The notes under the pieces: generated by a model
Told to the model about the DNA's origin: nothing
Database searches by the model: none
Seen by the model: only the letters and a program-made list of their open reading frames with translations
Origin: Amphiscolops sp. MND2022
Taxonomy: Eukaryota
NCBI GenBank assembly: GCA_964187785.1
Contig: OZ076409.1
Coordinates: 3,784,001 to 3,848,000, forward strand
Direction of reading: 5' to 3'
DNA length: 64,000 nucleotides
Translations under genes and position numbers: made by a program
Shown here: piece by piece, positions 1 to 64,000 of the stretch
How positions within the stretch are numbered: the first letter of the stretch is position 1
How the letters are laid out: the number at the start of each line of letters is the position of its first letter

Positions 1-23
1 TTGTTCGAGTAAAATTAATGACT

Positions 24-720
24 TACCTTCAATATTTTTCAAAACAATTTTCTCATTCTATAGTGATGACAGCACAAAAGTTCACACAATTAGCAATTTT
101 TTCAGCAATATTTTCAATTCCTCCAAAAAGTTTTCACACATTCCAGTTTCATTTCGAACTTTGAAGCTGTTTGAAGACTCAGCAATGACATCGAATACAG
201 AAAACGATATCTTTCAAGTATTTTTTAATTAGAATCCAGCTTTCAAGATGAAGGTTGTTTGACAAAATACTGATATCTATTTTCGAGTTACAACTTTGAA
301 ATATTGTCAAATTGTACAAACTTAAAGTTGTAGATTTGTGAATGGCAATAACCTGCGTAAAATAAAAACACAACGTTGGATCCTTGAAACAATGGAAAAA
401 CAGTAACTCTGTTGCAAATTTTGCTATTTACAAGACCCCATGCATTCCAGAGTTGCGAAAACAATCTTATTTTGTTATTAACAACTGACTCAATAAATCT
501 AGCAACAACGTGGGAGAAATTTTGATTGAAAACGCTGAAATTTTGTTTGCTTTCTCTCTGGTCGTCATGTAAATTGGAAAATCAGAATTGACTTTTTCGA
601 TTTTTGGATTGTGACTTATGTTGGGAGAATTCAAGAAACGAGGAAAGAAAAATCGATAATTGAAAATACTTTGTCTGCCAAAGGATCTCAAATCCTACGT
701 GTTAAATCTTAATAAGAAGT
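24..720 (-). pseudogene. Possible decayed leucine-rich-repeat gene fragment
   Basis: Minus-strand frames give broken LxxLxL-like pieces (LNSPNISHNPKIEKV, IDISILSNNLHLESWIL) and a GTAAGT donor-like site near 24-29; many stops and frameshifts. Confidence 0.25.
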
Positions 721-1360
721 TTTTGTGGAACCTGTTTTTGACAAAAAGTACTTTTTCCTGGGTTTTTCCAGAACTATCGATTAAAATTTGGCAAATGCTA
801 GTTTAGCCAGGGTTATAACTAACTTGGTTAGCATAATCTAGAATTGATAAATAGATAATGTGACGTTATAAAGTAATTTGCGACAACTCGTGCTCTGATT
901 GCGACCGAGGGAAAATTTTTTGCCAGCAGCGGTGTCAGTGGATTGCGCTATCGAAGAGATTGTAAGGCTGTAAGCGGAGATGTTGCGACATTTTTGCCAA
1001 TGGTCGCTGACGTTGGGAGAGAATATTGCGCAATATATCTTTCTCAGACGGAAGAAGGTTATCAGAATAATTAAAAATTCACCCATTGCAAAGAACTTAG
1101 CAAAAAGCTGCTTGGTGAGAATTGATAAGAAGTTGCCGGAATTTCCCGCGGCTAGAGAATGACAAGGATCATTATCTCACCTACATAAAGCATGGGGATT
1201 TGCGCGGGAAAATAAAGCAAGAGTTCACATTTTTCCTGTTTTCCGCTCTAGAGCTTCGCTCCCTGAAGTTTAATTAGTGAGATTCAATTGAGAAATTCAA
1301 ACCCCCTCCTAGCTTGCTCTATTGATTCTGTGAATTGAATGAGATTCTAAATAACATTAA

Positions 1361-1413
1361 GCACGCATAGATTACAAAATGAGAAGACAAAAAACTTTGT
1401 AATCTAGGCGTGG
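1361..1413. repeat. Tiny inverted-repeat element flanked by TTAA
   Basis: gcacgcatagattacaaa ... tttgtaatctaggcgtgg is an imperfect inverted repeat, with TTAA at 1357-1360 and 1414-1417. Confidence 0.5.
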
Positions 1414-2386
1414 TTAATTTCAATTAGACAAAGGTACTAGTACATGAAAAACAATGGCACGGTATAACGCTTCCGCTTTTTGGAGAAAGCAAACGCATTA
1501 ATGTCATATGGCGAAAATTGAGACTACATTTCAAGTCAAAAAGTTCGATTGTTAAAAGAATGGATTTCGATTTCGATTTAAAAAACATATAGCCCATTAA
1601 TGCGTTTTACTAATTTAATTTGGGACTGATATAATCAAGTGAAAGTGAACATTGCAGTTTAACTAGAGTGAATAAAGAATAAAGAAATAAATCCTGCAAA
1701 ATTATAAAGAGAAGATAAAATATTCAACATTTTTAGATTTCACTCAAATCTTTTTACGAAGTATTTGCTATATTTCGGCTAAACTAATTTCGGCTAAGTG
1801 ATCATAATTAGTTAACTAATTAGTTTAGGAGGTTTTCATTTTCATACATTTCTCAATTCAAATGAGCTAATTTTTACACCAGTGTTGATACGTTTTGGCG
1901 TCTTCATGAATTATTATCAATAATTAAAGCTGTTTCATTCATTACTAACTATTTTTACTGAAATAATAATTCAACCGAATTAGAAGTAACTAGCCAAAAT
2001 AGTATAGGTCGAATTTGCGGAAGGTTGAAAATGCAATAGATTGAAATTGTGAGCGGTTGAAATGGCAACGGTTCAAATTGCATAGGTTGAAAATGCATAG
2101 GACGAAATGTCATGTAAATATTTGGATTGAAACCTAGGTAACGGAATTCATCATCTTTAGAGACCTGTTATACAATCTGTTCTTTCATTGTCCGATATGA
2201 ATCAGTTTCAAAGCCTAGGTAGTCCGCGATATTCGTCAAAAAAGTATTAATTCCGCTTTTGGTATCAAATTCAGTAGCCAGAATCGATTCAAATTTTGAG
2301 TTGTCTCTGTTAAGACAAACTCGAACGAAATTTTTGTTCCGTTTGTTCAACTCAACGAAAATCTGGGAAACGCATCTAAGTTATTG

Positions 2387-2675
2387 CAAAGGGTCCCCAC
2401 TTTTAATTTTTTCGGCGCTGTGAGACTTTTTTTCAATTTTTTTGTCTTCAAAGGGACCCCAATCGATTTTATTGAAGCCCCCTCGTAACATACGAGTTCA
2501 GCGCTATATCCGATTATTGACGCTATATCCGAATATATTGTGTTTTAGCAAGAAGGCAAGGAGGAGGCGGAGGTTCGAAAACAGGAGTTTTTCATGAAAA
2601 CGTCCTACGCATCTTTCAAATCTGCACTTTTTGAGTCTTAGATATAGTGCCGACTTTAGCCGTTCCCGTCTTGTT
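2387..2675 (+). mobile_element. Partial Helentron-type (HINE/DINE-1-like) non-autonomous repeat
   Basis: aaagggtcccc internal motifs; 3' end gatatagtgccgactttagccgttcccgtcttgtt is shared with the other copies in the window. Confidence 0.55.
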
Positions 2676-2719
2676 GAATGATACAGAGAAGATACCAGGT
2701 GAGCCAAATATACGGAACG

Positions 2720-3560
2720 AACAAAAATTTTCAGGATCTCAAATTGTCAAATATTTATCAACAAAATGTTTCAAAACAGCTTTGAATGCTGAAATTCAGC
2801 TTGTCAATCTTTCAATTTGACAACATTGCTTTCACACATTCGAGTGTCAAAAAACTTTCACACATCAAAAGTGCAAACAAAGTGACTTGGAAAGATGTCT
2901 AGAATTTAACTGAAGGCTGAAGGTTCAAATCATCTTTTGTTGGAGATTTGATTATATAATGAAAGCTCTGATTTGAAAGATTGACTGGACAATGTTCTGA
3001 GCCTTGTTTAAAGATATTACAATTTTGAAGAGCGAAATTTTTCTGCGTTCCGTTTTTTAGGTTTATCTAGTACTTCCTTAAAGTCAACCTTCGATGAACC
3101 TGCATTTTAAGCCTTATTTGGCAAAAATTGATTCAACACATTCTGAAGCTCAGACGTAGGTAGCTATTGTACATTTGCCAGCGGTAACGTTCGGGTATAT
3201 TTTGGCTCATTTTCGTTCATATCAAAAACCTCATTTTTAAAAAGGTGTGGGAATATACTTTTCAATTCCAAAAGCTATTTTGAAACAATTCCTACTTTTG
3301 AACTTACCGAAAAGGCAAATTTCATATTTTTAACCGAAAGCGTCCAAACTTTGGTTGTAATGCATTTACGCATTCTTAATTTCAGTGCAACCAGAACTGT
3401 CAACGAATGGTTTACTTTCAAGAACAGCTCCTCCAGTTGTTGAAAGAAATAGATTATCTGCTGAGAGATAACATTTTGTGAAGATCAGCTGGTCGGAAAA
3501 AAATTGACTGTTCGAGTTCCAAAAATATTGCCGTCTACTCTGAGAAATCAAGGAATTATG
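2720..3560 (-). pseudogene. Possible decayed LRR-protein gene fragment
   Basis: Broken minus-strand pieces such as LEELFLKVNHSLTVL and an LRRCT-like LDIFPSHFVCTFDV. Confidence 0.25.
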
Positions 3561-5642
3561 TAAATTATGTCAAAAAGCTAATTTTGTCAAAGCTAAAGCA
3601 GTTTTGCTGTTCAGTCTTGTGGATAATAATGCCGACAAAACATTCAATTTTTTTCTAAATTTTTTGGCCGTTTTGGCTTCGTTTCGGCGCATCGCCCCGG
3701 GCAGGTTTCTAAAAAAGCTTTTAAATGAAAAATTGGAACAAAAGTGAGAACAAAAACATTTTGATGAACCAGAAAAAAGAAAAACAAAAGACAGTATAAT
3801 CGGTATAATTGCAAAAGATAGTTCATAATCAATGTCAGAAAAAAATCCGCATTTTTTTCAATACCAAGTCATGGAAGCATGAGAATGCTAGTATCGCAGC
3901 CTTAGATTGACATGAAACCAGTTGCTGGTGCACTTTTTAAGTCGGTATTTTTTTCGAAGGAAGACTTTTTGAGACCAACGCTTTTTTTCTGTTTTAACAC
4001 CCGAAACATCAAAAACCAAAACGAGAAGCCGAAAAACGAGTTTCCCAAAAATTTACACAGAACCCAAAATGAAGAAGGGGCTCTGTGTAAATTAGTCTTA
4101 AAAACGCTTTTCCTATCCAAAATTATCAAAAAAAAATAACAAAGGGTGGACCTTTTTGAGAAATTGAAATTCTCTCGAAAAAAATCGCTTGGTTTCGAAA
4201 ATAACATTCAATTCTTTTAGCTTCAATGCACTTTCCGCTTCGGGGGTGTTTCACTTCAAACAAAACGTAAGTTTTCTGTAGGAAATAATACGGAAAAATT
4301 TTACCTAAAATATTGTGGTTTGTGTCTGAAAAGATAGGTTCATTGTGGGAAAAAATTCTTTCCATCTATAAGCAAAATTGGAGCCGAAAATATTTGAAAA
4401 TATGGCCACATTTTTTTTTCTCAAATTACCAATCGATATTTCCGTTCTTGGGAAAAAACCCTCTCCTAATCGAGACTACCTTGACTGATTAAAGACTATT
4501 GGGTGTCAACCTCAAAGGGGGATTCTTTCTGCATGTAAGTATTCTTTCTGCGATATTGCGACAAAAAAGACTGAGATGGGAACTTGGGTCTTGGAATTAG
4601 ATAAGGAATATCAGGAAAAATGGAAAAGTTGAACTCGGTGATTTGATTGCGTCATTTCCACGCAAACTTCAAACGAGAAATAAAAGCAGAAAATGGAGTT
4701 ACCCAAGATCTGTCGATTATGTAGTTAGACTTATTCCATTATTTGGCAACTCCAAATTCTTTTCAGCTGGAAAAGTTCCCGTCGCGAGACGGTGAAATTG
4801 GGAAGATAAGAACTTCGCATGATTGATGTTATGATGCGAATTAGTTGGAGGTGTTCTTAGGAGAAGTTCTAGAATTTGTAATTGGTGACCTGAAAAAGAA
4901 TACGTCTTGAAGTGAGGCTTCTTTGATTGATTAAATATTCACCCCCATTTTTTTGCAATGGATCACCACTGTAGAGTCAGTGATATTGATCATTTTTTTT
5001 TGAAAATTGAGTTTCAAACTTGAATCGAAAATTCTAAAACAAAAAATATAATTTTATATATTTTAAATATGAATTTTTAAATTGAGCAGGAAAATAAAAT
5101 TTTGAAATAACACGTATGATTGTTAAAAATTTTGGGTCTCTGTGAAAGAAGGGATTTTCAGGAGTCTCCTCCAGAAATTGCTGGCGAGGGTTCTCCGACT
5201 CGGAGACCAAAAGCTGACACTTTCAAAAGTGTAACGGTATTCCGACACGCGACGTACTACAATTTTTATCGATTTACGGTTTCAAAATTCGTGAAAAAGT
5301 ACATTTCTTCAATATTTAATTAAAATCAGCAGTTTAAATGGCTCCATCAAACTCCATTTAAAAAACTCCGATTAAATCGAATTCCAGTATTTAAATCTTC
5401 GTCACTGTGTGGAGTTGATGTTTGCGTTTACAGATCCTAAACTCTTGACAGGACAAGAATAAATTCAGGACCAGATCTTGCCAATGATCTTGCCAAGGAT
5501 CTCGCTCGATCTTTAGATTTTAGATTTTAGAGAGATTTTCGAGCGAGAACAATGCCAAAACAAACAAAAATTTTCCTGAATATCATGGGAAAGAATATTG
5601 AAAAGAAAGGAAGAATTAGGATAAAATCACTTAGCTATCAAC

Positions 5643-6047
5643 TGTTGTGTACACAATATGATTGGATTAAAACAAACTAATCTCAAGGCGCTATGGCGAA
5701 ATAGGTTAGTGCGTTCGGTTCCTATTTCAAAGGTCCGGAGTTCGATTCCCGGAATCTGCGGAACCTTTGGTAAAAATACTAAAATACCGTTTTCGACTAA
5801 AATACTTTTTGAAATAATATATACGAAACTTTGACCTTGCTATCTCGAAACATTAATCAATGTTTGCTAATATTTGTAAACAATTTGTGCTCCTTTCTCA
5901 GTTGATCTAAATTATTACATTGCGTTACAGTATCATTAGTGGCCGGAGTATTAGAGAATATTGATTGTCATCGATCTAAAGATATTATTCCTTTCTTTCC
6001 TCATTTGACAAAACGATCTGTAGAATCTGGAGACTACAGTTATTTTA
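5643..6047 (+). repeat. 5' LTR of BEL/Pao element
   Basis: Starts TGTTG; direct repeat of 14635-15039; ends ...gactacagttatttTA directly before the PBS. Confidence 0.9.
5687..5752 (+). promoter_or_regulatory. tRNA-derived segment (Pol III A/B boxes) inside the 5' LTR
   Basis: A-box-like TGGCGAAATAGG, anticodon-arm-like ttcgg..., T-arm/B-box ccggaGTTCGATTcccgg; acceptor stem not formed. Confidence 0.7.
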
Positions 6048-6064
6048 TGGTGGCCATAGAGAGG
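6048..6064 (+). other. Primer-binding site of BEL element
   Basis: TGGTGGCCATAGAGAGG directly after the LTR, complementary to a tRNA 3' CCA end; primer tRNA not assigned. Confidence 0.7.
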
Positions 6065-7030
6065 CGTATATCTAAACATCTAAAGTGATTATTTGTCCTA
6101 CTCCCCAGCATTTGTATCGCTTTATCGCTTACAAATTAGTCGAAGCTCCAGATGAAGAGACAAATGAAATGGGAATTAACGTGAGGAATGACGAAATTCC
6201 AAAGGACAAACATAGAAGTATACGAGCTCGTTTCAGCACAGGGACTGTGAAAGAGGGATCATCCTGGCACTTTGTCTTCGACCATTTGAAGAACGAACTC
6301 AGACAATTCCAGTTCAGCTCGGATGAGTTAGTCAAGGTGAATTGAGCTCACATTTTCGGACCAGAAGGAAGTGTATCGTTTATTGTCTGCAAAATTTACT
6401 CTCTATTTCTCAATGCACAACTTCAAGCCTTTATCGACTACACATTTTAGTTACGATACCTGACGCAAAAAATCATATGACTTACTTCTGCTGAAAAACG
6501 TTGAATGCTCAACTAGTAAACTTATTGGATCTACCGAATTCATCCCAGAGAAGTATCTTCATTCTCTTATTGCTTACTATTCTGCGGGGTTGCTTTCGAC
6601 CCTGCCGAGCCAAAGTGACACCCGCAGCCCAAAAAATAACACCCGAAGCACCGAAAGTGCCCCCCACGGTGGTCGCAGAAAACCCAAAAGTGCCCACAAA
6701 AAAGCCCCTATGGTCGTGAGTAAAAAGCCAACAAAAGTTGAAAAAACAAAGTTTTTATTAAACTTCATTGTGCTAATCAATCGAGATAGCAAAAGGTATT
6801 GATTTCTTTGAAATATTCTTTGAAATTCACACCAAAAGTGCGGAAAAGTGAACTGTATGTTTTATGTTTTTCCAAATTTGAACCTCAACAAGTACAGGCA
6901 TTATAACGAAACCAAACCCCCGCTTCTTTGCGTGGAAACTTGAATCTAGCGTGAAAACTTGGCACCCAATTGACAAAAAAAAATCCGAAAGTTTTTTTGA
7001 TCCAAATGTAACACGTTCTAAAAGCAGTTC

Positions 7031-7642
7031 ATGGTTTTAATTCTGGCAGCTAGTTCTTTGCACCATGCAATAGAAACGTTAACTCCCGAAAAAAAGAACA
7101 ATTTAAAGAAAAAACTTATACCATCCCGGGCCTAAGTCTTAATCCGCACACAAAAAACCCCAGAAAAATTGTTCAAAACTTACTTTCGAAAGATTTGAAA
7201 GATAAAACCAACATTGTCATTTGGCACGATGTCCTAAATAACAGCATTTCCCGACATCATAGTAATAACTTCTGTGCGTTATCAGTGTCCGAATTGATTG
7301 AAATTTTGAAAAACATTCAGAAAAAACTCAGTTCTCTGGTGTATTGCCACCGCTTTCGTACCCCCGAGATCTTTGAATCATTGAAAACATTGGAAACCGA
7401 TCTTGATTGATATCAAAGTATTCGATATAGTCAAAGACTTTATTTCCCTGAAAAAACAGAAGGATGCCGACCTTTTGAAAAAATTTAAAGCACTGCATCA
7501 GAGCCCTGAGCTTGAACTGAAAAATTTGTACTTTCTGCTCCGTAATGAGAACGAACTGTCCTCAATAACTGATAAAAGTCGACCCAAACGGCCAAGTAAG
7601 CGTGCCCGGAACGCTGCTAAGAGAGCCGCTGCCCCCTTTTAG
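7031..7642 (+). pseudogene. Frameshifted accessory ORF (about 200 aa), SGNH/GDSL-esterase-like, upstream of BEL gag
   Basis: ATG at 7031 (MVLILAASSLHHA), frameshift in the A-run near 7090, then YTIPGLSLN...IVIWHDVLNNSI, a second shift near 7405, then ALHQSPE and a basic tail; order resembles SGNH blocks I, II, III and V. Confidence 0.5.
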
Positions 7643-8069
7643 TCTCAGTTGGCAACCCCCACCCCCCCCCGCTGCTTCCAGCTGTCGAGACAGTGTTCGA
7701 ACTTCACTGATCGGTTGAAGTTTCTTCAGCTCTTCCTCCTTCTTTCAGAGTTGTGTCCAGTCTTGACTGACCGGTTGATACTCTGAAAGATCGTTTCGTC
7801 CCTCACCCGCACCACTGTCAACCGAGACCGCGTTTCGTCGACGCGAGTTTATCGTGTTCCGTCCTCGTAGTCCGTGACTACTTTTAACTTAAAACAAAAA
7901 AAAGTTTGCCAATTTCTTTGTAGAAGCACTGTACAAACACAGTGTTGTCACCAATAAACACCGTCCTTTCTTCTACCGAACTTTTTCTTGGACTGTGTCC
8001 AAACTTAATTGTTTGGTTGACGTCTGAAAAAGAACAAACGCACACCGATCCCCTAAAAGTGACAACGTC

Positions 8070-11000
8070 ATGTCTGACCCGATTCACGAAAAGGTGCAAA
8101 AGTTGTATGACAGTCGCGCGAAAGCCGAGGCTGACTTGAACAGATATCAAAAGGACGTGACAGAAGCAGTAAACAATGCCGATAGACGCGTCCGCGTCGA
8201 ACGGTTGGTCACTTCTTGCGAAGAGGCTATGACAAAGGCTTTCGCTAAGAACGAACAGCTACTCGAGCTTGCCAAGAGAACCAACGACCCGGCAACTGTC
8301 ACCGCGGACTTAGAGAAATGGTTGAACGTCACGAGCATACAAAATGATGAAATTTTAAGAAGCGCAAGGGAATATATCGATCAATGTCCCAAAACAGATA
8401 ATTCTTCGCAAACTTCAGTCAAAGCTGCCACCGTGAAGACCAAGTCTAGCAAAGCTTCAAGCAGCAAAGCGTCGAAAACTTCAAGTCAGCGCCAACGAGA
8501 CTTGCTCATTGCCAAACACAAGCGAGAAGAAATTGAACGGCAAAACGAAGCTACTTTACGATTAGCTAAGCAAAAACAAGAGCTCGAGCTCGAACAACTG
8601 CAAGAAGAGAACCGCAAACGACTTGCAGAGGCGCATCTAGCTGAACTTGAACTTCAAGAAGACCCCTCTGAAGCTAACGAGGATGCTCACGAAACTCTAT
8701 CGCGTTTGAGCAGAACAACGGACGCTAGCGAAACACGCCGAGTTAGCGACTGGGTCAACAACTCACCAATCGTTGCCACGACTCAACACGAGACGGTAAC
8801 AGCGGTGTCTGCAAGTCTAGCGACTTCGATAACAAACACCACTGTTTCGATTCCATCTCAGCAACCTCCGGTTATTATCTCTCAGCCGACTTTCGCACCA
8901 GGTGATCCGAACGGAACAAACGGGGCAGTACAACTACCAACAACTACCGTTCCGACAATGAGTTTAAATGACACTCCTGTGGTACAAATTCAGGCTCCTC
9001 CCTTGACAGCGCAAAACTTTGGGAATATCGGACCTTCAACATCGGCTGTCATAGTACAACAACAAGTTCAACCGACAATCCTCCCGACCCAAACTGGAAG
9101 TTGCAATGCGCAAGTTTTACCGCCACAAACGGCAGCACGGATGCCTACGTTCACAATGCCGGTGAACCACATCCTCCCAAACTTGTCCGCATGGACCTTC
9201 CCGAACCCGACTGTTACCACCGCACCGATTGTAACAACAATTCCGCCCCCGACACAGCCGACGGCACCTACTTTCATGCCGTTTGCTCACGCGCCAACCT
9301 ATGCCACTCCAACTGTACCCGTTACCGCTGGTGGAACTGTTTATTATGTACCCCCAGCAACCGTTACCACGCCAATTGTGTACAGTACAGCAACACAACC
9401 GACGACTTCCCTTAGTCCAAAAGCCGCTACATTTGTGCCAGCCGGAACGTCAACGACTATGCAACCAAGTACAACCGGATTCACGATACAAGATCTTGCC
9501 TTGTTGTTAGCTTCAACCAAGAAAGACCATTTGCCGGAGTGGAAACTAGCACAATACAACGGCGACCCGATTCAATGGCACGAATGGTTCGGCCAGTTCA
9601 AAAGTGCTATCGATTCAGCCCCACTCACAGATGACGTCAAGTTAACATACCTCAAGACCCTTGTAACCGGCAAAGCAAAGACTGCTATCGCTGAATTTGC
9701 TTACTGTGGAGCGATGTATAGAGATGCCCTGAAGACGCTAGAACGGATGTTTGGACAGCCGCAAGCTGTTGTAACTGCTTACCTCGAAAAGTTGGCAAAC
9801 TTTCCACTTGTGAAGATGCATAACAGTGAGAGCATCATCAGTTACTCAGCAATAATCTGTTCTTTAGTTGGGGTCTTCCGCTCTCTGAACTACGTCCAAG
9901 ACCTGTCAAGCGAATCATTGCATGGACAAGCCGTTCAAAAGCTTCCGCCAAACATGAAAGAAGCATGGTCACTGCACACAGTGAGGCGAACTTTGGACAG
10001 ACCGACACTCATTGACTTCAATGACTGGCTTAAAGACAAAGCGGAAGCGCATGAGCGCATGAAGTCTCTACCCAACAAAGCGAAACCTGAAGAAAGTAAC
10101 AGCGTGACCGTAACTAAGACCAAGACTGCTTCTAAGGTTTTCGCCGCTACGACGTCTAGTCAACAAAGTGTCAGCGCCAAAGGTAAAAGCGACAAACCGT
10201 CCAACACTTGCGTCGCCTGTAAAGAAAAACATCCTTTGTGGAGATGTCCGGCATTCAGAAGGAAATCTCCCACAGAGAGAGCAAAACTTGTAGCTGAGAA
10301 CAAGCTTTGCTTTTCATGCTTCAACCCAAATCACACGTTTCGCCAGTGCCCGCAACCCCGCAAGTGTACGAAAGATGGATGCGGAAGTTCACATAACACC
10401 TTCTTGGACGGAGCTGAGAGAATTTTTGCCAAGAAAGTCACTGATGTGAACAAGGACAAAACTGAAACATCTGGTTGTATTGGGACGTCAATGAACAACG
10501 AAAGATCAGACGAGAGCTCAGGCATGCCTTCCGTAGCTGACGTTAAAGGCCTGTTACAAATAACGGAAGTTGAACTTCACGCAAACGGCACAAATGAAAA
10601 AGTCCTAGCACTGTGTGATTCTGCCTGCAGCCATTCCTGGATCTCAGCGAATCTGGCAACGAAGTTGAACGTACACGGCACCCCGACCAAGCTTACCGTC
10701 CATGGCATAAATTCCAACCAAGTCGTAGATACGCAACTGGTGGAGCTTAAGTTGACACCCGTTCATTCGGGTGGCTCTTGCTCTCCCTTTGTTGTCAAAC
10801 CGTACGTCAGGGAAGACCTCAAAGTCGGAACTGACACCATCGATGTCGAACTTTTGAAAACAAGGTACCCCCATTTGCAACCAATCTCTTTGAAAAAGTA
10901 CAGCTACGCCGATGTTGAAATGATCCTAGGTCAGGTTTTTTTCCACTCGATCCGCCCTCTGGAGTATTTTGATTCCGACCGCAAAAATGCTCCAGTTGCC

Positions 11001-11159
11001 GTTCGTTTACCGTTGGGTTGGGTTTTGAGTGGACCGCTCCCCTCGTCCTCAGGTCTCTATTCAACTTGTTTTAAAGCTGTTGCTTCTAACAAGGAATTGG
11101 ACTCCGAACTTGCCGACCAACTCCGAAGCTGGTACGATATCGAATCGTATGGAGCGTAA
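8070..11159 (+). CDS. gag: BEL/Pao Gag plus aspartic protease (N-terminal part of the polyprotein)
   Basis: Coiled coil, DUF1759-type YNGDPIQWHEWFGQF...KLTYLKTLVTG, BEL Cys-His knuckles (CVAC..HPLWRC; CFSC..H..QC; CTKDGC..H), protease ALCDSACSHSWI. Confidence 0.9.
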   Translation: MSDPIHEKVQKLYDSRAKAEADLNRYQKDVTEAVNNADRRVRVERLVTSCEEAMTKAFAKNEQLLELAKRTNDPATVTADLEKWLNVTSIQNDEILRSAREYIDQCPKTDNSSQTSVKAATVKTKSSKASSSKASKTSSQRQRDLLIAKHKREEIERQNEATLRLAKQKQELELEQLQEENRKRLAEAHLAELELQEDPSEANEDAHETLSRLSRTTDASETRRVSDWVNNSPIVATTQHETVTAVSASLATSITNTTVSIPSQQPPVIISQPTFAPGDPNGTNGAVQLPTTTVPTMSLNDTPVVQIQAPPLTAQNFGNIGPSTSAVIVQQQVQPTILPTQTGSCNAQVLPPQTAARMPTFTMPVNHILPNLSAWTFPNPTVTTAPIVTTIPPPTQPTAPTFMPFAHAPTYATPTVPVTAGGTVYYVPPATVTTPIVYSTATQPTTSLSPKAATFVPAGTSTTMQPSTTGFTIQDLALLLASTKKDHLPEWKLAQYNGDPIQWHEWFGQFKSAIDSAPLTDDVKLTYLKTLVTGKAKTAIAEFAYCGAMYRDALKTLERMFGQPQAVVTAYLEKLANFPLVKMHNSESIISYSAIICSLVGVFRSLNYVQDLSSESLHGQAVQKLPPNMKEAWSLHTVRRTLDRPTLIDFNDWLKDKAEAHERMKSLPNKAKPEESNSVTVTKTKTASKVFAATTSSQQSVSAKGKSDKPSNTCVACKEKHPLWRCPAFRRKSPTERAKLVAENKLCFSCFNPNHTFRQCPQPRKCTKDGCGSSHNTFLDGAERIFAKKVTDVNKDKTETSGCIGTSMNNERSDESSGMPSVADVKGLLQITEVELHANGTNEKVLALCDSACSHSWISANLATKLNVHGTPTKLTVHGINSNQVVDTQLVELKLTPVHSGGSCSPFVVKPYVREDLKVGTDTIDVELLKTRYPHLQPISLKKYSYADVEMILGQVFFHSIRPLEYFDSDRKNAPVAVRLPLGWVLSGPLPSSSGLYSTCFKAVASNKELDSELADQLRSWYDIESYGA

Positions 11160-11197
11160 AACAAGTAGATTCGCGTTCCGCAGCCGATGCGAGAGCG

Positions 11198-13609
11198 TTG
11201 GAAATACTTGAAGAAACGACTTACCACGATGGTAACCGATACCATGTGGGAATGTTGTGGACCGAAGCCGACAGTAGTTTGCCGAATAACTACTTTTCCG
11301 CGCTCGTGCAGCTAAAGTCGTTAGAACGTCGCCTCGACAAAGATCCTGAATTGAAACAACTTTACGCCAAAACAATTCACGACGACTTCAACAAAGGTTA
11401 CATTACCCAAGTTGACAAAAGCGACTGTTTCAAATTAGACCAACCCCGCGAGTGGTACCTGCCACACCATCCTGTAGTGCACCCGCACAAACCTGGCAAA
11501 GTTCGCAGAGTTTTGAATGGCGCACCAAGTTTCCAGGGCCAATCTTTGAACAACGCCTTGTTAACCGGACCGGACTTGCTACAAAGTTTGATACACATAC
11601 TGATCCGCTTTCGTCAACACAAGTACGCCGTCTCTGCCGATATCGAAGGTATGTTTCTTCAAGTTGGAGTCATACCAAAAGATCAACCTTCACTTCGTTT
11701 TCTGTGGCGGGAAGACCCAGCTGCAGAAATCGCTGTGTATCAGTACGTCCGGCACATCTTCGGGTCGAAGGACTCACCAACATGTGCGAACTACTCACTG
11801 AAGCGTACTGGTAGCGATAACCAAGACACTTTCCCTGAAGCAGCAAAAAGCGTTCATCGCAGTTTTTACATGGACGACTACTTGGAGTCAAGCCCTACTG
11901 TCGAAGAGGCCAGTAACAAAGCAAAGGACTTGGTCACACTGCTTGCAAAAGGTGGCTTCAATCTAACCAAGTTTGTCTCCAACATTACCCACCTTCCAGC
12001 CGAACTGCAACAAAGCGGTGAACTAACACCAACTGATGGGAAGGTGATTCCGAAACCAGACGAGTCCTCACATGTCTTGGGACTTAAATGGAATCATGCC
12101 GGTGACACCCTCGTTGTAAGTCGGGGAACGAGCCCTGCTACGAACAAGAAACTTACTCAACGAGTGGTACTGAGCGTAGTTTCAGCTGTCTACGATCCCA
12201 TTGGACTCGTTGCTCCGTTTAACGTCCAAGCAAGACTGTTGTTGAAAGACATCTGGAGATTAAGTGGTCAACAGTGGGATGACGATCTGCCTGACGAAAT
12301 CGTAACTAAGTTCAACGAATGGAGCAAGGAACTGCCAACTTTGAGCGAAATTCAAATCCCACGGAGCTATTTCGAAGAACGAGTTGAAACCTTGGAGCTT
12401 CATATGTTCGGTGACAGCTCTCAAGATGTCTTCAGCGCCGTCGCCTTTCTACGAGGAAAAGTTGCCACCACGACTGGTTATACAACAGAGTTAGCTTTCG
12501 TCTTTGGGAAAGCCAGAGTAGCACCCATGAAAGCCCTTACGATCCCGAAGCTTGAACTACAAGCCTCGTTGCTTGCTGCACGACTCCGAAAAGAAATTGA
12601 AAATGCGCTAACGATCGGAGTTGCTAACACTTTCATGTGGAGGGACAGCACGACGGTCCATCAGTGGCTCCATTCATTAGAGAAGCAACCGGTGTTTGTA
12701 ACCAACCGCGTTGCCGAAATCTTGGAACTAACAACAGTGGATGAATGGAACTATGTTAAATCAAGTGACAACCCCGCTGATGCAGGAACGCGTGGTCTTT
12801 CAGCCAACTCACTTCGTGACAGTCCTTGGCTCAAAGGTCCTTCATTCTTGCGAACACACGACTGGCCGTTCAAACCACCAAAAGAACTTGAGGTCAAATT
12901 GAAAGCGAAAAAGTCGGACACTCCCCTTTCGGAACAAGAAACTTCAGAATTTTTGACAGTTTTAAGTGCAACTGTGATCGGCATCGCGACAACTTTCGAG
13001 TGGCAGAAGTACAGCTCGTACGAGAAACTTCTGCGCGTTGTTGCTTACATTTTGCGCCTACTGCCAAAAAACGAAGGTTATCGATCCGACTCTGGTTTAG
13101 TAACTGACCCAAATGAAATACGAAATGCTGAATTGAGACTTTTCTATCTCATCCAACAAGAGTCATTTTCCGTCGAACTGAAGTGCTTGCTGAAACAATC
13201 CCCTGTCAGCAACTCTTCCAAACTTTCCCAATTCTCCCCTTTCATTGGGCCTCAGGGCCTAATGCGAGCAACCGGTCGGATCAAACAACTAACAGTTTCC
13301 ACCTTCGACGCAAAGCACCCAATTTTACTGGACAGCCGTCACCCCGCCGTACGCTTGTACTTAGAACAGCTCCACGAAACGCATTGCCATCAGGGTGTCG
13401 ACTACATGAGGGCGTTGGTGCAACAACAGTTCGCCATCGTCAAGCTTAGAACCGCCCTGAGGTCAATTGTCTCCAAATGTGTCACTTGCCGCAAACGTCG
13501 AGCGGAAACTCTCAACCCGATAATGTCCGACCTTCCTCGGGAAAGACTGGCATTTCAAGAGCGTCCATTTACGAACACAATATTGACTATTTTGGCCCGT
13601 TCTACGTAG
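11198..13609 (+). CDS. pol: BEL/Pao reverse transcriptase, RNase H and integrase zinc finger (separated from gag by a frameshift near 11155)
   Basis: WYLPHHPV, ADIEGMFLQV, YMDD, LHMFGDSS, IPKLELQA, NPADAGTRG, H..H..C..C. Confidence 0.9.
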   Translation: MEILEETTYHDGNRYHVGMLWTEADSSLPNNYFSALVQLKSLERRLDKDPELKQLYAKTIHDDFNKGYITQVDKSDCFKLDQPREWYLPHHPVVHPHKPGKVRRVLNGAPSFQGQSLNNALLTGPDLLQSLIHILIRFRQHKYAVSADIEGMFLQVGVIPKDQPSLRFLWREDPAAEIAVYQYVRHIFGSKDSPTCANYSLKRTGSDNQDTFPEAAKSVHRSFYMDDYLESSPTVEEASNKAKDLVTLLAKGGFNLTKFVSNITHLPAELQQSGELTPTDGKVIPKPDESSHVLGLKWNHAGDTLVVSRGTSPATNKKLTQRVVLSVVSAVYDPIGLVAPFNVQARLLLKDIWRLSGQQWDDDLPDEIVTKFNEWSKELPTLSEIQIPRSYFEERVETLELHMFGDSSQDVFSAVAFLRGKVATTTGYTTELAFVFGKARVAPMKALTIPKLELQASLLAARLRKEIENALTIGVANTFMWRDSTTVHQWLHSLEKQPVFVTNRVAEILELTTVDEWNYVKSSDNPADAGTRGLSANSLRDSPWLKGPSFLRTHDWPFKPPKELEVKLKAKKSDTPLSEQETSEFLTVLSATVIGIATTFEWQKYSSYEKLLRVVAYILRLLPKNEGYRSDSGLVTDPNEIRNAELRLFYLIQQESFSVELKCLLKQSPVSNSSKLSQFSPFIGPQGLMRATGRIKQLTVSTFDAKHPILLDSRHPAVRLYLEQLHETHCHQGVDYMRALVQQQFAIVKLRTALRSIVSKCVTCRKRRAETLNPIMSDLPRERLAFQERPFTNTILTILARST

Positions 13610-14475
13610 CTGTGAAAAGATCAACCGAAAAACGATGGGGATTCCTATTCACTTGCTTAACAACCAGAGCTGTCCATTTTGAAGTTGTCCCGTCAATGGA
13701 CACTAGTAGCTGTGTTATGGGAATCGAAAGATTTGCTGCCCGTCGGGGCGTCCCATCTGTTTTGTGGTCTGACAACGGAACCAATTTCATCGCCAGTGAA
13801 AAGGAGTTGCTACAAAACGTGTCAGCGTGGAATCAACAGATTCTGTCTGAAGCTTTGGTCAAAAAACGGACCCACTGGAAGTTCAATCCTCCCAGTGCTC
13901 CCCACCACGGAGGTGTCTGGGAACGAATTGTCAGGAGCTTCAAACACGTTTTTTACGCAATTCTTGGAAACCGTCGCCTAACCGACGAGATATTAACAAC
14001 TACCTTTTGTCTTGTAGAACAGAGTCTCAATTCCCGCCCACTGGTGCCCGTTAGCTCCGACGCTACGGATTTCGACGCCTTGACACCAAATCACTTCCTG
14101 TTGGGAACCGCGGGTTCCACAATGCCATCACACCAAAGAGCCGACTTAGACCACAGGAAACGCTACGCACGTGCGCAAGCGTACTCAGATGCTATTTGGG
14201 ACCGTTGGCTAAAAGATTACGCTCCGTCGCTTAACCGCCGTTCGAAGTGGTCAGCCCAACCAGATCGAGATCTCAAGATCGGGGACCTTGTCTGGATTGT
14301 GGAGCCTACGAGTCCACGAGGACATTACCCACTTGCACGTGTGGTCAAGCTGAACTACGGTACCGACGCTGTCGCTCGTTCTGCGGAACTGAAAACTGCA
14401 ACAGGAAACCTCGTTCGACCCGTTGTCAAACTCGCACCCGTTCTCCCGTCCCCCGATTCCCCCAATCTTACTTAA
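13477..14475 (+). CDS. BEL/Pao integrase core and C-terminal domain (after a frameshift near 13580)
   Basis: IDYFGPF, FTCLTTRAVH, SDNGTNF, GGVWERIV, LTPNHFLLG, DUF5641-type tail. Confidence 0.9.
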   Translation: MCHLPQTSSGNSQPDNVRPSSGKTGISRASIYEHNIDYFGPFYVAVKRSTEKRWGFLFTCLTTRAVHFEVVPSMDTSSCVMGIERFAARRGVPSVLWSDNGTNFIASEKELLQNVSAWNQQILSEALVKKRTHWKFNPPSAPHHGGVWERIVRSFKHVFYAILGNRRLTDEILTTTFCLVEQSLNSRPLVPVSSDATDFDALTPNHFLLGTAGSTMPSHQRADLDHRKRYARAQAYSDAIWDRWLKDYAPSLNRRSKWSAQPDRDLKIGDLVWIVEPTSPRGHYPLARVVKLNYGTDAVARSAELKTATGNLVRPVVKLAPVLPSPDSPNLT

Positions 14476-14634
14476 TTTGTAATAATTCTTCGTTTTTGTT
14501 TTCTCTTGTAATCATGCCAAAAATGAATAAAATGTAACATGTACATCAAAAACCCATGTAATCCGTTTTCAAAAAAAGTTTCCGTTTCAATTCAAATGTT
14601 TTTTTTGCATTCACATCTTCTTGGGCCCGGAGGA

Positions 14635-15039
14635 TGTTGTGTACACAATATGATTGGATTAAAACAAACTAATCTCAAGGCGCTATGGCGAAATAGGTTA
14701 GTGCGTTCGGTTCCTATTCCAAAGGTCCGGAGTTCGATTCCCGGAATCTGCGGAACCTTTGGTAAAAATACTAAAATACCGTTTTCGACTGAAATACTTT
14801 TTGAAATAATATATACGAAACTTTGACCTTGCTATCTCGAAACATTAATCAATGTTTGCTAATATTTGTAAACAATTTGTGCTCCTTTCTCAGTTGATCT
14901 AAATTATTACATTGCGTTACAGTATCATTAGTGGCCGGAGTATTAGAGAATATTGATTGTCATCGATCTAAAGATATTATTCCTTTCTTTCCTCTTTTTA
15001 CAAAACGATCTGTAGAATCTGGAGACTACAGTTATTTTA
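14635..15039 (+). repeat. 3' LTR of BEL/Pao element (tRNA-like segment at 14679-14744)
   Basis: Direct repeat of 5643-6047, preceded by a PPT-like tract. Confidence 0.9.
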
Positions 15040-15137
15040 AAATCACTTAGCTATCAACAATCTATTACAGAACAACAATTCAAGACTTTGTTATTAACTT
15101 GGTATACTCAGACAGTGTATTGAATATTTTGTTACGT

Positions 15138-15505
15138 CCCTGGTTGAAACGGCTTCAACGTTTTACAAGTTTATGTAACTTATCAAGCTTATTTTTGATA
15201 ATTTTATAAAAATTCTCAGGGAAACTTCCTTGCATTGAAATTTCGCTGATTCAATTTAATTTTATTAAGCTGCCTAAAGCACTAAGGGATGCACCCAAAA
15301 TTGGCCGAGCCACGAAGTTTTGCAGATTTCATGAAAGCATTTTGGACTTCATCAATTTCACCGCCATTTGAATGCTAGAAGCTTCACTCACATTATAAGT
15401 ATCTTTCAGTCACAAAGTAGCGTCCAATTCAGCGTGTAATTTGACTAAAAATGATTACATCACATGCTTTCTTGAGAAACGTAAGGGTGTAAACGAAGTC
15501 ATGGA
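15138..15505. mobile_element. Diverged partial relative of the CCC-terminated MITE at 32391-32938
   Basis: Begins ccctggttgaaacggcttcaac; internal similarity (ttcagtc...tagcgtc...cacatc...ttgagaaa) to 32650-32770. Confidence 0.4.
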
Positions 15506-17550
15506 GAAGGCGGAGCATTGCAAATCTTTTCTCTTTTTGTTATTTCTGCGATAGCATGAACAATGAGCGCATTCGTACTGAACGGATATCTCTCGCGGAT
15601 AAAAGTTGCATTAGTATTCGCGCTGTCTGTTTGGAACTTCTGGCACGAATTGTTGAAACCCCGCACGTCCGTAATGTACCGGTCGTCGACAATTCAATAG
15701 GAAGTTTCAGAAAAAGAAGTTTATTTTCAATGTTGGCAGTTTATTGGATGTTTATTTGAGCGCGCTCGGTTTCTATCAGCCTTCCACAAATATGAAAAAG
15801 CAACTTTCAGAAAGCAACCGTCAGGTTGTTCGAGTTGATCAAAAACGCGTCATCTTCTGCGTCATATGCGAATAGTTATCTTATATGGCGCGCGTTCGAT
15901 GCTCAACGTTGCTATATCGCGAACACTCTCAATATAAAAACCGGAAGGCGAAGTTTTTTCAGCAAAGTGTTTTCGTGATCCGGGTACCTTTTATAAAAAT
16001 TTCGATACTTTTTTCGGCAGTGAGTATTAGCGTGAGGTAAATTTTTCAAGATGCTGAGGAAAATTCAATTCTTGTGCGATGAAGCGAGCAATTGTTATTC
16101 ATGCATTAATATTCGTAAAATACGCCAGTTTTTCGACATGGATGAGTTATTTGATCTAAGAGTTTCTGAATTTCGTTCCGAGCATTGTGCAATCGGAATG
16201 CGTTCTCAATACTTGAAAACTTTGTTTACTGGAATAAAAAACCTAAAAATCAACTGGTTTTCTGATCCAATTTTCGAATTCATTTTACAAAAATTCAGTT
16301 TTCTGCATGAGGATAACTTTATCTTGATAATTTTCATTTTAATCGTATTAACGCATTTTAATCCGATAAAAAACCAATCTTGGCCCTGTATCGGAAATGT
16401 ATCTTATGAGACTTTGATTCGGTTTTGAAGAATTCTACAAATTTTGCGTTCGTACATGATCGTTTTGTGATGTAATTTTGAATCACCGTATTAATAAAAT
16501 CTTGGAATTTGAAAGTAAATGATTGATTGACTCGCAATTTTGTCACTTTATTCAGAAAAATATATTTCTTATACATGTACTTGCATAATCACCAGTTATC
16601 CAATTCATCAATTTCATTTTCAGCATTTATAATATTTTAGAAATTGGTAATTGACGCTTCCTGAAAGTAATGATGGCTCTTTTCGAACCCCCTCCCCCCA
16701 CCGTCAAGTTTTTTAAAAGAAAACTTCCAAAAAAATCAGATTTGACTAACTGAAAGTAAACATCAAGTGGAATAGTTTTTCCTTTGAACGAAAAACATTT
16801 TTCACACATTTACAGCTGAAATAAAACTGTTTCAAAGTAGGACGCGGTTGATTTTCTAATCAAAATTGAGTGATTTCATAGGGAAAATTAGTGTGAACAA
16901 AGTTTATGTCTGAATTCTAAACTGTCATCCTGAAAAAATAAATAAAATTCAAGGTTTCTTGTTGAGTTTCAAGACGTCTTTTTATTCTTATACTTTCAAT
17001 ATTTTTTTATTTTGTCAAAGAATAGAAAAGAACCCAAGTGATTTGAATGTGTGCAAACAAATCATCTTATACAATACAATCACACCCATTCATGATTATA
17101 AAAAACCACACCTAAGGGACGATTCTGAGCTATTATGTCTTGTAATCCATAATTTTGTCAAATTAATGACACGATATTCTCGACACAGTGAAATTGAAAA
17201 CTGATTCAATGTAATGGGAGAAGGCATTTTTTTCTCGTCAACACGAGTTTTTTGAAACTAAACTTGTACATGAATTATTCTGAAAAAAATTCCACAAGAA
17301 AGTAGAACACTCCGATTCACACTATTTTGATGACTTCACAGAAATTCATACAATTCTTTTACTTTTGATAAGTTTTTACCACTTTCAAATAATTCAACGC
17401 TTGTGGAGGTGATACCATGGAGATACGAAAAAGTTTGACCAAAAGATTAGCTGATGGTTCTGCAAACGGCTGAAATGATAAACAGTTGCTCCTCAATACT
17501 TTGTTTGAAATAATGGCCACATAAATCTTGAATGAATCACACATCTTCCT

Positions 17551-18025
17551 TAAGCTGGGACCGGGCCAAGTCGGCGCCATATCTAAGGCTCAAGAATAGC
17601 AAAAGGACTTCAAAATGTCCGAGTGTTGGTGAATTTAGAACCTTTTATGAAAAAAAATTTAAAACGTCTCGCAATGCCGAAAAAAACTGAAGGGGGGACC
17701 CTTTGGGGTTTTTCAACATCCATTCTGTTGCAAAACCCCCAAAAAATTGAAGAGGGATCCTTTGGTGGAAAATTTAAAGAAAAGTCGCACAGTGCCGAAA
17801 AAAATCTAAAAGGGGGACCCTTTGGTCTCGTCCGGTAATGTATGTTACGCGGGAAACCTTTTTGGTTCAGTCCCTTGGGCCAACAGGTACAATTTGGCGT
17901 CTTCTCAAAATTTTGTAGAACTTTTGGTAAAACTATTTTGGTCACTTCATGTGGTCTTAAAACAACACTGACGAAAAGCCATGACTATAGTCGACTCTTT
18001 TCTTAAGAAAAGCGCCGACTAAAAA
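17551..18025 (-). mobile_element. Helentron-type non-autonomous element
   Basis: Subterminal inverted repeats AGTCGGCGC / GCGCCGACT, T-rich 5' end, internal gggggacccttt repeats. Confidence 0.65.
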
Positions 18026-18152
18026 TGTAGGAAAAGATTTGCGTAGTTTTTATGTAGCAGTTTTTTTAGTCCATCACTTCGCTCAACAAGTTACGAAGTT
18101 TGGGTCTTGAGGCCTTATTGCCGGTCTTCTCTCCGGCTTCACATGTTCGTGG

Positions 18153-18612
18153 TTTTTTTATTCGGCGCCTTTTCCCTTAAGGAAAAAAGGTCGACTATTA
18201 CAGTGGGTAGTTTTTTTCCAGCTGACAATCTCACTCTGAATGGTCCACTTTTCTCACAATTCTTACAATCTTACAATTTTTACAATTCTTACTTAGCTTA
18301 CGAAGTAGTATTTTACATCATCTAAGAAACGCAACGGCGCCAAAGGGTACTCCCTTAAAGTATTTTCGGCTCTGTGAGACTTTTTTCGAACAAAAATTCA
18401 CCAAAGGGTCCCCTCTTCAATTTTTTGTTATTTTCCGACAGAATGGATGTTGAAAAATCCCAAAGGGTCCCTCCTTTCAGTTTTTTTGGCATTGAGACTT
18501 TTTTCAATTTTTTTTAAAAAAGGTCCCCAATTCACTAATACTTTGACATTTTGTCCTTTTGCTATTTTTGAGCCTTAGATATGGCGCCGACTTGGGCCGT
18601 TCTCGGCTTGTT
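18153..18612 (+). mobile_element. Helentron-type non-autonomous element
   Basis: 5' ttttattcggcgcc; 3' ggcgccgact followed by hairpin gccg-ttct-cggc and ttgtt. Confidence 0.65.
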
Positions 18613-19820
18613 AGCTCATATTTTTGCTGCAGTTACTTTTGAATGGCAATTATAACTCCAGACTTATAAAGTAGGGCGATGAAAGTTCCTAAAGGTTTAT
18701 GATTCCAGCTTGATAAAAGTAAGATCACAGAAATACATTTCGGTGGCCAGGCTCAAACGAGTTCATCCGTTTGGCCGAGAAACTTGGCTGTTTTGGGAAA
18801 TTAAGGGCTCGTGTCTTACAGTGTCAGTTTAACAAATCTTGGGCCAGAAGGGAAATGCTCTTTAGCAAAAGCTTTGGAATTTTTGTCTTCCCTAAATGTT
18901 CTCTTACATCGGAATTCGTAGCATCGGAAAAGGTATTTTAAAAGGCCAAGTCCCTCAAATCCTGTTTAAGCAGCTAATTAATTTTTTCTGAAACAATTCA
19001 TTTTTAGAAGTTCTATGGACTAAAAAACAAGGAAAATTGTTCAATTTCAATGTTGTCGGAATTTGTTCGTGTTTTGAATTTGTTTCAAGGAATTTTAAAA
19101 GCCGAATTTTGATTGTTTATTAAGAACGGGCCTCTTGACAGAAAACATTGGGGGATAAATGCATTACAAAATGAAAGTTTTAATTTCGATCAATAGTTCG
19201 ATCAATTAGTATGCAAAAAAATTACAAAACAATGCTAACAAAACATACCAGATGAGTGATTTTCAAAGTAATTGTCAAGATATGAAGACAACTTTTAAAA
19301 ATAAACGAAGTAACACTCAAAAGAGACTTTACTCAAAAATCAATGCTTATAAATTGCACTTTCGAACTTTTTTCAAATTCGAACACGCCACAGCGGCATT
19401 TTCGTTTTTCTTCTCTCTGCGTGTGATTTTGTATTAGATCGAATTGAACAATTGAACATTGATTTGAAGCATGAACTTAATCATGTTCGTTTTGTTTCAG
19501 CATCTTCGCTTCACTTGATTCGAAGTTTTTGTGTTCAACATCAAAGCTTGTCAAGTTCGCTTTTGAAAAGTAAAAACCTAATTACTGCTAGTTTCATTAT
19601 GTATTAAAGATGTCAATATTAGAGACGATCATTTTTGAAAGTTCCATTTTCAAATCGAAATAACTTTGAATTTCCGGAGATGAAGAAGAGTTCCTACACC
19701 CAACTTTAAGGCTTTTCCCATTTTTTTTCAAATTGTTTTTGAAAAAATTTTTGGATCTTTTTCAGTCCAACTTTGTTGGTTGATTATTGATATTTTTCAT
19801 TCATTCGGGGGTTTAAAAAT

Positions 19821-20183
19821 AACCAGCCGGGAACGGCCCAAGTCGGCGCCATATCTAAAGCTCAAAAATAGCAAAAGGACTTCAAAATGTCAAAGCATTG
19901 GTGAATTGGGGACACTTTTATGAAAATGAAATTGAAAAAAGTCTCACAATGACGAAAAAAACTGAAACTGAAGAAAACGCAACATTCGTTCTGTCGGAAA
20001 ATATCAAAAAATTGAAGAGGGGGAGCTTTTGGTGAAAAATTTTGTTTCTCGAAAAAAAGTCTCACAGAGCCGAAAATACTCTAAGATGATGCAAAAATAC
20101 TTCGCAAGCTTTTGAAAAAGTAAAAGTACTTCGGAAGCAAGAATTCAAGCAAGGCGCTTCGGAAGCAAGGCGCTGACTAAAAA
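19821..20183 (-). mobile_element. Helentron-type non-autonomous element
   Basis: aaccagccgggaacggcccaagtcggcgcc ... ggcgctgactaaaaa; same family ends. Confidence 0.65.
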
Positions 20184-20379
20184 CACTCAATGTAATTTCA
20201 ATGTGACTGCTTTTCGGATGCTTTAGTTCCGCCTTAAAAACGAAGTTATTTGCGTTCATTGCCACTATCCAGAAACTCCGTCTTCCGATCATTCATGAAC
20301 GCTGTCCTTAGCTGCTTTTTTGGAAAATATAGTTTATTCAGCTTTCTTTCCTGAAAAATGATAGTCTTTGGTGTTAACT

Positions 20380-23300
20380 TGTAGAGCAGCAACTCTGCTA
20401 GGGCTAAACACTGTTTACGTGCTACCTGCCACAAAGACAATGACCTTTATTGGAGCCATTTATTAATGTGTGCTAGTTTGAGTTCAGTTGAGCTATACGG
20501 CGAAACATGACATTTACGTTATTTAGTTGAACGTCGTTTTAATTGAGTCTTTCTTACAAATCTCTTCATTAGTCTATTACATGGGGCAGTCAGCAACCTA
20601 AAGAACATTCAGAAATGAATATCTCAGTCGACGATAACACGTCCGAACCATCGGGACAGAATCAATTCACGACGATGGAGAGAACGGAAAGAAACAAATA
20701 CAAAATCCCGATTTTATCGGATAGAGGACGGATTTGACAAAAATAAATACAGGAAAATGGTGGGAGCAAATTTCGGAAGACATTGCCCTTACTAATCACA
20801 AAAATTGAGATGAACTGATGGACCAAGAAGACAAAACACTGGACGAATACTGGAACAAATTGGTGGGCATCAGAAGAAAATGCGAATTCAGCCGGATCAC
20901 GCCCAAAGAAATAATCACATTTTAATTCGCTGCCACAAAAAATGACAAAAAAGCCCGAGACAAAAGGATCATTGGGCCCCTAGAACTACGAACTGTTCTC
21001 GAAACCACTGAATTGCACAACTACAACCGTATGTACAGATATAAGAAACAAAAAAGCCAGAAAACTGAGGAGAATCTCCTCTGACAGCTCATCCAACGGT
21101 GAAGAAATTGCTTTCACAGGGCCAGCAAGGAAATGAAAACCGTTCGACACCGACAAGAAGAAATCATCAACCAAAAAAAGCCAGTTTTGCCGCAAATCAA
21201 ATTGGACACCGGAACATTCGTGCCCGGCACGGCAAGCATAATGCAAGATCTGCAAAAAGACGAGACACTTTGCCAGAGTGTGCAATGCCAAACCGTGAAT
21301 CGGAGACGAGAAGAAAAAGAGACGGGCAGCAATACGGACTCATGGCCTGAAGTAGACTATATACAGTCCGTTAACGATGTCAACCGAAAAGATTTCTACA
21401 AAGCAATCCTATTGGTGGAAGGACAGCCAATAGAATTCACTATTGACACTGGCACCGCTATAACAAAAATTCCGCCAATATTAAATCCGGAAGAACTGCA
21501 GAAAACCACAAAATGTTTTGTACAGAGAAATAAAGTTCAGAGAAGAGGCAAGGGTGGAAGTTAAAACCGACAAAAAGTAGTATTTCTAATACTTATAACA
21601 GAAAACAAAAACATAGAGTCATTACTGGGAATGAACTGGCTAAACAAACCGGAGATCGGGCTTCAACGAAGCAAAAATACCAAAACTATTCGAAACATTA
21701 GCACTGATGAAAGATGGGAAAAAGTCTTCAACCAATATGAAGACCTGTTCAAAAATAACCATACGATAAAGGGCCTTAAGATTGACATTCAACTGAAAAA
21801 AGACACCAAGCCGTTCCAACAGGAAGAAAGGAAGGCCGGTACCCATCCATTTTCAGAACACGGTTCGGCGCGAATTAGAGAAGCTAATCGAAAGAGGACA
21901 CATTGAGAAAGCGGGCGAAACAACAGAAAACTGTTTCGTATCACCACCTGTTATTACCATGAAGAAAGATAAACTGGTTAAAAAAGCCCTAGATTCTAGA
22001 AAACTAAACGAATTTTGTGTTAAAAGAAAGGCAACAATGCCAAACATGGAAGAACTAAACAGTAAAAGAACGACGGAAAAATTTGGATGACGAAGATCAA
22101 TAAGGGTTTCTACGGATTGTCGAGCATACCCGTATCGACAAAGTACCGGAGTTCAAAACACCATTGTGGTTAGACGACACTATCTGTGTGACTAACGGTA
22201 CCGCAGAAGATCATGAGCGGGAACTACGGGAAATCTTGTCTAAATTAAGAAGGCTAGATACCGTGCAAGTGAAAAAAAGACAGAACTTTTCAAAAAGGAA
22301 CTGACGTGGCCTCTGCCAGCACATGAATCAGACTGGGGTAAAACCGATGAAAGACAAAACTGAAGCATTCACGAAATTAGAGACCCTAAAGAACATAAAA
22401 GAACTAAAATCCTTCCTGGGCTCAATCTAAAATTTATCCAAATTCCTAAATAATTTCTCCAAAATGACTGACAGAATGAGAAGATTACTCAAGAAGTGTA
22501 TTAGTTGGGAATTGACAAACAAAATGAACGAAGACTCCGAAAATCTGTAGAAAGAGATCACAGAAGCACTATGCCTGGCACACTTTGACCCAAAAAAGTA
22601 TATTTATGTAACCACGGACGTGCAATATTGGTCTGAAGGCCACACTATGGCAGTAGGAAGGTGAAGTATTCAGGCCGAAAGCTTTTGCCAGCAGGTTTGT
22701 TACAGATTGCGAAGAAAGTTACACCATAAATGAACTAAAACTACTAGGCGCGTTAACGGGGGATAGAAGACTTTAGATACTACGTTTACGGAACTGAAGA
22801 GCAAGAGTCAATTTTTAAAACGACCACCAAGCGTTACAACCGTTTCTAAAACGTAATAGGGCTCATTAACAGTACAGCACAAGACTGACGCGTTGGTTAG
22901 ACCGGTTAAGTAACTTTGACTTGAATGTGCAATACACCGCCCGTAAGAATTTTCAGCTGACGGAATATTTAGGCCGTCATACGGTTACGTACATCGGTGA
23001 GTCCGAAATACAAAACAAATTGAACGGACAAGAAGAGATTGAAGCCGAAAGAGAGATCAAGCTTCATCGAGCAAGCCGCGCCATCGCAAGAAACCAATAA
23101 CAACGTGGCATTCGTACACGAGACCAAAATCGAACCGACCACTCACTTGAAATTTTACGAAACAGCATCAACTCAATCGATTCAATAAAAAAACCGCTAT
23201 ATGTCAAAATGAACAAAGTAAATGGGAACGACATGAATTTCATATTCAAATCACGGGGCCATTTTCCTGAAACACGCAAGTTACGAATGAAACGGAACAA

Positions 23301-25495
23301 AATACTCAAACCTCACAAGACGCGAAATGTTGGAAAAAGCCGTGAAAACAAACGGAAGCAAAAGTATCGACCGTCCAAACAAGGCCGTTAGCAGATTGAG
23401 AGGTTGAATATAGAAATCTACAACCGATTCTTCCACTACTGCGAGACAATTGGAACGAACACCTTCAAGAAAACCAAGAAAACAATCATGAACCTTGGCT
23501 AAACGTTTCAGACGGGGAAAGCCAAACCATCGAAGTCAAACACGAGAAGTGCCCGACAAGTGCCCTGAAGAACTTGAAAAAGCACGAGAGCGTGAATCTA
23601 ATCCGGCTCAAAGAACAGCAAAACTAAATTCATTGGAGAAGGAGCAAAACGAGAAGACGACGGAAGCCATCCAAAGAGCCGAAAAGAACTTTGCACTGGA
23701 TTTTCCACTATTGGTGGATGAGACGGCCGTAGACCTAAAAAGTTTCCACACCATCTCGGCTTTTGAAACTGACCGCATTGATAACATTTTCTACCGTTAC
23801 TGACCACATAGCAGCCACCTCATTACACGATTTGGCCTGGTATTCTATAACAACAAGATTATCATTCCCTAAGTTATGAGGATATCAATCATTGCGATGT
23901 TACACCATGGCCACGTGGCAGCAGATGAGATGGAGAAGGCGGCAGAGGCATTGTGGTCGCCAGGAATGTATCGGGAGATACAAGAAAAGTCAGAAACGGC
24001 CCCAGTTGCAGAGCTGCAGATAAGAGCCTTTGACACAAATACCAAGTACGGAAATAAATAGACTAGACCTTTTACCCGAATACCAAGAAATCTAATTGGA
24101 CTTCGCCGGTCGAATCAAATCCAATACAAACTTGCAAAATTACGGATACACGGACAAAATTTTGTTCAGACAACGGAACACCACGGACCAATTGATTGTC
24201 CTGTCTTTTATCCAATTGGAAGAAAACCGTGACAAAATATATTTTAGTCCAACCAACAGAACTGCAAGTATTCACAATCAACGACTCCGACGGGGAACTG
24301 GTGGATTACATCGTTCTCAACGACGCAAGGAAAAGAACTTGTTCGGTAAGCCAAGACTTTAAATAGTACCAGTTCGTTCATGAAAAAGAGAGTAAACAAT
24401 CGCCATGAAATGCATGTTCAAGACAAATGAAACTTTAACTGTGGTAAAAGAAACGGATCACACCGTGACCACGGCTGAAGGAAGGTGATTCATGAGAAAG
24501 TAGAATCTAACACACTGAAATTTCAGCCTTCGAAGTCAGAAGAGACCTGAAAGCCCACTAATCGATGCCGCAGGTGTGGTAAGTTCAGCAAAGGCAACTT
24601 TTGCGAAGCCCAGAAAGGACTCATGGCGGAAAACGCAAGCAAAGCTCACAGACAAGACGAAGCCAGTACAAGCAAAACCTTCCTCAAAATGCCGATAAGG
24701 GAACCAGAAGAACATACCGTAATCACTATTACCACGGACAGCGAGACCACAGACGGGGAAAAGCCGACGTACATCGAAGACAAGACCCCGGAGATGGACA
24801 AGGTAACGGAAGTGCACGCACCGCCACCAACAATTACCGCCAGCCAAACACTCAGCGCGCAAACTCCAATGCCTACTTCGCCAAATGGCTGCAGTACTGG
24901 ACACAGCGCCCGTACAAACAGTCGAGACCACACGGCCACACCGACAAAGCCGTCAGATGACACAGTGGAAACGGCGGAAGGTGAAATACACGTTAATGAA
25001 AAAAGTAGAATAGGGTTCAGATTCGGTAGAGTAGAAAATAAAAATACTGTTAGATTCGAAGAAAAAAATAATATACGAAGATCCAGTAGAATAAGAACAG
25101 CAAAACGGGTAGAAAAAATGGGAGGTATAGAATACTTTTAATCACTTTACACTGATTCAGAAAAGGAGACAACCTCACCGAGACGCATCATGCGCACATA
25201 CAAAAACCCAAATTGGATTCCAATGACGGAGCCCCATCGACCCAGAAGTTGGAAAGAACTCAGAACTGCTTCCACTAATCCGTGAAGGGGGAATGTAGAG
25301 GAGAAAGTCTGCTACGGCTAGACACTATTTACGTGCTACCTGCCACATAGACAATGACCTTCATTGGTGCCAAGTTTTAATGTGTGCTGGTTTGAGTTCT
25401 GTTGAGCTATACGACAATACATGATATTTACGTTCTTTAGTTGAACCTCGTTTTAATCGAGCCTTTCTTACAAATCTCTTCATTAGTGTCTTACA
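20380..25495 (+). mobile_element. Decayed Ty3/Gypsy LTR retrotransposon
   Basis: About 200-bp TG..CA LTRs (20380-20581, 25294-25495, clearly diverged), PBS-like TGGGGCAGTC, PPT GAAGGGGGAA, TSD taact/taaca; remnants of a gag knuckle (CKICKKTRHFARVC), protease (FTIDTG), RT, RNase H and integrase. Confidence 0.85.
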
Positions 25496-28400
25496 TAACA
25501 GAGTCACTATCATATCGAAGCATTGGTTGTTGTTAATTGCACGCTTCAAAACGAAAAAAGCAGAGTTTGTCAAAATTGCCTTGGTTGGGTTTAATGCGTT
25601 TTGGAAAACTACCAAGGACGGACACTCCAAAACTCCATCTTTAAGGAGACTTTCAATCATTCCAACCGAAGGTTATTCGAAGGGTAACTAAGAAAAAGAA
25701 AATGAGCAGTCAGATATTTGAGACCTTGAGCAAGTCACTCTGAATTCACAGGGTCGAGTTCACCAACACTTGGTTGCAAATATGGTACCATCGCTTGCAG
25801 ATAGTATCCGAAAGGCGCCGACTTAGAAAAGCAGAACTGCTCATCCGGTGCAGAATCGGGAAAATGGACGTTTTTCCGTTTTTTCTATTGAAAGCCCACA
25901 AAGGTAAGCAATCTCAGATGGTACCTCTGTAGAAGAGGTTATATGATATTTATATTTCGGAAAAAAGTTGTAGGTTTCTAACTTTTTTGGTTTTTCAAAA
26001 AATTAGTGGACAAAAGGACCTATCAAAGACATGTTTCATTAATATCTGAAGTAAAGGTATTTTATAGGTTTGCTAACTGTGTTCGAAGTACTGGCGTGAT
26101 GGATTTTGTTGGTCTTCACATGTTTCAAGATTCCATGCCTTGTTGACGGGTGCAACGTCAGCCAATTGGAGTTTAGCGGCAAACCGAAACCATGAAAGAA
26201 CAAGACGAGATCGTCTCAGGTAAGCACTCAAATTCAGGCTCAAAAATAACACTTTTTCATAAATAAAGTTTCTCGGGCAATTTGTCAAAAATATAAGGGA
26301 TCAAAAAAATCCTGAAAAGCACCTTGTGGCCTCAAAAAAACTTTTTTCTTCACTGGAATCATCCAAAAATTCAAAAAATCAATTGAAGATCATCATTAAC
26401 AAAATGGTGAGAAAATTTTTCCAAAAACTTTTTCCGGGAAATTGTCGCACATCCTTTGCTACTTTCTAGTCTGGTTGATGTTTCAGCTAGTGGTTCTAGA
26501 ATTAAAATGGTCGTATATATGTTTCAAACTGGCTTCGTGAGGATATGACGTCACTGACGAACAGGTCTTCACTCGTATTTCATTCCACTTTTCTCAATTC
26601 TTGAAAACGCATGTATTATAATGCCGTTGAAGAATCCACATAAGACTACAACAGATTTGTTGCGGTCACTGTTTTTCCACGATTGGCGTCGTAATGAAGT
26701 AATAAAATTGAACAAAAATGTGGACCATTGAATGTAACCCTTGCCGAAAAAGAAACTATTGTCTTTGGTCTTTGAATCGATCCTCTTTTGTCAGAAAAAT
26801 AGGTGGGTAAGTTTGAGTTCTTTTCAGAAAAAATTTTCAAATACAAAATACTTTTTGAAAATGGGTTAAACAAAACATTGTAAGGTTCGCTTTTGTAGAT
26901 ATGACGTATGAAGCAAAGATGATGAAGCGAACAATTGATGAATATGAAAAAAAAAGATTTCTCAGAAATGCAAATGAGACAATTGTAGCAATATTGTCAT
27001 AAAGGAATAATTTCAAAGCGTTTTTGACCCGGGTTTACTTTGAAAAACAATGAATGTTTCTCATTAAATAATAGTCTTTTTCAATTGGTATTTGACAAAA
27101 CGAACTCTTCAGTGAGAGAAATTAAATTTCATCTTCCAACAACTTACAAGTGTGTCAAACGGGTAACTTCACAATCAACAATTCACCTCAAACATCACAG
27201 CAGACGTCATATATTTGACGGTTGCTGTATTCTAAAGCTAACCACTGAAGAAATCGGGACCTTGTTTCTTATCCCCCCAACACGAAAAGATTGCGAAGAA
27301 AGTTACACCATAAATGAACTAAAATTACTAGGCGCGTTAACGGGGGATAGAACACTTTAGATACTACGTTTACGGAACTGAAGAGCAAGAGTCAATTTTT
27401 AAAACGACCACCAAGCGTTACAACTGTTTCTAAAACGTAATAGGGCTCATTAACCGTACAGCACAAGACTGACGCGTTGGTTAGACCGGTTAAGTAACTT
27501 TGACTTGAATGTGCAATACACCGCCTGTAAGAATTTTCAGCTGACGGAATATTTAGGCCGTCATACGGTTACGTACATCGGTGAGTCCGAAATACAAAAC
27601 AAATTGAACGGACAAGAAGAGATTGAAGCCGAAAGAGAGATCAAGCTTCATCGAGCAAGCCGCGCCATCGCAAGAAACCAATAACAACGTGGCATTCGTA
27701 CACGAGACCAAAATCGAACCGACCACTCACTTGAAATTTTACGAAACAGCATCAACTCAATCGATTCAATAAAAAAACCGCTATATGTCAAAATGAACAA
27801 AGTAAATGGGAACGACATGAATTTCATATTCAAATCACGGGGCCATTTTCCTGAAACACGCAAGTTACGAGTGAAACGGAACAAAATACTCAAACCTCAC
27901 AAGACGCGAAATGTTGGAAAAAGCCGTGAAAACAAACGGAAGCAAAAGTATCGACCGTCCAAACAAGGCCGTTAGCAGATTGAGAGGTTGAATATAGAAA
28001 TCTACAACCGATTCTTCCACTACTGCGAGACAATTGGAACGAACACCTTCAAGAAATCCAAGAAAACAATCATGAACCTTGGCTAAACGTTTCAGACGGG
28101 GAAAGCCAAACCATCGAAGTCAAACACGAGAAGTGCCCGACAAGTGCCCTGAAGAACTTGAAAAAGCACGAGAGCGTGAATCTAATCCGGCTCAAAGAAC
28201 AGCAAAACTAAATTCATTGGAGAAGGAGCAAAACGAGAAGACGACGGAAGCCATCCAAAGAGCCGAAAAGAACTTTGCACTGGATTTTCCACTATTGGTG
28301 GATGAGACGGCCGGAGACCTAAAAAGTTTCCACACCATCTCGGCTTTTGAAACTGACCGCATTGATAACATTTTCTACCGTTACTGACCACATAGCAGCC

Positions 28401-31400
28401 ACCTCATTACACGATTTGGCCTGGTATTCTATAACAACAAGATTATCATTCCCTAAGTTATGAGGATATCAATCATTGCGATGTTACACCATGGCCACGT
28501 GGCAGCAGATGAGATGGAGAAGGCGGCAGACGCATTGTGGTCGCCAGGAATGTATCGGGAGATACAAGAAAAGTCAGAAACGGCCCCAGTTGCAGAGCTG
28601 CAGATAAGAGCCTTTGACACAAATACCAAGTACGGAAATAAATAGACTAGACCTTTTACCCGAATACCAAGAAATCTAATTGGACTTCGCCGGTCGAATC
28701 AAATCCAATACAAACTTGCAAAATTACGGATACACGGACAAAATTTTGTTCAGACAACGGAACACCACGGACCAATTGATTGTCCTGTCTTTTATCCAAT
28801 TGGAAGAAAACCGTGACAAAATATATTTTAGTCCAACCAACAGAACTGCAAGTATTCACAATCAACGACTCCGACGGGGAACTGGTGGATTACATCGTTC
28901 TCAACGACGCAAGGAAAAGAACTTGTTCGGTAAGCCAAGACTTTAAATAGTACCAGTTCGTTCATGAAAAAGAGAGTAAACAATCGCCATGAAATGCATG
29001 TTCAAGACAAATGAAACTTTAACTGTGGTAAAAGAAACGGATCACACCGTGACCACGGCTGAAGGAATGGTGATTCATGAGAAAGTAGAATCTAACACAC
29101 TGAAATTTCAGCCTTCGAAGTCAGAAGAGACCTGAAAGCCCACTAATCGATGCCGCAGGTGTGGTAAGTTCAGCAAAGGCAACTTTTGCGAAGCCCAGAA
29201 AGGACTCATGGCGGAAAACGCAAGCAAAGCTCACAGACAAGACGAAGCCAGTACAAGCAAAACCTTCCTCAAAATGCCGATAAGGGAACCAGAAGAACAT
29301 ACCGTAATCACTATTACCACGGACAGCGAGACCACAGACGGGGAAAAGCCGACGTACATCGAAGACAAGACCCCGGAGATGGACAAGGTAACGGAAGTGC
29401 ACGCACCGCCACCAACAATTACCGCCAGCCAAACACTCAGCGCGCAAACTCCAATGCCTACTTCGCCAAATGGCTGCAGTACTGGACACAGCGCCCGTAC
29501 AAACAGTCGAGACCACACGGCCACACCGACAAAGCCGTCAGATGACACAGTGGAAACGGCGGAAGGTGAAATACACGTTAATGAAAAAAGTAGAATAGGG
29601 TTCAGATTCGGTAGAGTAGAAAATAAAAATACTGTTAGATTCGAAGAAAAAATAATATACGAAGATCCAGTAGAATAAGAACAGCAAAACGGGTAGAAAA
29701 AATGGGAGGTATAGAATACTTTTAATCACTTTACACTGATTCAGAAAAGGAGACAACCTCACCGAGACGCATCATGCGCACATACAAAAACCCAAATTGG
29801 ATTCCAATGACGGAGCCCCATCGACCAGAAGTTGGAAAGAACTCAGAACTGGTTCCACTAATCCGTGAAGGGGGAATGTAGAGGAGAAAGTCTGCTACGG
29901 CTAGACACTGTTTACGTGCTACCTGCCACATAGACAATGACCTTCATTGGTGCCAAGTTTTAATGTGTGCTGGTTTGAGTTCTGTTGAGCTATACGACAA
30001 TACATGATATTTACGTTCTTTAGTTGAACCTCGTTTTAATCGAGCCTTTCTTACAAATCTCTTCATTAGTGTCTTACATAACAGAGTCACTATCATATCG
30101 AAGCATTGGTTGTTGTTAATTGCACGCTTCAAAACGAAAAAAGCAGAGTTTGTCAAAATTGCCTTGGTTGGGTTTAATGCGTTTTGGAAAACTACCAAGG
30201 ACGGACACTCCAAAACTCCATCTTTAAGGAGACTTTCAATCATTCCAACCGAAGGTTATTCGAAGGGTAACTAAGAAAAAGAAAATGAGCAGTCAGATAT
30301 TTGAGACCTTGAGCAAGTCTTTCTGAATTCACAGGGTCGAGTTCACCAACACTTGGTTGCAAATATGGTACCATCGCTTGCAGATAGTATCCGAAAGGCG
30401 CCGACTTAGAAAAGCAGAACTGCTCATCCGGTGCAGAATCGGGAAAATGGACGTTTTTCCGTTTTTTCTATTGAAAGCCCACAAAGGTAAGCAATCTCAG
30501 ATGGTACCTCTGTAGAAGAGGTTATATGATATTTATATTTCGGAAAAAAAGTTGTAGGTTTCTAACTTTTTTGGTTTTTCAAAAAATTAGTGGACCAAAG
30601 GACCTATCAAAGACATGTTTCATTAATATCTGAAGTAAAGGTATTTTATAGGTTTGCTAACTGTGTTCGAAGTACTGGCGTGATGGATTTTGTTGGTCTT
30701 CACATGTTTCAAGATTCCATGCCTTGTTGACGGGTGCAACGTCAGCCAATTGGAGTTTAGCGGCAAACCGAAACCATGAAAGAACAAGACGAGAACGTCT
30801 CAGGTAAGCACTCTAATTCAGGCTCAAAAATAACACTTTTTCATAAATAAAGTTTCTCGGGCAATTTGTCAAAATTATAAGGGATCAAAAAAATCCTGAA
30901 GTGCACCTTGTGGCCTCAAAAAAAACTTTTTTCTTCACTGGAATTATCCAAAAATTCAAAAAATCAATTGAAGATCATCATTAACAAAATGGTGAGAAAA
31001 TTTTTCCAAAAACTTTTTCCGGGAAATTGTCGCACATCCTTTGCTACTTTCTAGTCTGGTTGATGTTTCAGCTAGTGGTTCTAGAATTAAAATGGTCGTA
31101 TATATGTTTCAAACTGGCTTCGTGAGGATATGACGTCACTGACGAACAGGTCTTCACTCGTATTTCATTCCACTTTTCTCAATTCTTGAAAACGCATGTA
31201 TTATAATGCCGTTGAAGAATCCACATAAGACTACAACAGATTTGTTGCGGTCACTGTTTTTCCACGATTGGCGTCGTAATGAAGTAATAAAATTGAACAA
31301 AAATGTGGACCATTGAATGTAACCCTTGCCGAAAAAGAAACTATTGTCTTTGGTCTTTGAATCGATCCTCTTTTGTCAGAAAAATAGGTGGGTAAGTTTG

Positions 31401-31873
31401 AGTTCTTTTCAGAAAAAATTTTCAAATACAAAATACTTTTTGAAAATGGGTTAAACAAAGCATTGTAAGGTTCGCTTTTGTAGATATGACGTATGAAGCA
31501 AAGATGATGAAGCGAACAATTGATGAATATGAAAAAAAAAGATTTCTCAGAAATGCAAATGAGACAATTGTAGCAATATTGTCATAAAGGAATAATTTCA
31601 AAGCGTTTTTGACCCGGGTTTACTTTGAAAAACAATGAATGTTTCTCATTAAATAATAGTCTTTTTCAATTGGTATTTGACAAAACGAACTCTTCAGTGA
31701 GAGAAATTAAATTTCATCTTCCAACAACTTACAAGTGTGTCAAACGGGTAACTTCACAATCAACAATTCACCTCAAACATCACAGCAGAAGTCATATATT
31801 TGACGGTTGCTGTATTCTAAAGCTAACCACTGAGGAAATCGGGACCTTGTTTCTTATACCCCCCAACACGAAA
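22704..31873 (+). repeat. Tandem duplication, units 22704-27287 and 27288-31873
   Basis: Near-identical sequence and ORFs at an offset of about 4584; the unit is the Gypsy 3' half, its 3' LTR and about 1.8 kb of flank. Confidence 0.95.
29877..30078 (+). repeat. Duplicated Gypsy 3' LTR
   Basis: Copy of 25294-25495 within the second duplication unit. Confidence 0.9.
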
Positions 31874-32390
31874 TTGACTTTTCTGATTGAAAAATTTCTT
31901 GGACGAGTGAAAATGAGCAAGTCAACCGAAGAAATTTTGTTGATATGTTCGTTCTCAATTGGTCAGCACTTCGTTTCAGGGTTCGTTTCTGCCCCCCATC
32001 AAAATTTTTGAAATGAAAATTTCGAAAATTCTCCGAAGTGGCTTGATTAAAAGTAATATCTTTTTCCATAACAGGAAGTTTCTTTGGAAAAAAAGTTTTT
32101 TGTTGCAGCGAAAATTTTTTTTACACATTATAGCTGTGATAATGCTGAAAAATAACTATTTTTGTGACTCAAAAAAGAACCTGATTTTATAATTAGGAAT
32201 TAGGAAAGTTTAAAAAAATGGTGGATGGGGGGTTACAGAAGAGAACTCGGCTATTGGAGCTGAAATTTTTTGAAAGTCGAAAACTTTCTCCTTAATTATG
32301 CAATGCAAGAACTCGCCTAGTAATAGAATGGTACGCTTGGCACAATCTTGCATAATCATGGTATCCTTGGCAAGATCTTGGTAAGATGGT

Positions 32391-32938
32391 CCCTTGTTGA
32401 AACTGCTTGAACTTTTTGCATGTACTTTAATGTTGCCAGCAACTTTTATTATGATTTTCCAAAACTCTTACGGAAACTTTCATGCGAAATTTTGTCCCTG
32501 TTGTATTTAACTTTTATCAAGCTGCTTGAAAGATTCATCAAAGTTTTGGCGGCAATTTTAAACCTTGAAGTTTTGCAGGTTTCATTAAGCAGCAGTTATA
32601 ATTTTGAAAGCAAATAAGGCGCTATCAATTTACCGCTAAATCAATGCAAAATAACTTCAGTCGCATAATAAACTGCAAGTTAGCGTCATCTCTAGCGTGC
32701 TATTTGAGAAGCGGTGATCACATCAGATGAGTAGTTGAGAAAACAAAGTGTGTACACAAAGTGATCATGTCGGTAATCTAGTGTAATTTATTTTCAAATT
32801 TAATTACAATAGTGGAAAATGCAGTGTAATTGTACATGATTTACCAACCGAAGTTCACTGAATTTTCTAGGTTTTATAAAAAATTACCCTGCATGCATGC
32901 CTGCAGCATGTAAAAAGTTCCTGCAGCTTCAACTAGGG
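32391..32938. mobile_element. Non-autonomous DNA transposon (MITE) with CCC...GGG ends and 2-bp TSD (CMC/EnSpm-like)
   Basis: About 32-bp imperfect TIRs (cccttgttgaaactgc / gcagcttcaactaggg); GT duplicated; empty site atggtggtaag in the duplicate copy near 35840. Confidence 0.8.
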
Positions 32939-35064
32939 GTGGTAAGATCTTGGCAAGGCTAGCTAGTGATTTACCATGGTTCTTGGCAAGCCTACCATGT
33001 CTTCGATCGCTGGGATAAGACTTCCTCCCATTTTTACGACGTAATTCGGCAGATCGTGGGGTTATAAAAACTTTCTATGAGGAAAACACAGAAAAATAAA
33101 CGTGCTCAGAGCTGAGAGAAAGAAAAACCTACCAACCTTAAGCAGAATAGTTTCCGCTTTCGATATATGTGTATTTGGATAATCGTTGGTAATAACACAA
33201 CGCCGCGGGCTCAATTTCGTTCCTCGTGTGTAAATACCTCTCAAATTACCTTTTTTCACTGTCACAAATGCTAATGCTGCATTTTGCAATTCAATTACGC
33301 AACAATTTCGTAACCAAGTGTGAACAAGTTACGCTTCACGCGAAGAGTTACATAACACTCACTTAGAACGAAGTGACAGCGTTTGTTTGGTTCTGTCAAT
33401 TTGCACCGTGGTAAAAATATTCCGAAAGTGGAAAAATATTTTGTATGTATTTATTGAGGAAACGATGCATTAACTAACGCGTTTGGACAAATTAAAAGAG
33501 TAAAGAAGCTATAGACATTGGTGGTATTTCCTGTTTTGCTAAAAAATGAAACAAAATATTTCTGAAAGGGGAAACGGGAAAACAATATGAGAGAGAAAGC
33601 TGAGAAAATTTCATTCCCAGTGAAGCAAAAATTCTGCCTATATGTTGGATGTGTAAAAAACGAGACATACGAGTGATATTTCGCTTTTTTTCTTAATACT
33701 GGAGGTTATTAGCTACAGAGTGGTTATATATAGATAAGATAAATATATAAATGGTAGTTATTTATATGTGCTTCAGATAGAGCTAACTTACCAACAGGAA
33801 ACTGGCATTTTTGTAAAACTCAAATATAACGCAAAGAAATACTGATTGGTAAGTTAAAAAAAAACGGAAAGCAACGGAAAATCTGTCGTTTTATCGAATC
33901 AATGGTTAGAAACCTGATTAACGCCTGCTTGGAAAAATAGCTGAACAGTTTAAAGGCATGCTGAATTTATTGCATAACAAGACGGAAAAATGTTCCCAAA
34001 AACGGGTGTCCGCTTTAGCAGCTATTGAACTGAGCTGAATGAGGGAAAGATGGGAAAGGTTATAGAAATGAAGTCACTACTAGACAAGGACTTAATTTGT
34101 TTTCCAATACATGTTTTGTTCTTTCTCCCTTTTTTCACAAGCTTATCCTGATCGGCTTTGAAGACTGGCGTAAAAACCACTGCAGTTGACACATTCACAT
34201 TACCTTGACTCTCGTCCCACAGAATCAACCTCCCCCTGCCTACACTTTTTTTTTGAAAAGAGCGGGAAAACAGCACCCCTCAGGAGCTCAATTTTCCTCG
34301 TCTTTTCAATTTGTCTTCTCTCCCGGCGTGTTTGCCACCTAGGACATTCTGATGGGAATGAAAGTCAAACGAGAAGACAACCTACTGGCAATAATTTGTT
34401 GATTGATGATCAGAAAAAATGAATGGAAAATGGAATTTGTTCATGAAATACAAAAAAAAAGAGGAAAAGCAGGAAAAGATAAGTGAAAAAAGAATCTTGC
34501 TAACAGCAAAGACGCTTTTTTGTTCAAGTACGTTTCAAGATGAATTTAATTACATTTTGTTTTGTAAATTTGAAGTCAAGACGTTTTTGAGTTTTGATGA
34601 TAAAAACCCAGATTTTGATGAAAGAAAATTCAGCTTGAAGACCTTGAAACACAAAATCCTGTCCAAAAATGTACCCAGCTTAAAAAAAATCCCGGCTTTT
34701 TTGATGTGAAATTGATCAAGAGAAGATGTCTTCTGGTTTTCAAGGCTATGTGTGGACGCTTTGTAGAATTACCCAAGGGTATTGATATGAACAGAAAGTT
34801 GTTAATATTGTTTGTCGATTCAGTGTAACGACATGTAATTTTGACTCTGCAATAACAACTGCAAAAATTTCTGTTCCAACGCTAATACAATTAATTTTTA
34901 TGAGACAAACATGGTATTGGTACACAAAAGTGCGAACCCATGTATCAAAAACAGAGGCAAAGAACGTAAACCGTCTTTGCTTCTTGTGAACAAAACTGAC
35001 GGTCAACCGTATCTTTTCAATCAAAGGCGTGTCCCTAAGCATCTGATTGTACTCGCAATATATA

Positions 35065-35637
35065 TTTTTAGTCGGCGCTTCATGAAGTGAAACGCGACTA
35101 TTATAGTGACTCTTTTTTTTTCTATCCACACGAACTGACCAAAATAGTTCTAAAAAAGTTCTACAAAATATTATTGCATCAAAATGCACTATTTGGTCTA
35201 GCGAACTGAACCAAAAAGGTTTTTCCTGTTTTTCCGCGTAACATACCATACCGGGCGAGACCAAAGACTCCCCCCTTTCATTTTTTTTCGGCACTGCGAG
35301 ACTTTTTTTTCGAAAAACAAAGTTTTCCCCAAAGGGTCCCCCCTGCATTTTTTTTGATGTTTTGCGACCGAATGGATGTTGAAAAACCACAAAGGGTCCC
35401 CCCTTTCAGTTTTTTTTCGGCATTGTGAGATTTTTCCCGAAAATGAAAATTTTTGTTTTCTTCAATTTTTTCATGTTTTGCGACAGAATGGATGTTGAAA
35501 AACCACAAAGGGTCCCCCCTTTCAGTTTTTCGGCATTGTGAGACTTTAGCGCGCCAGGGGCTCGCCCTAGCGAGCCCCGGTGCGCCACTCGGTCCATTTT
35601 TTTGAGTATGTAATTTTTTCGAAATTTTTTTTGGAAA
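35065..35637 (+). mobile_element. Helentron-type element, 3'-truncated at the duplication junction
   Basis: Starts tttttagtcggcgctt; matches the first part of 37960-38636. Confidence 0.65.
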
Positions 35638-37959
35638 ATTTTATAATTAGGAATTAGGAAAGTTTAAAAAAATGGTGGATGGGGGGTTACAGAAGAGAAC
35701 TCGGCTATTGGAGCTGAAATTTTTTGAAAGTCGAAAACTTTCTCCTTAATTATGCAATGCAAGAATTCGCCTAGTAATAGAATGGTACGCTTGGCACAAT
35801 CTTGCATAATCATGGTATCCTTGGCAAGATCTTGGTAAGATGGTGGTAAGATCTTGGCAAGGCTAGCTAGTGATTTACCATGGTTCTTGGCAAGCGTACC
35901 ATGTCTTCGATCGCTGGGATAAGACTTCCCCTTTTTTAAGAGATAATTCGGCAGATCGTGGGGTTGTAAAAAACTTGCTGTTAGAAAAACACAGAAAAAA
36001 ACGTTTTCAGAGCTGAGAGAAAGAAAAACCTACTAACGTTAAGGAGAAGAGTTTCCGCTTTCGATATATGTGTATTTGAATAATCGTTCACACAACGCCG
36101 CGGGCTCAATTTCGTTCCACCCTCGTGGGTAAATACCTCTCAAATTACCTTTTTTCACTGTCAAAAATGCTAATGCTGCATTTTGCAATTCAATCACGCA
36201 ACAATTTCGTAACCAAGTGTGAACAAGTTACGCTTCACGCGAAGAGTTACATAACACTCACTTAGAACGAAGTGACAGCGTTTCTTTGGTTCTGTCAATT
36301 TGCACCGTGGTAAAAATATTCCGAAAGTTGAAAAATATTTTGTATGTATTTATTGAGGAAACGATGCATTAACTAACGCGTTTGGACAAATTAAAAGAGT
36401 AAAGAAGCTATAGACATTGGTGGTATTTCCTGTTTTGCTAAAAAATGAAACAAAATATTTCTGAAAGGGGAAACGGGAAAACAATATGAGAGAGAAAGCT
36501 GAGAAAATTTCATTCCCAGTGAAGCAAAAATTCTTCCTATAAGTTGGATGTGTAAAAACGAGACATACGAGTGATATTTCGCTTTTTTCTTAATACTGGA
36601 GGTTATTAGCTACAGAGTGGTTATATATAGATAAGATAAATATATAAATGGTAGTTATTTATATGTGCTTCAGATAGAGCTAACTTACCAACAGGAAACT
36701 GGCATTTTTGTAAAACTCTAATATAACGCAAACAAAGAAATACTGATTGGTAAGTAAAAAAAACGGAAAGCAACGGAAAATCTGTCGTTTTATCGAATCA
36801 ATGGTTAGAAACCTGATTAACGCCTGCTTGGAAAAATAGCTGAACAGTTTAAAGGAATGCTGAATTTATTGCATAACAAGACGGAAAAATGTTCCCAAAA
36901 ACGGGTGTCCGGTTTAGCAGCTATTCAACTGAGCTGAATGAGGGAGAGATGGGAAAAGTTATAGAAATGAAGTCACTACTAGACAAGGACTTAATTTGTT
37001 TTCCAATACATGTTTTGTTCTTTCTCCCTTTTTTCACAAGCTTATCCTGATCGGCTTTGAAGACTGGCGTAAAAACCACTGCAGTTGACACATTCACATT
37101 ACCTTGACTCTCGTCCCACAGAATCAACCTCCCCCTGCCTACACTTTTTTTTGAAAAGAGCGGGAAAACAGCACCCTTCAGGAGCTCAATTTTCCTCGTC
37201 TTTTCAATTTGTCTTCTCTCCCGGCGTGTTTGCCACCTAGGACATTCTGATGGGAATGAAAGTCAAACGAGAAGACAACCTACTGGCAATAATTTGTTGA
37301 TTGATGATCAGAAAAAATGAATGGAAAATGGAATTTGTTCATGAAATACAAAAAAAGAGGAAAAGCAGGAAAAGATAAGTGAAAAAAGAATCTTGCTAAC
37401 AGCAAAGACGCTTTTTTGTTCAAGTACGTTTCAAGATGAATTTAATTACATTTTGTTTTGTAAATTTGAAGTCAAGACGTTTTTGAGTTTTGATGATAAA
37501 AACCCAGACTTTGATGAAAGAAAATTCAGCTTGAAGACCTTGAAACACAAAATCCTGTCCAAAAATGTACCCAGCTTAAAAAAATCCCGGCTTTTTTGAT
37601 GTGAAATTGATCAAGAGAAGATGTCTTCTGGTTTTCAAGGCTATGTGTGGACGCTTTGTAGAATTACCCAAGGGTATTGATATGAACAGAAAGTTGTTAA
37701 TATTGTTTGTCGATTCAGTGTAACGACATGTAATTTTGACTCTGCAATAACAACTGCAAAAATTTCTGTTCCAACGCTAATACAATTAATTTTTATGAGA
37801 CAAACATGGTATTGGTACACAAAAGTGCGAACCCATGTATCAAAAACAGAGGCAAAGAACGTAAACCGTCTTTGCTTCTTGTGAACAAAACTGACGGTCA
37901 ACCGTATCTTTTCAATCAAAGGCGTGTCCCTAAGCATCTGATTGTACTCGCAATATATA

Positions 37960-38636
37960 TTTTTAGTCGGCGCTTCATGAAGTGAAACGCGACTATTATA
38001 GTGACTCTTTTTTTTTCTATCCACACGAACTGACCAAAATAGTTCTAAAAAAGTTCTACAAAATATTATTGCATCAAAATGCACTATTTGGTGTAGCGAA
38101 CTGAACCAAAAAGGTTTTTCCTGTTTTTCCGCGTAACATACCATACCGGGCGAGACCAAAGACTCCCCCCTTTCATTTTTTTTCGGCACTGCGAGACTTT
38201 TTTCTCGAAAAACAAAATTTTCCCCAAAGGGTCCCCCCTGCATTTTTTTGATGTTTTGCGACCGAATGGATATTGAAAAACCACAAAGGTCCCCCTTTCA
38301 GTTTTTTTCGGCATTGTCAGATTTTTCCCGAAAATAAAAATTTTTGTTTTCTTCAATTTTTTCATGTTTTGCGACAGAATGGATGTTGAAAAACCACAAA
38401 GGGTCCCCCCTTTCAGTTTTTTGGCATTGTTAGACTTTAGCGCGCCAGGGGCTCGCCCTAGCGAGCCCCGGTGCGCCACTCGGTCCATTTTTTTGAGTAT
38501 GTAATTTTTTCGAAAATTTTTTTTTCAAAAAATTTCGATTTTCGAGTACTGTAAAAGAGTACTTGACACCTGGAAGTCTTTTTGAGATTTTTGAGCCTTG
38601 GATATGGCGCCGACTTGGGCCCGTCCCGCCTTTTTT
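37960..38636 (+). mobile_element. Helentron-type non-autonomous element
   Basis: 5' tttttagtcggcgctt ... 3' ggcgccgacttgggcccgtcccgcctttt. Confidence 0.7.
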
Positions 38637-38659
38637 ACAATTTCCATAGCCATTTCTAT

Positions 38660-39853
38660 CCTCTATTGTCATTTATGAGTAAAGTGAGGTTCGAGCGATG
38701 TCATGAATTCTTCATGGCCATAATCTGAAACAGATCTTATCAAGAGGATCATGGTTTTCCTAATCCCCAATCAGCGTGAAAACATTTACAACTATTGACG
38801 AAGGTATTGCGATACAAGACTGGTTGACCAAAATTCTATCAGTGGGGTTTTTTAAGACTATCCCGTAATCGTTTACAAATTATCGCAAGATCTCAAATTC
38901 TTGAGAAACTGCAAACAACATCATTGTTTCTTCCTCAGCTGCTGATATTACCACCGTTGTCTGTAACTTAGAACGTTAATTAGAATAATAGTTCCTGCTT
39001 CTGAGTTTAAAAAGAAGCAAAAACATCTGGTGACTGCATGTTATCAAACCCTCTTAACTAATCAGCATCACTAGTCAACATTACATCAGTTTCCTTCAGT
39101 TTGTGGCATTTAAGTACCTCGAAAAGAGTTTTCATTATAACCAAGGTTTCCGGCCCGGATTTTGAACCTACTGCTCTGAGAGGAAAACTTCATCAGGACT
39201 TTGCGTTGTAATTAAATCAACTAATCTTTTCGCGAAAATAACAATTACTAAACTTCTTTTGTTCTCGAATGACTTCATTAGGAATGCACGACCCCTCGAA
39301 TTTTTGTTTTTCAGTAACAGGCGTTAAAAATCAATTGGCATCCTTCATTCGAAAACTTTCAAGTCCTTATTTGATGTAATTTTGATGGAAATATTCCAGA
39401 GTTGCTCTTTCATGTCTACTTCACATACCTAGAAGCTAATTCAAGTCTTCCGCGTGACTGATACAGAGTTTTTTGCAAGTCTTTTCTTTAACCCTTCGCA
39501 GACGTCAACGTCGTCGCTACATAAAACCAATTCATCTACCCAACTTGCGACGAAGTCCTTATGACCGTTTCGTTCACTAAAGATAAAACATGGTTCATTT
39601 GGGCTCGGCTTGAACTGAATGCTAGGCAAAAAGTCACTTTTGCTAATCAAAAAATGTAATGAACGAGTTGCCCACAGTTAGTTCCAATCCATGAAGTGAT
39701 TTTTTAAAGTCTACATACATAGTTTTACCAGTTTACATTTTTCTTGACTAATCCGGATGACTGATATAAAACAAATACTTCTGCGATGCCTGCTTTCAAG
39801 AAGGTAGTTGTAGTTTTCAAGTGTTCCAAATTCATTTCGTTTTGAACAGCCAA
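38660..39853 (-). pseudogene. Ancient Ty1/Copia RT-RNaseH remnant (continues at 54659-54800, interrupted by the Gypsy element)
   Basis: Broken frames: LAVQNEMNLEHL..TTFLKAGI, YVCRL, EPCFIF...FVASWVDELVL, SDAD; the far side reads PVKVLTVRVLLRLA. Confidence 0.7.
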
Positions 39854-41374
39854 TGTCGCGGCCACAGCGTTGCGATGGGTCCGGTGTGCACCAGTAAGAA
39901 AACAAACAACGCTTGTTAAAAACTTCCAAAACCCAAGGACTCATTTGCAAGTCATGTAGTTTGTTTGTTTTGTAAATATTTGTTGTAATCAGGGTCATTT
40001 AGTTGATTTATTTTGTAAAACTGATGTCTTAAAATGATTTGCCAAACCTTAAGAGGATTTAATGATGTTTTTAATTATTCCTGATGATCCTAATGCAGTG
40101 CTAATAGTTCATTTTAATTAAGCAGTACCAATTGTATACGACATTGTGCGTTTTGAGTGCTAATGAGTATGCGGTACTATGCGCATATGCATCTTTCTGA
40201 TTTTCACTATGCGTCACTATGCGGTTTGAACAGTGACATTTACTCGACACTATGCATCTTTCTAACTTTCATTATACGTCACTATGCGGTTTGAACAGTG
40301 ACATTTACTCGACACTATGCATTTTTCATTATACGTCATCCTGCGGTCTGAGGAACAATGAGTGCTCGGTACTATACGTTTTTCGATATGCTTGCTTTAA
40401 TATGAAGGATTAACTTTGCATTTCCATATACAGTAGTATAAGTCCATGATATATCATTGTTTAACACCTTTCTAGGGTATTATAAACCTCGTTATCATTT
40501 CTGAATGTCATGGAAGGTAACTCATGAGATATAAATAGGATGACGACATTCTGACGAAGTGCTATTATTAGTTTTTCCTAAGAATGATGCTTGTAAAATT
40601 GCGTGTCATCTTTTGTAATTTTGTACTTTCTTGGGGAAAAAAGAGCTAACACAACTGATATAACTTTCTTCAGAACCAGTTTGTTCTCTGATAACGATTA
40701 CAATCTTTGTGCTACATTTTGGGATCTTTGAACATTTCAAATTGATTTCCTTTGAATATTTGCCTTCAATTCAAATTCTTGACCCTGCAAAACAATCATT
40801 TTCTCTTGAGCGAAAATGGGCAATAAGAGAAGTAGAAGGTCTAGAAGACTAGAAACTCCTTCCCCTAGCAGAGAAGAAGGTGTTGAAACTCCAAACCCAG
40901 GTAATATGACTTTAACTAATTCCAACTTAGTTGACCAAGAAAACTTAGGTCCCAATATCTTGGAGAATCAAATAACTGAACCCAGCGTAATTAGCAATGA
41001 AATACAAGTTTGGACACAAGAAATGGAAAAGAGAAACAATGACAGAATAGAGAAAATGAGGGAGGAGATTGATAATAAATTCGATGCAATCTTAAGAGAA
41101 ATCAAAACTAGTAAAAATGCATCTACAATCACAAACCCAAGATCAGAATCTAATGAAACACAAAACAATCAGCCGTCGGGATCCAGAAATAGGTCTATAG
41201 GAGTTCGCGCATCAGAAAATGAAAACTCTGATTCTGAAAATGAAGATAATCATCCCATCAGAGCATCGAACATGCATGAATTAAGAGACCCAGCAAGACC
41301 CTTTTGCCAAAATAGATTTGAACTAGATGAAACATTAGTTTCAAATGAAGACTCTGAGGAGGAGGATTATCACA
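39854..41374 (+). repeat. 5' LTR (1521 bp)
   Basis: Direct repeat of 53133-54653; TGTCGC...TATCACA; TATA-like TATAAATA near 40530. Confidence 0.95.
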
Positions 41375-44300
41375 TGGTGACAGGAGCTAACCCAGACCTC
41401 AATATTCACCACGATTCACCTATTAAAAATCATGTCACTATCAAAACTTCTTGCAATGATCAAAAACAACCCCTTCTAAATGAAGACCTAGCTGAACACC
41501 TACAATTTGACAAAGAACGCAACTTGTCATACCTACCAATTTCAACATCCTTGACATTGAAGCGCAAACGACATATATACTACATTCCAATGGACTTCCA
41601 AAACCTCACACTTGATGGTCTTATTGACACAGGAGCTCTCACAAGTGCAATCTCCGAACAAGACCTCTATAAAATCAAATTGCTCGCAAACGATGCGATA
41701 AAAGAAACTGGTCCTCCACCAAACTTTCAAATTATGGTGGCAAATGGACAACTAGAAGTCCCCATTGGTACAATATTACTAGAGTTCGAAGTCGCAGACT
41801 TCATGTTAAAGGAAAACTTCATCATCATGAAAACTCTACCAAACCCGCTCATCGGATTGTGTTTCCTTCGCCGAAACAATGCAATTTTCGATGTCACACA
41901 AGGAATCTTAACCTTTCCTTACCTCTCAATGCAACTGAAACCCGATACCCAAACAGCAATACGGCAAGCAACACCATTGTTTGCAGAAAATACCTACACA
42001 CTCAGGCCAGGCGAAACACTCGCTATAGCAAGCAAAATGCCTCACCTGATGGACCATAATGCAACCGGAATAGTCACTCCATCACAACAATTTGAAAACC
42101 ACGATAGTATTTTTATTACAGCATCACTTAGCACAGTTAATAATAATGCTATCGGCTACCAGATCATCATTTTTTCAGAATTGCCATATACAATAACCAC
42201 TGACACCCATTTAGCGGATTTCAAAATTCTGACCCCAGAACAAATCAAACACATCCAACCAGTAGACCCAGCAGTACTATCGTTTATGATACAACATGAA
42301 GAAACCACCGAAGTCTACATCAACGAACTACTCAAAGTACCACAACCAAATTCTGAACAAGAATCGTACTGGTTTCCTACCCCAGACGACCCAGGCGATC
42401 CCGCAACATATACTCCAATACAACAACGTATATACAATGAACTTCTTGAGTTAAAAGAACTCGAAAAACTGAATCCACATGATAATGAAACATCCAGGAA
42501 AACATTCCTCTCAAATTTCGACTGGACAGATACAACACTTAGTTCAGAAGAACGACAAGAGATTGAAGAGATTCTGGTCGAATTCCACGACATTTTCGCC
42601 AGACATCGCTTTGATATCGGTATAAACCGCGAATTCAAAGTCAAATTAACACCCAACGACGACAGACCAGCTTACAACCAGAGTCTGCCAACTCCAATCA
42701 ACCTCAAAGATGACATCACAGTAGAACTTGCGCTTCTACACAAGTACGGTATAATCACAACTCTACCGTTTTCCAAATATGCAAGCCCGATTTTTGCACA
42801 ACGCAAACCAAACGGGCGCCTTAGACTCCTAGTTGACCTCCGGAAAATCAATAATCTTATCACTGAAGATTACGCCAATAATAACCACCCGGTAAGCACC
42901 CTATCTGATGCAGCCCAACACATGGCAGGAAAAAAGCTTTTCTGCAAACTGGATTGCTCCCAGGCTTACCACTGCCTCCAAATGGCCGACTACCAATCTA
43001 TCCAAATGCTCGCGTTTAACTTTGCAAGCAGAACATTTGCTTATCGACGCCTTGCCCAGGGTCTCAGTCGATCTCTCTCCGCATTTTCCAGCTTCATGAG
43101 AGAATACCTAGACAGAGCAATTAAAGCAGATCAATGTGCCCAATATGTCGATGATATCGGCATAGCAGCAAACGACACAAAACAATTGTGTATAAACATC
43201 AAAAAAACTGTTTTTGAATGCATCCGGAACGCCGGACTGAAACTCTCCATGTCGAAATGTCATTTCGGAGTCAAACAAGTCGACTTTTTGGGACGCACAA
43301 TCACACCAGATGGAGTTGCCCCTCAAGCCGACAAAGTGAAAGATTTTTTGGCAAAACTCAAATTCCCAAAATCAAAAAAGGCACTTCAAAGGTATATCGG
43401 ATTCTTGAATTATTACCGAAACTATATACCTCGCCTTTCAGAACGACTCACCCCGTTTTTCAAACTCCTCAAAGAAACCTCCAAATTTTATGTCCCTACA
43501 AACTTGGTCGAAGACTTTACAAACCTCAATCAACTTTTGGAAAATTCTTGCCAACTCGCGCTGAAACAACCCTTGAAAGACAAACAACTCATAGTCATGT
43601 CCGATGCAAGCTTCACAGCTGCAGGATATGCCATCATGATTGAAGACGATCCCAACCAGAAGCTTCAATCCAAACGAAAAACCTACGCACCCATTGCGTT
43701 TGGATCAAAAACGTTCAATCCAACACAAACGAAAATGTCAATTTATGCAAAAGAATTCCTCTCAATATATTTTGCATTCGTAGAGTTTGGACACCTCATG
43801 TGGGGGAGTACCTACCCTGTCATCGTGTTCACGGATAATCGGTCTGTAACCCGGTTTTTTCAAACGAAAATGATTCCTCCAGCGCTTTGGAATGCATGCG
43901 ATTATGTACTACAATACAATTTTGTAATCGCCCATGTAGCTGGATCGATGAACACAGCCGCCGATTTCTTATCTAGAACCGAAAGTAACCCAACCGAAAA
44001 GCTCGAAATGACAATTCGCAACGATATTCACACAAAAGCAATTGAAGTGAATATACAATCAACTGGAATTGTCGAAGAAGAACAAATTTACATCCTTCCT
44101 GATGAAGAAATCGATGAAAATCAACTATGGGAAGAAAAACAAAACACTCGCAATCAAGCACAAAACGAAACTCACAATGACCCAGAGAACGACGTCTCTG
44201 AATTACAGCAATTTCACAAACCCACATCCGGATTGATCTCCTGCTCCTCTGGACACTTCAAGGACAATGCGAGGAAACGCCTTGAACAGAACAATGACAT

Positions 44301-46050
44301 AGTCCTTCGAAACCTGAGAGCCAAAATAGAAGGCGAACCGTTTGATGAAAACGAATTAGCTTCCGATTTCAGATATCAACACTACTTACAAAACATAACA
44401 CGAATCGAGATTAAACACGAAGTTCTCACACGCAAATACTATACAGATACAGGAATGATCTCGCATTATCAAATCCTCTTACCAATCCAACTTCTTGAAG
44501 AACTACTTCAAGCCCTCCATGGACATAACTCAAACCATCCAGGAATTACCAAGATGATTCAAGAAACACGTCAAAAATATTACTACCCATGTATGGCCAA
44601 ATACATAAAGAAATGGGTCAGTAATTGTCAGATTTGTATACAAACAAAACGTATCAACAATGATCTCCTCAGAACCGAACTCCTTAATTGTCCCGAATGG
44701 GACCTTGGACCGGAAGACATCTTACAGATGGATATTTTGCCAAACCTCCCCCCAAGCGGAGGCTACGATCACATCATCACAGCAATAGATGTCTTCTCAA
44801 GGTATTTGTTTGCTTATCCTGTGACTCGAATTACCGCAACAGCAGTTTCAAAAGTCATAATGGATATCTTATGCAAACACACCTACCTTCCAACAACTAT
44901 AATCACGGATCTAGGCACTCAATTCAACGCACAAGTCACTCATGAAATTGCGGCAGTGCTTGGAATCGAAATGAAACATGCCACAATGAAACATGCACAA
45001 ACCATAGGACTCTTAGAAAGAACCCATGCCTCAGTTAAAACACACCTAAAAGCCGCCACAGGCGAATTCAGGAACAACTGGCACAAATATCTTCCTCTAG
45101 CAGTCCTTAATCATAACACAACATACCATGCATCACTCGGTTGTGAACCCTCACGAGTTTTCCATGGCCGCATACCACACAATATCCTTGACTACAAACT
45201 TGGATACAATCCAAATCCGAGGTATCAACCACAAACTGACATTGCAGAAGAAATTCAAAAGCGCATGAGAACACTTTTAGACCAAACCAAAAAGATAATC
45301 ATGCAATCTTACCTAAAATACAAGGCCTACTACGATAGAAAAGCAAAAGCAGCCCCGTTGGAGACAACAGATTACTGCTATATTCTTAATCCAAAAGCCG
45401 ATACACAAGCAACGAAAATACCATTCCGAGAATTCAGATGGTGTGGACCTTATAAAGTTGAAAAAGTGCTCCCTAACAATAACTACATTGTGAGGAGACT
45501 TGGCACAAATAAAACCCAACTACTACATCGGATTCGTTTGCGGAAATTCACACCGCAGGCCCCTTTAGCAGACATTTTTGTTCGCGAAACCGACTGGCAA
45601 AAAGATGATCAAATGACTATAGCAAATGATGATCTATATGCCCAATCATGGAACACGAATTTTGGAGCAAATCCATTTGATGACATTCCCTCAGATGCAA
45701 TACACAATACTGAGGATACCGAATATGTCCCAATTCAAATACCCGACAATAGCCGCCCACCCTCCCCAGTATCTTCAAAAAATAGCGGGGGGAGCCCAGT
45801 GGATCAGACCACTGAACCAGATCAAAATCACGGAAATCATGCTGATGAAATCCCACAACAATCAAATGATGATAATAATACCCAAAAAACCCGAAAAGAT
45901 GTAAATAACGCAACAAACAATGATAATCAAAAAACCCCAGAAAACTCCCAAAATACCCCATTGCAAGAAGAACCCATAAATACCCGTGGTGAAAAATACA
46001 ACCTACGTCCTAACCCCAACCCAAATTACTCTGACACTTATAGATACTAG
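40816..46050 (+). CDS. pol: Gypsy polyprotein (1744 aa): LTR-encoded N-terminus, protease, RT, RNase H, integrase with GPY/F motif
   Basis: LIDTGA, LVDLRKIN, KLDCSQAY, YVDD, MSDAS, FTDNRS, H..H..CQIC, MDIL/TDLGTQF/LERTH, WCGPYKV; no stops. Confidence 0.95.
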   Translation: MGNKRSRRSRRLETPSPSREEGVETPNPGNMTLTNSNLVDQENLGPNILENQITEPSVISNEIQVWTQEMEKRNNDRIEKMREEIDNKFDAILREIKTSKNASTITNPRSESNETQNNQPSGSRNRSIGVRASENENSDSENEDNHPIRASNMHELRDPARPFCQNRFELDETLVSNEDSEEEDYHMVTGANPDLNIHHDSPIKNHVTIKTSCNDQKQPLLNEDLAEHLQFDKERNLSYLPISTSLTLKRKRHIYYIPMDFQNLTLDGLIDTGALTSAISEQDLYKIKLLANDAIKETGPPPNFQIMVANGQLEVPIGTILLEFEVADFMLKENFIIMKTLPNPLIGLCFLRRNNAIFDVTQGILTFPYLSMQLKPDTQTAIRQATPLFAENTYTLRPGETLAIASKMPHLMDHNATGIVTPSQQFENHDSIFITASLSTVNNNAIGYQIIIFSELPYTITTDTHLADFKILTPEQIKHIQPVDPAVLSFMIQHEETTEVYINELLKVPQPNSEQESYWFPTPDDPGDPATYTPIQQRIYNELLELKELEKLNPHDNETSRKTFLSNFDWTDTTLSSEERQEIEEILVEFHDIFARHRFDIGINREFKVKLTPNDDRPAYNQSLPTPINLKDDITVELALLHKYGIITTLPFSKYASPIFAQRKPNGRLRLLVDLRKINNLITEDYANNNHPVSTLSDAAQHMAGKKLFCKLDCSQAYHCLQMADYQSIQMLAFNFASRTFAYRRLAQGLSRSLSAFSSFMREYLDRAIKADQCAQYVDDIGIAANDTKQLCINIKKTVFECIRNAGLKLSMSKCHFGVKQVDFLGRTITPDGVAPQADKVKDFLAKLKFPKSKKALQRYIGFLNYYRNYIPRLSERLTPFFKLLKETSKFYVPTNLVEDFTNLNQLLENSCQLALKQPLKDKQLIVMSDASFTAAGYAIMIEDDPNQKLQSKRKTYAPIAFGSKTFNPTQTKMSIYAKEFLSIYFAFVEFGHLMWGSTYPVIVFTDNRSVTRFFQTKMIPPALWNACDYVLQYNFVIAHVAGSMNTAADFLSRTESNPTEKLEMTIRNDIHTKAIEVNIQSTGIVEEEQIYILPDEEIDENQLWEEKQNTRNQAQNETHNDPENDVSELQQFHKPTSGLISCSSGHFKDNARKRLEQNNDIVLRNLRAKIEGEPFDENELASDFRYQHYLQNITRIEIKHEVLTRKYYTDTGMISHYQILLPIQLLEELLQALHGHNSNHPGITKMIQETRQKYYYPCMAKYIKKWVSNCQICIQTKRINNDLLRTELLNCPEWDLGPEDILQMDILPNLPPSGGYDHIITAIDVFSRYLFAYPVTRITATAVSKVIMDILCKHTYLPTTIITDLGTQFNAQVTHEIAAVLGIEMKHATMKHAQTIGLLERTHASVKTHLKAATGEFRNNWHKYLPLAVLNHNTTYHASLGCEPSRVFHGRIPHNILDYKLGYNPNPRYQPQTDIAEEIQKRMRTLLDQTKKIIMQSYLKYKAYYDRKAKAAPLETTDYCYILNPKADTQATKIPFREFRWCGPYKVEKVLPNNNYIVRRLGTNKTQLLHRIRLRKFTPQAPLADIFVRETDWQKDDQMTIANDDLYAQSWNTNFGANPFDDIPSDAIHNTEDTEYVPIQIPDNSRPPSPVSSKNSGGSPVDQTTEPDQNHGNHADEIPQQSNDDNNTQKTRKDVNNATNNDNQKTPENSQNTPLQEEPINTRGEKYNLRPNPNPNYSDTYRY

Positions 46051-46268
46051 AAACAACTGACAATCCCTGACTCATTACTAGTACTCAGAAAACAAATACA
46101 GAAGAAACTCTCTTTTTTATCCTTCCTTTTTCAAATCAGCACTACGAGTGCGTTTCTTCATCCTGTTCTCCGATTCCTTTAACAAATAAATACACAGGAT
46201 ACAGAGTAACTCAACAACCAGAAAACTAAAAGAAGATTATAAATACAACAAGATAATGCAGACAACAG

Positions 46269-49200
46269 TCAGTTTTTCTTGCTTTTCGGAGCTTTAGCAA
46301 CCACTCTCTTTGAAGTGCCCTCTTGGGTCGACTCTGAGCAACGACTAAGACTAACATTGAGTGTACCCAATGAAGGATCAGGGGATGGGGAACTATGTAC
46401 ACTGCTGCGGCGACTCACACTTGGAGTTGTTGAAGTAGAGGAAACGGTAGGTTTCTCAGCACGTAGCACAGCTTGTCGGTAACCAGTTTCCAATTTACCT
46501 TGGAGAGAAGTTTTCCGGGCATTGCTTCCCTTCAGGAAATTCCAAACCGAGAACTTTTTGTCCAACAACAAATCAGTCCCACGTCCCAACAGGCGAAAAG
46601 CACGGCTGATCGCTTTGGAATTTCGAAATAAGCTGGAGACGTGTGGCACAGTCTGATATGCTACCTGAAGACTAAACACACAAGATTCAAACGTATGTTT
46701 ATCCGACTCAAGATCTGGCATAGGTACCTTGAATGATGGCGGTATTTCCACGAATGGAACTAAACAAAGACACGAATGTTTGAATAGTCGCATCAACTCG
46801 GGTCTACACTGGATTTCATAATGTTCAACGACAAACTGAATCCAATCATCATGCTCTGGTACGTGGCTTGTCCTCAGCTTGGTTACGAAGGAACGATACT
46901 GGCTTATCTGCTTCACCTTGTCACTAGAAGAGAATAGTCCGGTAGAAACAAAATGTGAAGACAACTTTTCAATCGCATCAACATACACGTCTTCTGGGCT
47001 CTCGAGCATCACCGAGGAGTCAAAAGCAGAGAGTCCCCGCAACAACTTTGACTTTACAATCCCGTGACCCATCAACTGTTTGCAATAAGCCTTGCAGAAA
47101 CTCACTGACTGGTCAATAAATTTGCTTGGCCGAGGGAGTTTACTTGAATACACCAAACGGTGAAAATCCTCATTCAAGACGAAGTCGTCTGCTGTTTTAA
47201 ACGGCAAATTAGTTGAATCCAGGTCCAAATTAAGATAAGAATCCCATTCCGAGATATTTCCCAAAATGCTGTCAGGAAGAATGTTCTGCATCTGACTGTA
47301 GATAAAAACCGCAAATTGGTTGTATATGCGGAACCCTCCATCAAGTCGTTTCTGTATGTCCGAAAACGCCGAAGTATCTAAAACACACAAAAATCATCTA
47401 TTATAGAAACCACGCATGCCTTCATGAAGAAGAGAACTAATCACGCATAGTACACGCTTTTGATAAGCTTGATTAAACACATCATATAGCTCAATGTATA
47501 AACACCAGGGCTATACGGCTTTACGCGGTTCAGAGAACAATGAATACTCGACACTATGTTGAGTAGGAGATATTGACTATGCGGCACTATGCGGAATGTG
47601 TAGTAGTGACTATGCGTCACTATGCGGAATGTGTAGTAGTGACTATGCGTCACTATGCGGAATGTATAGTAGTGACTATGCGTCACTATGCGGAACGAGT
47701 AGTAGTGATTATACGTCACTATGCGGAATCAGCAATGCAGCTGGATTTGGGAGTTCTGAGCAAATACGATTGGTCATACGCAATTATGCGGATTGAGAAC
47801 TGATGATTACTCGTGATTATTCAGAAGAAAACAAAAAGCACGTGTCACTTATGATGAGTTAAATGAATGACAATCCTGATGTTCGAAGTTTTGGAATGAG
47901 ATGGTACTTATAGTACATTACTCCAAAAAGAGGAAAACAACGTAACGAAAGATGAAACCGCTGTTATAGTATAAAGATAAATTGACTAACAATGGTCAAG
48001 GACACATCTGATAATGAACAGACGGGCCAGATAAGCTGTGTCTAGACGAAAACACTCGTCCAGCGTATTGGGCTGAAAGGGAAAAGATTAAGAAATGGAT
48101 TCAGATTACAATGGAAGGAGCTGGGATAATAATACCTACCTCTCTCATATGGAATCGATAGATAGGAAGGCGTGCAACTTGTTCTAGGTGATCCTGCACG
48201 TGATTCCAGTTGTTGGAAAGCTGCTCAATCAAAGAAGAAGCTTCAGAAAGGGAATAGCTCAAGTTTGTCACACACTAAACAAAATAGGGGAAGATGTGCA
48301 AAACATCACAATGGAAAAGAAAAAAAACCAAAGTTGAAAACCTACTTTGTGCAGAAGGGGTAATTTCTCCAGCCAATCTCTGTCTAGCGCAGTCCGCAAT
48401 TTCATCAGTAAATAATCCAAGATAGAACGGAAATCGTGTCGTTCTATGACCTGAGCGGTAGGGCCTGCTAATGTTCGCTCAAATTCGTTCGGTCCAAATG
48501 GGTTGACAGTCGAAGGGGGCTTTAATCCGGGCAAACAAGACGATAGACAATCATTTAATTTGTCACTGAATCCAATGAGGGATACACAATTTGGGAATGT
48601 TTCGAACAGACTGAGAAAGGAAGCCACGAGAGAAAGGACTTTCCTTGGTAATAACATTCCCCGAGGGGCGCCCCCTATGCACACTCGATACAGCACATTC
48701 TCGGCCCAAAAGCAAAGAATAACGTATGTGGCAACAGGAGTATGTTGTATGGCCAATGAATAGTACCCCGAAGAAGATATAGACCGTACACAATAGTCCA
48801 TGAGTTCTCGGAACATGTAGACTATGATACCCTGCAAACAAAGAAAGTGTTAAGGTATTGGAAAATGGGGAAACCTTCAACTTATAGTGTAACTTCAAGG
48901 TAATTGAAACTTTTAACGAAGGAGAAAGAATATGGTTAAATCATTGTGTGTTAAAAAATTCACAAAGAAACTTACGAAAAGACGTTCATTGCTCCAGTTC
49001 TGATACGATAGCCGATCACTTGCTGTAAGTCTGACCAACTCGTCATACATTCCGGTCAAACTGGCGACGTTACCTCCGTGCCTTAACCCAAATTCCAGAA
49101 TGTTTATCTGCGAGAATATCTTCTCAGTTGGGGTTGTGGAAGCACTAAAATCGGGTACTGAATCTTGTCCTACTAGAGGTCGGTACGTATCCAATTGAGG

Positions 49201-50679
49201 AGGAATTGGGTAGGTGTCCTTCGCCTTCTTTTTGGCTTCCTGTAGTGAAATTCCAAGCAATTCATGTTCGTCTTTGTCGTAAAGGGGCATTCCTGGAATC
49301 TCCATGCGGATTCGGTGTTCCCTTACTAGGTGAGATTCGGACCTGTAATGGGATATCAGTTCCAGACTCCCACGACTCATCAACGATAATTCAACACGGC
49401 ACACCCTACACCACCACTTGTAAGGTGATAACTCTTGATCCAGTGGACATGTGGCAGAGAATTTCAAAACTGGGTGTCTTTTAAACATACTACCAGTTAA
49501 GGAGTATCTAGGGCGGCGTCGTTTCCCCCGTACTTCGGGGAGATTACGCTCTGAGTAAGTCGGCGCAGTTCTTGAAGTAGATTGGACAAGTGCTTCTTCT
49601 TGGCTTGATGTAGTCAATAAAGCAGATTGCGGTACATCATCCACCAAAGTAAGTGCCATAGTGTCTCCACATCCAGTCTCTTCTCCGGTGATGAAGGCTT
49701 GTGGGATCCTCCCAAAGAAATTGTGGAGAAATAAGACCTCCTGTCGAGTTACACTAACATTGGGGAACTCTGATCTGGGAATGTTACCCAAGCCTTCCGT
49801 GTCATGACCAATTGTTTGTCCTTGGTCATTAGCCGTGCTAAGAGAAACCGTGGTTTCGGGTATCTGCCCGGTAGTGAATCCTGTTGCACCATCCTCACTA
49901 GGAGTGACGTACTGTTCAAACTGAAGAGAATGTATTTGAGAATTACCCTGCGTGATGAAATCATCAAGTACCCCTTGAGGGAACGTCGTCATTGGCTCAT
50001 TCATAGCTTTCGTTGGGGTAACGTTCACAAATGGCGGCGAATTACTTCGTGAAGCTAAATCCCCTTTTTGACTTGGGTTACCCTGGGAAGTAACTCCAGG
50101 AGGCTCTGTGGATGTATGTCCACTCGGTGGCTCACCTGCTACTTCTTCATTGATCTGCAAAGTTGGGGTATTGGCGGTATCCACTTCCTCTGTAGCCTTA
50201 GAAGTCTGTGGAGTCACAACGTTCAAAGATGTGTAGACTTTGGCAGGAGAGTTGTTTGAAGTGGTTTGGACGTTTTGGGACGATCCTTGTTCAACTGAAA
50301 CAATTGATCTGTTGATTAACAAAAGAACAGATTTCACAAGCAATAACCGTTCTTAACTGCCTTGAACCGGACGCGGGGACAGGAAATAAAATTGGAACGG
50401 AAGTTGTTTAAAAATTGGAAGCGGAAACGTTTCAAAAAATTTGAACTTGACAAAGATAATAATCTTGTCATTTTCTTTTTGCTAGCCTGGCCAGCTTTGC
50501 AAATCAACCAAATTCAAAACAAATCAAAATGAAACAGAATTAAAACGAAATACGTTGAACTTACGGGATGACGTCTCAGGCGGCGGATCACTGTGCCAGA
50601 AGTCGTCACGTTGCAGAGGATCATAACTCTTCCGGGATCTTCTTTTCCCTCCGGGGCTTCCCTCTTGTGGTGAATCCAT
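46269..50679 (-). CDS. Six-exon antisense gene, about 1081 aa, zinc-finger / hAT-transposase-like protein
   Basis: Exons 50679-50565, 50294-48976, 48831-48346, 48274-48140, 48072-47991 and 47377-46269; all five introns GT..AG with matching phases (1,0,0,0,1); 3246 nt open; RGKRRRPR NLS-like motif and CRVC-x16-H-x5-H zinc finger. Confidence 0.85.
47572..47730 (+). repeat. 33-bp tandem repeat (about 5 copies) in intron 5 of the antisense gene
   Basis: gactatgcgtcactatgcggaatgtgtagtagt; TATGCG starts at 47578, 47611 and onward with period 33. Confidence 0.9.
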
Positions 50680-51120
50680 TCTTTTTTACAGAACCAGGAA
50701 GTAATTCAGGAAAATTCTGATGCAAGCTCAGGGTATTTGTTCCAGAAGTGAGCGAGGAGAAAATACAATAGATCGGAGTAAGGAAATTGAAAACAGATAA
50801 AAGGGGAACTAAAGATGAAGAATCCAAGATTTGGAAGATTGTGTTTAATATACTAGAACTTTAACTGAACAGACTAAATGAACTGGTAAGAAACTTGAAG
50901 ATTCAAAAGAAACAGTAAAAGGCGTGGCGTAACGTTAATGCAATAGACAAAGGCAAAAGAGCAAGTGAAACAATTGTGCGCAAATATGCGTAGAGAATAC
51001 TGCAATATGATTGGCTGTTCAAATGTCAATTACGTCTGCCAGCGTAATTGATTGACTCATCTGACTTCTGCCAACAACGTTGGTATACATATATGCTGAA
51101 TGGAATGAATTAGAAAGCGA

Positions 51121-51270
51121 GAGTATGCGGCAGTATGCGGATCTACCACCAACGACCACTCGACAATATGCGTATTACTGATTTAAATTATGCGGCAGTA
51201 TGCGGATCTACCAATGATGGATATACGGCAGTATGCGGATTGAGCATTGACGTATACTCGACATTTAGCG
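51121..51270 (+). promoter_or_regulatory. TATGCGGCAGTATGCGG motif cluster in the divergent intergenic region
   Basis: Three copies of the doublet motif plus actcgaca motifs, shared with the LTR (40168-40345) and intron arrays; regulatory role inferred. Confidence 0.5.
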
Positions 51271-52270
51271 GTTTTCGCTGTATGCACGACAGAGATGAAT
51301 TAACACCGTAGACCAACAAGAATGAGCAAATGGAGTGATATTACGTAATGGAACTGAAGAAACTGTGTGTTTACCACAACTGAAAGTTGAGTGGCAATAT
51401 TGATATACTGTATACGTGCTTAGTTACCCTCTTTAATGACGTTTAGCCTGTGATACCAATGCTCATTTGGAACCAATATGTATGTAATAATTTGAACTGT
51501 TGGCGTTTTCTGAAACCCATAAATTATTTACCAAGAGATACTGGAATTCACCCGGAACATTAATTAACTGTACTTGCATTTTAAATGCAGGACTAACATT
51601 ATTGGGTGTCTTTCCTAATGATAAAATTCAACTCACTAACGGACCTTAGATTAGATTGGAACACGTTTATTAACATCCTTTTCCTTTTATAAAATAGTCA
51701 TGTAAAATCAAATAAACTGATTCTGAATTACTTTATTGAATATTTTCATGAAAGTATTTTGTTTTCAGCATCCCTGATATCAAGTCAAATTTGTTTATGT
51801 ACGATTTAAACACTGGTGGAAGGTTAAGAAGGGTGATGATAAAAGGAAATCAGTTGGAGTGCTAAACGTGTTACCTTTTATGGAAGTTGTTTATGACCAA
51901 TTGTAAAAGGAACTCGTGATATGAGTCTAGGTGGAAACCCCATATAAGGGTGTTTAGGAACCTAAAATCATGACTCTCAATTTTTCCGCGGGTTTTCCGC
52001 TGAAAACGAAAAGTGCGAGAAACTCCATCATCATATGGTCCATATTAAACTGTGATTCAGTTGCTTTCAATTTCGAACTCTATTTCTGTTCATCTATAAA
52101 TTTTCAACTAAAACCTGAAAAATGGACTCACTGCAATTTAATCTCGATGAGGATCTGGGCTACTCACCCATCTCCCCTGACGTGATAGACATCTCCAGTG
52201 AATCTGGGGAAGAGTTCATTGTTGAACCTGGCAACATTGCCCAGCTAGACGAAAAGTTCAGGTCAATACA

Positions 52271-53176
52271 ATGGGATCGAACATCATGACAGCTTTTGTG
52301 GGCTCTGCAACTGCTTCTTTGTTCCCCCCTTCAAACTACGTGGGACAACAAGAATCCATCAATACTGCAGGAACCCACATCGAAAGGGAAATCATGGAGT
52401 TGATAGAGGAGGGCCCTTCCTCTTCTCCAGCATCTCCGCTGTCTTTCATCGATTCAGAATTCGAAGGACCGGGTACTTCTCCAGTAGCAATTGCCGCAGA
52501 ACCCAGAGCACAGCTTAATAATTATGGTCGGCCAACTGCAGCAATACTGCCCACACCAAGGGTCCCATTGCAACCGCCAAATGAAACTGTTAGACCAGTG
52601 CCGACTTACCCTTCAAACTATGTGCAGAATGTCCCTAATTCTCACCAAGCACAGACAGTGGACACAAGCACAGAAGGGGCTACTAACGTACCAACATATG
52701 AACTACAAGGAATTTATCCGCAAGCCGCATTCATCCCAGAAGAATTAACACACCCTGTTACGAATGACATTACACCAGTAGTGATACATCTGCCCCCTAG
52801 AAACATGGGAATTGTCCCCGCCAACTTCAATGGTCAATTCCACCAAGTGGTCCAAGCTGGATTTCCATTCAACATTCTACATAGTACTAACATCCTTATG
52901 ATACCAGGCAATGAGAGACAAAATTTCAGATTGTTCCCAACAGTTATGCCAAACGTCTCCGGATATTGTGACTGGTGTGGCCGTACCTTTGATCAAGTCG
53001 CACTGGAAACATTGGGGGACTATCTTGGCGCTACCGCTTACAACGAGGAAACAGTCAGGGACCGTGGGGTGCGTTCTAGAGCCTTCATAGATGGTTTTGA
53101 AGCAGCGTTGTTTATCTTCAAAAATGCAGGACTGTCGCGGCCACAGCGTTGCGATGGGTCCGGTGTGCACCAGTAA
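52271..53176 (+). CDS. Accessory sense ORF (301 aa), P/T-rich, C-terminal CxxC; ends inside the 3' LTR
   Basis: Open frame crossing the PPT/LTR boundary at 53133; TATA-like CCCATATAAGGG near 51940. Confidence 0.7.
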   Translation: MGSNIMTAFVGSATASLFPPSNYVGQQESINTAGTHIEREIMELIEEGPSSSPASPLSFIDSEFEGPGTSPVAIAAEPRAQLNNYGRPTAAILPTPRVPLQPPNETVRPVPTYPSNYVQNVPNSHQAQTVDTSTEGATNVPTYELQGIYPQAAFIPEELTHPVTNDITPVVIHLPPRNMGIVPANFNGQFHQVVQAGFPFNILHSTNILMIPGNERQNFRLFPTVMPNVSGYCDWCGRTFDQVALETLGDYLGATAYNEETVRDRGVRSRAFIDGFEAALFIFKNAGLSRPQRCDGSGVHQ

Positions 53177-54653
53177 GAAAACAAACAACGCTTGTTAAAA
53201 ACTTCCAAAACCCAAGGACTCATTTGCAAGTCATGTAGTTTGTTTGTTTTGTAAATATTTGTTGTAATCAGGGTCATTTAGTTGATTTATTTTGTAAAAC
53301 TGATGTCTTAAAATGATTTGCCAAACCTTAAGAGGATTTAATGATGTTTTTAATTATTCCTGATGATCCTAATGCAGTGCTAATAGTTCATTTTAATTAA
53401 GCAGTACCAATTGTATACGACATTGTGCGTTTTGAGTGCTAATGAGTATGCGGTACTATGCGCATATGCATCTTTCTGATTTTCACTATGCGTCACTATG
53501 CGGTTTGAACAGTGACATTTACTCGACACTATGCATCTTTCTAACTTTCATTATACGTCACTATGCGGTTTGAACAGTGACATTTACTCGACACTATGCA
53601 TTTTTCATTATACGTCATCCTGCGGTCTGAGGAACAATGAGTGCTCGGTACTATACGTTTTTCGCTATGCTTGCTTTAATATGAAGGATTAACTTTGCAT
53701 TTCCATATACAGTAGTATAAGTCCATGATATATCATTGTTTAACACCTTTCTAGGGTATTATAAACCTCGTTATCTTTTCTGAATGTCATGGAAGGTAAC
53801 TCATGAGATATAAATAGGATGACGACATTCTGACGAAGTGCTATTATTAGTTTTTCCTAAGAATGATGCTTGTAAAATTGCGTGTCATCTTTTGTAATTT
53901 TGTACTTTCTTGGGGAAAAAAGAGCTAACACAACTGATATATCTTTCTTCAGAACCAGTTTGTTCTCTGATAACGATTACAATCTTTGTGCTACATTTTG
54001 GGATCTTTGAACATTTCAAATTGATTTCCTTTGAATATTTGCCTTCAATTCAAATTCTTGACCCTGCAAAACAATCATTTTCTCTTGAGCGAAAATGGGC
54101 AATAAGAGAAGTAGAAGGTCTAGAAGACTAGAAACTCCTTCCCCTAGCAGAGAAGAAGGTGTTGAAACTCCAAACCCAGGTAATATGACTTTAACTAATT
54201 CTAACTTAGTTGACCAAGAAAACTTAGGTCCCAATATCTTGGAGAATCAAATAACTGAACCCAGCGTAATTAGCAATGAAATACAAGTTTGGACACAAGA
54301 AATGGAAAAGAGAAACAATGACAGAATAGAGAAAATGAGGGAGGAGATTGATAATAAATTCGATGCAATCTTAAGAGAAATCAAAACTAGTAAAAATGCA
54401 TCTACAATCACAAACCCAAGATCAGAATCTAATGAAACACAAAACAATCAGCCGTCGGGATCCAGAAATAGGTCTATAGGAGTTCGCGCATCAGAAAATG
54501 AAAACTCTGATTCTGAAAATGAAGATAATCATCCCATCAGAGCATCGAACATGCATGAATTAAGAGACCCAGCAAGACCCTTTTGCCAAAATAGATTTGA
54601 ACTAGATGAAACATTAGTTTCAAATGAAGACTCTGAGGAGGAGGATTATCACA
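53133..54653 (+). repeat. 3' LTR (1521 bp)
   Basis: Direct repeat of the 5' LTR, followed by TSD GCCAA. Confidence 0.95.
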
Positions 54654-55019
54654 GCCAATCTCAGCAAAACGCGAACTGTTAGCACTTTCACGGGCCGACT
54701 ATGCGTTTGAACACCGCCAACTTATTACCCTTTTGAAATCTGTTGATCTGTATCTTGCTTTGTGCTTTTAATTTCCCCTCTTCACTTCCGCCGAATCACT
54801 GAAGTTGAAACGTACTGAAATAGTAAAAACTCTACGTTCAGACAACTCAGTAATTGCTTGCTAACAAACCCGAAATATGTTGATTTCTTGAAAGGTTTTG
54901 AGTGAAGTAGGACAAAAATGTTGATGCTATCAAAACAAAACCTTGTTGCTTTTTTATTTTTCATACATGTCGAATTTTGATACAAGATGAGGTCGAGTTC
55001 TCCTCACAAGATAGTGTCC

Positions 55020-55219
55020 NNNNNNNNNNNNNNNNNNNNNNNNNNNNNNNNNNNNNNNNNNNNNNNNNNNNNNNNNNNNNNNNNNNNNNNNNNNNNNNNN
55101 NNNNNNNNNNNNNNNNNNNNNNNNNNNNNNNNNNNNNNNNNNNNNNNNNNNNNNNNNNNNNNNNNNNNNNNNNNNNNNNNNNNNNNNNNNNNNNNNNNNN
55201 NNNNNNNNNNNNNNNNNNN
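55020..55219. other. Assembly gap (200 N)
   Basis: Run of N. Confidence 1.
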
Positions 55220-55368
55220 TTCAGTGCCGCTGCCTTTAGCAGCTGTCTAATTTGCAGGAATTGAATGTCTACGGCACCTATTATTTTTTGTCAAATCTCA
55301 CCACAAATAGGTAAATCGCTTATGGCGCTACGTATCAGTATGCATCAGCCCAATCTACGTCAACTGGA

Positions 55369-55803
55369 AACAAGCCGAGAACGGCCCAAGTCGTCGCCAT
55401 ATCTATGGCTCACAATTTTTGAAATTCGGGAAAAAATAGACAATGCTATACGAGAAATGGAAACGTTATATCTGTACTTTGAAACGTTACATTGCAACTT
55501 TGAAAACGATATATCCGAACATTGAAAACGTTACATCCGAATTTTGAAAACGTTGTTTCCGAACTTTGACAAAGTTATATCCTAACTTTGAAAACGTTTT
55601 ATCCGAACTTCGAAAACGTTACATCCGAACTTCAACTTTGAACACGTTAGATCCGACTTTTGAAACGTTATATTCGAACTAAACTATATCGGCTAAAAAG
55701 TTGAACAAATGAGCAAAAAAGTGGACCATTCAGAGCGAAGTGAAAAAAACTACCCACTGTAATAGCCGGACTTTTTCCCTAATGGAAGAGGCACCAACTA
55801 AAA
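55369..55803 (-). mobile_element. Helentron-type element with internal ~21-bp tandem repeats
   Basis: aacaagccgagaacggcccaagtcgtcgcc ... ggcaccaactaaaa; internal ttgaaaacgttacatccgaac repeats at about 55455-55680. Confidence 0.65.
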
Positions 55804-57637
55804 CCTTTGGTTGCCTTTTAAACTGCGTGTTTCCGCTGCAAAGAAGTTTCGCTAAAAACCCGTTTTAACAATTGCTGCAAATGCACATTTTATAATGACG
55901 CAAAAAAGAGAAATTATCAACAGAACCGCGCTGCGAAGTTTTCGTGCTCCACGAAAGAAATTTGAAAACCAAAAACCACAATGCTGGCAAGATTCGTCTT
56001 GGTGCAGAATTGGTGCTCTGAAGTTGATACATAGAGCAATAGCTTCAACTTGTGTTGCGGTGTGAGTTTGCGTGTTTCGTTTCTAGCTCATGGGACAATT
56101 TTAGTGTTCAAGAAATATGAAGGCTCAACAAATGTAAAAACGAGATCTGACAGCAAAAAACTGACAGTTCCACTGAATAATAGTTAGGTTGCAGTGGATT
56201 GAAAAGATGATATCTAAGTACCAGGGAGTTTGGTAACGTCTTACTTCAGTAGACAAACAACGGTTTATGGTGGTGATGGGGAAACGTTATCAAAAATTTC
56301 GATCCAAATTTTGACGTGGCATTTGGCATGTAATGATTTCGGTGTTTTCGTGTTTTTTGAGAGCGCAAAATGTCAAGAGTAGACCAGAACAAATCGAACG
56401 CCGACAATAGGAACTGTATAGCTGAAAAACGTTGAAGAATCTCCCCCATCAGGTTAGACTAATGTTACCTGAGTCTTATAATGAGACTTTTTTCATGATT
56501 GTCTTCGTTTTCTATCTAGAGCCCTAGTTTTTAGCTATACGGTCTGTCGTTATGCATGTTTTTCAGAATTTTTTCGCTACTATAGCGTTTTTAGAGGTTC
56601 GTCACCCGGAAAAGGAAATTTCTTTTTGTTCTTGGCCCAGTTATTTTGGCCCATTAAAGCGCTGATCCTGAAAATCTCAGCAAGGTGAACTCACTTCAAC
56701 GATTAAGACCGGTCGGAGAGTTTTCAGCTGAAGTGGTTCATATTTCCTGAAGTCACCCTAAGGAGGTATTATGAACCTGTTGACGAATTAAGACCGATTC
56801 TGGGCGGGGATCCCAAAACTCATAGGGTGCCTCCTCGCGATTTGCGTGTTGGGCTATACAATACTGCTTGTGTCGGATTGTTAACTAAAACCGAAGCTGC
56901 AGAACCTACAAACACGGAGTTTCTTGTTGATACGTTTGGCTGACGTTTTTCACAACCAACGAATTGACATGTAGGCACTTCGATTAGAAACTTCCACTTT
57001 CATACACATTTATTTTCATTATATTCACGTTTATATAATTTATGAACATTTTACTTTGTTTCTGAAAGATTTTTAGTTTTCCAGTAGCTTTAACTATTTG
57101 TTGAGAATAGCTCCACTACAACTCAATTAAACCCGTAGGTACCATGCACGAGACAAGAACTGGCTGAGTATCTACATAAATTTTTAATAACTCCGAAGAA
57201 GAGACGAATCAACTTAATCGAAGGCGGTGGGGGTAAGTGTGACAAGGAAATCACGATCTTTACATTTTTGCTAATTTTCCCTCTTTCAAGGTTTGTCTCG
57301 GTACTCTTGGACTGTTTGAAGTTCTCTTTTCGCTGATGAAAAGAAGCAGGTTGAACTTTAATTACTATACATCAAATAAATAAGTCGAGTGATAGACACA
57401 AATACAATTTCACATCCACGAATAATAGAATGAATAATATGATAACATCGATAATAACGGAGAATATTACTGAGTATATTAGGAGGCATATTAGGAGGCA
57501 TATAACACAAGAGAACAGTATACAAGAATTTCAGCAAGGTTTTTTTTTGTATCCGTAAGGATGGGGGTGATATCGAAGATATCGGAAGAATCAACTCGCC
57601 GCAAAATCTCTATCGGTCTTGGAGTGAAAACAACAAT

Positions 57638-57839
57638 CCGTGTTTTATCAGCCCACTTAGGCTTAAACCGTGTATTATCAGCCCACTTAGGCTCAACCGT
57701 GTATTATCAGCCCACTTAGACTCAACCGTGTATTATCAGCCCACTTAGGCTCAACCGTGTATTATCAGCCCACTTAGGCTCAACCGTGTATTATCAGCCC
57801 ACTTAGGCTCAACCGTGTATTATCAGCCCACTTAGGCTC
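57638..57839. repeat. 29-bp minisatellite, 7 copies
   Basis: ccgtgtattatcagcccacttaggctcaa repeated head to tail without spacers. Confidence 0.95.
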
Positions 57840-60052
57840 TTTTACATGTAATACGATAGACCAGCAGTCCACCCTACTCCCGGGTCGAAATCCGTACTAG
57901 CGAAGAGCGGGGTAGCAACAAATCAGGCAACTTCAGGTTGTTAGGCTGAAGGCACGGGCTAACCGGCCAGACGAAGTAAATCTGCAATTTCGATAGTCCG
58001 GCGTCTGATGCGGGATGCTATCGGACGCAAAGCAGCAAACCGTTCCCTAGATTTCAACTCACTTTGTGTGTCTCTTAATTGACACACACTTCGGCCTAAG
58101 TTACTTTTTCGGCAGTTTAGTCATATCATTATTCATAGTTTATCATCTTTCCTTTTTCGGGTTCTGACAAAGTGTTGAGCAATACAGTTTTTTCCTACTT
58201 CGGTACTGAAAGTTCATTAGAAGTACATTTTCTCAGCACGAGTTGGTCCTAGTTCCACCTCCTTGTCAATCATGACTGATGGTTTTACTTCGTTTTCAAT
58301 AGAATTTAAGGGGTGGTGCTACTGACTCAGTTTTTCCCACTTTTGTAAGCACGACTTGAACTTCGGCTTATTGATTGACATTTGCACTTTTTGCCAGGTC
58401 TCTTTTTCCCACGCGGTTCCTGACAACTCTCTCCAGCTAAATCTGGCTGAATGAAATACTTTTCTACAATTTACAATGACCTAAAAGGCGATTTTAATTC
58501 ATATCTAAAAAAAGTCGATTTTCGTGTTACAACTTCTAAGGTCAAAAACTAGGTATTCCGATCACAGGGGGCTAAAACCAAGTACATCATTTGGAAGAAC
58601 AATTTAAGGGCTAAAAAAGCTTACGCCATGGTTTTTTTTCTATTTCAACTCCTTCACGGTGAAAAACGCCTTTGAAATAAAGTAGTCAAAAATCACATAT
58701 TGACATTTGCAAATTTCTCAACTTGGAGGGCTCGTACTCATTCAATTTGAAAGGTACAGCGTAGGGGTTTATATACATCGCTAGCCCAAGTCTAAGGAGT
58801 ATTTTCCACCTTAGATGAGGTCTCTAGCTTGTTTCAACAAAATTTGATAGCACTTTTACTGAAAGTAGTCATTTTCCCGATTTTTATGTCTAGACTTTCA
58901 ACTTTGGAGGCCAATATCTCAAAACCAAGGCAATTTTCGGAAAAACGCTCCTGCTAAACGCTGTGCGCCTGAGTCTTGTGTGTCTACCCTGAAAGTTTCA
59001 GCTCGTTATTGCCCAAAACGTGCGGGGGGGAGTTAGCATTTTGGTAGGTCGACATCCCTATCGGCAGAAAGAAATCACAACTTTAAATTCTTGGGGGTTC
59101 TTCGCTAGCGCGCCACAGCACTCTATTTTTTATCTATTCATTCTTCCACTTCAATTCTCAAATACGCTGTGAAGGGGGCGGCTTTTGTGCGCTTACTCGT
59201 TGAGTACTAAGCGATAACATGCGAAAAACAGCTAATTTGGCCATTTTAGGGCTGTTTTTAACGTTTGCTGGCTCAGTTCTCAAAAACTACTGAATATTAT
59301 TTGTTTTCCAATTGACACAAGTTAGGGCATTAATTTATCTTTAATTTGAGCCATATCCGAACATTTTCTGACAACTGTAGCGATCACAGGAAATTTTTAA
59401 AGGAAACTCAATTTTGGAAAATCGTCAAAGATTTATACGCACTTATTTTCAAAGCTTCTCCCCGATATGTTCTCGTCATTGCACGGGACTCATATTCTCA
59501 ACTTAAGCTTTCCCTTGAATGGGCTTTCGAATGCTGAAAACCGTTTGTTGCTATCTTTTTTCATCTTCGAGAAATTGGGTTTTGATTTTTAATTTCTATT
59601 AAGAGGGGGGATTAATTCAAAGTTTGCGGCGGCCGTTTCCTTATTAGCTACGCGTACTGCCATTCACATCGCGTTCTAATTTTCATTCCTTTCGCTTTCT
59701 GACACGCTTAGGTGAGTTGTATTTTATGCTGTTCACGCACACAGCGGAGTTTTCACTCTCTCTTACCCTCAAACACATGTATTAACATAGTAATTTGACT
59801 AAATCTCTATTCACAGTCAACGATTACTTTAGGTTCAATTTTTGTGGGAATACGTTGGTTTAAAGTTCTTAAATGTCTACTCAACACGTAGTCAGGTCAA
59901 ACAGGATCATTTCGGTGGTTTATTTTTTCTTGTATTAGCAATAGTTGCCGAGAATATCGATGTCAAAATTTCTTTATGATTAGAATTTTCATACATAGTT
60001 CTGAGTGGTGGCGGCCGTATTACTGCATTAATACGTTGCGCGGTCGCTTCAT

Positions 60053-60248
60053 TGTAGCTAAGAATAGTTATTTTGGTTGTCAACGGGACTAAAGACAATA
60101 TTATTGACATTAAACAATAGTGCGAGGTACTTGAAGTACTTGTTGTAATCTTTACTTTTATACGATATCACCCCCGGAAAATCTACCTTGCTGATGAAAT
60201 AAAATTTAATAAACACCATAACATGAGCGAAAAGTCAAAAATCCTACA
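60053..60248 (-). repeat. Probable 3' LTR (196 bp) of the minus-strand Gypsy element
   Basis: On the minus strand, PPT GGGGGGGGGGAA is followed by TGTAG...CTACA inverted ends; partner LTR lies outside the window. Confidence 0.65.
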
Positions 60249-61803
60249 TTCCCCCCCCCCACTTGGACTACTACTCTCCTGAGTAGTTGGTTTATTCAAA
60301 TTTTATTCCTTTAGTAGGGGCGTTCTGAATCGTTAATTCGTAGTCCAGTCAGGTTGTAAGGTAGCCTTGTTTCATCAACTTAATCTCTTTTATTTTGTAA
60401 ACAAGTGCTTGAAAAACAATGATAACAATATTAAATCACTCACACTCTATTAACAATCCTCTTAATTAAATACAAATCTATTATACCACTTAAATCACAT
60501 TAATTTCATCAAAATTTTCCATTCTCTCACACAAATTGTATCCCTTTTCTATCCAATATAAGATTTTGGGAGTGAAGTGTGGTCAATTTTAAAACAATCT
60601 CTTTTCTGTTATAACTAAGTTCTTTACTGACTGGATTTCTTAGTTCATTCTCCTTAGTTTTAATATTTCAATATTTAATTCAATTTTCTGTCCAAGCAAG
60701 GAAAATATAGTTTTCGAGCTTTTCTTTGGGGCAAATAAATACAGGGGGGGTTTAATGGTTACGGATTTAATCTGGATACAATTATTCATTGTGAAAAGGT
60801 TCGTCTCACGTGTAGGGTTCCGTACTAGCGCTGGCAAGCTTTCTTCACACAAAATAGCCTTCGGATCATCTCGGGACATCTTGTCATCTCGTTGGTAGGG
60901 AGAGTGTTGAACTTCGTCGACGGCATTGCTGCTGAGGTCGAGGCACACATCTTTGTCCAAAGTTCGCACAATTGTTGGTTGTTCTTTCAATCGACATATA
61001 TAACATCCCACACAATTTTAAAACATCCCAAAATTGTGATACTTCATTGAAGAGGAATACTTTTCACTTTTCTGAATAGCAGTCGAAGAGAAGTAGACTA
61101 CTTCGCTGAGTTTACCTGAGACAGGTTGCAGAGTCAATACAACGGAATAAACGTGCAATCTCCCTTCGCAAGTCATTCGTGGCAAGAACTCTATGTGATC
61201 GGTACTCAAATATCGCCATGAAGGGGAGATAGTCTCTCTTCGGGATCTTCTTCAGTTAACGTACCGAGACTTTGTTAGCGATACTGATTTGACATGTCAT
61301 TTCTGCGATTTGGTAGTTACGAAAGGTCGCCCGCGCAGGCCTAGACGGACTAACCTCAACGCTGGGTTCGAACGAGATCTTACTTTTCACGCCGGTACCC
61401 GATTACGTCAACACAAATACTACATTTACATTATCTTTCGACTATACTAGCGAGTCGAATTATTCAAGCATGGAAAAAAAAACTTTTCCGACAACACGAA
61501 GCACAGATACATAGAGGTTAAATACGGTAATAATTGTTTTTTTTTTAAAAGTCTTTCAAATTGATTGTAGGGGCGATGACTACAAATTTTCAATTCTCGT
61601 AAGTGAGGTAATTAGGTTAAGGCAAAACTAAATGAAGGAGAGCCGGTAGCGACACGGATGACACTACTTTTCGAACTCATCACCTCATGATTGACTGCCC
61701 GAGCTTACAGTTAATTCAATTAGTCGTGCTCGCAGACGGCTAAACGAATGATGAGTTTCACTACTTCGGATGATTCAACTCATCTGACCATCACCCGAAG
61801 ACA

Positions 61804-63543
61804 TTAATGTTTTTTTGGCTTTACCACGTACTCGTCTATGCCGAAGCGCACTGGCGGTCGACGATTCCGTGTCGGTTCAATTATCAGTGAGTCTGATCGG
61901 TCACTTTCGCTGTCTTCCTCGACTGACGGGGGCGGGGTGTTTCTACTCTCGTTAATTTCTTCATAAACGGGAAATGATGATTCCTCTGACGGTTCGGGGA
62001 CATCTATATTCAAGGGACGATTAATCAGAGAAAACTCTTCGTCGTTTTCGGCGATTATCACGCGGGGAACGTCGTGAAATGACACGTGCGGCCGATTTCT
62101 ATTGGCTTGGGTTTCTGCCGAAGTAGGGCGGAACACATGATACGGTCTATTTTTGGTTTCTTGATCGGATGAATCGGATTCATCTGCGACTTCTTCATAA
62201 CTCGGTAGCGTTTTTGTCGCCACTCGTTCGGATCGTTTCGGGAGGGATTCACCAAGATACGGTTTAAGACGATTAAAATGGATATTTTGCCACTATTCCG
62301 GGCAACCTGGCTTGCAAATCTGATAGTTCACTTCACTTGTCTGACTCAATACTTCGTATGGACCGTGCCAAGGGAGATGGAACTTTCTGGATTTCGCTTT
62401 GTGTGGCTCGAATAGCCACACTCGGTCCCCTATTTAAAAACTTTCTCCATGGACCTTTTTCTGATAATAATCTTTTTGACGACGTTGTTTTTTCCCCATA
62501 GTCAGTTGCGCATGACTATGCACTTCGAATAGTTTATCACTCAACTCGGCTCCTACCTCGCCTAATTCTAAACGGGGGTCGCCAGGAGGTTTCGGATAGA
62601 ATAAGTCGATCGGATATTGTGCTTCTCTCCCGTACAACATCGAGAACGGGGTCGTACCGAAGGTCTTATGTACAGTGGTATTGTAGTGGGGCAGGTAGAG
62701 ATCCCATTCGTGTGGTTTTTCGGCACAAAACTTAGAGATAGTATCGGCAATGACTCTATTGAATCTTTCTACTTGACCATTTCCTTGAGGATGGTATGGA
62801 GAAGTTCTAGGTTTATCGATCATGAAAACTTGGCAAATATCTTTCATTACTTCACTGTTGAAGTTAGTTCCTTGATCCGTATGTAAAGTATCGGGAGCCC
62901 CAAATTTCAAAATCCACTCTTCGACTAAAGTCGTGGCCACCGTCTTAGCCGTCATGTCTTTCAAAGGAACGGCAACCGCATACTTTGTATACAAATCCGT
63001 TATGACTAAAATGTATCGCGCCTGTGACTTTTTCGCTAGCGTTACGGGTCCCAAGATATCTGCTGCAACAATACGAAACGGCGCCTTTGCTTCAATTGTT
63101 TGCAAATGAGCTTTTCGACTTTTTCCCGCCGTTGATCTAGCCGCGCAACGCGTGCATTTTGCAATATACTTTTCTACAGTTGACCTGAGACCAGGCCACC
63201 AAAATCTCTGTTTAATCCTTGATAACGTTTTCTCGGCTGCAAAATGACCTCCGCTAAGAGGGGAGTCATGTAACTGATGTAACACTTCGGCTCTCATAGT
63301 CGAAGGAACTACTGCCTGCCATATTTCACGTTCACGATTGCTAGGTTTCCATTTTCGATAAAGGACTCGATTTGCCAGCGCAAGCTGGTCCCAATTACTC
63401 CAAAGTTCTAGCGCCTCTGGACAACTCCATCCTAATGCTATTTCTCGGGGGATGGGGTTGGGCCCTAAATCTTCCAATGTACCATCTATCCGAATTCCAC
63501 GTCTAACCATTTCACGGAAGAGTAATCCCGTACTACGATCCAT
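61804..63543 (-). pseudogene. Gypsy integrase and C-terminal tail (in-frame stops)
   Basis: HDSPLSGGH..CTRC, ADILGP, TDQGTNF, NGQVERFN; after the stop at 62434, GDRVWL...WHGPYEV...IHFNRLKPY. Confidence 0.85.
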
Positions 63544-63557
63544 TCTCTGACCATACG

Positions 63558-64000
63558 CTAGGTCGCTATCCGATCTAGTCCATGAGATATGCCCCCCCCC
63601 ACTTGCTCTGATACTAACATTTCTTCAGGGGTAACGACGGAACAGGCGAAATCTACACTTGATGAACGCGGGGTACCTCGTCTTGTCGAAGTCGAAGGGT
63701 ACAATTGCTCTTGGTCTCTCGGTGTATACACGGAGATCACAAAATACGAATCTTGAAACACAACCTCTAGACAAATAGCTACATTCACCCACTCCAATTC
63801 GTCATCGACGAAACCTATTCTAGGCATTGCAAGTTTGGAAAATCCATGGGAACTAGCATGTTCTTTCACTCTCAATAGACTTTCTTTTAGTACATCGTAT
63901 TTAGCAACTTCTCCGTGGCAATGCTTGGTGATCAATATATACAAATATTGTCCTTTTGTGACATCTCGGTACACTAGAGAGCCTCCAACACGATTTACCG
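63558..64000 (-). CDS. TARG1/OARD1/DarG-like macrodomain within Gypsy pol (partial)
   Basis: YLYILITK...YDVLKESLLRVKEH...KLAMPRIG..DELEWVNV..LEVVF...ISVY matches the TARG1-type macrodomain C-terminal half; joined to integrase by a frameshift in a homopolymer near 63595. Confidence 0.75.
   Translation of the reverse strand, partial: VNRVGGSLVYRDVTKGQYLYILITKHCHGEVAKYDVLKESLLRVKEHASSHGFSKLAMPRIGFVDDELEWVNVAICLEVVFQDSYFVISVYTPRDQEQLYPSTSTRRGTPRSSSVDFACSVVTPEEMLVSEQVGGGISHGLDRIAT

Follow-up and report, generated by a model that had tools for sequence, protein, structure and literature searches.

An LTR retrotransposon with an antisense gene resembling a hAT-class transposase and a clustered 33-bp unit that may be its binding site

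In the VANDAL elements of Arabidopsis, an element-encoded accessory protein, VANC, acts with a short motif that is described as tandemly repeated in introns and in intergenic and terminal noncoding regions (PMC5735166). VANDAL elements are DNA transposons of the Mutator group, and MAIN is a relative of VANC (PMC13547354). TnpA of Spm/CACTA is a noncatalytic, transposase-derived regulator that arose within its own DNA-transposon family, binds the termini, and is reported to require dense motif clusters (10.64898/2026.08.24.746577). Binding by the BED domain of the hAT transposase Hermes is described as cooperative and phase dependent, with pairs on a quasi-palindrome (PMC10368747). Extra antisense genes and tandem arrays are common in LTR retrotransposons and mostly unexplained. 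Retand (Tat) Gypsy elements of plants have a long region between pol and the 3′ LTR, antisense ORFs, tandem arrays, and some recently active gag-less copies; their antisense TRP28 ORFs, which have no similarity to other known transposons, are proposed to be DNA binding, the function of the arrays is unexplained, and the survey leaves origin and function open (PMC11963269). Plant mobile domains, too, occur in Gypsy elements (PMC5418596).

We analyzed a 64-kb window (the whole stretch of DNA studied) containing an LTR retrotransposon that can be compared with these systems. Like VANDAL, it encodes an accessory protein and has a short motif tandemly amplified in intronic, intergenic, and terminal noncoding DNA, but its carrier is an LTR element and its protein resembles a hAT transposase. 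Divergence is rapid in VANC and its motifs, whereas the finger here is strongly conserved; binding and demethylation have been demonstrated for VANC, whereas the present system is described from sequence and predicted folds. Like TnpA, the protein would be a noncatalytic, transposase-derived regulator acting through dense motif clusters, here with candidate binding. Unlike with TnpA, a class II-to-class I gene transfer would apply, and the places that hold clusters are the LTR, one intron, and an internal promoter. The long pol-to-3′ LTR region, antisense gene, arrays, and gag-less appearance recall Retand, but this antisense gene, with six exons, would derive from a nearly complete transposase, the unit of the array is found again in the LTR, and Pfam gave no match to TRP28 (PF04195) or PMD on exons 2, 3, and 6. 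With hAT transposases (Hermes, PMC10368747) and ZBED-type factors, the predicted protein shares its domain order, namely a finger, a helical domain, an RNase-H-like core, and a helical C-terminal part, and with hAT elements it shares phased short repeats as candidate sites. It differs from hAT in that the catalytic positions are not kept, there are no terminal inverted repeats and no 8-bp duplication, and the candidate sites are directly paired; unlike ZBED-type domesticated factors, it is borne by a retrotransposon and not domesticated by the host. By analogy, the antisense protein may work like VANC or TnpA but falls outside their families: no Pfam family indicating VANC/PMD or TnpA homology was found on any exon searched, and the predicted folds indicate a DDE transposase. 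Among titles and abstract openings, a scope outside which most subscription papers and the repeat databases lie, we found no LTR element carrying a hAT-derived gene.

The extra gene here appears to be recognizably descended from a DNA transposase. The element also presents a precise candidate target, a pair of half-sites with 10-bp and 33-bp spacings at three locations, and a retrotransposon-encoded sequence-specific regulator becomes directly testable. If this is true, another mobile element, too, can domesticate a transposase, and the element would supply a compact new protein-and-site pair.

The retroelement and its antisense gene

The carrier is a recently inserted Gypsy-type LTR retrotransposon of 14.8 kb (Table 1). 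Paired TG...CA LTRs, a short target-site duplication, and the pol domain order protease-RT-RNase H-integrase found with Pfam fit Ty3/Gypsy. We find the LTRs, intron 5, and a TATA-like box past the LTR cluster as an earlier note on this DNA had described them. Only 81 codons separate the LTR end from the protease motif, and Pfam, which would miss a divergent gag, matched no capsid gene before the protease or in ORF2; this copy looks gag-less. None of the 32 other ORFs of the window had a Pfam match, and there was no DNA-transposase ORF among them for comparison.

Table 1. Features of the retrotransposon, in window coordinates
Feature	Position	Strand	Remarks
Target-site duplication, left copy, 5 bp	39849..39853	+	Identical 5 bases on both flanks
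5′ LTR, 1521 bp, TG...CA	39854..41374	+	4 mismatches vs 3′ LTR
Cluster 1, presumptive U3, 8 units	40135..40395	+	Steps 33, 40, 33, 32, 33, 24, 33
TATA-like box of LTR (inferred)	40530..40536	+	Sequence only; second candidate at 40481
pol, single ORF	40816..46050	+	Start inside 5′ LTR; protease, RT, RNase H, integrase
Putative primer-binding site	41375..41392	+	Begins TGG immediately after LTR
Exon 6	46269..47377	-	Helical region resembling hAT C-terminal part; 209 homologues
Intron 5, 613 bp	47378..47990	-	GT...AG
Cluster 2, intron 5, 9 units	47512..47840	+	Steps 33 (six times), 65, 33
Exon 5	47991..48072	-	Splice sites inferred; frame open
Exon 4	48140..48274	-	Homologue P0338 continues into matching peptide
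Exon 3	48346..48831	-	Predicted RNase-H-like DDE-transposase core without first catalytic Asp; 123 homologues
Exon 2	48976..50294	-	Low-complexity N-terminal part, basic KRRRP stretch, C2H2 finger, helical domain; 131 homologues
Finger C-x2-C-x16-H-x5-H	49315..49410	-	C334, C337, H354, H360, additional H365 of 1081-aa model
Exon 1 with start codon (inferred from sequence alone)	50565..50679	-	
Cluster 3, between antisense gene and ORF2	50975..51287	+	5 units at 51124-51287, steps 33, 32, 33, 33; weak outlier at 50975
55-codon ORF	52122..52289	+	Overlaps ORF2 start
ORF2, ~301 aa, Pro/Thr-rich	52271..53176	+	Stop within 3′ LTR; no Pfam family
3′ LTR	53133..54653	+	Contains copy of cluster 1 (53414-53674)
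Target-site duplication, right copy, 5 bp	54654..54658	+	Matches left copy

The antisense gene forms an open model of six GT-AG exons encoding 1081 aa with zero stops. Homologue ORFs terminate at the same splice donors as its exons, and the gene is an accessory protein gene kept in a large multicopy family. Relatives of exon 6 with greater length were sought among 3892 candidates and none was found, which is weak evidence. Searches of IMG/VR with the finger alignment, the RT region, and the composite motif confirmed no related locus, and neither did searches of the JGI metagenomes with the finger and exon-6 alignments. A cluster look-up of 10 homologues returned no informative name. In profile searches of the sequences of solved structures, the finger and exon 3 each had 0 matches, and the 3 rows returned for exon 6 looked like chance.

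Transposase-like domains and the zinc finger

Exon 3 was predicted to fold as an RNase-H core (pLDDT 83). The model matched ISCth4 (Z 7.4, rmsd 3.1, 101 residues) and, at Z 6.1 (rmsd 3.4, 105 residues; Z 6.0 to 6.3 across comparisons), Hermes, with every Z below 8 and with kinases and integrases level with Hermes. In this model an RNase-H-like DDE core is present, and the fold alone has no power to single out hAT among the DDE families. We placed the putative catalytic positions in exon 3 from secondary structure together with the D-D-E motifs of hAT transposases. At the end of strand 1, the first catalytic position, 65 of 89 homologues have Gln and 2 have Asp; the end of strand 4 has Asp in 26/89, and the putative third position has Pro in 21 of 32 homologues and Glu in 1. 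We infer that the D-D-E triad is absent and catalysis lost.

A transposase-like gene in opposite orientation with one cluster upstream of it would also be expected if the retroelement contained a nested hAT DNA transposon with the clusters as its subterminal repeats. This arrangement is extremely improbable in our judgment, given that the two LTRs and an intron hold the other clusters and that 87 of the 89 homologues lack the first catalytic Asp. A search around the gene yielded 177 inverted-end candidates, and 0 of them were flanked by an 8-bp duplication with at least 7 matching positions; we therefore rejected this nesting.

Exon 6 scored 0.92 in the ESM Atlas, where 23 of 30 matches carried Dimer_Tnp_hAT (PF05699) and 149 to 150 features were shared. 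Pfam HMMs detected no hAT family in the window's exons or in 30 exon-6 homologues. The analogy with hAT that had been drawn earlier gains support from the antisense protein as a whole, which, as modeled, looks like a disarmed hAT-class transposase, and from the placement of the motif clusters, noncoding and either beside one of two promoters or intronic. The family of the finger differs by method (ZBED1 versus U1/matrin-like).

The C2H2 pattern of the finger is conserved among homologues, with a conservation of 0.81 versus 0.60 for the following domain (79/93 homologues); a few subfamilies, such as those of P0053, P0066, and P0117, have a different finger. Foldseek ranked ZBED1 first, at an E value of 1.2. 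VIA put RNA-binding U1/matrin-like fingers on top, those of the TUT4, SF3a, and U1C type (TUT4, Z 4.6; ZBED2, Z 2.6). By these comparisons, the predicted finger is no closer in fold to BED fingers than to RNA-binding ones. In the Atlas, the finger scored 0.76 to 0.78 to BED-type clusters, which we treat as a lead only; zf-BED (Pfam) was found in only 1 of 34 finger homologues (E 0.2), and a wide fold search with the finger model returned no Z of at least 5.

Three clusters of a 33-bp unit

Ten exact TATGCG-N4-TATGCG doublets occur in the window, all on the + strand (positions 40168, 40208, 47578, 47611, 47644, 47677, 51124, 51189, 53447, and 53487), against a mean of 0.01 in shuffled sequence; 0 of 100 shuffles reached 10. 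When two mismatches were allowed, TATRCG-N4-TATGCGG had 22 matches in the window, and all 22 fall within the element, on its + strand. The doublet clusters that the earlier note described are therefore real, and its remark that none were noticed beyond the element is borne out for the 64-kb window, the scope covered. Positions 40168 and 40208 are exact doublets, but those at 40273, 47710, and 51222 are inexact copies, with the variant TATACG-N4-TATGCG.

TATGCGG is the sole 7-mer found at least twice in each of the three noncoding regions. All 15 of its copies in these clusters are on the + strand, versus 1 copy in about 49 kb of flank; on the same strand it occurs once in exon 6 and 0 times in pol, exons 1 to 5, introns 1 to 4, and ORF2. 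The sequence ACTCGACA, which had been said to accompany the doublet, occurs 8 times versus 1.7 expected, and 7 of the 8 copies are on the + strand within clusters. ACTCGACA is no separate motif: independently defined, it lies in 4 of 5 cases exactly 24 nt past the nearest instance of TATGCGG and is a doublet variant one step downstream. One cluster precedes the TATA-like box of the LTR by 150 to 400 bp, one precedes the inferred start of the antisense gene by 300 to 600 bp, and one is in intron 5.

Across all three clusters, 16 of 19 steps have a pitch of 32 to 33 bp, and 40 of the 49 CG dinucleotides fall at the two half-site positions. A 33-bp tandem array at 47574-47729 (93% matches) forms part of cluster 2. 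It had been proposed that the motif rather than the surrounding unit is conserved. The spacers of full doublets contradict this in part, matching between clusters at 6.88 of 16 positions versus 4.24 in shuffles, with 0 of 5000 shuffles reaching 6.88; the clusters have in common a 33-bp unit with related spacers, beyond the hexamer alone. Common descent of the unit would also explain its spread, and duplication alone can explain both the spread and the common strand. The clusters might then be largely neutral, one 33-bp unit having been copied by template switching in reverse transcription and expanded by slippage, with the motif as the undecayed remainder. Such an origin would agree with the spacer homology, the single orientation of all copies, and the young intron array. 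It agrees poorly with the half-sites, which are much more alike across clusters than the spacers (0.75 versus 0.36, background 0.26, 96 pairs, where choosing units by their half-sites inflates the 0.75), with the near absence of indels seen in the regular pitch, with the restriction of CGs to two positions of the unit, and with copies that adjoin promoters. We regard neutrality as distinctly unlikely.

LTRs usually carry short enhancer repeats in tandem ahead of the TATA box. The clusters could be sites of a host transcription factor, an LTR enhancer cassette having been copied to the internal divergent promoter and to intron 5 for coexpression, while the antisense protein acts otherwise, for example in chromatin tethering or integration targeting. 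The cluster positions fit this equally well, and the half-site may have a core in common with the GCM site. However, TATGCGG is nearly missing from the host flank, the strict 10-bp and 33-bp register at three places would exceed the needs of most host factors, and the element itself encodes a conserved finger protein; we think a host factor unlikely.

The units could instead act in RNA, where they would tag genomic RNA of the + strand to be exported or packaged and would be bound by the finger of the antisense protein. CERV of Cer1, which serves genomic-RNA export (PMC10309623), is a precedent. The strict + strand polarity of the units and the RNA-binding fingers among the top VIA matches point the same way, as does the intron-5 cluster, which folds better than shuffles (z -2.84). 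The LTR cluster (z 0.42) and the promoter cluster (z -0.26) fold no better than shuffles, however, the remainder of the predicted protein has DNA-transposase architecture, and the 10- and 33-bp spacings would suit a DNA helix. Only a slim chance is left, in our view, for action in RNA. A common RNA structure of the clusters was rejected, as only 1 of 3 clusters beats shuffles.

A possible self-regulation system

By analogy with VANC and TnpA, the antisense protein may regulate the element by binding the 33-bp lattices of the LTR, of intron 5, and of the promoter of its own gene; we give this proposal an even chance of being right. A Gypsy-type LTR lineage would have captured a hAT-class DNA-transposase gene, whose product would have lost catalysis and been retained as an accessory DNA-binding regulator. 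Because the genomic RNA carries the gene in antisense, the introns would outlast reverse transcription. The most likely binding site of the protein would be the 33-bp unit, in which two half-sites, each containing CG, are 10 bp apart. In an oligomer, the fingers would contact both half-sites of a pair from one helix face, and the constant pitch would suit loading that is repeated and cooperative, like that of hAT transposases on phased subterminal repeats. The protein would either activate the LTR promoter or shield it and would exert feedback on the gene that encodes it, acting in cis and also in trans on gag-less copies. The analysis establishes the anatomy, the clusters and their pitch, the open gene model, the conservation in a family, and the transposase-like fold; from these we infer the loss of catalysis, the binding, the oligomer state, and the direction of regulation.

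Several lines of evidence argue for self-regulation by the antisense protein. On the DNA side they are the confinement of near-matches to one strand of the element and of TATGCGG nearly to the clusters, the regular pitch, the phasing of ACTCGACA, the CGs at half-sites, and the higher identity of half-sites than of spacers. On the protein side they are the open gene model, the homologues with the same donors, the finger conservation, the predicted RNase-H fold of exon 3, the hAT likeness of exon 6, and the missing first Asp. VANC, TnpA, and Hermes BED are its precedents. We counted against it that Hermes BED pairs take a quasi-palindrome and the candidate site here is a direct repeat, and that Pfam finds no hAT family, fold Z scores are below 8, and RNA-binding fingers are best in VIA. 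The proposal covers one element copy.

A wider version, which we hold to be doubtful, is that a class I element has domesticated a class II transposase and that a hAT-like oligomer coats the 33-bp lattice in both LTRs, its own promoter, and the intron, activating or shielding hundreds of copies in trans. If true, VANC/TnpA-like sequence-specific self-regulation would exist outside plants, through transfer between transposon classes and probably without CpG demethylation. The host flanks have a CpG observed/expected ratio of 1.03 to 1.11, that is, no CpG depletion and no sign of CpG methylation. The emphasis that the earlier note had placed on CpG thus finds no support in the flanks, and a demethylation version of the self-regulation model is weakened.

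Paired half-sites on a 33-bp lattice

We scanned the window for the direct repeat TATGCG-N4-TATGCG, whose half-sites lie 10 bp apart. Exact copies numbered 10, every one of them on the + strand, where 0.01 would be expected and none of 100 shuffles gave ten; this bears out the earlier note's proposal of a one-strand doublet. The proposed cluster locations (LTR, intron 5, internal promoter region) also stood, but positions 40273, 47710 and 51222 hold TATACG as a variant first half. With TATRCG-N4-TATGCGG and at most two mismatches, 22 of 22 matches in the window scan fell within one Gypsy-type element on the + strand; motif distribution was assessed within the window, and there the claimed confinement of the clusters to the element holds. 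An unbiased k-mer comparison of three regions, namely the LTR, intron 5 and the intergenic region inside the element, left TATGCGG as the sole 7-mer found at least twice in each, with 15 copies in these regions versus 1 in ~49 kb of flank, both strands counted. On the + strand, with the LTR counted once, 15 copies lie in the clusters and 1 in exon 6 of the antisense gene, and none was found in pol, exons 1 to 5, introns 1 to 4 or ORF2. The cluster positions are compatible with an enhancer cassette for a host factor, but flanks nearly free of the motif speak against this reading, which we consider unlikely.

A weight-matrix scan placed all three clusters on a single lattice, with steps between units of 33, 40, 33, 32, 33, 24 and 33 in the LTR, 33 six times, 65 and 33 in intron 5, and 33, 32, 33 and 33 in the promoter region. 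The short motif ACTCGACA does accompany the doublet as had been reported, but it is not a separate motif. It is a piece of a variant doublet, TACTCG-N4-TATG.., sitting at the next lattice position, exactly 24 nt downstream of TATGCGG in 4 of 5 cases and downstream of a one-mismatch variant in the fifth, and the unit carrying this variant is the last of every cluster. Across clusters (96 unit pairs, five near-identical units having been removed), half-site identity was 0.75, a value inflated by selection of units on the half-sites; the four central bases gave 0.49 and the 16-nt spacer 0.36, with a background of 0.26. Spacers of full doublets matched at 6.88 of 16 positions versus 4.24 in shuffles (40 pairs), and none of the 5000 shuffles was as high. 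Because the spacers match across clusters beyond shuffles, the clusters appear to descend from one 33-bp unit, of which the half-sites and pitch are best retained; the view that the motif rather than the unit is conserved is contradicted in part by the shared pitch and spacers. The clusters hold 49 CG dinucleotides, and 40 of these occupy the two half-site positions.

Neutral duplication would account for the common strand and homologous spacers but explains the fixed pitch and placement less well, and we regard it as rather unlikely. A signal acting at the RNA level agrees with the strand polarity and with the resemblance of the modeled zinc finger to RNA-binding fingers, and CERV offers a precedent (PMC10309623). 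However, folding beats shuffles in the intron cluster only (z -2.84 versus 0.42 and -0.26), and this explanation too is unlikely.

The antisense gene and its protein

The predicted gene has six exons and GT-AG introns and encodes 1081 aa with no stop, an open model that supports the earlier assignment of the 33-bp array to intron 5. Homologue ORFs share the donors of exons 2 and 3 as their end points, and one ORF continues into an exon-4-like peptide. Homologues formed 131 clusters for exon 2 (430 sequences in the best 120) and 123 for exon 3 (578 in the best 120), and exon 6 had 209 representatives at 50% identity. Among the matches listed, 20 contig sizes were common to exons 2 and 3, and all those listed for these two exons were unnamed ENA proteins. 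By these matches, the antisense gene is a member of a large multicopy family.

In the exon-2 product, a zinc finger of pattern C-x2-C-x16-H-x5-H is accompanied by a basic KRRRP stretch. Mean identity to the window copy was 0.81 in the finger and 0.60 in the following helical domain (79/93 homologues spanning both), and the finger's central eight residues were invariant in 69 of 94 rows. The finger family is uncertain. BED-type and SPIN-DOC-type clusters scored 0.76-0.78 in Atlas, which is no more than a lead; the top Foldseek match was ZBED1, with Hermes in fourth place, at E >1; and in VIA, TUT4 and spliceosomal fingers (Z at most 4.6) outranked ZBED2 (Z 2.6). The confidently predicted exon 3 fold (pLDDT 83) runs helix, three strands, helix, strand, helix, strand, helix. 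It matched ISCth4 transposase with Z 7.4 (rmsd 3.1, 101 residues), retroviral integrases and kinases with Z ~6.5 (~80 residues), and Hermes with Z 6.0-6.3 over at least 105 residues, leading helix included. In Atlas, exon 6 scored 0.92, and 23 of its 30 matches were clusters that carry the hAT dimerisation family; no Pfam HMM matched the window exon or 30 homologues of it. No single result is decisive. What speaks for a hAT-class origin is the domain order across the 1081 aa, with the finger first, then the helical domain, the RNase-H core and a C-terminal part resembling hAT.

In DDE transposases the first catalytic Asp stands at the end of strand 1. Here that position is Gln in 65 and Asp in 2 of 89 homologues, Asp stands at the end of strand 4 in 26 of the 89, and Pro fills the putative third position, assigned from a hAT motif, in 21 of 32. 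None of 177 candidate pairs of inverted ends around the gene had an 8-bp duplication. We read the gene as a disarmed transposase retained by selection rather than as a transposon inside the element, and a nested hAT element is barely credible.

Predicted binding and precedents

We predict, with about even confidence, that the antisense protein binds the doublet lattices and regulates the element. Because genomic RNA would carry the gene antisense, its introns would stay unspliced and survive copying. The protein would be produced from the internal promoter, enter the nucleus and bind paired half-sites one helical turn apart, and the 33-bp pitch would suit repeated cooperative loading. Relative to the TATA-like box of the LTR, the LTR cluster lies 150-400 bp upstream, and the promoter cluster is 300-600 bp upstream of the antisense-gene start; the protein would probably activate or shield the LTR promoter and feed back on the antisense gene. 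Demethylation is doubtful as a mechanism: the flanks are not depleted in CpG (observed/expected 1.03 at 1-39853 and 1.11 at 55220-64000), and values in the element, its clusters left aside, are lower at 0.6-0.9.

According to the cited papers, Hermes BED binds subterminal repeats cooperatively, with a 1-bp shift mattering and a palindromic pair (PMC10368747); VANC21 sites occupy introns and intergenic and terminal noncoding regions, a layout like that of our three clusters (PMC5735166); and TnpA requires dense motif clusters, likewise resembling the clustered sites here (10.64898/2026.08.24.746577). Retand elements of plants have antisense ORFs proposed to be DNA-binding, plus tandem arrays in the stretch from pol to the 3' LTR, all of unknown origin and function (PMC11963269). 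Plant mobile domains occur in other plant Gypsy elements (PMC5418596), and VANC has a structural relationship to MAIN (PMC13547354). The element lacks TRP28, plant-mobile-domain and VANC matches and so belongs to none of these groups, nor is it a hAT transposon. An LTR element with a hAT-derived gene was found neither in the literature covered, which took in few subscription papers and no repeat databases, nor in passages of a giant-transposon review (PMC6431247). An element-encoded regulator with clustered sites would be of a known kind; the carrier and donor would be new, judged from one copy and predicted binding.

Element anatomy and neighboring features

The 4 mismatches between the LTRs and the 5-bp target-site duplication indicate that the insertion is recent. 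The pol N terminus begins Met-Gly and is basic. The stretch from the LTR end to the protease motif (41375-41620) is only 81 codons long, and Pfam found no domain there, capsid or other. This young copy looks gag-less, though pol and the antisense gene are open, and would presumably need a helper. No doublet occurs in the BEL/Pao element.

Features of the element and its surroundings
Feature	Position	Strand	Description
Element	39854-54653	+	Two 1521-bp LTRs, TG...CA ends
pol ORF	start 40816, inside LTR	+	Protease, RT, RNase H, integrase in Gypsy order (Pfam); coding overlaps LTR at 40816-41374
AATAAA	46185-46190	+	135 nt past pol stop; could end the pol transcript ahead of the antisense gene
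Intron-5 unit	47574-47729		Partly self-complementary, RNA hairpins (z -2.84); other clusters differ
Acidic ORF	52122-52289		55 codons, overlaps ORF2 start; stop overlaps ORF2's second in-frame ATG
ORF2	stop inside 3' LTR (53133-53176)	+	~301 aa; no known domain (Pfam)
BEL/Pao LTR retrotransposon	~5643-14934		DUF1759, RT, Peptidase_A17, DUF5641; direct repeats 8992 bp apart
Dispersed inverted repeats	17552-20076, 35230-38632, 55369-55785		Contain short internal repeats; resemble miniature DNA transposons
Tandem duplications	22704-31218 (~4.6 kb), 33222-38523 (~2.9 kb)		Near-identical
Tandem array	55461-55680		22 bp, ~10 copies; unrelated to doublet
Tandem array	57638-57839		29 bp, ~7 copies, 97% matches; unrelated to doublet
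Second LTR element	61804-63998	-	Broken integrase region, unrelated-looking

Follow-up and report, generated by a model that had tools for sequence, protein, structure and literature searches.

The window, by which we mean the whole 64-kb stretch of DNA analysed, contains a Ty3/gypsy-type LTR retrotransposon (39854-54653) that carries a gene with six predicted exons in antisense orientation. The features of the element and the gene are listed below in coordinates of the window.

39849..39853, repeated at 54654-54658, no strand: target-site duplication GCCAA, read from the flanks
39854..41374, plus strand: 5' LTR of 1521 bp with TG...CA ends, containing three copies of a bipartite motif (40168-40289); the sense ORF starts within it, at 40816
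40816..46050, plus strand: sense ORF of 1744 aa, an in-frame fusion that joins the N-terminus of gag to pol (with protease, RT, RNase H and integrase)
46269..50679, minus strand: antisense six-exon gene, predicted CDS of 3246 nt, 1081 aa
50565..50679, minus strand: exon 1, 115 nt, including the ATG; 60-72% amino acid identity in two diverged loci
50295..50564, minus strand: intron 1, 270 nt, with an unusually high identity of 81% to diverged families
48976..50294, minus strand: exon 2, 1319 nt, a variable N-terminal region followed by a C-x2-C-x17-H-x4-H finger
48346..48831, minus strand: exon 3, 486 nt, a domain with a predicted RNase H-like fold
48140..48274, minus strand: exon 4, 135 nt
47991..48072, minus strand: exon 5, 82 nt
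47378..47990, minus strand: intron 5, 613 nt, with a 33-bp tandem array of 4.7 copies at 47574-47729
46269..47377, minus strand: exon 6, 1109 nt, modelled as an all-helical C-terminal domain with a disordered tail
51008..51059, minus strand: block lying upstream of the antisense ATG and conserved in an alignment with two diverged loci, containing TGAGTCA and GCCAATCA
51124..51238, plus strand: another three copies of the bipartite motif, located 445-560 nt ahead of the antisense ATG
52271..53176, plus strand: third sense ORF (ORF3), 301 aa, stopping 44 nt inside the 3' LTR
53133..54653, plus strand: 3' LTR of 1521 bp; the same LTR termini were found in three other copies

The two LTRs shared 99.74% identity over 1521 nt. 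Pfam families identified in the sense ORF were RVT_1 (3.4e-21), RT_RNaseH (5.7e-14), Integrase_H2C2 (1.9e-14), and rve (5e-10), and the order of pol was protease (residues 261-353, a match below the Pfam cut-off), RT (663-829), RNase H (899-1031), and integrase (1223-1389). The window copy was shortened internally relative to the C2 copy: a segment of 1.32 kb holding most of gag was gone, with a breakpoint near 41392, and a Pfam search of 40816-41700 found no family. In a sibling copy, this segment contained zf-CCHC (4.8e-6) and weak matches to Ty3_capsid and Retrotrans_gag; capsid domain and zinc knuckle thus belong to the gag of the element family, although the window copy is without them. 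The antisense gene is located between pol and ORF3, and hence between pol and the 3' LTR, in antisense to gag-pol; it is convergent with pol, at a distance of 218 nt. ORF3 had no Pfam family, and its 131 scored matches in the genome (48-100% identity) were mostly open. The placement of the gene inside a retrotransposon, as claimed in an earlier note on this DNA, was thus confirmed by the LTRs, the target-site duplication (TSD), and the pol domains identified around it. A BEL/Pao element was also found in the window; it points to an animal host, as such elements are not known outside Metazoa.

The six minus-strand exons (50679-46269) were joined via five introns, all with GT..AG boundaries, into a frame of 3246 nt that encodes 1081 aa, and contains a single, terminal stop codon; the protein begins with MDSPQEGSPGGKRRSRKSYDPLQRDDFW. 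The donors of introns 1 to 5 were GTAAGT, GTAAGT, GTAGGT, GTAGGT, and GTTAGT, and the acceptors were CAG, CAG, TAG, CAG, and TAG; introns 2, 3, and 4 (48975-48832, 48345-48275, and 48139-48073) were 144, 71, and 67 nt long. The model proposed in the earlier note was thereby reconstructed in full, as was its proposal that three separate minus-strand ORFs and three small missed exons make up one gene: the ORFs 46269-47390, 48268-48837, and 48913-50343 corresponded to exons 6, 3, and 2, respectively, and exons 1, 4, and 5 were below the length of the ORF list. Comparison with diverged families revealed a perfect 29-nt block within intron 1 (50387-50359). The block at 51059-51008 is a candidate promoter element for the antisense gene, and TGAGTCA and GCCAATCA within it are taken by us to be motifs. 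The gene is presumably transcribed and spliced. As a point against this reading, no AATAAA, ATTAAA, AGTAAA, or TATAAA was found on the minus strand within approximately 570 nt downstream of the stop codon.

Among 20 near copies, the gene was present in all, and the whole spliced frame was kept in 13. Donors were GT in 99 of 100 cases and acceptors were AG in 100 of 100. Variable exon sites were distributed over codon positions as 77/67/149. Conservation was also analyzed in six diverged loci with approximately 70-79% nucleotide identity in exons, in which the exons had kept their sizes and almost every splice site was retained. The peptides of exons 3, 4, and 5 aligned over their full length with unchanged sizes, except that in one locus exon 4 ended a residue early, and in another a frameshift split exon 3. 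Introns started with GT in 21 of 22 cases and ended with AG in 19 of 22, two of the four exceptions being at extrapolated boundaries. Since splice sites, frame, and exon sizes were kept across copies, the predicted spliced gene model exceeds what chance would produce.

The antisense gene showed pN values of 0.09-0.13 against pS values of 0.62-0.86 in the six diverged loci, corresponding to a dN/dS of about 0.1, and pol in the same pairs showed pN of 0.056-0.094 and pS of 0.51-0.63. These substitution patterns indicate that the predicted protein is under strong purifying selection, and, along with the retention of frame, exon sizes, and splice sites in both close and diverged copies, they bear out the earlier claim of a real, selected gene. 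The comparison of exon and intron divergence, suggested earlier as a check, gave a divided answer. In diverged families it supported selection, with identities of 0.61-0.68 for introns 2-5, against an aligner floor of 0.60-0.61, and of 0.66-0.79 for exons. In near copies, exon diversity (2.05%) and intron diversity (2.21%) were almost equal, so that little selection is visible in recent copies by that measure.

Genome-wide, exon 6 yielded 6804 first-look candidates, of which 111 were scored, with identities of 62-100%; no stop interrupted 96 of these 111. A scored ORF3 match was found near 47 of the 111 exon-6 matches, with an identical layout in all 47, and the 3' end of pol was convergent with the antisense gene in 5/5 diverged loci having a pol flank. 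The gene is therefore present throughout the element family, in most if not all copies, rather than in one or few. These data bear on the alternative that a host gene was captured once by transduction and has since been carried as a passenger of no use to the element. LTR retrotransposon gene capture is documented (PMC7264820), and the antisense protein is unrelated to gag, pol, or env. However, position, exon structure, and frame were kept in families with saturated synonymous sites at a dN/dS of about 0.1, and stop-free exon-6 matches extended across the whole range of identities scored. Published passengers sit in one or few copies (PMC7264820), and no copy outside an element was met among the loci seen in a non-systematic search. 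We regard a passenger origin of this kind as improbable.

The three other element copies examined were flanked by the TSDs AAACT, AAACG, and ATTGA, so that a distinct perfect 5-bp TSD was present in 4/4 copies, which indicates that the element integrated repeatedly with the introns in place. The introns lie antisense in the genomic RNA; they would therefore be left unspliced there and copied into each new insertion. The earlier expectation that antisense orientation lets the introns survive passage of the element agreed with all four of these copies, the mechanism itself being deduced from the workings of splicing and reverse transcription.

Homologues of the predicted protein in other assemblies were numerous and unnamed (208 for exon 6, 126 for exon 2, and 123 for exon 3), and reached down to 20-25% identity at the protein level. 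Two unnamed ORFs from other assemblies, P0182 and P0074, had inserts exactly at junctions 2, 4, and 5. No named homologue was identified: the search of exon 6 against longer proteins was empty, a cluster look-up of 10 matches returned only nameless entries, and the homologues of exons 2 and 3 were likewise nameless. Pfam searches at E limits of 0.01 to 5 detected no credible family in the three ORFs, 26 exon-6 relatives, or 41 finger-region relatives; at the same limits Transposase_28 (PF04195), the mark of TRP28, was absent from every exon. PDB profile searches gave no match, and a metagenome scan with P0002 found no confirmed relative.

The depth of this protein conservation is relevant to a further alternative, in which the antisense RNA is what counts, controlling the element by way of double-stranded RNA or small RNAs, whereas its reading frame would be incidental. 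Non-coding antisense transcripts of retrotransposons such as micropia are known (PMC7264820), and the short distance between the convergent gene and pol would suit such control. Nevertheless, the excess of variable third positions, the low dN/dS, and homologues at 20-25% identity argue for selection on the protein, which makes an incidental frame extremely improbable. An RNA role may exist beside the protein role.

According to alignments and structural models, the antisense protein consists of a fast-evolving N-terminus that is probably disordered, a CCHH zinc finger, a domain of RNase H-like fold, and a C-terminal domain made of helices, in this order. The finger was located at protein residues ~334-360, with near-invariant W, C, C, and H columns. 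Its spacing, together with the upstream W, presumably fits the BED pattern; no zf-BED match was obtained in the finger region by Pfam at E up to 5. The exon-3 domain was modelled with pLDDT >90 in the order strand-strand-strand-helix-strand-helix-strand. Its best Foldseek matches were the Hermes chains 8sjd_D (E 3.1e-4) and 4d1q_G (E 4.8e-4), and Hermes occupied 9 of the first 10 rows, with weak superpositions (TM-scores of 0.14-0.20, rmsd of 13-15 A). In VIA, Hermes was found at rank 12 among generic RNase H-like folds, with a Z of 5.8 that was tied with those of other such folds and is below the VIA caution line of 8. A lead from the ESM Atlas connecting exon 3 to UCH fragments (0.82-0.86) was dropped, with few features shared.

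The exon-6 model had a pLDDT of 75. Its best VIA match among 48,161 chains was Hermes 8edg_A, residues 368-609, at a Z of 5.4 (caution line 8), and Foldseek produced no match at E up to 0.001. In the ESM Atlas, exon 6 was placed near Dimer_Tnp_hAT clusters (0.90-0.91), sharing 134-145 of 256 features, a range rated weak. The C-terminal hAT dimerisation domain (PF05699) was not matched in 26 exon-6 family members by Pfam at E up to 1, and when the exon-6 family was compared by hhalign with two genuine hAT ORFs from the same genome, the probability was 0.2%. Many genuine hAT elements are present in this genome.

As predicted, the order of parts is that of hAT-type DDE transposases such as Hermes, which likewise comprise a zinc finger, an RNase H-like core, an all-helical domain, and C-terminal helices. 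Hermes was the best structural match of both modelled domains, which would be colinear with its residues 136-265 and 368-609. In contrast to hAT transposases, the protein had no sequence or profile similarity to them, with no support for hAT membership from any sequence or profile test run; the gene had no inverted repeats, and its carrier is a retroelement rather than a cut-and-paste transposon. At the site expected for the first Asp (mid-strand 1), mapped by topology, 37 of 50 relatives had Gln, two had Asp, and four had Glu. An acidic residue followed strand 4 in 41 of 50 relatives, the DDE residues again being mapped by topology and not by residue-level structural alignment. The link to hAT is structural and weak; on the shared architecture, we lean slightly towards descent of the protein from a hAT-like transposase.

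A hAT-like origin raises the question of whether the gene belongs to a nested DNA transposon that is still independently mobile. The structural matches of two domains to Hermes and the abundance of genuine hAT elements in the genome are in its favor. Against this, no convincing terminal inverted repeats flanked the gene: the best pair (46064-46082 and 53043-53061) was 19 nt long with 79% complementarity and belonged to a set of 31 comparable pairs within 7.3 kb. Further, every locus checked had the gene in one and the same position with respect to pol and ORF3, its pS was of the same order as that of pol and at or near saturation, and the expected first catalytic Asp, as placed by inferred residue mapping, was mostly Gln. 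Independent mobility is accordingly considered highly improbable.

Our preferred reading, held with good confidence, is that the element possesses a real antisense accessory gene that bears introns and is under selection. In this proposal, an old transposase-like gene would have been taken over by the element; the antisense gene would presumably be driven by a promoter of its own, situated in the conserved region before the ATG; and its product would be a nucleic-acid-binding factor serving the life cycle of the element itself, in transcriptional control or targeting. The structure of the gene, its inheritance along with the element, and the selection on its protein are shown by the comparisons above; transcription, splicing, and binding to DNA are inferred, and a role as regulator or in targeting is put forward tentatively, as a possibility short of even odds.

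A candidate target is a bipartite repeat, TATGCG-N-CA-S-TATGCGG, with 14 matches in the window, where none was expected. All were on the plus strand and inside the element, confined to the LTRs, the region upstream of the antisense gene, and its intron 5, whose tandem array held five copies; the motif in intron 5 was retained in 6/6 diverged loci. It is conjectured that the antisense protein binds or otherwise acts on these repeats. In the fullest version of this proposal, which we consider speculative and rather unlikely as a whole, a very abundant animal retrotransposon superfamily would have made a hAT-like transposase, its active site altered, into a permanent antisense gene with introns, whose protein would recognise the TATGCGG repeats of the element itself, in the LTRs and two internal clusters, and so control sense versus antisense transcription or guide element DNA. 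If true, the outcome would be a stable chimera of retroelement and DNA transposon with a self-recognition system.

Reverse-strand extra genes of LTR retrotransposons are known in plants and a few fungi and, according to PMC7264820 and PMC11963269, their function is still unknown. In plant Ty3/gypsy elements, additional antisense ORFs between pol and the 3' LTR have been described in maize Grande (gene23), rice RIRE2, and Silene Retand, as well as ORFs with a TRP28 domain (PMC7264820 and PMC11963269). As in the present element, tandem repeat arrays occur in the same region, and a regulatory DNA-binding role is suspected in both articles. The gene described here resembles aORF-3R, as presented in PMC7264820, in being encoded between pol and the 3' LTR on the strand opposite to gag-pol and in its presence in most if not all copies; transcription from a separate promoter, a further trait of aORF-3R, is hinted at by the conserved upstream block. 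It differs from the plant ORFs in its animal host, in having no match to TRP28 or any other Pfam family, and in being followed by a further sense ORF. It also has five introns, whereas the word "intron" is absent from the main text of both articles on plant elements. Among fungi, Boty-like Gypsy elements of Botrytis cinerea carry the antisense gene brtn (Zhao et al., 2011, as cited in PMC7264820 and PMC8365987); it too is found in a Ty3/gypsy element, with pol on one side and the 3' LTR on the other, but in another kingdom, and the protein predicted here has ~1081 aa with three recognisable parts.

In the literature covered, judged mostly by titles and abstracts and outside subscription journals, no LTR retrotransposon of an animal was found to have an antisense gene with introns, nor was an animal case with this protein. 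HBZ of HTLV-1 is a minus-strand retroelement gene with its own promoter that encodes a nuclear regulator, a small bZIP protein, and starts in the 3' LTR. The present gene is likewise a minus-strand gene of a retroelement, but its candidate promoter region is internal and its protein is unrelated. Antisense genes of deltaretroviruses are mentioned in PMC7264820 and PMC11963269. The present case adds an animal lineage and a long gene with five conserved introns and protein-level selection, found in many families; first-look candidates number in the thousands in a single genome.

Retrotransposition reporters use an antisense-intron design, and the antisense gene represents a natural counterpart of that design. 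Genes of this kind are liable to be missed by gene predictors or masked by repeat maskers, and the homologues found were all nameless. The protein has a recognisable predicted architecture, a zinc finger with an RNase H-like, transposase-like fold, apparently the first among antisense accessory genes. With a set of candidate binding sites within the same element, the role of antisense accessory genes would become open to ordinary binding and expression experiments.

Rejoining the exons of the minus-strand gene at 50679-46269 (hereinafter the antisense gene) gave one 3246-nt frame encoding 1081 amino acids, with a single stop at its end. The earlier note had described an intact six-exon gene with five canonical introns, and this structure was confirmed, as all five introns (270, 144, 71, 67, and 613 nt) were of the GT..AG type. 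Since the lengths of introns 3, 4, and 5 are not divisible by three, the frame is present solely when spliced. Three minus-strand ORFs of the mechanical ORF list corresponded to exons 6, 3, and 2; the other exons came from the spliced model. No canonical poly(A) signal was found within about 570 nt past the stop.

Exons of the antisense gene
50679-50565, minus, exon 1 (spliced model)
50294-48976, minus, exon 2 (listed ORF)
48831-48346, minus, exon 3 (listed ORF)
48274-48140, minus, exon 4 (spliced model)
48072-47991, minus, exon 5 (spliced model)
47377-46269, minus, exon 6 (listed ORF)

The LTRs bounding the carrier element form a 1521-nt direct repeat (39854-41374 and 53133-54653, 99.74% identity); they began with TG and finished with CA, and GCCAA flanked the element on both sides. 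The domains encoded by a plus-strand ORF (40816-46050, 1744 aa) followed the Ty3/gypsy order: protease, reverse transcriptase, RNase H, and integrase. The antisense gene was located 218 nt past the pol stop and directed towards pol. The LTRs, the target site duplication, the order of pol domains, and the convergent pol bore out the claim that the gene lies antisense within a retrotransposon. A third sense ORF (ORF3; 52271-53176, plus strand) encoded a proline-rich protein of 301 aa and terminated 44 nt within the 3' LTR; it belonged to no Pfam family, and at least 131 scored genome matches (48-100% identity), most of them open, were obtained. The first sense ORF began 963 nt inside the 1521-bp LTR, and a PBS-like TGG... 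followed the LTR within the coding frame. The 559 coding nucleotides that lie in the 5' LTR (40816-41374) consequently recurred in the 3' LTR (ORF 54095-54682).

LTR ends were sought in three sibling copies, and their termini were identical to those of the window copy. The perfect 5-bp duplications differed by sibling (AAACT, AAACG, and ATTGA), so that all four copies, including that of the window, combined their own duplication with common LTR termini; the element has therefore integrated repeatedly with the introns in place. The siblings were 16.14-16.17 kb long versus 14.8 kb for the window copy, which lacked 1.32 kb directly behind the 5' LTR (breakpoint 41375-41392; positions 67-1388 of L047, a copy in the same genome) that all three siblings retained. 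In one sibling, this segment encoded a gag zinc knuckle with weak capsid matches, and gag, starting within the LTR, overlapped a 1639-aa pol frame in a different frame. The 1744-aa ORF of the window copy results from an in-frame fusion of the gag start with pol; this copy is an internally shortened family member. A diverged copy composed of loci L031 and L026 (G000:C2:8734900-8745066) contained an internal pol duplication of about 800 residues, with successive matches to residues 512-1418 and then 616-1694.

Other repeats were present around the element. A BEL/Pao-type retrotransposon (8070-14475, plus strand) contained DUF1759, Peptidase_A17, RVT_1, integrase, and DUF5641; this element type is not known outside animals, so its presence points to an animal host. 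A different retroelement was represented by an integrase ORF (Integrase_H2C2, rve) at 62434-63543 (minus strand). In the region 32184-38523, a unit of about 2.9 kb was tandemly duplicated, with many repeat pairs at a spacing of 2891-2904 (89-100% identity), and each unit harbored a minus-strand ORF of 200-214 aa without a Pfam family. An assembly gap of 200 N was situated just past the element (55020-55219), near tandem arrays of 22 bp (55483-55632) and 29 bp (57637-57868).

The 1.07-Gb genome contained no fewer than 20 other copies of the region around the gene at 95-99.6% identity, and the exon model was projected onto 20 of these near copies. The whole 3246-nt frame was intact in 13, while four contained one internal stop, two a one-base length change, and one about 106 extra bases. 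Donors were GT in 99/100 and acceptors AG in 100/100 cases, the sole exception being donor 3 of near copy L015, whose frame is open; frame and all splice sites were both intact in 12/20. Variable exon sites were distributed over the codon positions as 77/67/149.

Six diverged loci provided a stronger test of selection. The exon 3, 4, and 5 peptides aligned over their full length with unchanged exon sizes, except for an exon 4 one residue short in one locus and an exon 3 split by a frameshift in another. Introns 3, 4, and 5 measured 71-72, 69-73, and 561-638 nt, and introns started with GT in 21/22 and ended with AG in 19/22 cases, two of the four exceptions being at extrapolated boundaries. 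The antisense gene showed pN of 0.09-0.13 and pS of 0.62-0.86, with dN/dS of 0.08-0.10 in pairs where dS was computable; values for pol in the same pairs were 0.056-0.094 (pN) and 0.51-0.63 (pS). The pol 3' end was convergent to the antisense gene in all five diverged loci including flank, with 81-91% amino acid identity where its frame was intact (66% for the last pol part of L027, one of these loci). The antisense gene and pol have diverged together. Exon and intron divergence, proposed earlier as a check, was alike among near copies (2.05% versus 2.21% diversity) and did not separate them there; in the diverged loci, the exons (nucleotide identity 0.66-0.79) exceeded introns 2-5 (0.61-0.68), for which the aligner floor on shuffled sequence was 0.60-0.61. 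Conservation of frame and splice sites among copies, the low dN/dS, and the third-position excess thus upheld the view that this is a real gene: the antisense gene is a selected, intron-bearing coding gene.

Searching the genome at the protein level with exon 6 as the query turned up 6804 first-look candidates; among the 111 matches scored, identity was 62-100% and 96 were stop-free. At least 47 of these had an ORF3 match within 12 kb, which in 47/47 pairs was on the opposite strand, 4.3-6.3 kb upstream. The antisense gene has a fixed place in the element. Homologues were also found among ORFs of public assemblies (208, 126, and 123 for exons 6, 2, and 3, respectively), turning up exon by exon, without names, and nearly all from ENA. 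One of them, P0182, spanned junction 2 and carried 47 additional residues precisely at residue 478/479; in another, P0074, junctions 4 and 5 each coincided with an insert. The very distant homologue P0111 (25% identity) was colinear there, without inserts. The positions of the introns therefore predate the families of this genome.

A bipartite motif, TATGCG-N-CA-S-TATGCGG, had 14 matches in the window with two mismatches allowed (0 expected by chance), all on the plus strand and within the element.

Matches of the bipartite motif
40168-40289, plus, three matches in the 5' LTR
47578-47726, plus, five matches in the 33-bp array of intron 5
51124-51238, plus, three matches 445-560 nt upstream of the antisense ATG
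53447-53568, plus, three matches in the 3' LTR

In each of the six diverged loci, intron 5 contained two or three copies of the motif core 8-mer, the rest of this intron being at the alignment floor. Intron 1 (50295-50564) showed 81% identity to diverged families, above every exon at the nucleotide level, and included a 29-nt perfect block (50387-50359) and a 23-bp tandem repeat (50388-50446). The conserved block 51059-51008, a candidate promoter, contained TGAGTCA and GCCAATCA, which we take to be AP-1-like and CCAAT-box consensus sequences.

In the antisense protein, residues 1 to about 200 were fast-evolving (48-49% identity versus 73-82% downstream), followed by a C-x2-C-x17-H-x4-H finger in which the W, C, C, and H columns were near-invariant. 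The exon-3 part was modelled with pLDDT >90 as strand-strand-strand-helix-strand-helix-strand. For this part, chains of the Hermes transposase ranked highest in Foldseek (E 3.1e-4 and 4.8e-4) and took 9 of the top 10 rows; retroviral integrase cores and Argonaute came next, and VIA-align gave generic RNase H-like folds (Z 5.3-7.8) and Hermes residues 136-265 (Z 5.8). The all-helical exon-6 model (pLDDT 75) had no Foldseek match; Hermes residues 368-609 were the best of 48,161 chains in VIA-align (Z 5.4), and ESM Atlas returned Dimer_Tnp_hAT clusters at 0.90-0.91, all of these Foldseek, VIA-align, and ESM Atlas scores being weak by the tools' own notes. That Hermes was the best structural match, in colinear order, both to the core (by Foldseek) and to the helical domain (by VIA-align), each modelled on its own, carries a fair degree of weight, and the protein is probably transposase-like in fold. 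It is not classed here as a hAT member: it had no Pfam or PDB sequence match, hhalign with two genuine hAT ORFs from the genome gave 0.2% probability, no inverted repeats flanked the gene, and Gln occupied the position expected for the first catalytic Asp in 37/50 relatives, by inferred position mapping. Descent from hAT is marginally favored.

The first reading of the gene holds, and the finding is real. The introns would survive because the gene is antisense in the genomic RNA, and its transcription may be driven by its own internal promoter. The protein may bind nucleic acid; the preferred role, in which it would serve the element in regulation or targeting and perhaps act on the bipartite repeats, is a conjecture that we hold only tentatively. 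Additional antisense ORFs located between pol and the 3' LTR have been described for the plant elements Grande, RIRE2, and Retand (the last with TRP28; PMC7264820, PMC11963269), and as brtn in Botrytis (PMC7264820, PMC8365987), a regulatory role being suspected (PMC7264820, PMC11963269); rotifer LTR elements capture varied sense ORF3s (PMC5408684). Among the titles and abstracts of the openly available literature searched, no case in an animal LTR retrotransposon was found. The pol-to-3'-LTR antisense layout is common to the plant and Botrytis elements and the present one, whereas the host kingdom here is new. The finding extends this known layout by a new type of protein with a probably transposase-like fold; also new are the conservation of the five introns, the presence of an associated repeated motif, and the very high abundance.
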